From positions 49,228,001 to 49,292,000 of the forward strand of contig NC_083287.1 of the NCBI RefSeq assembly GCF_963506605.1: 64,000 nt of DNA, in the 5' to 3' direction. Positions 1 through 64,000 of this stretch are shown here, one piece after another. This stretch comes from Zootoca vivipara. Lineage: Eukaryota. The stretch's first letter is position 1; each line of letters begins with the position of its first letter. The translations under genes and the position numbers were made by a program. The notes beneath the pieces were generated by a model. The model saw nothing but the letters and a program-made list of their open reading frames with translations, was not told the origin of the DNA and did no database searches.

Positions 1-52
1 GAATCAAGCCTTTCTGAAATTTGCTTATAAGTGTCAACGCTAGATTATAATA

Positions 53-268
53 AGTGGTACCTCTGGTTAAGAACTTAATTCATTCCGGAGGTCCGTTCTT
101 AACCTGAAACTGTTCTTAACCTGAGGTACCACTTTAGCTAATGGGGCCGCCCGGGCCGCCACCACGCAATTTCTGTTCTCATTCTGAAGCAAAGTTCTTA
201 ACCCGGCGTACTACTTCCAGGTTAGCGGAGTCTGTAACCTGAACCGTTTGTAACCCAAGGTACCACTG
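53..268. mobile_element. Tc1/mariner (Tigger-like) MITE
   Basis: AGTGGTACCTC...GGTACCACTG inverted termini flanked by TA; same family as 1552-1764, in opposite orientation. Confidence 0.8.
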
Positions 269-571
269 TATGCAAATGAAGTTATTAAGAGGCATTCATC
301 ATTCCAGTTAAGGATTGCAAGCAATAATTATTTTGGGTTTACACTTGCACAGGCTTCGCTGCTCTATAGGACATCAAGCACTTTGCCCAGACCAGAAGAC
401 CCCATTGAACTCTGCCTGTGAATGTTCAGTAAACCCTGCTTTGACCTTAGTAAACTGTCCTCTAAGACGATGAGGACTAGAAATCCCTTATATAGAAAAG
501 GAGGAGGACATTCTGAATTCTAACTTGTGGACAGTATTCTAGACATTCCTCTCTTTGCCCATTTTACTGTA

Positions 572-742
572 CAGTCATACCTCGGTTTAAGTACGCTTCG
601 GTTTGAGAACTTTCAGTTTAAGTACTCCGCGGACCGTCTGGAATGGATTAATCTACTTTCCATTACTTTCAATGAGAAAGTTCTCTTCAGGTTAAGTACA
701 GACTTCCGGAACCAATTGTGTATTTAAATTGAGGTACCACTG
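572..742. mobile_element. Tc1/mariner (Tigger-like) MITE
   Basis: CAGTCATACCTC...GAGGTACCACTG termini and TA TSD; same family as 21558-21836. Confidence 0.8.
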
Positions 743-1551
743 TACTGCCACTTCCCTTTGAGTTGCATGCAAGGAACATGAAAAATACAGCTCATGTTGG
801 CAGATTGATGATAGAAGACCAGTGTACTTCCTTCTTGATCTTGTAGTGGATTTTAACTGACAGAAGGAGGTTTGCTGGAAGCAAAACTGTCTCAGGGTGT
901 AAATCTTGATGGAGATATGGATAATCTTGTTATGTTGTCCAGTGTGGTGGCTCTTCAAACTGAAGAGCAGTTATTTTGGAAACAAGAATAGAGACGTTGG
1001 GGGGATTATACTTCATAATAAATTGTTTGGCCCATGAGGGGGGGAGGGTTAAATTTGAAAGGTAGGTTTAACATGATAGTTTCTCATGAGATTGTATGAT
1101 AGCATTGAGACTAGCAGTGGCAAAAATAAAACTAAGCTTGAAGTGTTCAGTGCTTATTTTCAATATTTCCATTTTATATGGTGTGTAATGACTTAGCAGT
1201 GGACCCGCACCTTGCCATTTGTCTAGGGCAGCAGTAGGGAACCCCCCAATCTCTAGGCCTAATTCAGTTAGGCAGTAGTACTAATGAGGTCTGTGAGGCT
1301 GTTTTCTCAAAATCCACACCCACCTGCCCTATGTCACATATGACATCAGGGGTGAGGCAGGTAAAGATATGGATGAAAAGCAGCAGTTGGGAGTTTATAA
1401 GGTGTGCTCCCAATTGTTCCCTGGCAGTGAGCCCCACTGGGAGACAGGATATTTGCTTTTGGGAATTCCCTAGTGCCACCAATGAGGCTTGCTCTCTATA
1501 CCAGTCAGCCAAAGGCCTTTGAAGTTGTCACTGCCCAGCATCTTCATTTTA

Positions 1552-1764
1552 CAGTGGTTCCTCAGGTTACAGACGCTTCAGGTTACAGACTCCGCTAACC
1601 CAGAAATAGTACCTCAGTTTAAAAACATTGCTTCAGGATGAGAACAGAAATCGCGCAGTGGCGGTGCGGCAGCAGCGGGTGGCCCCATTAGCTAAAGTGG
1701 TACCTCAGGTTAAGAACAGTTTCAGTTTCAGAACGAATTAAGTTCTTAACCCGAGGTATCACTG
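1552..1764. mobile_element. Tc1/mariner (Tigger-like) MITE
   Basis: CAGTGGTTCCTC...GAGGTATCACTG termini and TA TSD. Confidence 0.8.
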
Positions 1765-2340
1765 TATTATTTATATGCTGCCCATGTGACTGGGTTGCCC
1801 CAGGCAGTCTGGGCGGCTCCCAACAAAATCTTACACAGTAAAATGTCAACCATTAAAAACTTTCCTGTATAGGGTTGCCTTCAGATGTCTTCTAAAAGTC
1901 ATATAGTTATTTATGTTTGTCATCTGATGGGAGGGTGTTCCACAGGGCAGGTGCCACTATCGAGAAGGCCCTTGGAGCTGGACCTCCGTGTCTGGGCTGG
2001 ATTATGGGAGTGGAGACGCTCTTTCAGGTATACAAAATCAAGACTGTTTAGAGCTTTAAAGGTCAGCACCAACAATTTGAATTGTGCCTGGAAATGTACT
2101 GGGAGCCAATGTCGATCCTTTCGGGCTGGAGTTAGGTCGCGGTGGCCATTCCCAGTCACCAATCTAGCTGCTGCATTCTGGATTAATTGTAGTTTCTGTG
2201 TCACCTTGAAAGGTAGCCCCACATAGAGTGCATTACAGTAGTCAAAGCGGGAGATAACCAGAGTATGTACCACTGTGGCAAGACAGTACACAGGGAGGTA
2301 GGGTCTCAGCTGTTGTACCAGGTACTGCTGGACACAGAAT
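1765..2340 (-). mobile_element. L2-clade LINE 3' fragment (ORF2 C-terminus)
   Basis: Minus-strand translation SRFDYCNALYVGLP...LQLIQNAAARLVTG...HWLPV is typical of L2 ORF2; related 3' ends occur at ~40870 and ~60428. Confidence 0.8.
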
Positions 2341-3074
2341 TAATAATATGAGGTAAGTGATAGGTGGGCAGCCCTGCCTATCTGCTGGAGTTGACCTGTG
2401 GAGGAGGTAAGGATTTGGCCCACTGACCAGATTGAGTCTCCCACACTGGTCTTTGGAAAGCACCAAAGCAGCAAACTTGCTTCTTCCTGTATTACCATAC
2501 CATTGGAGGTGTCTGTCCCACCACTTTAAATCTATTGAGTGCAGTTGGGATAGCTATGTGCTCTTTTTGGCTTCTGCAATTTTATTTATTTAAGCTTCAT
2601 TAACAAGAAATGAGATGCTACAGAATGTTAGCATTTTAAAGGCGCTTAAGGTGAATTTCTGAAATTCAGTTCTGTGTACTTATTAATCCAAGAGTTATTT
2701 ATATTTTATGGAGAAGAGAGGTAATGGGAAAAGGCAGTTCACTGAGAACCTAAGACAAGTATAGACCACTAAGCACGACATCAGAATAGTTAACACTTTG
2801 AAGTAGATTTCAAAACAAACCACTGAAGTTTAGAAATATCCCATCTGGAACTTCTATCAGTGCATGGGAATGCGAGAGAGCGCAGGAGGAGGACAGTGCC
2901 AGAATTTCCTCCCTCATGGCTACGCTGCTTGCTGCAAGTGGGAAGGATGGTATTGAGGAGAAAGCAGAGCCATGTTAAATTTGGCCCTCAGGGAAGTATA
3001 AAGAAGAAGAACACCCGCAGGGCACCTTCTCTCTCTCCCCCTCCTTGTCTGCCACAGTATACAGAAAGACACTT

Positions 3075-3575
3075 CAAATCGAGGCAGTACTGTATTGAGT
3101 CTATATATAAAAAAAATCTTTTTAGAATTATGTTGTTTAGCAACCAGAAACACCATAACCAGACACTGGAAAGACCTGTCAGAAGTAAACATGGACCAAT
3201 GGTACCAAACAGTATGGGAAACAGCCTTACTAGAAAAATTAACCAATAAGTTGAAACTGACACGGGGACAAATAGAAGAAGACGGCTTCACCCCGGTATG
3301 GTTCCCCTTTATCACATACACAGCTCAACAAGATAATGACAAAAATCCACCAACAGCATACAAATCAATATGGCTAACCTGATCCAAAACACTCATCCAC
3401 CCCACTCACACACAAAACAAAGACCACCACAGCCAACCACAAAGGAACAACCATATCCTAGGCCAACCCCAACATCTCTCACCAGCAAAGGAACACAAGC
3501 GATCAGCAGAGAACCTACACAAGCGACGCTGACAATACGCCCCACACATATTAAGCAAATACGCCCCACACATAG
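3075..3575 (+). mobile_element. L1/Tx1-type LINE 3' fragment
   Basis: Translation ITRHWK...WYQTVWETALLEKLT...FTPVWFPFITY resembles an L1-clade ORF2 C-terminus, followed by a CA-rich UTR. Confidence 0.65.
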
Positions 3576-3825
3576 TGCATATGCTATCCATACCTCTGAA
3601 AATGATCTAAGCGTACTCTGTTGATGCTTTCTGTTGAATCCTACCTTGAAGTTTTTGTAACTTCAAAACTTTTCAAGTCCACCAGCAGCTGAATCAGAAT
3701 AGAGACTTGAATACATGTTTTATAGGAAGGGGTGTAAGTACTTCTGCTTACAACTCCAAAAGATTAAGGACAAAAATATGGACTCGGTTGCTTCCTTCTT
3801 TCCACCAGTTTTTAACAGTTTTTGA

Positions 3826-4497
3826 TGTGTGTGTGTGTTATTAAAGATTAAAGAATATTAAAGATTCTCTTGGTTTACAAAGTATGTGCATTGTCTCTTT
3901 TTCAGGTTGTGTTTTCTACAGATTGATTACATTTGTTGGGAGACAGTGTTGTAGACAGTATAAGGTTGGGGAAGAAAAGCTGGCAGATAGGGGGATAGGG
4001 TGGTAAAACTTATATTCTTTTACTTGGTGTATGTGTGGGGTTTTGTGTCGGCATCACTTGGGAAGTTCTCTTTGTATTCACTTTTATTTCCTTGATAGTG
4101 AGAGAGGTTGAAGAGGGGTGGGGCATGGTTGGTTGTTTTAGTTGGCTGCAGTGAGATTTGTTTGCTTGGGGGGGATTGTTGGGTGAAGCTAGCCATATTG
4201 ATTCATATGCTATTGGTCAGGCATCCCCAAACTTTGGAATGGCAATGGAATCTGGCTTCCTTGCTGGTGATGGGACAGCAACCTTCACTGTAAGTAAGAA
4301 GAACAAGCTAGCTTAGATGGGGCTTCTATCCAGGCTGATTTCAGCAGGCATCCCCAAACTTCGGCCCTCCAGATGTTTTGGTCTATAATTCCCATCTTCC
4401 CCGACCACTGACCCTGTTAGCTAGGGATCATGGGAGTCGTAGGCCAAAACATCTGGAGGGCCACAGTTTAGGGATGGCTGCTGTTGGTGGATTCTTG
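3826..4497 (-). mobile_element. Second, inverted copy of the same L1-type 3' end, interrupted by a hAT MITE
   Basis: The reverse complement of ~4186-4217 plus 4481-4497 matches ~3343-3380 (ATCCACCAACAGCATA..AATCAATATGGCTA). Confidence 0.65.
4218..4480. mobile_element. Composite hAT MITE: extra left TIR, ~110-bp captured segment and a complete 136-bp MITE
   Basis: CAGGCATCCCCAAACTT at both 4218 and 4345; an 8-bp TSD CTATTGGT/CTGTTGGT (7/8) flanks the whole unit. Confidence 0.85.
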
Positions 4498-4750
4498 AAC
4501 AACAACGGAAAAGTCTTGAAAATAATTGGCCTGTTACTTTAACCCTCCTGGACTCCCCTAAATGTTATAAAGGGTGAGTCACTGACAGTGCTGGAACCTG
4601 AGATATGAAAGCCAGGAGCTAAATGGCACCTTAAACCTCGGTTATGGGCGCAACAACGGAATGTCTAGGCACACTTTTTATAACAAAACAGAGCTGAAAA
4701 TGAATGAACTGCAGCTAAAATATTGTGCTCATTTTTCACATGGTCTAGTC

Positions 4751-4886
4751 CAGGCACCCCCAAACTGCGGCCCTCCAGATGTTTCGGCCTACAACTCCCA
4801 TGATCCCTAGCTAACAGAACCAGTGGTCAGGGATGATGGGAATTGTAGTCCAAAACGTCTGGAGGGCTGAAGTTTGGGGGTGCCTG
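4751..4886. mobile_element. hAT (Charlie-like) 136-bp MITE
   Basis: CAGGCACCCCCAAACT TIRs; perfect 8-bp TSD GTCTAGTC. Confidence 0.9.
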
Positions 4887-5911
4887 GTCTAGTCCTTCCC
4901 CTGCCCACCCCTCTAATATTATTAAAAGGGTCTCTTCTCCAGTTTTCAGAGAGTAGCTGGAAGTGGGGAGGCAGAAAAATATCCTCCTTTCCTTCCACTC
5001 TGCAGTTTTAATCTGAAATCTTACGCACAGTACTGCACCCAGAGCTCAGAAACTGCTTACACTAATGAAATTCCCTGTCACAAAATGCGCCTAGAACAGT
5101 GGGAGTTTCGAACACTGGTTGCTGAATATGGATTTAAAGCAACTTTGAGGGTTGTTGCAGTTTTGATTCACAGATGGCAGACTAACATGAAGAAGACAAG
5201 CCACACCAATAGTCTTGGTACAGGCGGACATTTTAGACTTGCACATAACAGTGTTCTTTCCCTCTTCCCACTCAAACTTGAAAGTAGTCAGGAGCTATTG
5301 TGCTTTATCCTGTCTGACTGCAATTTTGCAATATATTCCAGTGCCATTTGGCCAGCCCTGAACTATAGCCAAGCATGCTGCTTGCCTGCCCACACTTGGT
5401 TGGCAAGGAGCCCAGAAGCTTGAACGTTGCATAACTGGCAACTTCTTAAATGATGAACATTTTTTCATGTTAATTTAGTCTGCTTGCTGCTGAATAGGTA
5501 ATTGAACTTGTGTTGTCACATATTATAATTCATTATTCCCATCTCTGCCTTACTGGGTTTTTAAAGGGTTTTTTAGGGGCTTCACACTTTTTACCAATAT
5601 GATTGGCAGAATGTTTTGGTCTTGGATTTTTGCTGTCTCTATATCATCCATAGAATGCCGACCCTGAACTTGTGCTATCTGGATTTCTGCTGGTTTGCTT
5701 TCAAATGTGCCCTTACTATGTACTACAACGCCTATGAATGAAACATTGGATTCAGTTCAAATGGGGGAAAGCAACATTTGAAAACATTTTATAATTAGAC
5801 CAGCGGGAATTTTGCTGTGCCCATCAAATGGAATATTTCTGCCAAGCTGATAGGTGAAATCAGTTTACAAGCTTTTCTGTATTTCTGTAGACATCTTGAA
5901 GTAATAGTCAG

Positions 5912-6080
5912 GACATAGGAAACTCCCTTATACTGAGTCAGGTCTTTATAGCTCAGTGTTTTTTGTTTTGTCCATGGCTGTACAGGATTTTAAGGGTCTT
6001 TCCCAGGCGTGCCTGGAGATGCCAGGGATTGAACCTCGGACCTTCTGCATGTAAGGCAGGTGTTTAACCCCATTGAGCTT
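5912..6080 (-). mobile_element. tRNA-derived SINE (Squam3-like), degenerate
   Basis: Minus-strand A box AGCTCAATGG and B box GGTTCAATCCC; related copies at ~54215-54355 and ~61020-61200. Confidence 0.6.
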
Positions 6081-6124
6081 CTTTTTGCATCAGAAACACA
6101 TATTTAGAATTACCAGACTGGTGG

Positions 6125-6910
6125 GAAAGCAAGCATGTTCCCTCTTCCATGTGACAGCCCTTATGATACTTGAAGATGGCTATCATATCTCCCCTCAGTC
6201 TCCTCTTTTCCAGGCTAAACATACCCAGCTCCTTCAAGCATTCCTTGTAAGGCTTAGTTTCCAGGCCCTTAATCAACTTGGTTTCCCTCCTCTGCACACT
6301 TTCCACCTTGTCAACATCCTTCTTAAATTGTGGTACCCAGAATTGGACACAGTATTCCAGGTATGGTCTGACCAAGGCAGCTGTGGTCTAAACCACAGAG
6401 CCTAGGGTTTGCCAATCAGAAGGTTGGCGGTTCGAATCCCTGCAATAGGGTGAGCTCCCGTTGCTCGGTCCCAGCTCCTGCCAACCTAACAGTTTGAAAG
6501 CACGTCAAAATTCAAGTAGATAAATAGGTACCGCACCGGCGGGAAGGTAAATGGCGTTTCCGTGCGCTGCTCTGGTTCGCCAGAAGTGGCTTAGTCATGC
6601 TGGCCACATGACCCGGAAGCTGTATGCCAGCTCCCTCAGCCAATAAAGCGAGATGAACGCGGCAACCCCAGAGTCGTCCGCAACTGCACCTAATAGTCAA
6701 GGGTCCCTTTACCTTATTACTTCCCTTGATTTCTGGACACTATACTTCTGTTGATGTAGCCTAGAATAGTGTTAGCTTTTTTTGCTTCTGCATCACACTG
6801 TTGATTCAGGTTAAGCTTGTGATCCACCAAGACCCCTAGATCCTTTTCACATGTACTGCTAGTAAGCCAGGTGTCCCCCGCCTATATTTGTGCGTCTGGT
6901 TCTTCCTGCC
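6125..6910 (-). mobile_element. CR1 LINE ORF2 fragment interrupted by a Sauria SINE
   Basis: Translation [13 protein letters not shown]...[21 protein letters not shown] is diagnostic of the CR1 ORF2 C-terminus. Confidence 0.9.
6377..6715 (+). mobile_element. Sauria SINE
   Basis: B box GGTTCGAATCC, the conserved CAAGTAGATAAATAGGTACCGC core and an ACCTTT-type tail. Confidence 0.9.
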
Positions 6911-8797
6911 ATGTGAGAAGTTGTTGGTTTCATTTTTAATTCAGATGACCTGTTTATTAGCTAGAAATGCTTACGAAATGCAACTACAATGTGGTGTGTA
7001 GTTTAAAAAAATGCAAGCCTGGGCCCCAAAGTATCCACCATGCCTTGTGATCTTTGCTTTAGGATTATGTTGCCTGCCATTGGCAAACACATCAGACAGG
7101 TGCTAGCAACTATTTCATGTAGACAGGGGTCACTGCAGTGCAGAAAAAGGCACAGCTATATCTCAAAAAGAAAGTTTTTCCAAGGACCTGAAGAGATGGC
7201 AGGCTTCTTACATTTTGCCTAGCACTGGCTCCCCAGTGCTTCACGTCACAGTATTTTAAAATCCATAATTAACAGTGGGGGCACAGCATAAAGTAAAGCC
7301 TTTAGGATGATGTGGGGAACCTTTATGGCCCAATGGGCCCAGATCTTTAACCCATAGCGATAGAGGGAGATGGGAACCAAGTGCATTCAATCCTGCTTTT
7401 GTCAGGTTTTTTTACTTGTGGTATAGGATGTGGGCCAGGCGGGCATTGTTTGGGAGAAATGGCCTCGTGAGCCAAATAGGGTGACCTGCTGGGTCAACTT
7501 TGTGCTGTGGGGCAGAGATTCCCTATCCCTACTTTCAGTGTGAAGAAACCGACAATTTAGAGTAGGCATAATACCTGGTTTATGATATGTCACATGTTTA
7601 GAAGACCAACATAGGTCCTCAATGCCATTCGATTTCTGAGTAGTTGCAAGAAGGGTATCAAGCTGTTTCTCAGTGCGAATGGTAGACCTAACGGTCGGTT
7701 ACCTTTACCTTTATGAAGGTAGCTTTACTTAAGGTTATTGCCAGCTCCTCTTTGCAAGAATGTGATATTTCTGAGCTAGTTGTTATAGTGTAGTTAAACA
7801 CCACAAGCTGGACAATTGCCATAATAAACAACAGGAAAAGAATTTGTTACAGAGAGGTGTTCATTGCGAGGTAAGACAGGCCAAAAACCACCCTTTGTTA
7901 TGTTTCCTCATGAATTTGGGTGCCGCCATCCATGTTATGTGACCTTCATCTGAGTATGTGGGAATTCAGACTGAACAGTATCTTTAACGGGAAGAAGCAG
8001 ACCTGAATTAGTTCCGTTTCAGGATCCAAGTAGCATTGGGCACAGCAGTCAGCTCATGAAGGAGGCTGTGTATGGGTAAAGCTGTTTAATCAACTCCAGG
8101 CTTCTAATTCAATATATTTATTTAACATTGCAATACAATAGAGTAAGATATATCAGAAACTGCATAAAAGGAAAAAAGTAATTTTCCAACTAATCCTTCC
8201 TCTAATGCAGTCTCTCCATCCCTCCTAATCCCTTTTCCTTTTCTTTTGCATCTTCTAGGTTGTAAGCCTGAGGGCAGAGACTGGCTCATCATTGACATTT
8301 GTAAGCCACTCTGGAAGCCCTTTTTCAGCTGAAGAGTGGGATAAAAATGCATTAAATAAATAAATAAATAGATTAGTTCAATGACTTATAAAAACATTAG
8401 CATCCGTTACCTGCAGGCAGATTTACAGGATCTGTTGAAGCCAAAGTAAACAGTCAAGAGAGTTCCCTCAAGCAATGGAGACAGACATGCCCAGACCATC
8501 CTATTAAGTATGTTGTGTGCCAGGAGGGGCACAGAGATGGGTGTCCTGGCAGAGTCTGATTCCCTCCCAGATGGGTATATGTGTGACCCTTCTCTGTGTG
8601 CCCCCTCCATGGGAGGTCTGGAGAGTGACAACACTAGAACAGGCCTTTTCATTGGTGGCTGGTGGAATGATCTCCACTCGGAGGCATGCCTGGTAACTTC
8701 TTTCTTTAGGTGTTAGGCAAAGCCTTTCATTTTTATCCAGGCTTTTGGTTCTTAGTTTGAAATGTTCCACATATTCGCTGCTTCGTGTTACAATCAG

Positions 8798-10720
8798 GTT
8801 TTTTTATTTTATTATTTTTTATTGAATTTTACATAGAGGGGGGAAAAATAAAATTAAAAAATACAAGAAACAAAAAATGACAATATTATCCCATCTTATT
8901 TCTTCAAAATACTTCACTTCCCCTTCTTACAGTCCTTATTAATAATTAACTCTTACCATTTCCAAATCTTAGCTAGAAATCATGAAATTACATCTTGTCT
9001 CCCATTTCATAACCTTATTCTTAAATAATTCTTATTCATTTTATATAGAAGAAGAGTGAAGGAAAAATAGAAAGAAAAAAACCAAAATAAAAATAAATAG
9101 ACATAAGACATACTCATTTTTCCAATTTCTAATCTAAACATTTCGGACCTCCTCATTTCCCCTTCTTGATTTCCTTATTAATCACTAATTATTGCAGTTT
9201 CCAAATCTAAGATTACCTTCTTTCTTCCAATTTACAACTTCTTTTTAACCATTTACCCTTGATACCGTGTTTTATCCACCTGTAAAAATCATCTCAATTC
9301 CTCCTCACCCCACTCCTGCTCTGTCCCATTCTAAATTTTGCTCAACCCTTCCCCCCCTGCTGTATTCCCAACATTTTATCTTCATTCTCTTTCTGCCCCC
9401 CACCTGCTTCCTTCACCCCCTCTCTCACTGGGGTAACAACCTTTTTGTTTTTCCCCTTTTTGGGGGGCTTTAGGATCGAGTCCCTTCCCTGTTCCACCCC
9501 TCCCACCGGTGAAACAGTGATTTCTTCTTCCTCCTCTTCTGTCTCAAAAATCAGTTCTGTTGAATCAGCAGTCTTCTCTCCCGTAGTTATTGCGTTGCCT
9601 TCAGGATTGCGGTTCTCCTCTGTCATTTCCAGAATTTTCCCTAAAGTCAAATCACAGCATGCGTCTTGTTCTAGTCCTTCCCCTAGTCCTTCTTCCTCTT
9701 CTTCCTCTCTGAATTTGTATGGATCCTATATTTCAAAATTCATTTCTATTAGTTCATCAGTCCTCTCATCCATGCTTGTTGCAACACCTTTGGGATTGCG
9801 AATTTCCTCTGTCATTTCCAGAATTGTTGTCAAAATCAAGTCCCACTGTGTACCATTCTTCTCACAGTCCAGAACCTTCTCTCCCTTCCTGTTGATGCTT
9901 TCCGCCTCCATAATTATGGCAGAGCAGGAAGTGGTGTTGTTATTGTCCTTGTTTTATATTTTCCAAGTATAAAAAGAATAAAGTCCCGTCTGAACTGGAT
10001 CCAACCTCTATTTCTTTACTTTTTCTCTTATTATTCAGTCTCAAGTTCAACACTGAGTGGCCTTGAAGTTTATTTTTTAAAACTTCCTCTTTTACTTGTC
10101 TGCAGCTCTCAGTCTCATGCAACAATCACATTCTTTTCTATTGTGACGTCATAAAGGCGATCCTTCCTTTGACCCGACTCCAAGCTCAAGTCAAATCACA
10201 GTCTTTTGCAGAGATTTATATGCACTTTATCTTTTTCCCTTACTCTGCATCAGGAAAAAGTTCTTAGAAGAAAATTGCTGGGCTTTCCCCAGCTTTGCTG
10301 CATCGTCCATTACTCAAGTGGGGGGGGGGCTGACTTCCCTTTTAAGCCTCCTCCCAGCGCCAATTATCCAGTCCAATTCATAATTTTTTGACTAACTTGA
10401 TCCAAATCTCTTCTTTTTAAGGGAAGAATCCGCCGCTTGCAGGCTGTAGGCTTGGAGCTTTGCTTCTTGGAGGTAACTTTGGTGCTCAAAATGGCTCCCA
10501 CAACTGCGACTCCGCTGACTCTCGGGGCTCTTACGAGCTTACCGGGCAGCGGAGGAGTCGTTCCTGGAGCTCCGCCGAGCTTTTTTTGCCCCCGGGACAC
10601 TCTACCCGGGGTTCTACGGGGGTCCGCGTCGCCCCCACGAAATCCCCCCCCCCGCAAGCCAGAAACCTCGGAGCTCGAGGTTTCTGCGGCTCTCAGTCAG
10701 CGCGGCAGATCGGAAGTCCC
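8798..10720 (-). mobile_element. 1.9-kb non-autonomous L1-like (HAL1-like) retroelement
   Basis: TSD TACAATCAG at 8789-8797 and 10721-10729; minus-strand AATAAA plus A-rich tail at ~8798-8825; CpG-rich 5' end starting GGGACTTCCG; a single acidic ORF and no RT. Confidence 0.75.
9342..9911 (-). pseudogene. Acidic ORF of the HAL1-like element, 190 codons with one internal TAG
   Basis: Track ORFs 9726..9911 and 9342..9650 share a frame; the linker reads *DPYKFREEEEEEGLGEGLEQDACCD with no other stop. Confidence 0.6.
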
Positions 10721-11783
10721 TACAATCAGTTTGTTTTGGGTCACATTTGTGAGGAACGTGACTAATACATATAATAATAGTACTTTCCATTCATGGGAAT
10801 GTGGGGGCGAGGAGTGTCTACTGGGACGGTTCAGGGTGGGGGTGGGTTAGAAACATCTTTGTTCGCAATACCTATGTATGTCATAGGCTTTGCCCTCATG
10901 GAAGATGTCAGGGTGGGGGGGGGTGTTGTGGGGTTTTTTTGTTTTTTGTTTTTGTTTTTTGCAAACATAATATTCCTAAAGAGACAAGAGGGTTGGAACA
11001 TTGGCTTTTGTCACACTTAAGGAGAAGAATGTATGGTCACCTTATGTGCAAATCATTCTGGTTTCTCGTGAAACAATGAGTATTTTAAATTATTCTAATG
11101 GTAATAAGTGGTATGTGGAAATAAGATGGCTGCCTGGCACAGGCATATGTTCACCATATGAAACTTTTTTTTTTTTAGACAGATAGACGTCTTCAGAACT
11201 CAGTTTGAAAGATGCTTGGAGCAATGCTTCAGTATTTAATAGGCCGTGGTTATAGTTTCACCTCTATACATATTTCCTTTAGCACTTGTGAAAACCTGCA
11301 TTGGATATATGTGAGGCAGGACTGTTAATTCTAATGCCTATTGATATATTTGCTGCTTTACAGCAGAAGTGACAGCATGACCAAATGGGATGGCAGTAAC
11401 TCAAGGGTGTAGAAAAGATGCTAGCATCCTTGGGTTTTAGGGTAATGGAAGTGTTTGTAGCAGCTGCAAATAATGGGTGTGACTATCAAGCCAAGCTATA
11501 ATGTGTAGATCCTAGCAGAGGAAAATGTGAAGAACAGTTTGTGATATGGCATGATGCGCTACAGTTCAAAGGGAGAAAAAGTCGTCATCAATCAATTTTC
11601 AATCCAATTAAAACGCAGATACGGCATAGAAGGAGGGAGTCAGACACTGTCTCTCACGCACAGTGTAGTCGGCATCACCTAAACAGCGCTTCAAAAAAAA
11701 AGTGCAAAATTTCTGTGTTTGGTAACAGAATGTCATTAACCGCATGTGCAGCACTGTTAGCTTTTGCCTTGTTTTATTCACAG

Positions 11784-11855
11784 GGAAATCATCATTGACG
11801 ATTCAGTTTGTGGAAGGCCAGTTTGTTGATTCATATGATCCTACCATAGAAAACA
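11784..11855 (+). CDS. RHEB: RHEB coding exon 2 (GKSSLTIQFVEGQFVDSYDPTIEN)
   Basis: CAG acceptor 11781-11783 and GTAAG donor at 11856. The translation matches the Rheb P-loop end and switch I. 72 nt, phases compatible with the neighbouring exons. Confidence 0.98.
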
Positions 11856-12757
11856 GTAAGTAACTCTGAACTATTTCTCTGACCATGCAAGGAGAGCTGA
11901 CTTGCCTTAATCCATTTCGGCCACACATGCACTTTTCCTCCAAAGAGCTTGAAGCAGTTTGTGCTTCATTGATTTATTATTTAATCTGAAGTTGGATGTT
12001 TAACGGAGGCAGAACTTCATGAAGTACAGTTTTCTATAGAGAAGCTAGGGTGTAAACCAATCGATCTTTTTAAATTTGTGCACATACTATGGCTTGTGTT
12101 TAGAAATCACATATGCAGAAAAGGAATAGAAGCAACACTTCTCTGCAGCCTTTTGGGAAATGAGACCTATGAGCTTGAAATTATGTTGGATCTAAAGTTA
12201 ATATAACTGCTAGCCTTTAAGGCTACTCTTTCTAGTTCAGCTCTGCAGAAATACATACAGTACAGTGCTTTTCTTCAGGACGTACTCAAGGGTACACAGT
12301 ACTAGCACCTCTCTTGCCCCCCCCTCTTTTTTTTCTTTTTTGGTTAAAAAGTGTGATGCTCACTGTAACAACTTCATGGTGAGTACTGACACCTATTTTT
12401 CTAGGGAAAAAAGCACTGAATATATGTGTATGGAATAAGTTTCACAGCCTTAATCTAAGACTGGAGGTCATGGTGTATTTCACTCAAACAATGATCTATA
12501 AGTCAAGGTTTGTTTTTGACTTACAAATCATGATTTGTGTTTGGGTGAAACCAACCACAGCCTCTGGTTCAGACATAATGGTAAGCCATAGATCGCATAC
12601 TTTTTAATCCATTAAGAATAGTTAACTGTGATGTGAAAATTTGGCCAATGAAACCCAGGTTATTTTTAGTCTCCTAAAGAGTAAAATGGCCAGTTTGAAC
12701 TGAAGTGATAGACTTTTCCTGTGAAGCACTGAACTGCCCTTTTTCTCATTTGTCCAG

Positions 12758-12825
12758 CATTCACAAAGCTGATTACAGTAAATGGGCAGGAATATCATCT
12801 TCAAGTAGTTGACACAGCTGGCCAA
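12758..12825 (+). CDS. RHEB: RHEB coding exon 3 (TFTKLITVNGQEYHLQVVDTAGQ)
   Basis: AG/GTAAGT boundaries; contains the G3 DTAGQ motif. Confidence 0.98.
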
Positions 12826-14156
12826 GTAAGTGATGTTTGTTTCCCTGATAGTATTTCCAGTGTTGGTATCCTAAAATTGGTACGGTGGCTTAAAGGACTT
12901 AGGAGAGAAGGTTATGGCCCTTTTAATTATTTTCAAGTAGAAATTAGACGTGTGTATCACACACACCCATTTTGCATGCACAAATTTTGCCACGTCCCTT
13001 CCCAGTGCCCTCTGATGTTGCTCCAGCACATGCCCCACCCATGGCATGCTCCAGTGCTATTCCGCTCCCGCACCCCCTTCTCCCTGCCCTAGGCAAATGT
13101 GTCCTCTTTTTTTGCTCTTCAAAATATGGCAACCCTAGACATCAATTTCATCATTTTAGCATAATCAAGTTCATGGGAGGAAAATTCCCATTTCCCCTCT
13201 TCCCTAGCAGCCTCTCTGGACCTCATTTCACATTGTGCAGTAGGAATTCCTGACCCTCCAGGCAGACACTTGTGGGAGCATAGGTGGTTCAAGGAGGGAG
13301 AAGGGAATGGGAAACTTTCCCTCTGCGAACATCCTAAAGTCACAGGAAAGAAGAGGGAAATTGTGTTTACTTTTGTGTACTTACAGTTGTATTTCAGTTA
13401 GTAAAATAAAAATCTTTAAACAGAACCTTGTTTTGAATTTGTCTGCTTGCATTGTCATTAAGAAAGTTCCTTCTTTCAAGCAAGCTGATGCCAGTGGGAG
13501 TATAAAGTCAAAGTTACCTTAAATTCTGAAGGAGCAATGAGAGATCGATCTAGTGCTCACATCTGTGGAAGCTAAAATGGAATTTGATCAGTGCTTTGTT
13601 GATAACCTACTATTTGCATTACTTCATAGTCGAAAGATCATTTGGCATCTTAAACAGTATTGAGCAATAGTATTGAGCATGTTCTAAGTTATTTAAGTAG
13701 ATGTCCAATTTCCTAACAGATATAATACTGATAGGTTTAAATGTCAAAATTCTCTTGTCTTGACACACTGTGTCAAAGTTGATGCACAGCTTCCCATAGG
13801 GCTGTTTAGTAATTGTAAGTTACCAGTTCTCACATTCAGTGCCGCTCTTGTAAATGCATAGTGAGTGCATGAGTGCATCATGCCGGTGAAATGTCAGCTT
13901 TCCTGTTTGGTGCCTTCCATTTTCAGCAGTGGCACTGCTCCTGTAGACCTTTGTAGAGGAATTGTAATCCTTCAGCTATGCAAAGAATTCACTAGAATGC
14001 AAGACAGCAGTGAAAGGAAGTCAGTACATGTACGTTCATGCACAGCATTTTAACAATGCAAGGATTAAATGCGCTTAATCCTAACTCAGTTCTTCAAGCT
14101 TACTAATGAGCTTGTGTGGCAGCAAAACATTAACGTGCAGCTTTATCTTCCAACAG

Positions 14157-14239
14157 GATGAATACTCAATATTTCCTCAGACGTACTCCATAGACATTAA
14201 TGGATACATTCTTGTTTACTCAGTCACATCAATAAAAAG
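14157..14239 (+). CDS. RHEB: RHEB coding exon 4 (DEYSIFPQTYSIDINGYILVYSVTSIKS)
   Basis: CAACAG acceptor and GTAAGT donor; Rheb switch II sequence. Confidence 0.98.
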
Positions 14240-17200
14240 GTAAGTCATGCCTCCAATTCCTGCTATCAAGGCAGTTTCTTAATTTTGAGCTGTTTCAGAC
14301 TTTGGCTGCTTTAGTCCCCCTACTTCGATTGAAAATGTGGTGCAAACACATCCGAAAAAATATTTTGCAGGACATGGGTTGAGTGCCATAAAAACATACT
14401 GAGTTTTTATTTATTAGCTTTCAGAGTAGTATTGCCTCTCACTGACATTCTGGGAGCCATGAAGTGCAAGCTAAATTGAGAAGTACTATAAAAGGGCAGC
14501 ATCCATTTGCTCTTCATGAAGCAAAATTGTAAGACCGAGAAGAAAAAAACAGAATAGTATTTCAGGCAGTTGTGGTTCTTTCCTCTGCCTTTGCCACCAA
14601 GCCAGCTACCAAGTGGCACATTCCACTGACGCTCTTTCATAAATAGCATAAAACTGCCAAAGTAGGTTTTGTGCTCAGAAATATACATACATTGACTATT
14701 GAATATGTATAAAAATTACTCAAAAATCTATCTTGCCATATAATAGTTTTATTTTACTTACTTTCTTAGACAATTAATTTTGTTCTCAAGTGTGCATCAG
14801 TGGTACCTGCCAATATTGTTTTGCTGCCTTCTCTGCAAATGCACACCAGTATGCCTGGTGTGTAGGTACCGAAAGTTGTGGTAACCAAGCTGCAACCTAC
14901 TCTGACCTACTAATGTGCCATGTGTCAAGCATTCTGGTATCGTAGGAACAGATCCATTGAAACTGATGGGCAAAACTAACTTGGGTCGATAGATTTCAAT
15001 GGGCAAACCCTGAGTAGAACTTCGTGTTCATCTGTTGAAACGAATATTGCAAAGCCTTAGAACTGAACTTGCACACAACTCAGTGGGTATCAAAAGTGAG
15101 GTCTGAGAATTTGTCCCTAGGCTGAATCTTCCACTCATTTGATATTAACCCTTCTGCCTTCCTGAAAGAGAAACCTTGGCACCATTTCAAGGCCATTAGT
15201 GCTTGATAACCTAAAGCCTATTACTGTGGGTAAAAGATTGCTAATGGGATATAGAGCCTTTCATGTTGAGTTCGCTCACGATGTTGCTTTGTGGCATTAC
15301 CAACCTTCAGCTGCCTGGTAGCCTGTGAAAAATGAGAGTGCAACCTTGATCCATTTGCAGTATGCTCTGAGGGCTCAGACAGATCTCCTTATTGGGGCAG
15401 TGTATGTGGACACTTTGTACAGGATAGCAGAAGACAAGAGTTTATTGGACTGTGTAACCTTGGCTCTTGAAGTCAGTATTGAGGCATTCTTTTTCTTTGG
15501 AAATTTCCATTCTTTGAGCTCTGCTTTCTGTGATGGGCTCAATTATCACTTTCTCATATGTGTGTGTTCTTGTCCGCAGGGTGGATAGCAATTTATTTGC
15601 TTTTCTTTCTTTCTTTTTAATAGAGAATTTTAGAATAGGCTTCTTGTTAAGCCTGTTTGCAGTCTTAATAAAAATGTTGATGTTTTAATTTAAGTTTCCA
15701 AATTAATATTCTGTAAACCTTGTGGTACTGTCCTCTTGCACAGACTTAAGTGAAGGTGATTTCTAACTTCCTTTTGAGAGCAGCAGACTGAAGAAAATAT
15801 TGTTAGGAGACAACAGCTGTTTGGGACTCACCATAATGAATAGAAGGAGGGTCATGGTGACCACATGCTATGCCAAGCCATGTGGTTAGTTTTAACCGTA
15901 ACACTTCACCTCCTCCCTTAGTTCAGCTGCTAAAGAAGTCCCAAGTCAGCTGGCTTGGAGTTGCCTCTGAACAGAGTTCTTGTGGTGTACTTCTCTCCAA
16001 ACAAACCGCAATGCAAGGCCTGACTTCCCAGTCATGGTTTGCTTCCCTACTCAATTAAGGGAGAAGCGAAGTGAGATCTATGCACAAACACACACACACG
16101 TTTTGCTTGAAATGAGCCCCACAGCTTGCTTTAGTGTCACTTGTGACTGCGGCCTCTGTGAACTTCATACCCATTATAGCAAGCCTCCAAGGGCATGGTC
16201 ATGTGTCTCAGCATTGTTGCGATCTCTTGCCCTTTAAGAATATTTTATTCACCGGTCTGCTGTTCTACACCTTAAGCTATCAGACATGAATTGGACGTGT
16301 TCTGCTCCCACATGATCGGGCCATAAGCCACACAGGAGGGAAGAGCACTTGGGTCTTGAGCTGCTCCCTAACTTGCCCATTACCCTCTTGCCAGCTCATC
16401 ACTATGCACTGCATTCCAGGAGCCTAAAGTAGATTGAGAAGGCACTGTGTTGCATCCGTATTCTGTCCAGGATATTTGCTAACCTTCACTTCCAGCTGTG
16501 GCCCCACTGTGCTATATTGAAAGTTGTTCCAGAGAACAACACACACATACACCCCCCAAAAAACACAAAAACTTCAGGAGTGGCTGGAATGGGACATGAG
16601 GGCTGTAGTAGAGCCACTTACAACCCTCTGGATCCTACCTTGTTTTCCTGGAGTTAACTGTGTTCTCACACACAAAGAATAAACACTGGCACAAGTTCTG
16701 CATTTACTTCTCTCGTAAATTCCTGGTACCTGTCAATACTGGAGAGTATGCTTAAGCTGTACCTCTGCAGTAATTTCGCTTCTGTTTTTGAGGAACATGA
16801 GAGTTGCAAATATATTTCCATTCTAATGTCTTGCATGTCTCAGACGTGATCTCTCTTATTTCCTCCTTATGTGTAAAGTTGTTTCATGGGGGTGAACAAG
16901 GCCAAGCCTTGGCAAGTGTTGGTACTGGTGAGCTCTGCAAATCCTAAACACCTTGCAATGCAAGCGGTAGGAAGGGAACATGAGTCGTCTTATGTCGCAG
17001 TCTACACTGAAATGTGAAGCAAACACCAGCAAGTTCAGGCTGTGCCTGAAGCACCACACGGACCAGCTGAGTAGAGAAAGTGAAAGCCGTGGGGTAGTTG
17101 GCTTAAGTTGCTGGAGTTTCCTCCCCCCAGTGTTAGGTGCAGATAGCGGGCAAGGGCCTGGGGAATTTGTGATGTAAATATTGTAGTCCATACATAAAAC

Positions 17201-18013
17201 GTAGGGTGATATGAGTTTGGCCTGCTGGTGGGAGGTGAAAGGAGCAGGGTGAACGCAGGACCTTGTGCATCTCCCTTTTCAGTCAGCAAATTGTTTTTAG
17301 ATTGTACTGTGCTGTGTTGGAATTCTGCCATTGGTGTTTTATGGATTGTCTTCCATTTACATGAGCAATCAAACTGTCACAATGACAGTTCTGGCTTTCT
17401 CCAATTCTGTTTACCTTTCTGTGCCAAAATGAAGTCCTGACCTCATTGACCCAGTTGTCCTTCATGGTCAAGGTCACACTGTGGTGGAAACTTCTGCATG
17501 TACTCCCACTGCAGTTGTGCAATTCTCCCTTCCTTTCAGTGAGGCTTGCACAGCTCACGTTCCCAGGGTTGTGCAACCAGCCTACACAGAACATAAACTG
17601 CTTTGGAAGTGACCTGGTATATAACAGTATCGGGTTCGTGTTACGTTTTGGAAACAGCCTCTTTAACCCTGAGTTTGTGACTTAAAATAATTATGGTGTT
17701 TGATGCTCAACTTTATCACCTTTTGCTGTTTAAAAGAAATCAAATTCATACACAGCTCAAGTAATGTCTCGCTTGCCATGTATAAGCCAGGGTGCAGGTT
17801 TTAATTTCTCATTTTTTAATTGTGTAAACATGATGAGATACCATTGGCATCGGGGCTTCACTTAGGTTTTCCAGAAAATAGAATTCCCAGTAGTTAAATG
17901 AGGTAGTGTTTGCTTGTGGCTTTGATCTTTGTAGAATTATTTGTGGGCAGGGTAGAAATGCCAGAGGGTGCAACGTTGGAGGGCGTGTATGATGTCATCC
18001 TTTTATTTTTCAG

Positions 18014-18070
18014 TTTTGAAGTGATTAAAGTTATCCATGGCAAGTTATTGGATATGGTGGGAAAAGTCCA
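18014..18070 (+). CDS. RHEB: RHEB coding exon 5 (FEVIKVIHGKLLDMVGKVQ)
   Basis: Polypyrimidine tract plus CAG acceptor and GTAAGT donor; Rheb translation. Confidence 0.98.
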
Positions 18071-18179
18071 GTAAGTAGTAACACTCTCATTTCATTCCAT
18101 GTTTCATTTTGCTGTCCTATTACTCTGCAGACATCAGCTTCTGCTCTGAAAGTGATTTGTGTTGTTTTTAATCCCATAG

Positions 18180-18227
18180 GATCCCCATTATGTTGGTTGG
18201 GAATAAAAAGGACCTGCACATGGAACG
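18180..18227 (+). CDS. RHEB: RHEB coding exon 6 (IPIMLVGNKKDLHMER)
   Basis: TAG acceptor and GTATGG donor; G4 NKKD motif; 109-nt intron 5. Confidence 0.98.
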
Positions 18228-18999
18228 GTATGGAATATTTCTCTTGAGATGAGTTAAGGCAACCCTGCTAAGCTTAAAATGTTGTTATGCATTGTATACA
18301 GTCATACTCTTAGTAGGCCCATTGAAATTAATAGACGTTACTGACCTTGATTCTTTATTTATTCATTTCAGTGGGTCTAACCTCTGTAGAACCTAGAAGG
18401 ATATGCTTCTCTGACCATAACGGTCTGCAGACAGCTATAGTAGTCCTATGCCTTGAAATGTTTTTGTAATTTACTACCTTTCCTTCTGATACATCACCTC
18501 AGATACCACAGCTTACCTCATTCCAGTTCCTATTCCTGGCTTTTATTTGATAAATTCAACTAAGGTTGGAATGTTGGTCAGTTGTTGACCTACTTATCTG
18601 CAGAGGAGTTGTGTAGGAGGCCAAGAATGAGCTATATTTGTCACACTTGTGCCCTGCTATTCCTCCAAGGAGCTCAGGTCATCCTACTTGGGTTGGTACT
18701 AGTATTGCTTTCAGGTTTTAGAGTTGCAATTAGTTTTTAAAACGTAGCATTTTGGCCAGGTCAGGTTCAGGTAAAGTTGCCTGAGGGTAACCTGTTGCCT
18801 GGATATTTGTCGCCGATCCTCTGGTGGATCTTACTACTGCCGGGGCAAAGTTGATTTTTAATTTGACTACTGTGTCCACTACAACAATAGAATTCCCGTA
18901 ATCTTCACTAGTCCCCTTTGCTGATTGGTAAAAAGTCACTTGCCGTTATAATCACACATTTATGGTGACACATAAACTCAGAATTATGGTAATATGGTT

Positions 19000-19310
19000 A
19001 TACTCCTTCAAGCAGCTCGTGGCTCAGCTGTGGAACTCATTGCCTGAGGAGGCAGTGATGACCACCAGGCTGAATGGCTTTAAAAGAGAACTGGACAAAT
19101 TAGTGAAGAATATGGTGATCACTATGGCTATGCTCTGCCAATCACAATTGGGTGCCCTATGCTTCTGAATATCACTTGCTGGAACCAGCAGAGGGGGAGA
19201 GTGTTCTTGTGTTCACATCCTGCTTGCTGGCTTCCCATAGGTTGGCCACTGTGGGAACAGGATGCTGGGCTACGTATGCCCTAGACCTGATCCAGCAGGC
19301 TCTCCTACGT
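19000..19310 (+). mobile_element. CR1 LINE 3' fragment
   Basis: Translation QLWNSLPEEAV...GFKRELDK is the CR1 ORF2 terminal motif, followed by a CR1-type 3' UTR. Confidence 0.75.
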
Positions 19311-19834
19311 TTTTAATAGACAGGATAATTATATTTCTGCCACTACTAAAAAAATTTCTCTTAGAAGAGAGATGGTCCAGATAATACCCTCATCCATGGG
19401 ACGTTGCTTAGCCTGTAAATGGGCACAGCCTTAACTTAGTTATTTTTCAAAGTGGCTGTACCCAAAATAATACGCAACATGCTTGTGAAGTTGCTGTTAG
19501 AGATGGTGCCTGTGTTGTTGATTCCAAACCTGTGTGATCAGCAGGGCTTTAATGTTATTGTGTGACTAAGCTTTGGCTTTCATTATGTGTCTTCTAACAA
19601 TACACTCAGCTCCCCTTCCTTCAAAACTCGGTGTTGCCTGCTTCTTGCTCTAATTGAAAATTGATGTGAAACCTTCTCCATGAAACATTGATAATCCAAA
19701 CTGTAAACATATCTTATCTGGATCTGTTGGACGAGTTCTCCTAAATCTTACATATAATACAGTACGACGAGCAGTCAAATGGTTGGAACTTTAATTTAGA
19801 GGGCTCTTACTATGAATAACTCTCCTTTTTTCAG

Positions 19835-19916
19835 GGTGATCAGCTATGAAGAAGGGAAAGCTTTAGCAGAATCCTGGAATGCAGCTTTCTTGGAATCTTC
19901 TGCTAAAGAAAACCAG
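19835..19916 (+). CDS. RHEB: RHEB coding exon 7 (VISYEEGKALAESWNAAFLESSAKENQ)
   Basis: TTTTTTCAG acceptor and GTAG donor; G5 SAK motif. Confidence 0.98.
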
Positions 19917-21557
19917 GTAGCCAATTTTCTTCTTCTAAAGGGCTGAAGTTGAAATAGGAATTGCTGCTTAATTATGAATGTGTTTCCAGGGAAATGAGAG
20001 AAGAGCTACCCAAGTCAACCTTTTACAGCTTGCTCATGACCATTTGCATAGTGGCAAACTCATCACTTGGGCGTTTGCATCCCATTGACTGTTCCTAATC
20101 TGGAGATTACTGTGATATGTCACCATATGATGAAATCTTCAGGCAACAAGACTGTCATGTAACTATTACAGTCATCAGAAGATTAATGCGGTCACATGAA
20201 TGCAGCCACTTGAAACTACAAAAAAAACAAGATTAGTTATGGGCGATGCAAACTGGGAACCTTGTTAAAACATGTATTTTCCATAGACTTTGTTGCATGA
20301 CTGCATCAATTTATCCTTAAGATGCAGAGGTAGGGTGGACTCTTGCTTTGCCACCACAGATTAAGAGCTCCTTAATTTTGTAACATGAAAGGATCCACTA
20401 AAAAGAGCACTGGCAGTTTTAGACTTGAACTTGAGTTAAAGCAGCACATCATATATTCACAAGGAAAAATGGGAGCTGAATTGCTGTTTTAGAATATCGG
20501 GGAGGGTATCTGAATGTTTCAATAAAATTGCATTCCTGTCTACCTTCAGGAGTAAAGAAACAGCATGTAGAGGTGAAACTTCTGTAGAGCAAGCTATTTG
20601 GGATTCTGGAAAAAATCTAATTGCAGAGGAAATATATTACGTTAATTGACCAATTGTGGACAATTTGTGCCTGGGAAACGTTGTACTGACAAATACCCTT
20701 TTCATTTGATTTTAGATTTTAAATGTCACATGAGATACAGTACATATCTGACATTATATGAGGCAATGTTCAATTAACTGTCGTATTGCACTTTTAAGAT
20801 GCTTAAGGGACTGCTTGAATCCATTGGAACAAATTTGGAAGGAAGCCCAGTTCCGAATTGTACCTTGTTGGCAAATGACCCTTGATGAACAGAAAAAAAA
20901 TAGAAAGACGAGCATTGGATTCTCCAAGTGTGCCAACTCAGAAATGCCGAGATAGTTTCACACAAATGATTTGCAGCATTCTCATTACCAAAACCTCCGC
21001 TTCTTCGTTCTTTACTATATTTTCCCTGCAACTATTACTTCTGCAGGCAAAAATTCTTAACAAGTTTCAGTACAAGAGGAAAAGAGCTTTTAACATGAAA
21101 AAAATGAAACATCAATAGCAACTAGGTGATAAGAGATTATAATTTTTTAAATAAAGATACTGAAGGGCAACATTTTTGTTCAGGGGACAGTTCTTCCTAT
21201 TCATTCCTTAAATATTGGGGTGCCTTTCTGTGCTACCTTCTAGCTCAATAATGGAAGTACCTTCTGAAAAGCATATTTTCCTCCAAATCAAAATGCAGCT
21301 CCTGGAGCTTATTTGAGTCAACTGCCTCTTAGCATCTGTTAACATCGCCATCTAGTTTCTCAGAAACATTTCCCTGGCCTTCATAGCTTCCAGCTCTGTA
21401 ACTCACTTCACATTGGGTTATGAATTCAGGCTCATGTCCCTGAAATAGCCTCGTAGCCTTCTGAGATGAGACAGCTAATCTGTCCACTCCCAATGCTCAG
21501 GGCAGGTAACAATACTTACAGTGCAACACAAGTAGGTATGAAACCAAATTACTATTA

Positions 21558-21836
21558 CAGTCATACCTTGGTTTAAGTACTCTTCGGTTTGAGTACTTTC
21601 AGTTTAAGTACTCCGCGGACCCGTCTGGAACGGAATAATCCACTTTTCATTACTTTCAACGGGAAAGTTCGCTTCAGGTTAAGTACGCTTCAGTTTAAGT
21701 ACTCCGCGGACCCGTCTGGAACGGATTAATCCACTTTCCATTACTTTCAGTGGGAAAGTTCGCTTCAGGTTAAGTACGCTTCAGGTTAAGTACAGACTTC
21801 TGGAACCAATTGTGTACTTAAACCGAGGTACCGCTG
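21558..21836. mobile_element. Tigger-like MITE with an internal 91-bp tandem duplication
   Basis: CAGTCATACC...GGTACCGCTG termini and TA TSD; units 21601-21691 and 21692-21782. Confidence 0.85.
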
Positions 21837-22298
21837 TATATTTCACTGGTCTCATGCCAGGCCTAACAAAGAGGTCTTCGTTACACTTTGGAAAGCCAAC
21901 CAATTTACACTTTGGCTTGAAACTTCAGCAGCATGGTGGTCTGCAGTGATCTTCCCATGCACTGTGCAAGGTACACAAGGCCCATTCTGAGCGATTTTGG
22001 CTCAAGAGGCAGTTCACATGTTGAGCATCACTTGCATATTGCAAGAAAAAGGAAGGCTAGCAGGTCAGAGTTCAGCAATGAGAGTTGGGTGGGGAAATAA
22101 GGCAATCCTGATTTTTTGTGTTGCTTTTATTGCATCGTGTCACATGCATATCCATCTCAGGCATGCTAGCAATGCTGAGCTACAGCATGTTGTCACCTTT
22201 CCTCTTCTCATCCTTGTTCACTATTCTAAAACAGTTACAGCGGCTGCTGTGCTTTCTACTGCTTGAGACTCTTAATAGCCCCTCTGCCTTCTTTCCAG

Positions 22299-22391
22299 AC
22301 TGCTGTTGACGTCTTCAGAAGGATAATTTTGGAGGCAGAGAAAATTGACGGGGCATCTTCACAAGGGAAGTCTTCATGCTCGGTGATGTGA
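22299..22391 (+). CDS. RHEB: RHEB last coding exon (TAVDVFRRIILEAEKIDGASSQGKSSCSVM*)
   Basis: CTTTCCAG acceptor; ends in the CAAX box CSVM and TGA at 22389-22391. Confidence 0.98.
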   Translation, partial: TAVDVFRRIILEAEKIDGASSQGKSSCSVM

Positions 22392-22790
22392 TTGCCCACC
22401 GAAGGCTGAACACTGAGAATATGTTCTACCTTAAGAAGCAAACTGCCTGTTCCCCCTCACAGCGAAACTACGCTTTTTCTTCTTCTGTTAACCTGAACAA
22501 TATAAAGTCAGTTGGAGACTTTTCCTTCAGATTATGTTAAACTCTGACTCCTGTGCAAAAAAAAAGGCTTCACTTCCATTTTCAAATTTTAAGCAATCAT
22601 ATTTTCAATTTATATATTGTATTTCTTAATATTATGACCAAGAATTTTACTGGCATTAATTTTTCAATGTAGTTGGGTTAGAATAATCATCCAGATAATG
22701 CATATTGTTACACTACTATTAACTAGGCTTGAATATCGGTGTTTCTTTGTGTTAAATGTATACTTGTAAATAAAATAGCTGCAGACCTTT
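22392..22790 (+). other. RHEB: RHEB 3' UTR (proximal isoform)
   Basis: AU-rich, repeat-free stretch after the stop codon, ending at AATAAA 22769-22774; resembles the mammalian RHEB 3' UTR as recalled. Confidence 0.8.
22769..22774 (+). terminator. RHEB: RHEB polyadenylation signal AATAAA
   Basis: Canonical hexamer followed by GT/T-rich downstream sequence. Confidence 0.75.
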
Positions 22791-23213
22791 GTGTGCCCTC
22801 TGCTTAACAGGTTCTTTACATTTTTTTAATGCCGTTTCTGAAAAATACCTAGTCCAGTATGCCACCTGTATGATGGAATGCTTAAACTGAACAATTTCAA
22901 AGGTCAGTTACAGGAAAAGACTGCAGTTTTTTAATTTAACATATTTGGTTGTACTTTCCAGGTTTTGAAGAAGAATTATGGCTTGTTCTTGCGCTTTGAG
23001 CAGTATATTACCTCCCCCTGGCCATAATTGTGGTATATTTACTGCTCCAGTAACGGGTGAACTGAATGCATATTATCTTTTTAAACTCAATCTTGTGAAC
23101 GAGGTTCTCCCCCCGCTGCCAGTATATTTCCTCACTTTCCTGCCAGTATGATCCAGTTTCATCCTCTTCACTCATTTGATGTGGGCCTAAAGCTTTCATT
23201 CCACAATAAACTA

Positions 23214-23447
23214 CAGTGGACGCTCAGGTTGCAAACGTGATCCGTGCAGGAGGCACGTTTGCAATCAGTCTGCACACACGCAGGTTGCGATTCGGTGCTT
23301 TGCGCATGTGCAAAGCGCAATTTGCTGCTTCTGCGCATGCGTGATCGCCAAAACCTGGAATTAACCCATTCCGGTACTTCCGGGTTCGGCGCAGTGCGCA
23401 ACCCGAAAACGCACAACCTGAAGCGTTTGTAACCCAAGGTATGACTC
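23214..23447. mobile_element. Tigger-like MITE, CpG-rich with GCGCATGCG-type motifs
   Basis: CAGTGGACGCTC...GGTATGACTC termini flanked by TA. Confidence 0.75.
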
Positions 23448-25619
23448 TATTAAACATTTAAGATGTCACAGCACTACTCGTCATCCAAAAATGGTACACA
23501 AAAATTGGAAAGCTGGCCAAGCTGATGTTTAGTAACAGACAAATTTTCAGCATCTCAACAGGCTGGGATACTTCAGTTGGGTTGCTGCTCTGTATGCTAT
23601 TCTGAAAAGTGTCTTGACCATTGCATGAATTTTAGGGTGTGCTAATCTAATAATGAAAGCAAAGGCCACAAGAACTTGAGGACCCTGCTGGTCAGAGGAG
23701 AGGCATGTCTTGTCCAGCATTCTGTTTCCAAATGCATTTGGGAAGGTCACAAGTAGGACGTGAGGTCAATAGCCCTCTCCCACAGTTGATCCTCAGTGAG
23801 TGATACTCCACAGCAGCCAATCATAAACCTTTCCGTCAGCTGCCCACATTTCATATTGGGCGTACATTGAAACATGCTAGGGGTTCCCCTTTTCAAATTG
23901 CATGGTTCAGTTCTGATATGAGAACAAGGGTTCTACAGTCGGTAGTTTTGGATTGGATGAATGAGCACAAATCCTTGCTTCGTCATGCGTCCTGTTGGTG
24001 ACCTTGGGCCAATCACAGCTTCAGCCTTCTTGTACCTGAAGGGTTGGTTGTGAAGACAAAATGGTAATACCGGAAAAATAACGAGCTCACAATGGAAGCA
24101 CGCAGCATGGTGCATTGTATTTCTCCATCCAGCAAGCTTTGCCAAGATCCAAGCAATGGAAGTCTGGCACCTGGGGGCCTAGTGCAAGCATTGGAGGGCT
24201 AGGTTTCAAGTCTGCCATTGCCATTAATTCCCTCTTGAGGCTTGGGACCTCCCATTGGCCCAATTTCCCCAACTGTGAAAAAGGAATGGTTATCATTAGC
24301 TCCTTCCCCAGGGGTAATATGATTTAATTAGTTTTGTCTCTAGAGTGCTTTGAATGTATAAAATGTTCCTGCTAATAAATTGCGTGCTGGTACAAAAATA
24401 GCACTCGCTGAGCCAGTTTGATCTCATTCTATATCTGCTGGTTCATATAGGAATTAACTCTAGTACTGCAGGGCGTTTATAAGCAATATAGAATTTTTTT
24501 GGGGGGGTGTACATATGCAATGTGGAAATTATTTTGAAGCTTGGCAATAGAAGTGTATTTTCAGGGCTTGGCTTAACATGAAATTGGTTCCAGCATTGTT
24601 TAATGAGGTCTTCTGATGAAGCAGGACAGCATAATATGGTAGCAAGAAGGTGCTTCTCTGAACATAGCCATTCTGTGCTTTAATACACCATAGGGGCTTG
24701 TTTTCTGTGAGGAAAATGTGAGCACAACACATCTAGCCTCTGCAGAGCCACAGAGGAATTTGCTTTTTGGAAACACTTGTTGGAAGCCTCTAGTTGAGAG
24801 TCGAAGGTCCCATTTCCCCTAAAGAAGGGCAAGTCTGCGTTTGTATGTTGGCTGTTGCTGCAGTCTGGTTCAGATGTAATTCTAAACATCCTTCAGGCCT
24901 GTGTTTTGTGTATTTTCTGTATTAGTGTTTTTATGTTGTGAACTGCCCTGTGACCTTTGGATGAAGGGCAGTATGCAAATAATAATAATAATAATAAGGC
25001 AACTTTCTATGTTCATACACTTTACATACAGTATGCTTCATCTCCAGGATCTTGGGCTCCTTTACTCGTATTTAGTACATTTGTATCTGAGAATCCAGCT
25101 AAAAAGGCTCGTATACAATCATAGCTGTCTAGTTCTCCCCTTTTTTAAGGGAAATTCCCTTATGCTGAATAGGCTTCCTCACGAGAAAAGGGAAAACTTG
25201 ACAGCCATGATACGATTAAAACAAGGCAGTCCCTGCTATAATCTTAAAAAAAGAGAGACACAAGGAAAAGGGGGCGGGGAAGGAAGAGGAAAAAGAGACT
25301 TGAAGCTTTAGATAACTTCCAGTTAAAACAGATAATACCGGACTAGACAGACCAATAGGGTATAGGGCACATTCCTAATTTCCAAGGCATCTTCTGAAGA
25401 CTCACTCTATGGGCTCCAGGAGGAGAGGCTTACATGTGCTGTGTTAAAAGGAAAAGCAGATGAAAATCGGCTTGTTACCTAGTCTAATAAATAAAGCTCC
25501 TCTCTAAAAGGAACTGTAAATGTTCAATGCTCATTGCTCAAATCCCCCAATGAGTGATTCTTTTGTTAAATTGTATGGATTAAATTAAAACTCCCATATC
25601 AGCAGAGAGAGAGGTATGC

Positions 25620-25712
25620 CGTTCTTGCCAGCTAAGCATGAACCATCCCCAGTGTGCATTGTTTGGCAGGCCTTACAAACCCAACCTGGTCTCCCTGCTG
25701 CTGATATATAGT
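25620..25712 (+). promoter_or_regulatory. CRYGN: CRYGN proximal promoter (MARE-like sites, Sox site, TATA)
   Basis: TGCCAGCTAAGCA at 25626-25638 (TGC-N7-GCA); TGCATTGTTTGGCA at 25655-25668 (TGC-N8-GCA containing the Sox motif CATTGTT); TGCTGA at 25699-25704; TATATA at 25705-25710, about 70 nt upstream of the ATG. Confidence 0.65.
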
Positions 25713-25780
25713 AGAGGTTCCCGTGGCTCTGAAAATCCCATTTGGGAGTCCGCCTCTGTGTTAGCAGTTGCCAATGAAAC

Positions 25781-25801
25781 ATGTCTCAGTATTCAGGAAA
25801 A
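25781..25801 (+). CDS. CRYGN: CRYGN exon 1 coding part (MSQYSGK)
   Basis: ATG in AACATG context and GTAAGT donor at 25802; joins exon 2 in phase 0 to give the crystallin N-terminal SGKIT. Confidence 0.9.
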
Positions 25802-26364
25802 GTAAGTAACGTGTTCCTTTTTGTAACTTTGCCTATGTACGAGATCAGAGGCTTTTTTTAAAAAAAGGGAGGAGGAGATGAGCTGGAAAAATAAAAGCTT
25901 TGGATGCCAACAGGAGACAGGATGGCTTAATGGAGCTACGCTTTCCAAAACATTGTGGGGCTGTGTTGCCTTGCAGGATGGGGCTACACAGCTGGGGTGG
26001 TCTGAGATTAAGGGGTGTTCCTTAAAAACAAGTAATCTGGCAACTCCAGAGAAGGAAAAGCATATGAAAGCAAGAGGATAAAGAGGATTGGGAAATACAA
26101 TGAAGTGTGTCTTAATCTAAATACACAATTTAAAAAAATGGTGTTTATAAAAGAAAACCTCGAGGGGCTGCATTGTTAGCCACACACAGTGTTGTAAGCT
26201 GTAATGTCTCATTAAAAGAATACTTCCAGCTTTCAATGAACTCTCTCGTTGAATGCAAAATTAAATCCGTCTGGCAGCGGATTCCATTTGCTTGGAATAC
26301 CGGTGGGTCGTGGGGGCCGCGCAACGGCCGTAGCTCAATGCTTGGAACGTCCTCTTTCCTCCAG

Positions 26365-26613
26365 ATAACTTTCTATGAAGGCAAATGCTTCACAGGCCGG
26401 AAGCTGGAGGTTAGCGGGCCCTGCGACAACTTCCAGGAGCGAGGCTTCATGAACAGAGTCAATTCCATCTGTGTGCAGAGCGGAGCCTGGATCTGTTTCA
26501 GCCTCGCAGACTTCCGAGGCCAGCAGTACATCCTGGAGCATGGCGAATATCCCGGCTTCCACCGCTGGAACGGGCACAATGACCGAATGGGATCCTGCAA
26601 GCCAGTTGGGATG
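26365..26613 (+). CDS. CRYGN: CRYGN exon 2, Greek-key motifs 1+2 (ITFYEGKCFTGRKLEV...GSCKPVGM)
   Basis: CCTCCAG acceptor and GTTAGT donor; 83 codons of a beta/gamma-crystallin domain with gammaN-type FMNRVNSI and HGEY segments. Confidence 0.97.
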
Positions 26614-28055
26614 GTTAGTGCTCCTTTTTTTTTGTCGATGAGTGACTGAACAGGTGCTGTTTATCACAGGGAGTCTCTATTTCCAGGTATCTCACTCTTG
26701 CCCTTTGGGAAGATGTTTGGAATGTTTTCAGCATCATTGTATGTTTTAACAACTTGCCAGAATGGTCATAATTTATTACTTTTCATAAAAATTATGCACC
26801 GCTTGATAGAAGAAAAACCTCAAAGTAGTTTACAAAGTATAAAACAAAATTATCAGTAAAAATAGTAAACAACTACTACTATTATTTAAAACATTCCACA
26901 TGCCTGGGCAGGCTTGTCTGTTCCAGGGGATTAAACTCTTGCCTTCATAGCCCAGGTCTTTGTGCCATCATGTGATCAAGCAAGACAAAGAACAAGAACG
27001 TATCTCCTGGACCTTGGCATCCAATCTGGGTTAGGGGCTGGTGCCTCTGTCTCCCAGTGGTTCTGTTCATACCTGTAGGAACCTGAGTCCCTTGCTTAAC
27101 CTCATGGCTTCTGGACTGTGAGGTTCCCCGGGGTTCCATTGAGTTTCCGGTTGCTGTTTTAAGATCTTTATGAAGTTATTGGGGGAAGTCATCCAGGGAT
27201 TTTGAGCAAGGCCCAATCAGTGTTGGTAACAGCCCACTCTTCAGTGATGATGATGATGATGCCCTACATCTGACGATCACAGAGTGGTCTATCTCACCTC
27301 AATCAGGAGATGCTGTTTAAGTACTTGACCAGTGTTGGGATGGTTGAGGTCCAATAAATTGAAGCTGAAGCCCAATGAGATGGTGGTTCTGTGGGTTGGT
27401 GGTTGAAGGACCAAGTTCATTGCTTGGGGCTGCTCATCAATTCTAAGCTGTCACCTGAGGAGGAGTGGCAAGGCAACTATTTTCTATTGTCTAAGCCTCT
27501 GTTGTCTTCTTCAAACTCCAGTTGGTTCGCAAGTCCCCACACCAGCTGCCTGTGCATTGCCAGGCTCGAATAAACTTAATAATATTGGTGGTGCATAAAG
27601 CCCTGAATAACCTGGAACCCAAGTATCTGAAGGAATAACATACCCCACCCAATCATTAAGATCCACTAGATATGTCCTACTTCAATCTCCTGGCAATAGC
27701 TGTGGGTGGTGATGCATACTCAAGAGTAGACCCATTGTACTTAATGGGCAGGTCTATATTATGTCTATTAAGTGGCTCTACTCTAAGTTGGAAACAACCA
27801 ATAGAACTCAATGGGACTTCTTTTAGACATGTACTGGATTGTGCTTGTTAATTCGTTAGCCCTCCTGCTGCCCTTTTTTTGTAAGGTATTCTGCAAACTT
27901 ACTAGCTGAAAAGCAGAAAACATATTTTTAATACAATAAGACACATACACACCACAGGAATGGAGCTCTCCCTCAAAGTACCTTCAGCAATTTTTAACTA
28001 CAGTACTATTTCCCGTCTCCAGCCTAAATTTGCATTGCAGTGGAAGGTGTGTGTA

Positions 28056-28297
28056 CAGTGGTGCCTCGCTAGATGAATTTAATTCGTTCCACAGGTCTTT
28101 TCTTATAACGAAAAATTCATCTAGCGAATCCCATAGGAATGCATTGAATTTTTTTTTTTGAATTTTTTTTTTGCCCATAGGAACGAATTAATTGAATTTC
28201 AATGCATTCCTATGGGAAACCGTGATTCGCTAGACGAATTTTTCGTAAAACGCATTCGTCTAGTTAAGCAGGGCATTCGTTAAGCGAGGCACCACTG
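28056..28297. mobile_element. Tigger-like MITE
   Basis: CAGTGGTGCCTCGCT/AGCGAGGCACCACTG TIRs, TA TSD and an internal CCCATAGGAATGCATTG palindrome. Confidence 0.85.
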
Positions 28298-28324
28298 TAT
28301 GTGTGTATTTGTGCATCTCTATGT

Positions 28325-28671
28325 GGACCCAGGTGGCGCTGTGGTTAAACCACTGAGCCTAGGGCTTGCTGATCAGAAGGTCGGCAGTTCGAATCCCTGT
28401 GACGGGGTGAGCTCCCGTTGCTTGGTCCCAGCTCCTGCCAACCTAGCAGTTCGAAAGCACGTCAAAATGCAAGTAGATAAATAGGAACCGCTACAGCGGG
28501 AAGGTAAACGGCGTTTCCATGTGCTGCTCTGGTTTGCCAGAAGCGGCTTTGTCATGCTGGCCACATGACCTGGAAGCTATACGCTGGCTCCCTCGGCCAA
28601 TAATGCGAGATGAGCGTACAACCCCAGAGTCGGTCACGACTGGACCTAATGGTCAGGGGTCCCTTTACCTT
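28325..28671 (+). mobile_element. Sauria SINE, full length
   Basis: tRNA-like head with A and B boxes, conserved core and tail; short TATGT duplication. Confidence 0.92.
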
Positions 28672-29345
28672 TATGTACAAGATGGGGAACAGGAGAGAAC
28701 CCCTTCTTTGCTTTTTTTTTGGACCGCCATCAGATGTTTCAGGTATATCTGAGATTCCACAGCCAAAATAATGCCACAAGCTTTCCTCTTCTTCAGCCAA
28801 GTCTTCTCATACATGATTCCATTTATAAATATATTATATCCTCTGTCTGTTGGTTCTTTTTCTTTTTTTCTAAAAAGACTATTATACCTGTCTGCAGACT
28901 CCCTCACAAATACCTAACAAAACTACCGGCGGGAGGAGAGGGAGATTCCCAAAGCGATTTACCTCAATTCACCTTCCAAGAATTGCATAGACAGGATACT
29001 GGAAGCCAAAGCTTGTGTGCTTGTGTTTTTCTTTCTTTCTTTTCCTTTCTTAATAAAGTCACAACTATCCTGAATAAATAACCACAGACTTGACTAGGAA
29101 CAAGGAAAATGTGATTATTGTTTTGTTTGTTTGTTTTAAGGGAAACAGTCTCAAATAGATGTGTGTTTTGGAATTTCCTCCTCATAGTTCCGTTCCTCGT
29201 GGGGTTCTTAATTCATTTCCCATGTATGGATGTCTGGTTCTCTTGCAAATGTCAAAAGTGGCATTCTTGTGGCCTTGTTTTCTTGACCTTGTGCGTGGTC
29301 GTTTCGTGGTTTGTATTTCTTCCGGTGCAGGTTTTATGCTAAAGG

Positions 29346-29481
29346 NNNNNNNNNNNNNNNNNNNNNNNNNNNNNNNNNNNNNNNNNNNNNNNNNNNNNNN
29401 NNNNNNNNNNNNNNNNNNNNNNNNNNNNNNNNNNNNNNNNNNNNNNNNNNNNNNNNNNNNNNNNNNNNNNNNNNNNNNNNN
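29346..29481. other. Assembly gap (136 N)
   Basis: Run of N in CRYGN intron 2. Confidence 1.
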
Positions 29482-30530
29482 GCAGTCACAAGAACAACCC
29501 CTTTCCCCCATCCCAGCTGAAGTTTGAACACTTTCATAGTCTGGCATTAAATTACTCACTGAAAACAGTAATAATAAGAAAAGTACTAACTGCTTGGAGA
29601 ACTTAGCATGACCACATCTTTACAGGCATGTTGCTCCTATTGTAAAGTGTTGGGTCCTTCTCTCCCACCTCCATTTGATTCTCACAACAATCCTGCAAAG
29701 TAGGCTACTCTGAGGGAAACAATTCCCTAGGGAGGTTCATGGCTCAGAACCGTTTTGAACCTGAGTCTCCCTAGCTGAAGACACATTTCTTTATCTTGGC
29801 TTTTGACACTGGATATGCATATTTTAGAACCCGCCTTATTTCTGAATTTTAAAGTTGCTTTAAACTTTTTTTTTAATATCAATGTTATGTTTTAATTGTC
29901 GTGGCCTACCCTGGGACCCAAAGGTAAAGGGTGTGTAATAAATTGTAAACATTGTCCTATCCCAACCTGACACTCTAACCACTACACTGCACTACTTCTG
30001 TATTTAGGACACAAATCAGTGGCAAATTTTGTATATAGTATGGGGGAGGGGGGACAAAGTGTTGCTTGTTTAAACAAACATTTTAATACATTTTTATTGA
30101 TATATATTTTAATGTCGGCTGCTAACCACCTCCTTGAGATCTTGCTATGATTTCAAAAAGTGGAATACCAATTTTTAAATCAGTAGACAAAATAAAATAT
30201 TAAAGTGATGAAACAGTCGCTGGCCGGCGAGTGCTGATGCTGAACCCATTTTCCACCTGTGGCTTTTTGCTGGCTACAGAATTCACTGGCCGGCCTGGGG
30301 CACATTTCTGTCTTTCACTGGTGGGTCAAATTGAAAAAAAAAACACCTCTCTGTGTTGCCTGGAGCTCCTTAGAAGAAGAGAAGGGTGCAAATGTTATTT
30401 TTTCTAAATACATTTTTATTCATATTTTGCAACACCAAGCTCTTTGGTGCAAATTTGGAAAAAGTGAGGTGTCTCTGGGTTTTGCCGCTGCTGTTTCATG
30501 AAGCTAATTTTGGCCTGCCTTTGTCAACAG

Positions 30531-30676
30531 CATGGTGAGCATTACCGGATCGAAGTGTTTGAGGGCAGGCATTTTAGTGGGCGCAGCCAGGAGTTCACCG
30601 AAGATTGCTCTTGCCTGCATAGGCAAGGCTGGGCCAAAAACTGGATCAACGCCATCAAAGTCTATGGGGATGGAGC
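30531..30676 (+). CDS. CRYGN: CRYGN exon 3, Greek-key motif 3 (HGEHYRIEVFEG...IKVYGDGA)
   Basis: CAACAG acceptor and GTAAGT donor; gammaN signature VYGDGA. Confidence 0.97.
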
Positions 30677-31260
30677 GTAAGTAGCTAACGGATGTCAAAA
30701 TAATACAAGGGTAACCTGCAATAAAGGGTTGCAGCATGGAGTCCTCCTTTTAGCCCTCTTCAGAGCACTCCATTCCGTTCATCTTCCAGCTGCCGCCATT
30801 TTCCTATTCCCTGCTCACTGAGCATACTCAGCCCCCATCTTGCTGCTTTCTTTTTTTGGGTGAGCCATTTGCCTCTCAGTGTTCCCTTGAGCATGTTGCT
30901 AACCTCATCTCTCTGTGTCGATGTGTGTGCATGTACGGTGCCATTTTCGCTATGTACCCACTAGCACTTGTATAATTCAGATTGCTATTAATGTACTTGC
31001 TAGTTTGGTCAGTCTGGATGAAACTGGATCCCTTCTGAACCCGCAACTCTGCATCTGCGAGGATAGAATACATACATAAGAGGAAACTTGCCAAACCAGT
31101 TCCTTTGTCAAGGTTTGTCAATGCCAGTTCCTTCGACTGGCCAGTTAATTACCCACCATCTGCATCTTGAAATGGTGAGCTCTGTTGCCATAGAAACAAA
31201 TGAGCAGGCCTTTCCCTACCCACCTCACCTGCCTGATAGATGAGAGTTGTGTATATGAGC

Positions 31261-31262
<2 letters not shown>

Positions 31263-31310
<48 letters not shown>
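31263..31310. repeat. (AG)24 microsatellite
   Basis: Read directly from the sequence. Confidence 0.97.
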
Positions 31311-31312
<2 letters not shown>

Positions 31313-31859
31313 CTTGCTTTGTACTGGACTTTGGGTCTCCTCTGGAAACCTACAGGGGAAGCAAGATTTGTTGCAGTCAGGGCTGGCCCACCCTTGTGGC
31401 AAAATGAGGCGACTGCCTCAGGTGGCAGAATCCACAGGGGCAGCAGATCCATCCTCCAAGAAATGCTTTGCCCTGGTGCTGCTGGACTCCATTTCCCATC
31501 AGCTCCTGACAGCCAGCATAGCTAAAGGTCAGCAATGATGGGAGCTGGTCCATCCACATCTGGAGAGAGATGGGGAGCTCACCACCCTGATATAGATGAT
31601 GACTGCTCTGACTCTGCAGCTCCATGCCAGAATAGCCACCCGCAGACATGGGCCCCTGTTGCTTTCTGTAGCTTTTACCAATCCCTACACTTCTTCAGTC
31701 TCCCACCATACAGACTAAACCTACTTCTAAGTGGGTTTCTCATCTCTCTTGTATGTTCCAGGGTTGGGTCTAGGACTTGATATCCACTTCCTCTACACCT
31801 GATGTCAGATGTGGGACAGGAAAAGATGTGGCTGGTCGAAAAATGGGGTTTGCAAGCAC

Positions 31860-32208
31860 CATACCTGCCAAGTTGCTGTCCGGGAAATAAGGGACCGGGC
31901 CGGAAGTAGCAGACCGGAAGTAGCGCTGCCGCCATTTTGGAACTGGGCGGAGAATGCTCAGAAGTGACTTTTGATGCTGCTTTGCCCAGTTCCAAAATGG
32001 CCGCCGTGCCAGAAGTCGCACTGCAGCCGTTTTGGAACTGGGCAGAGCAGCATCAAAAGTTACTTCTGAGCATGCTCCACCCAGTTTCAAAATGGCCGCC
32101 GCGCCAGAATAAACCGGGAAAAACAAAAAATCCGTTTTTTTCAGCTAGGAACAGCTGGGAAATTTCCTGGGGAATTTCCCGGGGAATACGGGAGACTTGG
32201 CAGCTATG
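31860..32208. mobile_element. hAT (Blackjack-like) MITE with a long internal inverted repeat
   Basis: TIRs CATACCTGCCAAGT/ACTTGGCAGCTATG; perfect 8-bp TSD GCAAGCAC. Confidence 0.88.
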
Positions 32209-33399
32209 GCAAGCACTGCTGATCAGTTCAAAATCAGCATAAACAACCAGATAGCCAGATAGACCGATTGTCTGTGTCACTATAAGGCAGCTTCCAATTG
32301 CTTTCTTCAAAAAAGCCATGTACAGTTATTGATTTATTGATTCCCCCCCCCCATATCTACAGGGTATCCCTTTTAAAAGAGACCAAAACCCAGCTCTCTA
32401 CTCCCCTGACATTCCACCAACCCTGGGCTTGGGTCTATGTGTGGAGTCCTTACTGTAGTAATAATAAATAATTGCAGGTTAGCAATATCCAATCCAGCAG
32501 TTCTGTCATAAATGCTCATCTGAGGGGGGGGGGGGACTGCATGTGGCACGAGAGGATCAGCTTAACAAGCCTCTTTATTCTGGAAAAGATTAACACCAAT
32601 TATAGCCTTCCCACTATAGTTCCTTCTCGCATTCTTGCTTTCTGATCCTTTGGTCGAAGCGCCAACTGGAGAGGCCGACAGTCTTGCTGCCCCTCCCTCT
32701 GTCCCAAAAACATTTCCCCTGAAAACCGGCAATCACGCAGGGTTGTATTTCCATCATTGCTCTGACCAGGGACAAATGTTCTCTTGAGGGGGTGGGGGGA
32801 AAAACAAAAATCATCGTTTGTGTCTCGCCCTTTCACAAGTGATGGAGTTGTTGTGTTATGATGTCATTGGCTCGTTCTCTCTCCTCCCCCACTATCTCTC
32901 TGACCTCATGGTACCATGAGCTTCCTTTGGACAAACAAACACAATCAGAAGGCATGACTTGGATGTGCGTGCCTGGGAGAGAGCTGGAGCCCTCTGTCCA
33001 AGCCAGAGAGTGCTTGGCTTGTGTGAGGCACAGCTGGAGTTCTGGTTCATGCTGCTTCGTGCTTCCGTGCCAAGGGAACATCTCTTAGGAGGGCAAAAAA
33101 GCAGAACCTCAAAGGCAACCTTCCCCAACCTGGTGCTCTGACAGATGCTACGGGACACAGTCTCTATTGGGGTGATGGTAGTTCCTGCAGCTAGGTGGGG
33201 AAGCAGGATGGCGACAACTGTTCTGGGCTCTCTGGCTGAAATGCCCAAAGTGCTTGCCAGATGTCCTCTGTGGCCAGGGAGGAGTCTTTTCTTCAAGGCT
33301 TGGCAACTGCAAGGCTGTTGTTATTTGTTTTATTTTAAAGGACCCTCTGCTTGAAACCCTGGAGAGCTGATAGACAAGAGAAGCAATAGTGGATTAGAT

Positions 33400-33716
33400 C
33401 AGGGGTCGGCAACCTAAGGCCCATGGGCCAGAAGTGACCCACAGAGGCCATTTAACCAGCCCACGAGCCGCCCCCGAACTGAGCCGCCCGCTCGGTGAGT
33501 CCCCGCGTGCTGCGCTAGGGACTCTCTTCCGCAGCTCTGGAAATCACTTCTGTGCATGCCCAGATGCCAGAAATCGCTTCTGTGCATGCATGTTTTTTGG
33601 TGTCCGGGCATGCGCAGAAGTGATTTCTGACACCGCGGACATGCGCAGAAGCAATTTCCGGCGTCGCGCTGTGCCGGCCCAGCCCACAGAGGATCTCCGC
33701 AACTTACCAACCCCTG
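33400..33716. mobile_element. hAT (Charlie-like) MITE
   Basis: CAGGGGTCGGCAA...ACCAACCCCTG termini; TSD GATTAGAT/GATTGGAT (7/8). Confidence 0.82.
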
Positions 33717-33784
33717 GATTGGATGGAGGAAGAGTCTAGCCTGGAGCAAGGCAGCTTCCTAAATCCCTAACAGCCATGCAGGTG

Positions 33785-33890
33785 AAAGTCCTGTGGCACC
33801 TTAAAGAAGTAACAGATTTATTACAGTATCAGCTTTCATGAAATAAAGTCCACCACATCAGATGCATGAAGTGTTATCCTCCGTTGACAG
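33785..33890 (-). mobile_element. Penelope-like pLTR fragment with a degenerate hammerhead
   Basis: GCACCTTAAAGA...AGCTTTC...TCAGAT layout shared with the 63356 copy. Confidence 0.6.
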
Positions 33891-33895
33891 ATATA

Positions 33896-34146
33896 CAGTC
33901 ATACTTTGGAAATCAAACAGAATTCGTTCCAGAAGTCCATTCGACTTCCAAAACATTCAAAAACCAAATCGCAGCTTCTAATTGGCAGCAGGAAGCTCTT
34001 GCAGCCAATCAGAAGCTGCGGAAGCACTGTCAGACGTTGGGGCTGCAAAAGAATTCTTGCAAACCAGAACACTCACTTCTGGGTTTGCGGCGTTCAGAAG
34101 CCAAAACATCCGAGTTCCAGGGCGTTCAACAACCAAGGTATGACTG
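33896..34146. mobile_element. Tigger-like MITE
   Basis: CAGTCATAC...GTATGACTG termini and TA TSD. Confidence 0.82.
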
Positions 34147-34149
34147 TAT

Positions 34150-34971
34150 TGTTACAAAAGTTGGGCACCATCTCCAACCTCTGCCAAGCCATGGCAAGAT
34201 TCCAGGGGGTTCCATGTGCTCACCCAGGAATCAAAACACAGTGGAGGCTGTCGTAGCTTTATGAAATAGGATTTATTCACATTTGTATTACATGGAAATA
34301 CAGGACGGTCCCATATTATACAGGATGGGTGGAAACGATAGTCTTGACCCCAGAATTCAGCAGGCAGTCAAGGAACCATTGAACCTGAGGCTGGCAGGCA
34401 GGAGTCCACATTGCCAGATTCCACAACATCCGTGGTCTATAAAACCAGAGGCAAACCCTCACGGGTGCTTTCCTTTGGGCCTGAGGAACCAAGTGCCTCC
34501 CACAGTACTCTGAAAGTCCAGCGGCACAGGAGGTGCACCAGGTGGGCAGGGCAGGGAGCACAGAAGTGCCCGTCTGTAGGTCAGAGGGTTGGCCTAGGAG
34601 AGATGGGCAGCAGGCAGAGGCTCAAAAGGGTTAGCTTCGCTTCCAGCCTTTGTTAGAGCAAGTTGCTCACTAGGCGCTATCCTTGGTGCTGAGACAACCA
34701 CCTGCATTGATCAATGGGTTCTTCTGCACAACTAGAATAGGGCATACGTAGTGGGGCATGTACCCCAGTGCTCATATAGAACTTCTGGCCAGAAATTATG
34801 TGGCTTGGCCTCTAAGTCCTTTGTCTCTTATTAGATGTATTGATGAAAAAGAGGGTATCTTAAAGCATATTTTCTGCAGCCTTTTCATATTAACATTCTC
34901 AATATTAAGAACTTTGGGGGTTGGCTGAGCGAGTAAATTTGATAGATGTCTAGGTCAATGAACTTATAACA
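34150..34971 (-). mobile_element. Possible solo LTR
   Basis: TGTTACAA...TTATAACA termini and a minus-strand AATAAA at 34272-34277; the TSD is not clean. Confidence 0.3.
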
Positions 34972-35451
34972 AAATATATTACAAATTCAGTATCTCCAAA
35001 ACACCCAAACACAATTAAATAATCAACAGAGATCTAAAATAAACACATTAAATACAAACATATGTGCAAGATAAACATTAAACAAATGGGAGGTGTGCGT
35101 ACTGATTCACATCGGGGGAAAGATAACGCATTTGTTAAAACTGTATTTATAAGGTGAATAAGTGGTGATCAGTTGTTTTAAAAAACAGTTTCTGCTTTTT
35201 GTCTGCCATCTCCCAGACATACATATGTTGGGGTTAATGTCTTCATCACTGCTCTTTCCAAACCTTTGGTTAACCAATCCTTCAGAAAAGGAGCAAGTCC
35301 ATCTCTCCACTTCGGAGCCACTAGAATTTTAGCTGCGATCAACTTTTAACATCAAATGCCAACTGTTTGGAGGAAACCAATATGGCGCCATAACCATCTC
35401 TGAATGTGGCTTGGAGTGTTTTGACTAGAAAACATTTTGTTTCTGTTTCAG

Positions 35452-35587
35452 ATGGGTGCTGTATGAGGAACCTAACTATCGTGGCCAGATGTATGTGGTC
35501 GAGAGAGGTGACTATAGCAGCTGCAATGAATGGCAAGCTGCCTGTGCAAACATCCAGTCAATCAGAAGGGTTGTCAACTATTTTTAG
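35452..35587 (+). CDS. CRYGN: CRYGN exon 4, Greek-key motif 4 (WVLYEEPNYRGQMYVVERGDY...RRVVNYF*)
   Basis: TTTCAG acceptor, phase-2 join and TAG at 35585-35587. Total CDS is 21+249+146+136 = 552 nt, or 183 aa. Confidence 0.97.
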
Positions 35588-35649
35588 CTAACTGCCTGGT
35601 GAAAACGAGAGTCTGGTCCCTTCCCTCCTGGTCTCTAGAAATGTGAAAT

Positions 35650-35655
35650 AATAAA
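35650..35655 (+). terminator. CRYGN: CRYGN polyadenylation signal AATAAA
   Basis: Canonical hexamer 62 nt after the stop codon; a second AATAAA lies at 35840-35845. Confidence 0.7.
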
Positions 35656-36165
35656 GACTTGAAATCCAATGCGCCTCTTTTGCATTCCTCCACATGTCCA
35701 GGCAGATCATTGGCTTAAACAGTCCAGGGCCTGATAGCACACTGGGTAGCCACTGTGGACCAGCCAATTGAGGTAGGAAGGTGATTCTGATTGGGGATAA
35801 GTGCCATTGTTCATGGAATGAGGCATTCTGAAGGCTCTCAATAAACTGCAAGGGATAAAGAGATGGGTAGGGAGGTCGTTACTTGAACTCTAACGATGTA
35901 AATATAATTACGGGGTTTGAAGACCCTTAACGGGCACGGAAAGCTGCTTTTCATCACAAGACTATTTAGACACCCTCATTCTAAATATGGAGGTGAGCAC
36001 ATGCCCTCAGAAAAGAAGGAGCAAGATGAAAAAGGAAATCGACTTGTGATGGATTTCAACACGACGTGGGCTTCTGAAATCGAGAGCACGGCTGCGTTGG
36101 CGGGAATGGGAGCAAGTCAAAATGGCAGGGAAGTCCAGCTGTTAGTTACTGCTTGGAGTGCCTTG

Positions 36166-36168
<3 letters not shown>

Positions 36169-36222
<54 letters not shown>
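36169..36222. repeat. (AAT)18 microsatellite
   Basis: Read directly from the sequence. Confidence 0.97.
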
Positions 36223-36223
<1 letters not shown>

Positions 36224-36422
36224 GAAACCTGGTGCTGTTATTGGTGGGATGGAGTGTGGAGACTTGCAAGGTGCTGGGGCAACTGTCCAAGGAAGCCACA
36301 TGTTGATACTGACCCTGGTATGAGGTCCCAAAGGAGCACAGGAGGCATTCAATGTTAAGTGACCACGCTCCTAAAGGCATTGCATGATATTCTCTGCAAG
36401 ATCATCCATTGGCTGTTTAGAC

Positions 36423-36830
36423 CAGGGGTGAAGAACCTCAGGAGTGAATGTGGCCCTCCAGGCCCCTTTCCCTGGCCCTTGTATTTCTGCCCAGGCAGTA
36501 CCCCTCACCGGCCCCCACTTTGCACTCCAAGTGCTTCTGCTGGGCTGGGATGTGTCCTTCCATTCCCAGATTAGGGGTAGAGAGAGTCGTGTGTTGGCAT
36601 GTGAAGAAACGAACCTATTGTGCAAAGAGGAAATGTGCAGGACTTCAGGGGTGGGCCTTGGTAATATGCCACCCTGTAGGGAAGGCTGTGCACTCCTGAA
36701 ACCGTACTGCTTCCGGGGACTTTCTCTGCCTGCTTTTGTCTCTGATCCCATTCACCACTGGCATGCGGCCCTTGAAAGGTCGTTCAGAAGGGAATGTGGC
36801 CCTCGGGCGGGAAAAGTTCCCCCACTGCCT
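36423..36830. mobile_element. hAT MITE
   Basis: CAGGGGTGAAGAAC left end; GTTTAGAC repeated at 36415-36422 and 36831-36838. Confidence 0.7.
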
Positions 36831-37018
36831 GTTTAGACTCATCTGCATGATGGATGCCCACAAATGCTGGCGCTGGCGCTGCTCTAAGCCCCTCTTGCCA
36901 ATCTCCTGGAGAGTCTGATGAATTAGCTACTTTGATCTGTCACTTTTATGGGGATCTTATCTGGCTTGCCAATTCTAGAGGGCGGATGGGCAGCTAGCTC
37001 TTGGCAAATGGAGGTTCT

Positions 37019-37019
<1 letters not shown>

Positions 37020-37086
<67 letters not shown>
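37020..37086. repeat. Compound (CT)n(CA)n microsatellite
   Basis: Read directly from the sequence. Confidence 0.97.
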
Positions 37087-37087
<1 letters not shown>

Positions 37088-39214
37088 ACTGCCCTGGACT
37101 TCAACCCTGTCTGTGAGCACAGAGAAGAGGGAGGTGTCTGTTCACGACAGTCCAGCCTCAAATCAGCAGAATTTGCAGAGTTCCTTTGCAACGCTGGTGC
37201 TGCTGGTGATGAGGATGATGACTAATGCTGCTTTTGAACTGCAGCAAAGTGCAGGCTGACAGGAACAAAAGTAAACGAGAAGCACGGAGCGATGTCTGTA
37301 AGATCAAGGAAATCTGCTGTGCTCTGGCAGCAGCCATGAACTGCGCTTGGAAAGTTCACAGAAAGTTGAGGTGGTAAAGACTATGTTTAAAAATTTGACA
37401 GACACCCGAGTTACCACATTCTGTCTTCACCACAACCCTGTGAGGTAGGCCAGTGTGAGAGAGCGTGTGTACTAGTGTCCCAAAGCCATCACGGACCTTA
37501 ATGGCTGGTCAAAGTCCACTTCATGACACATTTCATCCCATTGGCTGTATAGATGCAGAGGGGTTTGGGTGCAGAAGAAAGGCTCCAGACCTAGAAAGGG
37601 GCAGGAAGCCAAGGAAGAGTTCCCCTATCAGACACCAAGAACACAATGCCTCTGAGCATATTCTATGCACATTATAAGGCACATTATGCCATGTAAACAG
37701 TCATAGTCTTCCCCAAAGAATAATGAGCTACACACAGAGCCACAAATTCCAGCACTCTGAAGAAACTACACCTCCAATTACATCAAGGATGGAGCATTTA
37801 TGACCCTCCAGATGTTTTAGAACTAGAACCCCAGTTACCTCTGACCATTAGCCATCTTCTACTAAAACCTCTTGTCTTTCTCTACTGCCCCCCTTGCAAA
37901 GCTAGTCTGCATAGCCGTGGCTAAGGGAGTTGTCTCCGAAGCAATGTCAGACAATTTCTATGTCCTCATCTAGAAAGAAATAGCCCTCCTTTAATAAGTG
38001 ACCAAGGCTGGCTTGGGGCAGAGGAAGAGAATGACTCATGCCACCCTGACTGGGCTGCAAAGTGCAAGATTCAGGGACTGATGCTCTGTGCCTGATTCCG
38101 CACTCTCCTAAAATTATTTCCCACTTGCAAACTGCATTCCTTCCAGGGCCAGGATAGCTCACTAGTCTCCTTTTTTTAATTGCTCCAAGTGCCATTAAAT
38201 ATTTCTGTTTAGAACCGTACATTCTGGCTCCAGCATGACCTCTTGCCTTGCTAATCTGTCAGCAATTCACAGCTTTGGCTTTTTCGCAGACATGATTTCA
38301 ATAGAACAGTGACCTATTTCTTATTATTCCATCTTTTTGAGGAGGTTGTCATTTGGAACTAGGAACGAAGAGCAATAAAGTGGGAGAGAGAGCGCCAGTG
38401 ATTTAAAACGGGAAGAACTCGCTCCGTGCTTGAAATAATAATCATAATAATCATCAGCTGAGTCTTGCAAAATGTGGGTGTTTAACAGGACGGAAGGCAT
38501 CCCATGCTGAATGCATTCTGTAATGAATCCCTTTCCTCCACTGCGGCTAACCTTAGGTTGACTCTGCCCTGAAAGTGAACTCATGCCTGCTGTCCTCAGC
38601 TTGCATAGCACAAGGAGAAATGCTGAGCCCAAGGTCTGGGTGCCACGTGGGCAGCATATATTCCCCAGTGGTTCCTATAGGCACTTTCCAGCTCAGTCTC
38701 TTCTTCTGGGCCCAAGCTACCAATACCAGCTGTTGTGGTGGGGCAGATCTGCCCTCTGAACACCAGCATCACTGCAACTTATCCGGATGGTGCAGTGCAA
38801 CAGTGAGATTGCACTGGAAGAGGCATTCTGGTGCCACCACCAGTATGTCCCTGCAGCCCCAAGCTTGCAACCACCGCACCCCCACCTGCCCTATCCTGGT
38901 AGGCGGATGCTATGGCAGGTGTCAGGAGGGTGGTTCTGCCTAATCATTGGCATACCCCTCAAATGTCCCAGAAAAACTGGGACATTTCATTTTCCCTTGC
39001 GAGAGCATGGCGGCCAATTTGGGCGCCATGGCCTCGCACAATTTCACGCCGAGATCTCGCCTCCCCGCCCCCCAGTGCTTTTTCAGAGCTGCAATCTTCC
39101 ACAGCGCCACAAAATGCACATTTTGGGGTGCTCTGAAAGCACGGCCCTGAAAATAGTGTATATTTTGAGTTCCAAGATCTTGCGTGGGTAATGTGACAAG
39201 AGAAGAGATTCTGA

Positions 39215-39480
39215 CCAAGCATCAGGAAGAACTTTCTGATGGTAAGAGGTGTTTGACAGTGGAACAGACGAAGAGGTGTTCGACAGTGGAACACCCTCGG
39301 GAGGTGGCGGACTCTCCTTCCTTGGAAGTTTCTAAGCAGAGGTTGGATGGCTTTCTGTCATGGATGTTTTAGAGTAGCTGGGGAAACTCAGCCAGATGAG
39401 CAGGGTATAAAAAATTAAATTATAATTAAATTCCTGCATGGGGTATTTCCCAACTCTACAATTTTTTGGTTCTGTGGTTC
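39215..39480 (+). mobile_element. CR1 LINE 3' fragment
   Basis: Translation PREVADSPSLEVSKQRLDG is a CR1 terminal motif. Confidence 0.7.
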
Positions 39481-40778
39481 TAATATTCTATGGGCCGCTG
39501 CCCCACCGCCCTCAGCCAGCCCCCAATCCGGAGTCCATTGGAACCACAGTCAGTTTCTAGTGGATTCCCAGCAGAATTCCACGCCAAGTGCCAGTGAGAG
39601 GCGAAAACTCAAAAGTGCTGTGGAATTCCATTTGAGTTAAAATTCAGCAACCGCGCCGCTTGCCTTAAAAGCAGAAGGAATGCACAAGGAGCAAACTGCC
39701 TCCAGTTGAGTGCAAAGGTTTCCTCTTAAAAATCAATTCCTTTGAGATTTGGGCAGTACAGTAGCCATGGCTTTGTTTTGTTTTTGTAATTGCATCTCAA
39801 GCATTTTGTGCAGCTGTGAAATTTCACAAATTAACAATAAAGGGAAACAAATTGAGAATCTCATCTGTTTCTGTTGAACATTAATTTACATCAATTTGGC
39901 TAAAACAGGGGAAATAGGAGCAAGGAAATGTGCTCTCCTTTATCATTCCAGGTACTACTTAGCACCAATCAGCTAGTTTCGTACACATTTGAAGAGGCGC
40001 CACATAGACAGAAGCCTGCCAGTGACTGTAGTTCTGGTTCCTAAAGCCATTGCCAGCCGTGTAGCACAGAGAGCTCTCTTCCACCTTGCTTTCTGAGCCC
40101 CCAGCTTCCTTCAGGAATAATTTTGCTTGCCATCCAAGGTACAAACATTTTTCTAAAGGCAAACCCGCACATCCATATTCCTCATGTTCTAATTTCAGAA
40201 AGGTGAAAGCAAAAAAAAAAAAAAGAACTCCTTTAGAAGCCGGTTGTAACCTAGTCTGGTCCTGTTTAGACTGCAACACTTGAAATGGTTTGACTGTGTG
40301 ACTGGAGTTTCCAGCATCGCAATTTCTCCGAAATGTAACTAAGCAGGGAGCAGAATGTGCTGAGACTTGCACAGTGGGACGTGGTTATCTTGGCCAGCGG
40401 GGCGAAACGAAAACAATGGGATCATCTGAACCTGTAATAATAGTAATCAGAGGAGAACTCAAGAGCTTTCTTTTTGTTTTATGGGTCCTGTGTGCATCAA
40501 CTCAAAGTGTAAAATGCTTTGTTTTCGTTTGGTGTTTTTCCTCTCTCTCCTGAAAGTGACATTCTCTCTTTACACAAGAGCCCTGCTGGGATTAGACCAA
40601 ATATCTAGCTAGCCCAGCATCCTGTTCTTACAGGAGACAACCTGATGCCTATGGGAAGCCCAAAAGCAGCACCTAAACACAACAACACTCTCCCCAATTG
40701 TGATCCCCAGCAGCTGTATTTGATGTACTGTATGTTGATTTCAGCAGTGAAGGCATTGTTGCTTGTGGCCATTGATAG

Positions 40779-40835
40779 CATACCCTCCAACATTTCTCCA
40801 GTGAAAATAGGGACATCCTATTCCAATATCATCAT

Positions 40836-40867
<32 letters not shown>

Positions 40868-41428
40868 GCATATTTATACGCCACCCAACTAACTTGGTTG
40901 CCCCAGCCACTCTGGGCGGCTTCCAACATATATAAAAACATAATAAAACATTAAACAATAAAAAAAATCCCAATATTTAGATGTCTTCTAAAGGTTGTAT
41001 AGTTTCTTATCTCCTTGGCTCGGGAGTCGCATAACTCTGTTCGCTCCAACATTTCACTGAGGAAAATAGGGACATCCTAAGGAAAAGTCCCAACCTAGCA
41101 GTTCGAAAGCAGCTCAAAGTGCAAGTAGATAAATAGGTACCGCTCCAAGGAGGAAGGGAAGGTAAATGGCGTTTCCATGTGCTGCTCTGGTTTGCCAGAA
41201 GTAGCTTTGTCATGCTGGCCACATGACCTGGAAGCTGTACGCCGGCTCCCTCAGCCAATAAAGCGAGATGAGCGCGCAACCCCAGAGTCAGTCATGACTG
41301 GACCTAATGGTCAGGGGTCCTTTTACCTTTTAAGGAAAAGTTGGGTATTCCAGGATCAAATCAGAAACCGGGACGGCTTCTGTAAATCCAAGACTGTCCC
41401 TGGAAAATAAGGACACTTGGAGGGTCTG
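40779..41428. mobile_element. Blackjack-like hAT MITE region with nested L2 tail and SINE, inside a CR1 fragment
   Basis: CATACCCTCCAA and TTGGAGGGTCTG termini; the left part is repeated at ~41044-41078. Confidence 0.6.
41089..41330 (+). mobile_element. 5'-truncated Sauria SINE
   Basis: SINE core and tail; 11-bp TSD TAAGGAAAAGT at 41078-41088 and 41331-41341. Confidence 0.9.
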
Positions 41429-42424
41429 TGATAGCCTTATTCTCAATGAATTTGTCTAATCCTCTTTCAAACCCACCCACTGCCACATACTGGTTCACAC
41501 TTCCCACCTGTCCAAGAAACAAGAAGTTCAGAAGCAAGGCTACTCACGTGGCCTTCAGGTTAATAAAGATTCCACGCAATTGGTTTGCAACGTGTTCATG
41601 CCCATCCTTCAGGTGTTTGTTTGTGTGTAAGCACACTTGTCCTCTGTGGAAACATGGCAGGGCCATCTTCTTTTTGCTCTAAACTGTGACTTGGCCTGGA
41701 GACTTCCCACAGGAAATGTTAACAGACCACAGCATGGCATCTCCCAACACCCTGCTGGGTAAAGTGGTTATTCTGCTTCCTGAGAAAATGGCAACAAGGC
41801 TGCTGGCCATATGAGCAGGACCGTAAAATGGCTGGTTCAAGTTCATGTGTGTCTCTTTTTGTTTGACGTGAAAACTGAACCCAGAGGCAATTCGGTGCTC
41901 CTGCTGTGAGCTTTATAATTCCATTTGTTCTCTACTCCGGGTAGAGGAAGGGTGCTTTGCAAACTTTCATGCATTTATTCCTCCCCACTGCAATTAATAA
42001 TCATATAATGGAATGGAAAACCTCAGGCTGTACTTTGGCTTAGTGCTTTATAGCTCCCAAAGGTGGGTGAAATGTGGCAGAAATGTTATTTCTGGGTTTA
42101 CAGAAAGAAACCCTGAGGTTTTCACAGATAGTTTGGGGGTACCAGTGGAATTTGAAAGGCACCTTAACTGCTTTCCATCCTTCCCAGCCCTAGCAATGAT
42201 GGCCTCCCCCCAAACCCACTGAGTCACTTTCACAGCATTTAATGGTTACGGTTAACCATTGGCAAGCTGGCACATTCCATAATGTCTCTTGGAATCTTGT
42301 GGGGCTCATACCAAAGATGGGGCAGTTCACACACTATCGTGTACTTGCAGTGAACCACCTTGCACACCTCTCTGTGTATTCAGCACAACATGTGCCTGTC
42401 TCGGCGCATCCAGCCAGTTCTATC

Positions 42425-42845
42425 CAGCGGTGTAGCTGGCTGGGTAGAACATGCAGCCAGGGGGTGGAGCGCGGAGCGGAGCGCGGAGCCTCTCCACAGC
42501 CTCCCCTTCAGCTGTAGGGCAGCTGAGGGAGAGGCAGGGGCAGGTGCATGCTCCACACTGCCGTTTCAGCCAGCGCCAAGCCTGCAGGCGCCCAAGCCAC
42601 CACGTCACTCCCAGGAAAGACACATGGCTTGGGCACACTGCAGGCCCCATGGTAAGTGCTGGCTCCTGCAGTGTGGCGCCCAGTGCCAGCCGCGTTTTGT
42701 TGCGTTTGTTGACTGAACTAAAAAGTTTCGGAAGCCCACTTTTTATTTTTAAAAAACTCATATTTTTGTCATTTTGCCACCCCTCCCCCTCAGTGATGAC
42801 ACCTGGGGCGGCCAACACCCACCACACCCCCTTCCTCTGCCACTG
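42425..42845. mobile_element. hAT (Tip100-like) MITE
   Basis: CAGCGGTGTAG...CTCTGCCACTG termini; TSD GTTCTATC/GCTCTATC (7/8). Confidence 0.75.
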
Positions 42846-43338
42846 GCTCTATCCACCCGTCTTTAAAGAAAGGTAAACAAAATCTGACACATCACTCACC
42901 TCCGTCACAGAATCCACGTTGATGACGGGTTTACCCAATTTCTTGTAGCACATTTTATCATGTCTCCCACTTTGCTCCTCCCACCAGGATAACCAACTTC
43001 CTGTCACATCAGAAGCCATGATCTGTAAGCCAACAACAAACCACATCTTAAGGATGGCTAGTGACGGAGGCTTGTTAGGGAACAGCAGACCATGAGCAAC
43101 ACAACGAGAAGTTAAATCTTTGGCTGTGTATACACTGCTGTTTACTTTGCACCAAGTGCACTCTCACTGCTGGCTTGGGAAGCAGTAGACACACAACGTA
43201 ACACACAATCCATATCAATCCTGGGTCTACTTGGTTGTTTCTTAAGAGAGGCTGGATCGAGACACACCAAAGAAGCGATTCAGTTTAAACGCATTGCAAA
43301 CTTTGTATGAGAAATCAGGTTGGCAAAAACGGAACTCC

Positions 43339-43357
43339 ACAGCGCCATCTGGTGTCA
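43339..43357 (-). promoter_or_regulatory. Candidate CTCF site
   Basis: Minus strand reads GACACCAGATGGCGCTGT, a close match to the CTCF core CCASYAGRKGGCRS, in apparently unique DNA. Confidence 0.55.
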
Positions 43358-43819
43358 CAGTGTTAAGAATGCATAAACAACGCATATAAACTGTTTTTTC
43401 TTTGACAATGTAGCTGAGTCCAAAGACTGTGTTTCGATGTGTTCCCCCACCCCACCCCGAATCCACTTCAATCCGAATTGAGAGATATAATGACGCATCT
43501 GCATTTTAAAACATTAATGTAGCACAGCCTCCCTGGGTTCGTTTACCCCGCTTACGTCCTGGGAGGTGCAAAGTGGGAGCAGCCAGGCATCACTGTGCAC
43601 CAGCATGCCGCTCATTCACATCCAGGCGCAGTAAGTCGTTCTAGGTTTTTGTTACATGTGAATTCAACCACTGCTTGTACAGGCTCACGTGTCAGGCCGT
43701 GTGTGATGAGGGGCAAACAAGGCAACACAGCTGTACCACAAGCAGTCTTTCCAGAGTTGGCCCAACTCATTTATTTGCCCTAGGTGAAGAGCAAGATGGA
43801 GCAATCCCATGACATATAC

Positions 43820-44198
43820 CAGGGGTGGCCAACTCCCAAGAGACTGCGATCTACACAGAGAGTTAAAAACTGGCAGTGATCTACCCCCTTTTGGGGGGTT
43901 CAGGTCAAAGTTGTTGAGGGTTTTTTTAGGAAGGAAAGCCCTGCTTTTTGGGGTTCACGTATAAGTTCTTGAGCTGCTTTAGGAAGGAGGAAAGCGACTG
44001 AGCTTTTATCTTAGGAAGGAAAGCGCTGTTTTTGGTGGTTCAAGTCATTTTAGGGGTGCAGGACAAAGGTGTTGAGTTTTTTTAGGGGAGCCAAAGTTTT
44101 TTAGCTTCTTTGGGGGGGAGCCACTGATCTTCTAGTGATCTACCACAGACGTCCAGTGATCTACCGGTAGATCACGATCCACCTGTTGGACATGCCTG
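43820..44198. mobile_element. hAT MITE with T/G-rich internal subrepeats
   Basis: CAGGGGTGGCCAAC/GTTGGACATGCCTG termini; perfect TSD ACATATAC. Confidence 0.88.
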
Positions 44199-45183
44199 AC
44201 ATATACAAAAGGCAACTGGAATGGCAATGGAATCTGGCTTGCTGGTGATGGGACAGCAACCTCCACTGTAAGTAAAAAGAACAAGCTAGCTTAGATGGGG
44301 CTTCTATCCAGGCTGATTTCAGCAGGGAGAGGGCACTCTATGGGCACAAGGCCTTGGTGGGCCTCTGGGCATCAGGCTGGTGACCCCTGGGATACTGTTG
44401 ATCATGTACACATGAAGGAAGAGAAAGGAAGTGAGGACTGCTCTGAGGTTTAAGAATGACTGGAAGGGGGCTCCATCTGCTTGGTCAGAAAGTGACTCTC
44501 CTGTTTCACTTGGAGGAAGACAGAGTATGGATGCACATTCCATTCGTCAGAGCAAAACCGCTGATTACACTGTGTAAGTTGAGTCGGAGGACTGTCTGCA
44601 AAACCAGATGAGTTAAAGGAAGTTCATAAAAGGCTCCTTCCCGCATCCATCCATATTCAGACCATGTCATCTTGGGTATGGTATATATGCTATGTTTAGC
44701 AGCAAAACCGCTCCTTGGCCCCCTAGTCAGCGCTGGAAAGGAATCCAGCAGTATCAGGGCACACAGTCTGGAATGAATGGAAACAGATGCTTATGAATCA
44801 GCTAACTGCTGCCTTTCGCGCAGGAGAAGGGAACGATTATTTCTCACTTCAGCAAAACATTTCACTTTTTCTACTTCATCCTTCCAAGCAGCCTTCTGAA
44901 GTGGATTGCGACTGTTAATATCAACTGTGTTTGACCACACACACACACCCTCAATCAAAGGTCTTAACAGGGTAAAATGCAAATAGGTAAAATCAATTAA
45001 ATGCCAATTTTCTAATCAATGTGCAATACAAATTCCTTAAAATGCTCATCCAACAATACAATAAGTACAAGCCCTAAGCCACCCCACTAAAAAAATGAGG
45101 ACCCACAGAAGCAGCTAACTTAACCACCAAAATCCTGGGTCAATAAGAAGTATTAGCCTGGCACCTAAAACCGGACCATGGTG

Positions 45184-45766
45184 GTAAAGGTAAAGGGACC
45201 CCTGACAATTAAATCCAGTCACGAACGACTTAGGGGTTGCGGCGCTCATCTCACTTTAAAGGCCAAGGGACAGGGCCGGCTCTTCATAGACCCCCGGTGG
45301 CGCAGCGCACCACGGCGGGGGGGCTGGTAAGCTGGGCGCCGGGCTGACAAGGAGGGCGCCGCGCAACGAAGCCGCGCAGAAACCAATTGCGGCCTGCGAG
45401 GGCGGGGCGGGCGGCGGAGCGATCTCCGCCCCTCAGCACCAGGGCGCGCGATCTGCTCAAGACGGCCCCTACCAAGGGAGCCAGCGTTTGTCCACTTCTG
45501 CAGACAGTTTTTCCAGGTCATGTGGCCAGCATGACTAAGCTGCTTCTGGCGAAACCAGAGCAGTGCACAGAAATGCCGTTTACCTTCCCGCCAGAGCAGT
45601 ACCTATTTATCTACTTGCACTTTGACATGCTTTCGAACTGCTAGGTTGGCAGGAGCTGGGACTGGGCAATGGGAGCTCACCCCGTCATGGGGATTCGAAC
45701 CGCTGACCTTTTGATCAGAAAGCCCAAGAGGCTCAGTGTTTTAACCCACAGCGCCACCCGCGTCCC
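45184..45766 (-). mobile_element. Sauria SINE interrupted by a hAT MITE
   Basis: Reverse-complement SINE head at ~45690-45766 and AAAGGT tail at ~45184-45196. Confidence 0.9.
45271..45471. mobile_element. 201-bp GC-rich hAT (Tip100-like) MITE nested in the SINE
   Basis: CAGGGCCGGCT/AGACGGCCCCTA termini; perfect TSD CCAAGGGA at 45263-45270 and 45472-45479. Confidence 0.9.
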
Positions 45767-46905
45767 GATAGTGCCATTCCACAAATGGGTGGCCACTGCT
45801 GAAACGTCCTGTCCGCTACTGTTTGAAAATTGTTATTGGCACAAATGGTCTCCAGCACTGAGTTTATGTATGTTTTGATTCTGTAACACTGTTGGATTAA
45901 ATGGGATGTCTTGTTACGGTATGCAGGGAAAATGACAACAAAACAATTACTGGGGGTGGGGTGGGGTGGGAAATCCTCTCCATGTGGCTCCACCCTCCAG
46001 ACCTCCCTTGGATGAGACAGGTGGGTTGTCTCATCCAAGCTGTAACCCTGGACCTGGTCACCACTCAGCAGACAACCAAGCTGCAACCAAGTTCTAAGTA
46101 TGTGAAATGATATTTGCTCACCTTCATCTTCCTACTTACCAGTCATCTTTCCTTTCCCACCCTATGTAGTTTTTTCAACAACAACAACAAAAACCTGGAG
46201 TTATTTATAAGACTCTTCCTACTTTGAAAAAATAATTACAACAATCTTCATTCCATTTCAGTTGCCAGTTTGCAAACAAATCTTGCAAACTAAAAAGAAG
46301 GGTTGCTTTTTGAAATGTGAAACAGCCACTGGTAGATTTCATTTATTTGCTCCTTCATTTTGTTTTCAATTTCACAATTTGGGTCCCATTTCCTCATTTA
46401 TCTCTGGTATAAACAAGAGCGATGTTGACCAAGACCTGTTTATATACTTTTACACTTATATCCTTTGGCTTGTGCTTAGATTCAGCCCCTCAGGAATGCA
46501 TTGTTAGAGATAGACAAGGCTGGGCAAGAGGCCAGTTCACTGCAAATGAAGCAAGAGCTTCCACCAAAGTAGGGAACAGGTTAGGTTATTAGAACGCGTG
46601 TGTGTGTTGTTTTTCAAATCCCAACAATGCAACAATATCCCTGGGAAATGGCTGGCTTGACTGGAACTGGCTGCTGGCAGTATCCCTTTCCTAAAACAGC
46701 TGTACCAGCAGCAATGTTTGCACCGCTGAAAAGGGTGCTTTATAATTAGAGGTACCAAACGTATTATCCAAAATCCAGTGAGGAAGATTTGTGTATTGAA
46801 ACAACTTTCAAAAATAGAAGAGGAACGGTGGTGTCCTGGAGTCCATAATGGGTTTTCTAACACATTCAATGCATTGATCAAGTAAGTCCACAAAAGCTAG
46901 AAGCC

Positions 46906-46910
<5 letters not shown>

Positions 46911-46962
<52 letters not shown>
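46911..46962. repeat. (GT)26 microsatellite
   Basis: Read directly from the sequence. Confidence 0.97.
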
Positions 46963-46964
<2 letters not shown>

Positions 46965-47068
46965 CATGAGGCTAGAAGCTTGAATTTCCATGTTGGTTGT
47001 CATCTGAAGTCTGCATAGAAATGCAGGTATTTATAACCTCTTGACTGGCTAGGAAAAACATTTCTACC

Positions 47069-47333
47069 CAGGAGCATAGCGTGGGGGGTGCCAGGGGCTT
47101 GTGGCTCCAGGTGCACAATTTTCAAGCAGGCGCGAAGCAGGCGCCCCCAGCATGGCCTGGCCTAGTGCTCCTCTCCGCCCGCCAAGGGCCACATTGGCCA
47201 GCCAGGCAGCTCATTGCAGCTCCACTTTGCTCCGGTGGGGGTGGGGTCACTCTGACAGCATTAGATGGGCTGCACCCACTGCCCGACATATACCCACCCG
47301 CCCTGGACGCCAGCAACCAATGCTATGCCACTG
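47069..47333. mobile_element. hAT (Tip100-like) MITE
   Basis: CAGGAGCATAGC/GCTATGCCACTG termini; perfect TSD TTTCTACC. Confidence 0.85.
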
Positions 47334-49263
47334 TTTCTACCAAGTGGACTGGTTGAGGAGAGACAGAATGACCCACCCCTCCCTTCTCCACTAGCCTTCT
47401 GCATGTCCATGCTGGTCTTAGAGAAAGGGCTCATTCCTCCTCAGCAGCCAGCATAGAACATGTTCCACTGATCCTGGCCCAACTGCACTGGCTGCCAATA
47501 GTTTCCGGGCCCAATTCAAAGCGCTGGTTTTACTGGGCACAAGGGTGGGGTGCACACACATTTAAAAAATGCACATTCTGTTTCCAAGCAACAGGTCTCA
47601 TTTCCCAGGTATTTGTCTCTGCTGGGTCCTTAGGCAGGGTAGACGTGCATAAGGGTTCAGATATTCATGTGTAGCAAAACTTCTTAACAGCAGGAGACCA
47701 GAGCAGGATTTCTCACTAGTCTGAGCAACTTGGAGACTCTGCTTCTGGATATTGACCTCTTCTTGCTTTTATCACATGGGATAGACTTGCACTGTGCAGG
47801 GGGCTAATCCTCTAGGAAAGTTAATTCGAATGGCTGGGCACTTCATTGTTTATGATCAGCTTAAGAAGGGGCTTGAGACTGACTGCTTAGGCCTTTAAAA
47901 CATTGCTGGCTCCACTTCCTAGAAAGAACAAAAGAGCCTTTATTGTCTGCAGAAGACCATAGCACTCCTAATCATTTTGGATTTGGCCCCACAAAACAGG
48001 AATCAGAAGTAGTCTTATCCTCTCTCCATTTAAAACTTAATAAGGTTGTTTATTTTGTTTGTAAACATAAATAGTGGTTTTGTCCAAAACCTTTTGCCTC
48101 TTGAAAGCAAAACAAGGCAGGATCAAATGCATATATTTTTTTATACCTCTTTTATTTCGTTCCAGCTGCAATTGAAGCTTGCCGTGGGAGTCTAAATGCT
48201 TATTCACCAAGTGAAAAAGAAGCCAGATTAGCCAGAGGTAATGTTTGTTCAGTCAAAACTTCAGATGCAAGGGAAATACTCATAATACTGTTGTTATAGC
48301 TGTCAAGTGAGAGGACAAAAATTTCTCTAGACTCTTGTAATTCAATAGCTAAAAGATCTTTCTTCAGTGAGCACTGTTGGCTGAAAGGTGCTTCCTTAAA
48401 TTAGTATTGATGGCTTTTGATGACTGGTGGCAGCTTGCTACTGAACACACACTAGTTGTTTTGGTGGGAATTTGACAGAAACAGTTGGAGAGAAGCTAGT
48501 GAAGGAGGCAGAAATCACATTTTGTTTTCCACCAGTTAAATGCTAAAGAGCCTTGTATGGGAGGGTTTCAAATGACATGTTATTTGTTATGGGGGAAACC
48601 AACATGGGTTAAAATCCAGCAGTATCGGTCTTGGCTGTTGCCTGCTTCTTCATGTTCATTTCCTATTTTTGTAAATATAATATTACAATAAAAGATAATT
48701 GAGATTGTTCTCTCACAAGGAAACTGATCCTTTACAGGGCTGCCCCTGAAACTTCCTACTATTTGGTGAAATGGGAGCAAACCCCTGTTTTATTATATCG
48801 ATGGCTGAAATAGCAATATCCAGCCTTTAACGCCCAGCACTGCATGAATAGAACAGTGAGTAATCAGGGTAGACAGCCAGCTATATCAGATTGGAGCTAC
48901 AGATTAGTACACTAAAGCATACATTTTATTTGCAGGGCTGATTTATGGCATGGACCTATGAGCCACTGCATGACACGGTTATTCAGACTCGCTGCTTGGA
49001 TATGTGTTCCTGACTTCCTGACCTGGAATGAAGCACAGCTGGGACTAATTTGGCTGCCTTGTCCTCCTGGCCCTCCAGCCTCTCAGTGGCTCCTGCAAAA
49101 TAAAGCAGGATGAAGAAGAGGCCATTGGTAGATTCATCAGCAGGCTGTGCTCAGAGCACCCCAGTTGCCCCATTAACCAGCCTAGTCCACCCACCTGGTT
49201 TGGAATGAAGTTGAACGTAGTCATCAGGGTTAGCAGCCTTCTTCTCCATTAATTCCTCTAGAC

Positions 49264-49399
49264 CAGGCATCCCCAAACTGCGGCCCTCCAGATGTTTGGG
49301 CCTACAACTCCCATGATCCCTAGCTAACAGGACCAGTGGTCGGGGAAGATGGGAATTGTAGTCCAAAACATCTGGAGGGCCGAAGTTTGGGGATGCCTG
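49264..49399. mobile_element. hAT 136-bp MITE
   Basis: CAGGCATCCCCAAACT TIRs; perfect TSD CTCTAGAC. Confidence 0.92.
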
Positions 49400-49407
49400 C
49401 TCTAGAC

Positions 49408-49543
49408 CAGGCACAGGCAACCTTGGCTCTCCAGATGTTTTGGAACTACAACTCCCATGATCCCTGACCACTGGCCCTGTTAGCTAGCGATCATGGGAGT
49501 TGTAGTTCCAAAACATCTGGCGAGCCAAGGTTGCCTATGCCTG
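49408..49543. mobile_element. hAT 136-bp MITE, sister subfamily
   Basis: CAGGCACAGGCAACC/GGTTGCCTATGCCTG TIRs; TSD CTCTAGAC/GTCTAGAC. Confidence 0.9.
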
Positions 49544-49823
49544 GTCTAGACTAATCCTCTTTAAAAGTCCTTAAAGTTGGTGGCCATCACTGCCTCTTTA
49601 ACTATGCCATGGACAAATTAACTCCTGAATCTTCCAACATTCAACTTCTTTGGATGTTCCCGAGTTCTAGTATAACGAGGGAGGGATAAACACTTTTCAT
49701 TATACACTTTCTTTGCACCATGCATAATTTTATACACCTCTACGTATGTCACCTCTTATTTTTTTAATTCTGTATGAAAATTCACTTTGTATGCAGATAG
49801 TTCTTCTAGGTTTAATTCCCAGA

Positions 49824-50624
49824 ACTGTGTTGTTGGCATCTGCCTGTTGGCATCTGACTGTGTTGTTGGCATCTGCCTGTCTTGAGAGACAACGGAGTGT
49901 GCCTCCGAGGTGAAGTCAAACCGCTGCATTAGCAGCACCCAAGTGACCTCCCCGGGGTACAAGTCTGGACAGTGTGTATGGAGCTCCTGGGCTGCCCAGG
50001 GAGCAGAAAACAACAACAAAACCCTCTTGGCCTGGCTGGTGTGGTCCAAAGGAAAGCAGAGAAATCTGTTTGGCACCAGCTTGGCTACAGGAATTGCCGG
50101 AAGGAAGTGTTCAAGGTGCCATCCAACCTTCTTAGGGACTCCGTTCTGGATTTGTAGGGGTTTACTCCTTAGCCTTTTCTTCTGAAGACATCCCACAAAG
50201 CAGCGGAGGTTTAGCATCAGAGTCTTCCTTCTCCCAGATGGGCTACCTTCCCAGGTTGACGAGCCCCATCTGCCCCTCACTTCCCTCTACAGTTCATGCA
50301 GAAACCACCTTCTTGACCGATGGACCCACCATTGGTCTTGTTCGGTCAATCCGCCTGAGCCTGTCTTCACGTGTAAAGAGCCTGTCTTCACGTCTTCACC
50401 CTAACTCACTGAGGGTTTGAGACCCATTGGCTACCTTCACCTGGTTTAGCCAGTCAGTTAAAGCCATTCCTGGAGTGTGGCCACCGTCACATGGTGACAG
50501 CTTCTAGGAGCCATAGGTGAGAGCTGAGTGCAGGGTGGGGACCAAAGGTGGACAGTCTACCCCAGAAGGAGCATGACATGACCCCCACCAGAGGTACTAC
50601 CTAACCCCTAACACCCCATACCCC
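49824..50624 (-). mobile_element. Non-autonomous RTE-clade (AviRTE-like) element
   Basis: Minus-strand 3' end GTCTCTCAAGACAGGCAGATGCCAACAAC and internal CCATCTGGGAGAAGGAAGACTC motif resemble RTE termini and 5' UTR as recalled; no RT ORF. Confidence 0.55.
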
Positions 50625-51433
50625 AAGAAAACTACTGTGCAGTGCAACCCTGCAGAGTGGCTGCCAATCAGAGAAGGCAACACTGAGCTAGACTGACACA
50701 TCTGATAAAGCCCAAGTTCTGATCCAGCCAAAGCTTCTCTTGCTCATCTTCACACTCCCCATTGTCCTCACGTCTTGCCTTCCTAGGAATTCCATATTGT
50801 GTGGGGTAACAGCTGTTCCTTTAGCACCTTGAGATACAAAACTTTCCATATCACTTATATACCACAAGGCATTGTGCATTTCCAAGAATCTGTTGCCGAG
50901 AAGTTTAAATCCTAGTAAAAACAGCAAAGAGTCTTGCGGCACTCTTTGTGCTGCAGATACTACTAGTTTCTGCTCTTTAATTCAGCTTTCTTTAGGACCT
51001 TGTAGAAATCTGAGGGGTGGTATTTGATCCCCCGCAGAGCGTGAAAAGACGGACAAGTTATGCTCTGCACAACTGCATTAATCTAAGAAACAGTGAAAAA
51101 GTTTTGGGGGAGAACTGGGTAAAAGGAGAGAGAAAGAGAGAGAGGTTTCGGAGTCCTGCAGGGATCTTGGCAAGCAGTTCAGATGAGCCTTCTTCACACA
51201 CAACTGAAGGGGGTAAGAACAGGAGACAAAAGGCAGCTAGTCTCTCTAAACAGGAAGACTTTTAAAAACCTTTTTCTCTCTCTCTCTGCAGTGCTGCAGC
51301 AGCCGCCCCAATGAATTATGCTAAACTCAGACTCAGGATCTGCATAGACACCTTCTTATTACGATGCAAAAAGCCACTGGAGAAAGTTAGGATTTAGTAA
51401 CTGCCGGGCAAAACTATTTTGCTCCATTAACCC

Positions 51434-51576
51434 NNNNNNNNNNNNNNNNNNNNNNNNNNNNNNNNNNNNNNNNNNNNNNNNNNNNNNNNNNNNNNNNNNN
51501 NNNNNNNNNNNNNNNNNNNNNNNNNNNNNNNNNNNNNNNNNNNNNNNNNNNNNNNNNNNNNNNNNNNNNNNNNNNN
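51434..51576. other. Assembly gap (143 N)
   Basis: Run of N flanked by C tracts, upstream of WDR86. Confidence 1.
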
Positions 51577-52439
51577 CCCCTTATCATGGAAGGAAATGAG
51601 ATCTGCCTGGAAATGAGTTTTGCGGTTACTAGATTGGTTTGCTCTCTGGAGTTTGTGTCCTCTAGGATTTTTCCTTCCACCCCCCCTGGAACAATGTGAA
51701 GAAGCCTGATCCTACAGCCTGGATCCCTGCACTTTCTGATTTTAATTTTTTTTTTTGCTTGTTCGCCTGGCCGTAGTTTGTGCGTAAAAAGATAACATTT
51801 TTGGATGAAGCTTCTCTGAAGGCGAAAGGGGGTGTGCGGCGTGTTTGCTGATTTGGCTTCTCTCCAACGACACCAGAGATCATGAGCAAGAGGATTTCCC
51901 CTTGGGATGGGGACTTGAACTGAAGTAAGCCAGCAACAACTCTCGTGGGCTGTGTCCACATGTAATAATTATAATTTTTTTGAAAATCTGGGAGATTGCT
52001 AGGCGGAAACATAGGAATGGTGCCGTGTGGGAGAGCTGGGGCTGTGCAGATTTGATTTGCCTTATTGTTTAGAAAATGAATTATGGTGTAGCTTTGTGGA
52101 GAAATGGACAAGAGGCGCAAGGGAGATGTGACTCCCTGCTGGTGGGAAAACTTGCCCAGTTGGTATGGATGCTTCTCTCTGGGGACTTTTCACAGAGATT
52201 GCTGTGGGGGCTCTTTCTGAGGGAGGAAGGCAGGCACAGCTGGGGTCATGGGGGGTCACCATGTGGGGCTAATTCACACCCTTGTATCCTGCTCCCTCAT
52301 GATATTAAGACCGGCCTCACCAATCTGGCTCAGACAGAAACCCCTCCTCATTCCTACACAAAAAGACCCACTCCCCACTGAAGGGGTCTTGGGAAGGCAC
52401 CCAACGTGTGACACCCAAGGGGAAGTTCGTTGAGGGAAG

Positions 52440-53230
52440 AGGCAGCCCAATAAAAAACCCAAACGCCGTCGAGTCATGGGGAGTTGTGTGACTGGAGAGG
52501 AGAGCGATGTGTGCTGACTTTTTTTTTTTTACACGAGGAGGGGGTTTCTTCTTTCTTTCCTCAGGATAGGAAAAATAAATACATTTCGTGCGTGTTTGTG
52601 TGGCGGTGGCGAGGGAAACAGCGGAGTTATAGGGGAGCCTTAGGGGGGGGGTCCTGAGGGGAACTTATGAGAAAGCAAGAATGCTGTGAGGAGCGGGGCT
52701 GCGTGAGGGGGGACAGGAAACAAAAGCGGAGAGGAGGATTGCAGGCATATCTGCGGGGCGCGCGCGAAGGAAACAGGAGAGACGTGGGGGGTGGGCGCTG
52801 CGGATTTGGGTCGGGGGCGTTGCTAGTTGTGTGTGCGCGCGTCCCCCCTTTTTTTCTTCAGACTGGGGTGGGGGAGCGGGCAGGATCTGCTCCGCATCCT
52901 GTGGGCGAGGGTTACAGACAGAGCCCTGAAGCTTCTCTTTCTTTTTGTTTAAAGAGGGGCCGTGAGGGAAGTCGGAAGGGGGGGTCTTTTTAGAGGAGGC
53001 GAGGGAAGCCTCAGCCCACCCAGACATGGTGGGGTGGGGAGGCGGTGGCGTGAGGGAAGCAGCGCAGACATGGTTATGGGGAGGAGTTGGCTGTCTCCCT
53101 TCCTGGGCGAGGCAGGCGAAAGGGGTCTTGGCTGCTCCCGGAGTTTTCCCGCCCTCGAAGGGGTCCATTTCTCTCCACCACCACCCCGCCCCCATTTAGG
53201 AAGGTTGATATCCTGCGGTCAAAGGGGGAA
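52440..53230. promoter_or_regulatory. CpG-rich island, probable WDR86 promoter region
   Basis: GC- and CpG-dense stretch (GGGGCGCGCGCG, GGGCGGGG-type GC boxes) about 3 kb upstream of the WDR86 ATG; no recognisable transposon termini. Confidence 0.6.
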
Positions 53231-53599
53231 GCGATTCCATAAGGAAGACCTTTTTCGGGTTGCTTCTCCCCAGGCCAACCCCTTGGACTTGGAAACTAGA
53301 AAGGCGCTTTCACACCTGAGGCTTGGGCTGCAATCCTGTACTCTTTAAGAGTTAGGAATAACGCCCCGCTGAGTTTAATGGGTTTGCCTATTGAGAAAAC
53401 ATGCACAGGACTGTGGCATTAAATTGAGGTTTTAGGGGATACGTGAGATGGAATATAAAATATCTGCACCACACCACCTTGGGCATGGGCTCAATTTTGA
53501 AGTAATTTTGATTTTAAAAATTAAAGGCCTTCATGTAGGGCAGGGATCGGGGCACTTGTGGGCCTCCAGATGGGAGTCCATAATCCCTAGCTAGTGTGG

Positions 53600-53800
53600 T
53601 CTATCATGATGGGACCCTGAGAACCATCATGCTCCAACCATCTGCAATGCAATAATATGCAGTTGCCCCATACAGGGATCAAACCTGCGAACTTGACGTT
53701 ATCAGCACCGTGGTCTAACCAACACATAAATAGCACACGAGGCAGCCTCAAAGGCAGTGTTGGTGTTGCACATAGAATCATAGAATTGTATAGCTGGAAG
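53600..53800 (-). mobile_element. Degenerate tRNA-derived SINE and CR1-type tail
   Basis: Minus strand GTTGGTTAGACCACGGTGCTGATAACG...GGTTTGATCCC resembles a tRNA head with a B box. Confidence 0.55.
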
Positions 53801-56098
53801 GGACTGTGCAATTATTGCTGCACCACTAGGAAAACCCTCCTCATAGCTGCACGTATATTACATCTCTGTTCTTAGAGTGGATGCAAGAATCAAGGCTTTG
53901 AATATAATTTATAGCAGGAGCGGCTAAACTCTGTCCCTCCGGACTACAACACTCATTATCCCTGGCCATTGGCCTTGAGCGTTGGGAGTCCACCAGCATT
54001 CGGAGGGCCACATGTTAGCCTCTCCTGGCCCTATATTTTAAACTTCTTTACTGTAAATTGCATTGTGGGTTATTTTTAAATGAAAGGCAGCATATAAATA
54101 CTGTAAGAAAGTAAATAAACGTGGCTTGAGGAGGAATGTGCCAAGCTTCACCCTGTGGCCAGTTTTCATATTGACCCAGGCTGCATTCAAGATAATAGGA
54201 GCGGTTCAGGAACACAGGGCCCAGGAAGCTGCCTTATACAGAGCCAGACCATTGGCTCATCTTGCTCAGTATTGTCTGCACTGACTGGCAGCAGCTCTCT
54301 AGGATTTCAGACATGAGTCTTTCCTATCCTTATCTGGAGATGCTGAGGATTGAACCAGCCCCTCCCTCAGGGGAATAAATTACTGCCATATGATGGAATG
54401 AAAAGATGGATGGACCCTTATCTGTATGTTTTCCTTTTGCCGCTTCTTCTGGCTGCTGAAATAGGGCTGCCAGGTGCTTCACAATTTACTGTTTTATCTT
54501 TGCCAATCCCAGGCAGGAAGCAAAACTAGGAAGTGTATTGAGTTCTTGATGGGCTGTGATAGATTTTGCTGGCAGGCTGTGTTTGGCTTCCTGGGTCACA
54601 AATTGTGTAGGCAGAGTTTGCTATGACAGGCTTCCCTTTGGCTTCGAGATATTAGCCCGGGCAGCCTTGTGCAGATTAAAGACAAACCCCATGGTATCTA
54701 GAGACTATTTTCTCTTGCGAATTGGATCAAGGAGTTGGGGAGACACTTGCTGGGATAAATACTTGCTACCCGTGCTGCCCTCCCACTGAGATTTATTGCA
54801 GAAATGGTTTTGTATGTGTGTTTCCACAAAGGAATATACTACGGTAATCTGAGGCAGCTCTGTGCCCCCCCCCCGGCCCACATATTTTCAGTATCCTTTA
54901 ACCTTTGCCAAAGAATTGCAAGCATTTTGAAAACCTGGATTTTTGAAGCAGGATAAGTGAATGCAAACTAAGGATATGCATAATATTTGCAATGTCTATT
55001 CTGGTCACAGAATTTGATTTTCTTTGGCACAACCTTAGCGCAGCCTTGGCTTTTATTGAAATGACAGCAGCTAGCGTCAAAATAATTTGTCTTCCCTTTA
55101 GCTTTTGGACACTTGTGAGTAGCAACCACTATTTTGTGGTGAGGGAGATCAAGGAAAAACATATGGAATAAGCTACAGAGTTTGTTGCTTGAACTCTTAG
55201 CCATAACTATAGCCCTCCATTCTCCAAGGTGATGTAGGTGCATCATTCAATATAAGTTTGCCTAAACTCGGCAGGGCAGCTTCCGAGACTCCAGATTGCT
55301 AAGGAACACTGGTAGCAAAGTCTACTCTCATTTTGCATCTGAGAAGAGGCATGCCCAGAGCAGTGAAAATCACAGACAGCAGGGAAGGGAAAGAAATTAT
55401 GTTGTTTGTCTGCATCTGATATGATTGCATGATCGGATCATTTAATCACACCTGATCAGCAGAATTACCTGTTCTCAAGGAAGGCATGCCCAGAGCCTCA
55501 GACAAGCCTCCTTTAGGCACAGTAAGTAGTTTGTCCAAGTCATACCAGAACGCTCTGGCATACAATTTGGGAATAACTGTAGTAGAATAATAGAATTGTG
55601 GAGTTCTTATTCTGTTTCAGCTGAAAGCTTACATGTGGAAAAACAGGGTCACTCCAGTGGGCTTTAGTCAAAAGTCTGGCCATGTTTTTAACCAGGCAAA
55701 GTTTCCAGATATTTTTCCAGGGTTTATTTTCCAGGGTTATTCTCATGTTACAATAAACAATGAAATGTTTAATATAATGAGTTTGCTCACGGGGGGTGGG
55801 GAGGCACAGGGGTTGGCCAGCTTAATGGTTACGCTTCTGGCTAATATGGCTGTGTGTCTGAGCAATCTACTGTAGTATCATTTGTTATCATGGTGTCGTT
55901 GCTCTTATCATTATTAATACATGTTTTTTTCCCCGTAGAGACCGCAACATCCCCCTGCTGTTTGTTTCTGCGCCAAAGATGATCCTTGACGTTAGCTTGA
56001 TGCAGCCTGCTGTTTTAAGGCCTACTCCTGATCCTTGTTTGGCTCGGACCCTATGAGACTCTCCGCCCCAGTTCCTGCCTTGTTGTGGAACCCGCAGG

Positions 56099-56261
56099 AT
56101 GGGGAGCAGTAGTTCAGCACTGAAAGTTTGCACTGAACACCAGGGAGGCATCAACTGGCTGAGCCTCAGCCCAGACGGCCAGTGGCTCCTGACAGGTAGT
56201 GAAGATGGCACTGCACGGCTCTGGAGCACTGCAGACAGCCAGTGCAGGGCCCATTTTCAAG
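56099..56261 (+). CDS. WDR86: WDR86 first coding exon (MGSSSSALKVCTEHQGGINWLSLSPDGQWLLTGSEDGTARLWSTADSQCRAHFQG)
   Basis: WD40 repeat matching the WDR86 N-terminus; GTAGGG donor at 56262. Confidence 0.95.
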
Positions 56262-56386
56262 GTAGGGGAAACCTTCCCTTAGCCACTGATTCTGGGGTGC
56301 AGCCTGTGGCAAACTTCCTCAGTCAAGATGGGAGCGGGGCAAAATGACCGCATCTGAGGTGATTTAACCTTGGTTACTCCCTGTCT

Positions 56387-56742
56387 GGGATGAGGGTGGC
56401 GCTGTGGGTAAAACCACAGACCCTAGGGCTTGCCGATCAGAAGGTCGGCGGTTCGAATCCCCGCAACGGGGTGAGCTCCCGTTGCTCGATCCCAGCTCCT
56501 GCCAACCTAGCAGTTCGAAAGCACCTCAAAGTGCAAGTAGATAAATAGGTACCGCTCCAAGCAGGAAGGTAAACGGCGTTTTCCTGTGCTGCTCTGGTTC
56601 GCCAGAAGCGGCTTTGTCATGCTGGCCACATGACCTGGAAGCTGTACACCGGCTCCCTCGGCCAATAAAGCGAGATGAGCGCCGCAACCCCAGAGTTGGT
56701 CATGACTGGATCTAATGGTCACAGGTCCCTTTCCCTTTCCCT
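56387..56742 (+). mobile_element. Sauria SINE, full length, in the WDR86 intron after the first coding exon
   Basis: Head, core and tail present; 13-bp TSD TTACTCCCTGTCT. Confidence 0.93.
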
Positions 56743-57200
56743 TTACTCCCTGTCTATGACAACTGAGAATTCAGGGATTATCGCTGATTGCAAGGAAGAA
56801 AACAAAGGCTAGCTATGTAAATGGATTAAAATTAATAGATGAGAAGATGATTAAAGAAGAATGAAGTAGCAACATCAGGAAGCAATGGACATATGTTTGT
56901 AACAGGAGCGGGAAACCTAATTACTTTAAAAATTTGTACTGTATTGAATTTAAATAATTTGGATTGATTTGTTAAGGAGAGCAATTGTCTGGGGGGGGGG
57001 AAGAGACCCTGCATAAGGACATATTTATATCACAGATTCAAAACAAGTTAAGCAGACATCTCTCCCTTTCCTGGCAATCCAGGGTATTGTAGTTCTTCAA
57101 GTGGTTGCAGATCTGTAGATAATTCCAGGCACTGACAATCACACCTCCCAGGAATCCTTTCAGGGAAGTCCTGACAGCCTAGCATAAGATCAGTACAAAG

Positions 57201-57336
57201 CAGGCATCCCCAAACTTTGGCCCTCCAGATGTTTTGGCCTACAACTCCCATGATCCCTAGCTAACAGGACCAGTGGTTGGGGAAGATGGGAATTGTAGTC
57301 CAAAACATCTGGAGGGCCGAAGTTTGGGGATGCCTG
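57201..57336. mobile_element. hAT 136-bp MITE
   Basis: CAGGCATCCCCAAACT TIRs; perfect TSD GTACAAAG. Confidence 0.92.
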
Positions 57337-57608
57337 GTACAAAGGTTCTTTCAGATCTGCCACAGTAATTGATTTAAGAGTGTGATGCAAACCTTCCTGT
57401 TATAAGACCAGAGAAGGGAAGCCTGTGGTCCTCCAGAGGTTGCAGGACTGCAGTCATCCCTGGACACTGGCTATGCTGCCCTGGGGCTGATGGGAGCCGA
57501 AATCCAACAACATCTGAATGTGGCTACATTCCTGTTACAAAAATCTCCTTTTGTAGTTTTTGGTAAATTTGTACTGATCGTTTTTAGTTCTGTATATTTT
57601 TTCCCCAG

Positions 57609-57750
57609 GACATGAAAGCTACATCACATTTTGCCACTTAGAAAATGAAGCTGCTTTTACATGTAGTGCGGATCACACAATTCGAAAGTGGGACGTGATG
57701 ACAGGCCAGTGCCTGGCAATTTACCGAGGGCACACATCGATTGTGAACAG
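57609..57750 (+). CDS. WDR86: WDR86 coding exon 2 (HESYITFCHLENEAAFTCSADHTIRKWDVMTGQCLAIYRGHTSIVNR)
   Basis: TTCCCCAG acceptor and GTATGT donor; GH...WD repeat; phases 1/2 are consistent with the flanking exons. Confidence 0.96.
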
Positions 57751-59005
57751 GTATGTACTACAGAGTCTTTTATTTAGAGCTGCCTTGATTTCTCCCCTGA
57801 CCCTGCATTCTCTGCTTGTCACAACCTGTAATCTGATGCTAGTTAGCTCCTCAGCTAACTTCCTCAGGTCCCCCATCCTTATTTCTGATTCTGTTCAAAA
57901 CTAGTTGTTTCCTCCCTATGCTGTATTGCACGAGTGGATTGCCTAAATTTCTGCTACACATGCTCTTGGCTGTATGCGATTAGTTATTCCAGCAAGAATG
58001 CTGATGCAGCCACAGCCTGGGCAAGAGAGACGGACAGAAGAACAAGGAAGAACTGAACCTAATCCTCTGCTGGGAATGAAATTGGCAACAGCCGCACCTG
58101 ATAGAGAGATTAAAAAGCATTGTGTTAAGCATACTTCTTAGTAGTAAAAGAAAGAAAGGGGGGGGGGAATACAGCTAAAGCTTTGTTTTAAGATTTGGAA
58201 TTTTGCCCTGCTGTTAATTACCCCCCAGAGAAGCTTAAACACAGACCTTGATTTGTTATGCTAAACGTGCATTATGTGTGCAAGCAAGAAAGGGTATTTT
58301 GTGTATGTGTCAGCTGCCAAATGTACTTCTCCTTTTTGCAAATGAAATTTCTAAATTAATTGGCAACCTAGGCTGGAATACAGAGGACCACCCTTAGGGC
58401 TACTATACTGTCTTTAGGGTTGGTCATCTGCAGTGTTCAGTTTTATTGCACCTGGGGAAATCTAGGGCTGTGACAAAGTTCACCTGTCCACATGGCCAAG
58501 CACTTCCATTACACAGCTGCACCACAATTTGTTTAGAAACAGCCACTATCTAGGAAACTATGGCGGGCATGCAACCATGGCTATTAGTGGATAAGGTTGA
58601 GAATTCAGCTGCCTCAGAATTTATTCTGACCCCATTTCAGTTAATCTAGATATACTGTAAATACGTCTCTGGAAAAGTAGCCGGGAATTCGAGGAACTAG
58701 CACAGTATTTTTTATTCCAGCAGGCTTCACAACTGAATTACGACATTACTGTATTTTTAAAACTCATTTTTAGTTTTATCCTACTGGATCTTCTGCACAC
58801 CACTTAGAGACGACTGTGATTAAGCAGTATGCAAATTGGAGGAATAAAAATATATTCATGTGGGGTACTATGTTTAGTTCTGCATACAGCAGTTCAGCTA
58901 ATAAAACTGAGAAAAAAGCTACAAGGATTATTAAGATTGCAATCTTATTTACCTGAGTGTAAGCCCCATTTAATTCTGTGGGACTTACTTTTCAGCAGAG
59001 ATGTA

Positions 59006-59248
59006 CAGTGGTACCTCTACTTACGAATTTAATGCGTTCCGAACACACATTTGTAAGTCGGAAAAATGTGTAAGTCGAATCCCATAGGAATGCATTGGGA
59101 GAAAAAATTCGTAAGTAGAAGCAACCCTATCTAAAAATTTGTAAGTAGAAAAAATCCTATCTAAACCGCATCCAAGATGGCGGACTGAGCTCCATTCATA
59201 AGTAGAAACATTCATAAGTAGAGTTATTCGTAAGTAGAGGTACCACTG
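59006..59248. mobile_element. Tigger-like MITE
   Basis: Long CAGTGGTACCTCTACTTACGAAT TIRs and TA TSD. Confidence 0.88.
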
Positions 59249-59361
59249 TATAGGATTGCATGCTGAGAGTCTAAAGCACAAACATTATAAGGGCAGGCAG
59301 AAGGAGCTGGGGAAAAAACTTCGAACTCTTTTGACATGTGGCTTATCCCCCCCCCCAACAG

Positions 59362-59794
59362 GATTCTGGTTTTCAAGGATTATCTCTTCAGTGGCTCCTA
59401 TGACAGGACAGCACGGTGCTGGAGTGTGGATAAGGAGAAGCCCATCCAAGAGTTTCGAGGCCACCGCAACTGTGTTCTGACATTGGCTCTTTACTCCTCC
59501 AAGGATGTCCTTGAGGATTCAGAAGAGGAAGAGCTGGAGGAGGAGAAATTGAGCAGGGGCTTCTTGGTGACAGGGAGCACAGACTGCACTGTCAAGGTCT
59601 GGTGGGTGTCCAGTGGGCGCTGCCACCAAACCCTGCTGGGACACACTGGGGCCGTCTTATGTCTTATACTTGATGCTCCAAACAGGGAGCTTTTTTCAGG
59701 CAGCACTGATTACACCATTCGGACTTGGAACATCGTGACTGGCGAGCAGCTAAGAGTGTTCAAAGAGCATCAAGGATCTGTCATTTGCCTAGAG
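59362..59794 (+). CDS. WDR86: WDR86 coding exon 3 (ILVFKDYLFSGSYDRTARCW...EHQGSVICLE); gene continues beyond the window
   Basis: CAACAG acceptor and GTAAGT donor; three WD40 repeats. Confidence 0.96.
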
Positions 59795-60382
59795 GTAAGT
59801 GACTTGATATTGGCCTGGTTTGTACATAACACTAAACCATGGTTTGTTTAACCAAAGTGTCCTTTGTTTGAATGTCTGAACCCAGCCCAGCAGACTAACC
59901 ATGGTTTGTTTTTGTTTTCTGGGAACGATCAGTGATGTGTTTTGTAGTTGGCTAACACACCATAGATTGTTTGGTGGCACATTGGAGTCCAGGTGTCTTG
60001 CTTAACTGTGGTTTGTTTGACCACAGCACCCTAAATGCATGCCAGACTACAGAGGCATGAGGCAAGAGCAGCTGTAAAATGAACCAAGTTTCGGAGAACG
60101 AACCACGGCTTCTTTGAATGTATGCAATGTAGCCGTTCACTAAGGCCAGTGTTGCTGCTTGGAGCAACTGGGCAACCAACTAGGGTAGTATTTGTTGGGA
60201 AGAGAAAACAACAGAGGAAGCCAGTGTGATAAAATACTTCTATAGCCAGTGTTGTATGCTTAAATAAGGTATTTCCTGACAGATTGCAATACATACGTGG
60301 AGAGATTCAGGAAAAGTAAAGCAACTGTCAGAGTGTGTACACAAATGAGATGAACTGAAGAACTCCACGACCAAGAAAAGAA

Positions 60383-60427
<45 letters not shown>
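60383..60427. repeat. (AAT)15 microsatellite, tail of an L2-type 3' fragment
   Basis: Read directly; abuts a sequence similar to 1765-1830. Confidence 0.9.
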
Positions 60428-60620
60428 TTATTATTTATACCCCACCCATCTGGCTGGGTTTTCCCAGCCACTCTGGGCTGCTTCCAACAAAATATTAAAA
60501 TACAAGTAGGATGTTCTTCTGCATCCGACTGGGATGGAGCACATCCCTGAGAACTGTGGTCAGAAGGAACTTCTAAGCAACTCTCTTCTAGATTTCTTTG
60601 GTCAGAAAGATACAGAAATA

Positions 60621-60890
60621 CAGTGGTACCTCGCAAGACGAATGCCATGCAAGATGAATTTTTGGATCCGATAGTGACTCGCAAGACGAATTCATTTTGC
60701 GAAAAATTCGTCTTGCAAATTGTGGTTTCCCATAGGAATGCATTGATACGGTATTTAATTAATGCGTTCCTATGGGCAAAAAAAGAAATTTCCATGCATT
60801 CCTATGGGAAACCGCGATTCGCAAAACGATTTTTTTGCAAAATGAATTGACTCACGGAACGAATTTAATTCATCTTGCGATACATCACTG
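60621..60890. mobile_element. Tigger-like MITE
   Basis: CAGTGGTACC...ACATCACTG termini and TA TSD; related to 28056-28297. Confidence 0.8.
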
Positions 60891-63355
60891 TAGCCTTGAA
60901 CAGCTGCATATATGCGGAGCATGTCTGTCAACTACTCTGGGTTTTTATTTTCCTTGCATTGAAGCAAGAATTATGTACAGTGTATGTGTGTGACAGAGGG
61001 GGGGGGAGAGTAATTCTAGGAAGAACATAGAAAGTATCCTTATACTGAGTCAGACCCTTGGTCCATTTAGGTCAGTATACACTGACAGGTAGTGGCTCTC
61101 CAGGAATTCAGACAGCATTCTCTCCTGGCCTTCCCTGGAGATACCGGATATTGAACCTGAGACCTTCTGCATGCAAAGCAGCTGCTCTGTCACTGACCCA
61201 TGACATTTGTGGTGCGGTAACCATTGAAAAATGCAGCTGTGCAGGCATGGTTCCATGTGGGAAGCTAGGAAAAGCCATGCAATATTTGTATAATTGCAAG
61301 GGAAGGGACCACAGAAAGTTGGAGCAGGAGATAAGTTATCACTGTAAACATGTTCTATCCACCACAAAGGTCTCTTCATTGTTATGATTTGTAGACTAGT
61401 AGAGTGAGTAATGCTGGCCTTGGGCATAGAGAATGCAGGTTGAGATCCTGCTCAGCAATGACGCTAGCTGAACAGCCTTGAGAAAGTTGCCAAGCTGGCT
61501 CACAAACACATGTCCATCACCACTCAGCACGAATGGGTGTATTCTTCATGTGAGTTGTCACAAAATAAATGCTAAGGACAGAACCCAGTTACCTCATGTC
61601 AACCGTGCTTTGCTTTTTAGTGGAATGAATCCGCACGTTCAGCTGTGGTTCATCAGGTCAAAGTGTTGAGGAGCTGAATAAGGCACATGCCTTGTGTGTA
61701 CTGCCCAAAAGCTTCTGACACCTACCTCACAGGATTGTTGCAGAGATTATGTGACGCTGTGATCTCATTGAAGGAATGTTATAAAAAACGAATAAGCGCG
61801 AGGACAGCACCTGACTCCATGCCTGCGTTTAACACAGGGCACTTTGAATGGATGGTTTAGCAAGACATTGATCAGGAAGCAGCTGTTACTTGCTCCATGC
61901 AGGGGGATAACTACAAGGCAGAGATAGATAATCTTGTCTTCTACACATTGTTTTTGCGAACGCCTGTGCAGTAGTGGGAATGAGTAGGTGCCAATTTAAG
62001 CTTTCCAGGGTTGAGTCAGTCATGTGTGGACAGTGTTATCTGTGATTCCATGAAACATGTTGATGTGAACATGGCCTGGGATGAGTGAGAGGAGGCCTGC
62101 TGGAAATCAAATGGTTAAGGCTCTTCCTCCATGTTTTATGGGACGGCATGAAGCAAGTGAAATGGGATGAAAGCCATCCCATGTAGTATTGTCAACATGA
62201 CCTGAGAAATTTGTCAAATAGGTTGTCACCAAGTTCCCCTTTCTTTGGGATATGAAGATACTGCAAGCACCATTGAACGAAGGGTTGCAAGCTCCGCTGG
62301 TTTAAAGCAGGGCTGCGGAACCTCTGGCCCTCCAGATGTTGTAGTACAACTCCCATCATCCCTAACCACTGAGCATCCTGGCTGGGGCTGATTGGAGTGG
62401 GAGCCCAGCAAACTCAGGAGGGCCAGAGATGCTTCCCATCCCTGGTGTAAAGGACGGACACCTCCATGCTGTCTGCTTCTCTAGTTGTCCACACAGCAGA
62501 AGTGATTGCAGGGGACCTGCTGGGCCAGCTTCACGAAGCACCGTGTGAATGCCGCAGAAAGATAGAGCATCTGTCTTTTCGGAGCTCAGGCAGTTGCCAC
62601 CCTGCAGACATTCCCTAAGAGGTACGAGCGCAGTTGTACTCCTTGTTTTCCGTGATCTGCTGTGCTTTTCTCCAACAGCCGCTCTGTTGGGAAATTAGCC
62701 AGAGTGAACAAAGCCTTTTCCAATGCCAGCCAAGAAAAACACAGCAACAAAGCCGTTTGCTGCTTCTTCAAGCCACAGGCAGATTATAATTGGGATTTGT
62801 GTCTCCCCAGCTATGTTTTTTTTTTAACTAAACTAAACCTAAACTAAACCAGGCATTGTTGGGGTTTGGATAAGTTTGGAAGAAACCTCTGGTAGAAAGG
62901 CCTCTTTCCCGCTTCTCCCTTCCTTCCCTTGCTAATCATGGGAAATTAATCTCTGCTCTTTGTCGATGAAATGCATGCCTGTCTTTCTAATGAAAGAAAT
63001 TAAAAGCACGTTTCGCAGCGATTGGCCACTTTATTTTATCTTGACATAAATGAAGCAAAAATCATGTATAGGCTTTCCTGTAACACACTTGGTATGTGCC
63101 TCACGATATAGGATACCTTAAGCCCTACGGCTGCAGTTGTTTTTCCATTCCATTAGCCAAACGACTGTTGTGGGAGGTTGCATGAAATGTTTCTTTTATT
63201 TAAAATAATGGATCTCTTCTGGAAGCAAGCATTCCTTCAGGGGGAGGGGGAGGGGCAACCTGCACCAAACCGAAGTTTTCTGAACAAGAAAGTTTGCTGT
63301 TTTGTGGGTTTCTTGTCTATGTATGTTTTCTGTAGAGGAGAAATAAAAAAATTCC

Positions 63356-63625
63356 TTCAGTAGCACCTTAAAGACCAACTAAGTTTTAATTTTGGTATGA
63401 GCTTTCGTGTGCATGCACACTTCGTCAGATACACTGAAACAGAATCAACCAGACCCTTATTTATATTCAGAGGGTGGGGGGTGGGGGGTGGGAATGGGTG
63501 ATGGGCTGATAGGAGTGGTGAACCTGTTGATGGCTGTTAACGACTGCTGATGACTGCAATTGGTCCTGCGGGGGGGGGGGGAGCAAGGCACAAAAGAAAG
63601 CTAGATCATGCATAATGAGATAAGA
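63356..63625 (-). mobile_element. Penelope-like element pLTR fragment
   Basis: CAGTAGCACCTTAAAGACCAAC terminus, hammerhead core and a G-rich tract. Confidence 0.75.
63395..63432 (-). ncRNA. Minimal type I hammerhead ribozyme motif
   Basis: Minus strand GUAU-CUGACGA-A-GUGUGCAUGCACAC-GAAA-GC-UC-AUAC: stem I, catalytic core, palindromic stem II and minimal stem III. Confidence 0.75.
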
Positions 63626-64000
63626 GGAAAATAGCTAAAAATATGAATTTGTAGGAGACATTGGCTTTGGTAATAGAGTGTGCAGCTTCTCAGATAGCTC
63701 ATCCAGACTTCCTTTTGTGCCACATTTCTAGGAACAAGTCTGCTCTTTAAAGCTATGTGTTGGAGCACTTTTTTGTTTGGCCTAGTGCTTTCACCCATAC
63801 ACGTGAAAGAAGAAAACGTGAATATGCAGAAAACCTGAATTGCTGCTTGTTGGGGGGGAGGGGGAAATGCTCTGACATTGCACTTTAAAACACGGACCTC
63901 TGCCTAGAAAGCACAGGGCGAAATGTAAGAGTAGATGAGCCCAGAGTTTTGTAACTGACCCTACATTTTTTTTAAAAAAACTGCTTGCTATTAACTAAAT

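What the first reader, a model, noticed from the sequence alone, without database searches (positions are those of the whole stretch)
4218..4480. hAT MITE carrying ~110 bp copied from a site 40 kb away (Pack-like capture or templated insertion)
Seen: 4235-4348 matches 44217-44326 with only 2 substitutions and one 4-bp indel. It sits between a 17-bp left TIR (4218-4234) and a complete 136-bp MITE (4345-4480). One 8-bp TSD (CTATTGGT/CTGTTGGT) brackets the whole unit, and the host L1 fragment reads through across it. The right junction shares CAGG with the MITE start, and the left junction has TGG-type microhomology. Inference: a template switch during insertion or gap repair copied nearby cis DNA and then re-primed at the TIR. 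The product has three transposon ends and could still be mobilised with its cargo. Such capture is well known for plant Pack-MULEs and is less familiar for vertebrate hAT MITEs.
Basis: partly seen in the sequence, partly recalled or inferred. Interest (0 to 1): 0.72.

Follow-up and report, generated by a model that had tools for sequence, protein, structure and literature searches.

The report
Repair scar inside a lizard mini-transposon
A short jumping-DNA copy here carries 110 bases duplicated from a site 40 kb away, one of at least 19 such units in this genome, likely left by DNA-break repair that copies nearby sequence; none was seen to have spread with its cargo.

Summary
Confirmed. The unit is an 8-bp TSD, a 17-bp TIR stub, 110 bp copied from 44217-44322, a complete 136-bp hAT MITE and a second TSD. 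The cargo has two genomic hits. The left junction occurs in contigs of two other samples. Three related species hold an intact, empty donor site.

It is not unique. Exact-TIR scans found 19 units of this build. All 15 traced donors lie on the same chromosome, 0.6-422 kb away (median 19 kb). In 11 of 15 the cargo is the flank of another family member, and 17 of 19 cargos end in a hAT target motif. This points to break repair: a broken MITE end invades a nearby paralogue, overruns into its flank and is end-joined to the stub.

The unit in question is the exception. Its donor has no MITE, only a 4-base match (CAGG), so a secondary microhomology switch is inferred. No cargo was found remobilised, and this unit's right TIR has two mismatches. 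It is a new variant of repair-mediated duplication, not a demonstrated Pack-element. Whether transposase caused the break is open.

The parts
4030..4217 (.). Host repeat fragment (identity as L1 not tested) into which the MITE inserted; reads through the empty site
   Evidence: 69% match to inverted paralogue 3340-3550, across a single TSD copy; raised read depth
4210..4217 (+). Left target-site duplication (one derived substitution)
4218..4234 (+). Stub: MITE bases 1-17 (1-20 if the TGG overlap is counted)
   Evidence: identical to family majority
4235..4344 (+). Cargo, 110 bp, copy of 44217-44322; keeps the ancestral 4-bp and the ancestral G
4345..4348 (+). CAGG shared by the donor (44323-44326) and the MITE start: right-junction microhomology
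4345..4480 (+). Complete 136-bp hAT MITE, 8 substitutions from family majority, 2 of them in the right TIR
4481..4488 (+). Right target-site duplication (ancestral form)
44217..44326 (+). Donor: single-copy, no MITE, no excision footprint; lost 4 bp and changed one base after copying

Best explanation
The unit is a hAT MITE carrying a 110-bp copy of DNA from 40 kb away between a duplicated left end, likely produced when a double-strand break in the MITE was repaired by synthesis on nearby templates and closed by microhomology end joining. Inferred steps: (1) the MITE inserted normally and made the 8-bp TSD; (2) it broke in its left part; (3) the 3' end of the right fragment invaded a homologous copy (sister chromatid or paralogue) and rebuilt the left TIR; (4) at the TIR end it switched, through the 4-base CAGG match, to the 44.3-kb site and copied 110 bp; (5) the new strand was joined to the left fragment, trimmed to 17-20 bp, through 3-4 bases of microhomology. 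In most sister units step 4 needs no switch, because the invaded paralogue's own flank is simply read on. Shown: structure, direction of copying, cis proximity, recurrence, donor MITEs. Inferred: the break, its timing and cause, and the order of strands. The product is most likely inert.
For: (a) Recurrence: 13 units among the 66 hits (65 examined; reversed-pattern control 0), plus 6 from the longer-gap scans, each with an outer TSD of at most 1 mismatch. (b) Donors: 15 of 19 traced, all on the same chromosome, in both orientations. Of the 6 searched genome-wide, 5 were found, at 19, 21, 40, 40 and 422 kb. (c) Donor MITEs: 11 of 15 donors continue straight into a family member, and 9 of those have their own TSD equal to the cargo's last 8 bases. 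17 of 19 cargos have TA at positions 4-5 of that 8-mer, against 5.3% background and 24/29 in ordinary TSDs. (d) The acceptor had its own element: the stub or far part differs from the donor MITE in L041, L065, L108 and L109, while L109 shares five donor variants up to position 85 and L065 shares the whole inner copy, as conversion tracts would. (e) Left joints show 2-4 bases of microhomology. (f) L057 shows a secondary microhomology switch to a MITE-free site, and L055 and L222 show fold-back onto the own right end. (g) For this unit: donor empty and unscarred in three other species, CAGG frequency 0.56%, and its junction 8-mer has the lowest target score of the 22 scored. (h) Size and hallmarks match repair-mediated duplication (PMC2671141).
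Against: Dating does not separate the two events. My first test, that the cargo is younger than the MITE, failed: 8 substitutions is not an outlier, as 11 of 52 copies have 7 or more non-CpG changes. Stubs are shorter than uniform breakage predicts (13 fully ascertained cases, p=0.03), which fits an end-linked lesion. Two sister units (L141, L224) have empty donors with no microhomology at all, so a lost donor MITE is a real route and could apply here. A switch exactly at TIR bases 1-4 is partly an artefact of how units were found. One low-depth contig (X15, depth 5.8) runs from the acceptor's left junction on into the donor's right flank; I read it as a graph chimera across the 50 identical bases but did not exclude a recombinant allele.
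Confidence: 0.6

Rival explanations
1. Made at insertion. After strand transfer, gap filling from the target 3' end ran 17-20 bases into the element, switched to the donor, and rejoined the element's 5' end.
For: Stub lengths skew short: 15 of 19 are 30 bp or less; p=0.03 in the 13 fully ascertained cases. Captures are about as old as ordinary insertions (2.5% vs 3.4%). The inner element starts at base 1, where the integration gap lies (established hAT chemistry, recalled).
Against: A microhomology jump from the stub side has no reason to land 40-370 bp upstream of another family member, yet 11 of 15 donors do. In L065 the inner copy equals the donor copy while the stub has 3 differences in 50. 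Ascertainment favours short stubs.
Confidence: 0.2
2. Same repair route, but primed by homology. The donor carried a MITE after base 44322 on the haplotype used as template, and that allele was later lost; the CAGG match is coincidence.
For: This is the rule in the cohort (11 of 15). L141 and L224 have empty donors ending in a TA-centred 8-mer with no microhomology. 5 of 29 ordinary TSDs lack the central TA.
Against: It needs a 0.56% coincidence and a poor target 8-mer. No MITE or footprint at the donor in three other species or in sample X15.
Confidence: 0.12
3. Composite insertion by alternative (sister-chromatid or reversed-ends) transposition with aborted re-replication, as for maize Ac.
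For: The architecture is the same: TSD, truncated end, microhomology joint, donor flank, full element. Maize solo-CIs lie 13-563 kb from the donor (PMC4270019 passages).
Against: It predicts that the full element is the donor's copy and that the donor bears a footprint. Inner copies lack donor subfamily markers (L041) or the donor's far end (L108), stubs differ from the donor (L065, L109), and this donor has no footprint. 11 donors still hold their element, 9 with the TSD intact.
Confidence: 0.05
4. Assembly artefact or ordinary dispersed repeat.
For: No listed contig spans the right junction; one X15 contig joins the acceptor's left side to the donor's right side.
Against: Two hits only. Both versions, with their three distinguishing changes, assemble separately at similar depth in two other samples. 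The cargo keeps ancestral states that the donor lost. One TSD brackets the unit.
Confidence: 0.02

Closest known systems
Repair-mediated duplication (Pace, Sen, Batzer, Feschotte 2009, PMC2671141; parts 1-5 of 8 read, plus methods passages)
   Same: 50-620 bp single-copy insert inside a TE, donor on the same chromosome, microhomology, and in some cases a short duplication at the joint; SDSA proposed; seen in mammals, chicken and zebrafish.
   Different: Their donors are mostly within 5 kb (824 of 1,136); here 11 of 15 are 5 kb or more away, median 19 kb. Here the donor is usually a paralogue's flank and the downstream element is full length. Their filter (each TE half under 95% of consensus) would have dropped these units.
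Maize Ac/fAc composite insertions (PMC4270019; 10.1101/2020.01.07.897926; passages)
   Same: hAT ends outermost, 8-bp TSD, donor-flank DNA inside, microhomology joint, nearby donor.
   Different: CIs are 5-24 kb, derive both ends from the donor locus, and leave footprints or reciprocal deletions. Here units are 0.2-0.55 kb and the acceptor's own element is involved.
Pack-TYPE elements incl. Pack-hAT (PMC8903248, passages); Pack-MULEs (recalled)
   Same: Host DNA between TIRs under one TSD; neighbouring same-family insertions supply the cargo.
   Different: Their model is joint excision of neighbouring insertions and remobilisation as multi-copy clusters. Here the donor stays in place, the copy is conservative, and no cargo has spread.
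Anole hAT-HT2_AC non-autonomous families and hobo_AC (PMC3014272, section 8 read)
   Same: TIR matches hAT-HT2 at 14/16 with an NTCTAGAN-type target. hobo_AC shows capture of genomic DNA and inter-element recombination in a lizard.
   Different: This 136-bp family is not in that table. hobo_AC cargo is kilobases long and amplified, and its donors were not traced in the section read.

Membership tests
hAT MITE (Charlie/hAT-HT2-like) | 8-bp TSD | tested here: met
hAT MITE (Charlie/hAT-HT2-like) | Short TIRs, non-coding, high copy, TA-centred target | tested here: met
   16-bp TIR, 14/16 to hAT-HT2_AC; tens of thousands of copies from read depth; TA in 24/29 TSDs; a sibling folds as a hairpin, z -14.5
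hAT MITE (Charlie/hAT-HT2-like) | Cognate autonomous transposase in the genome | not tested
Repair-mediated duplication | Insert of 50 bp or more with exactly one other genomic copy | tested here: met
Repair-mediated duplication | Microhomology, filler, deletion or short duplication at joints; no poly(A) | tested here: met
Repair-mediated duplication | Donor within 5 kb (the authors' ad hoc cut-off for confident cases) | tested here: not met
   40.0 kb; they estimate that part of the more distant cases are also genuine
Repair-mediated duplication | Pre-event allele (uninterrupted TE) at the orthologous site | not tested
   both read-laying runs were used; other species were laid on the donor only
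Pack-TYPE / Pack-hAT | Host DNA between outermost TIRs under one TSD | tested here: met
Pack-TYPE / Pack-hAT | Cargo moved on with the element (copies at new sites) | tested here: not met
   acceptor plus one near-identical donor each; the twin L106/L107 shares flanks
Pack-TYPE / Pack-hAT | Gene-derived cargo | tested here: inconclusive
   no stop-free frame of 75 aa or more covers the donor and no Pfam hit near it; no transcript data laid
Alternative-transposition composite insertion | Full element and stub descend from the donor locus | tested here: not met
   no element at this donor; mismatch in 4 of 7 sister units compared
Alternative-transposition composite insertion | Excision footprint or reciprocal rearrangement at the donor | tested here: not met
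   no gap across 44320-44326 in X6 contigs; hidden gaps in X5 and X10 sum to insertions only (by arithmetic on piece lengths)

The most novel reading that the evidence does not exclude
hAT transposase itself makes the lesion at element ends, and a dense young MITE family thereby routinely copies its neighbours' flanks across tens of kilobases into three-ended, TSD-intact units: the birth intermediates of vertebrate Pack-hAT elements, caught before they spread.
Probability: 0.18. Interest if true: 0.68.

Novelty: new variant of a known kind. Interest (0 to 1): 0.42.

Why it matters
The single unit is probably neutral. The cohort matters more. It gives at least 19 germline repair events in a reptile with donor, acceptor and direction known, which shows how far a broken end searches (about 1-40 kb, once 422 kb) and that young repeats act as landing pads. 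It offers a route by which non-autonomous DNA transposons could acquire host sequence, the step that is inferred but rarely caught for Pack-elements and anole hobo. The standard interrupted-TE pipeline would miss these units, so other repeat-rich vertebrate genomes probably hold uncounted cases.

Tried and rejected
Cargo younger than MITE: suggested by 8/136 against 2/106, rejected after the 52-copy sample and the Poisson check (P=0.28).

Donor CAG-CAG as an excision footprint: rejected, as other species carry it without a gap.

A subfamily explaining the MITE's private changes: best sibling 130/136 among 40 scored of 2137 candidates; none found.

Remobilised twin L106/L107: flanks shared over about 2 kb, so a segmental duplication.

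Rows dropped before the count of 19. From the 66 hits: copies of the unit's own left flank, direct TIR repeats, tandem arrays (L066-L073), fold-backs (L055, L222), chance 10-mers (L209, L210, L213, L217, L231, L232) and unclear cases (L058, L211, L215, L216, L221, L229); one hit (C10:73730) was not fetched. From: only 100 of 540 hits were listed, 9 were picked by eye, and L110-L113 were rejected. From: 5 of 10 were rejected and 3 were already known.

Donors not found: L038 (old repeat; none within about 60 kb); L143, L219 and L228 (none within 45 kb).

A ~40-kb preferred distance (this unit, L041, L141, L226): not upheld, as the 15 distances spread from 0.6 to 422 kb, and nine donors could only have been found within the 1.5 to about 50 kb fetched.

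Earlier-finding look-ups returned nothing. The lack of contig cover at 4504-4567 in X16 and X19 is not taken as evidence.

Full report
Observation. 4235-4348 matches 44217-44326 at 108/114 with two substitutions and a 4-bp gap. A 17-bp copy of the MITE's left end precedes it, a complete 136-bp element follows (4345-4480), and an 8-bp TSD with one mismatch brackets the whole. A paralogue of the host repeat at 3340-3550 carries one copy of the target and reads on into the right flank; whether that repeat is L1 was not tested. The cargo has two hits in the 1.44-Gb genome.

Reality and direction. In two other samples of the species, contigs cross the left junction without differences and separate contigs carry the donor version at similar depth, which fits fixation or high frequency. 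No listed piece crosses the right junction. Three related species, about 3-5% diverged over the donor, all have the 4 extra bases and the G at 44276. The cargo therefore keeps ancestral states and the donor mutated after copying. Their contigs show no deletion at the donor's right end and no TIR-bearing loose end among those listed (3 hidden), so the donor is an intact empty site and the capture likely arose in this lineage. Against this tidy picture, one low-depth contig from sample X15 joins the acceptor's left junction to the donor's right flank; a graph chimera across 50 identical bases is the simplest reading.

The family. The MITE has 16-bp TIRs matching anole hAT-HT2_AC at 14/16 (PMC3014272 table 1), TA-centred 8-bp targets (24 of 29) and a hairpin fold (sibling copy). 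Read depth of about 21,000-31,000 per bin against about 1x coverage implies tens of thousands of copies; 52 full copies lay in 784 kb of non-random regions. The host copy has 8 substitutions, within the family range, two of them in the right TIR.

Recurrence. Patterns for two same-direction TIRs gave 13 and 28 hits, a superset of 66 with a 10-base first TIR, 540 for gaps of 121-400 of which 100 were listed, and 10 for an enriched pattern; reversed-pattern controls gave 0. After dropping own-flank duplications, arrays, chance matches and independent neighbours, 19 events have the same build: outer TSD with at most one mismatch, stub of 11-67 bp, foreign cargo of 41-365 bp, then an element with both ends. 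This is a lower bound, because exact TIRs were required and the long-gap list was cut.

Donors. Fifteen were traced, all on the same chromosome, in both orientations, 0.6-422 kb away, median 18.8 kb. Nine of these could only have been found within the 1.5 to about 50 kb fetched, but five of the six cargos searched genome-wide also mapped in cis. Eleven donors continue directly into another family member, nine with their own TSD equal to the cargo's last eight bases. Seventeen of 19 cargos end in a TA-centred 8-mer against 5.3% background. The donor was not the nearest family copy in any of the 8 cases checked: 1-8 copies were nearer. Four donors have no MITE: L057 (microhomology with its own TSD), L141 and L224 (target-like end, no microhomology), and this unit (poor target, CAGG microhomology).

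Which element is which. Variant comparison in seven units shows that the acceptor had its own element. In L041 the inner copy lacks the donor's subfamily markers. In L108 it lacks the donor's far end. In L109 it shares five donor variants up to position 85 while the stub lacks the first of them. In L065 the inner copy equals the donor copy while the stub has three differences. L044, L063 and L088 are uninformative, and L109's far-end differences could be later conversion in the donor. This fits one-sided invasion of a paralogue with a conversion tract of varying length, and it speaks against the donor element having jumped as a composite insertion.

Mechanism. The most economical account is a break inside a MITE, invasion of a nearby copy by the right-hand end, synthesis through the TIR into that copy's flank, release, and end joining to the trimmed left fragment at 2-4 bases of microhomology. 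Coupling of homologous invasion to end joining is established knowledge (recalled). For this unit one more step is inferred: after rebuilding the TIR, the end re-primed on CAGG at 44323-44326. L057 shows such a secondary switch. The cause and timing of the break are open. Cargo-donor divergence (49/1938) matches ordinary TSD divergence (10/296; p=0.43), and stubs skew short (p=0.03), so a lesion made by transposase at or soon after insertion remains possible.

Mobility. No cargo was found at a third site (two weak partial hits for L108), the one twin is a segmental duplication, and this unit's right TIR is damaged. Pack-like spread is possible in principle and unobserved.

Comparison with print. 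The closest class is repair-mediated duplication (PMC2671141; parts 1-5 of 8 and methods passages read; supplements not opened, and their Table S1 may hold similar cases). It differs in donor distance and in excluding full-length TE halves. Maize composite insertions (PMC4270019 and 10.1101/2020.01.07.897926, passages) share the outline but not the lineage pattern. Pack-hATs (PMC8903248, passages) are explained by joint remobilisation. Anole hobo_AC captures genomic DNA (PMC3014272, section 8 and passages). PMC12312487 was seen as passages only and added nothing. Nine searches, seen as listings, showed no paper on paralogue-primed flank capture by a vertebrate MITE; the library lacks most subscription journals, so this is weak evidence of novelty.

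Verdict. Real, recurrent and explained by break repair: a new variant of a known kind, interest 0.42. The bolder reading, transposase-driven birth of Pack-hAT units, has probability about 0.18.

Noticed in passing
window 43820-44198: A different 379-bp hAT element with a perfect 8-bp TSD (43812-43819, 44199-44206) ends 18 bases before the donor's left boundary; the copied tract stops just short of it. It may be absent in two related species, whose contigs run 257-415 bp past 44197, but this was not shown.
   Followed up: partly
window 49256-49558: Two MITEs of different subfamilies side by side sharing one target (three near-identical copies of the 8-mer): repeat insertion at a regenerated site.
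   Followed up: no
L066-L073 (G000:C19:25145-27960 and 179021-179637): Tandem arrays built from a 100-bp piece of this MITE near the start of contig C19: a MITE-derived satellite; L073 closes with the target 8-mer that precedes L072.
   Followed up: no
L055, L222: TIR stub followed by an inverted copy of the element's own right flank: fold-back repair on the palindromic element.
   Followed up: partly
L135:1634-1769: The donor MITE's two ends share the same derived variant, suggesting end-to-end conversion within the hairpin.
   Followed up: no
window 26134-26646 and 56057-59848: A beta/gamma-crystallin exon and WD40-repeat exons on the + strand; the pair recalls the CRYGN-WDR86 neighbourhood (recalled, not tested). 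The crystallin exon lies between acceptor and donor, so recombination between the two direct 110-bp copies would delete it.
   Followed up: no
run X15, record 3 (laid on window 44217-44397): Contig joining the acceptor's left junction to the donor's right flank; chimera or 40-kb deletion allele.
   Followed up: no
L141 and L224 donors (G000:C6:74718918-74719217; C10:39121957-39121997): Empty donors with target-like ends and no microhomology; the L224 cargo is 41/41 identical, so recent and worth checking for a segregating donor MITE.
   Followed up: partly
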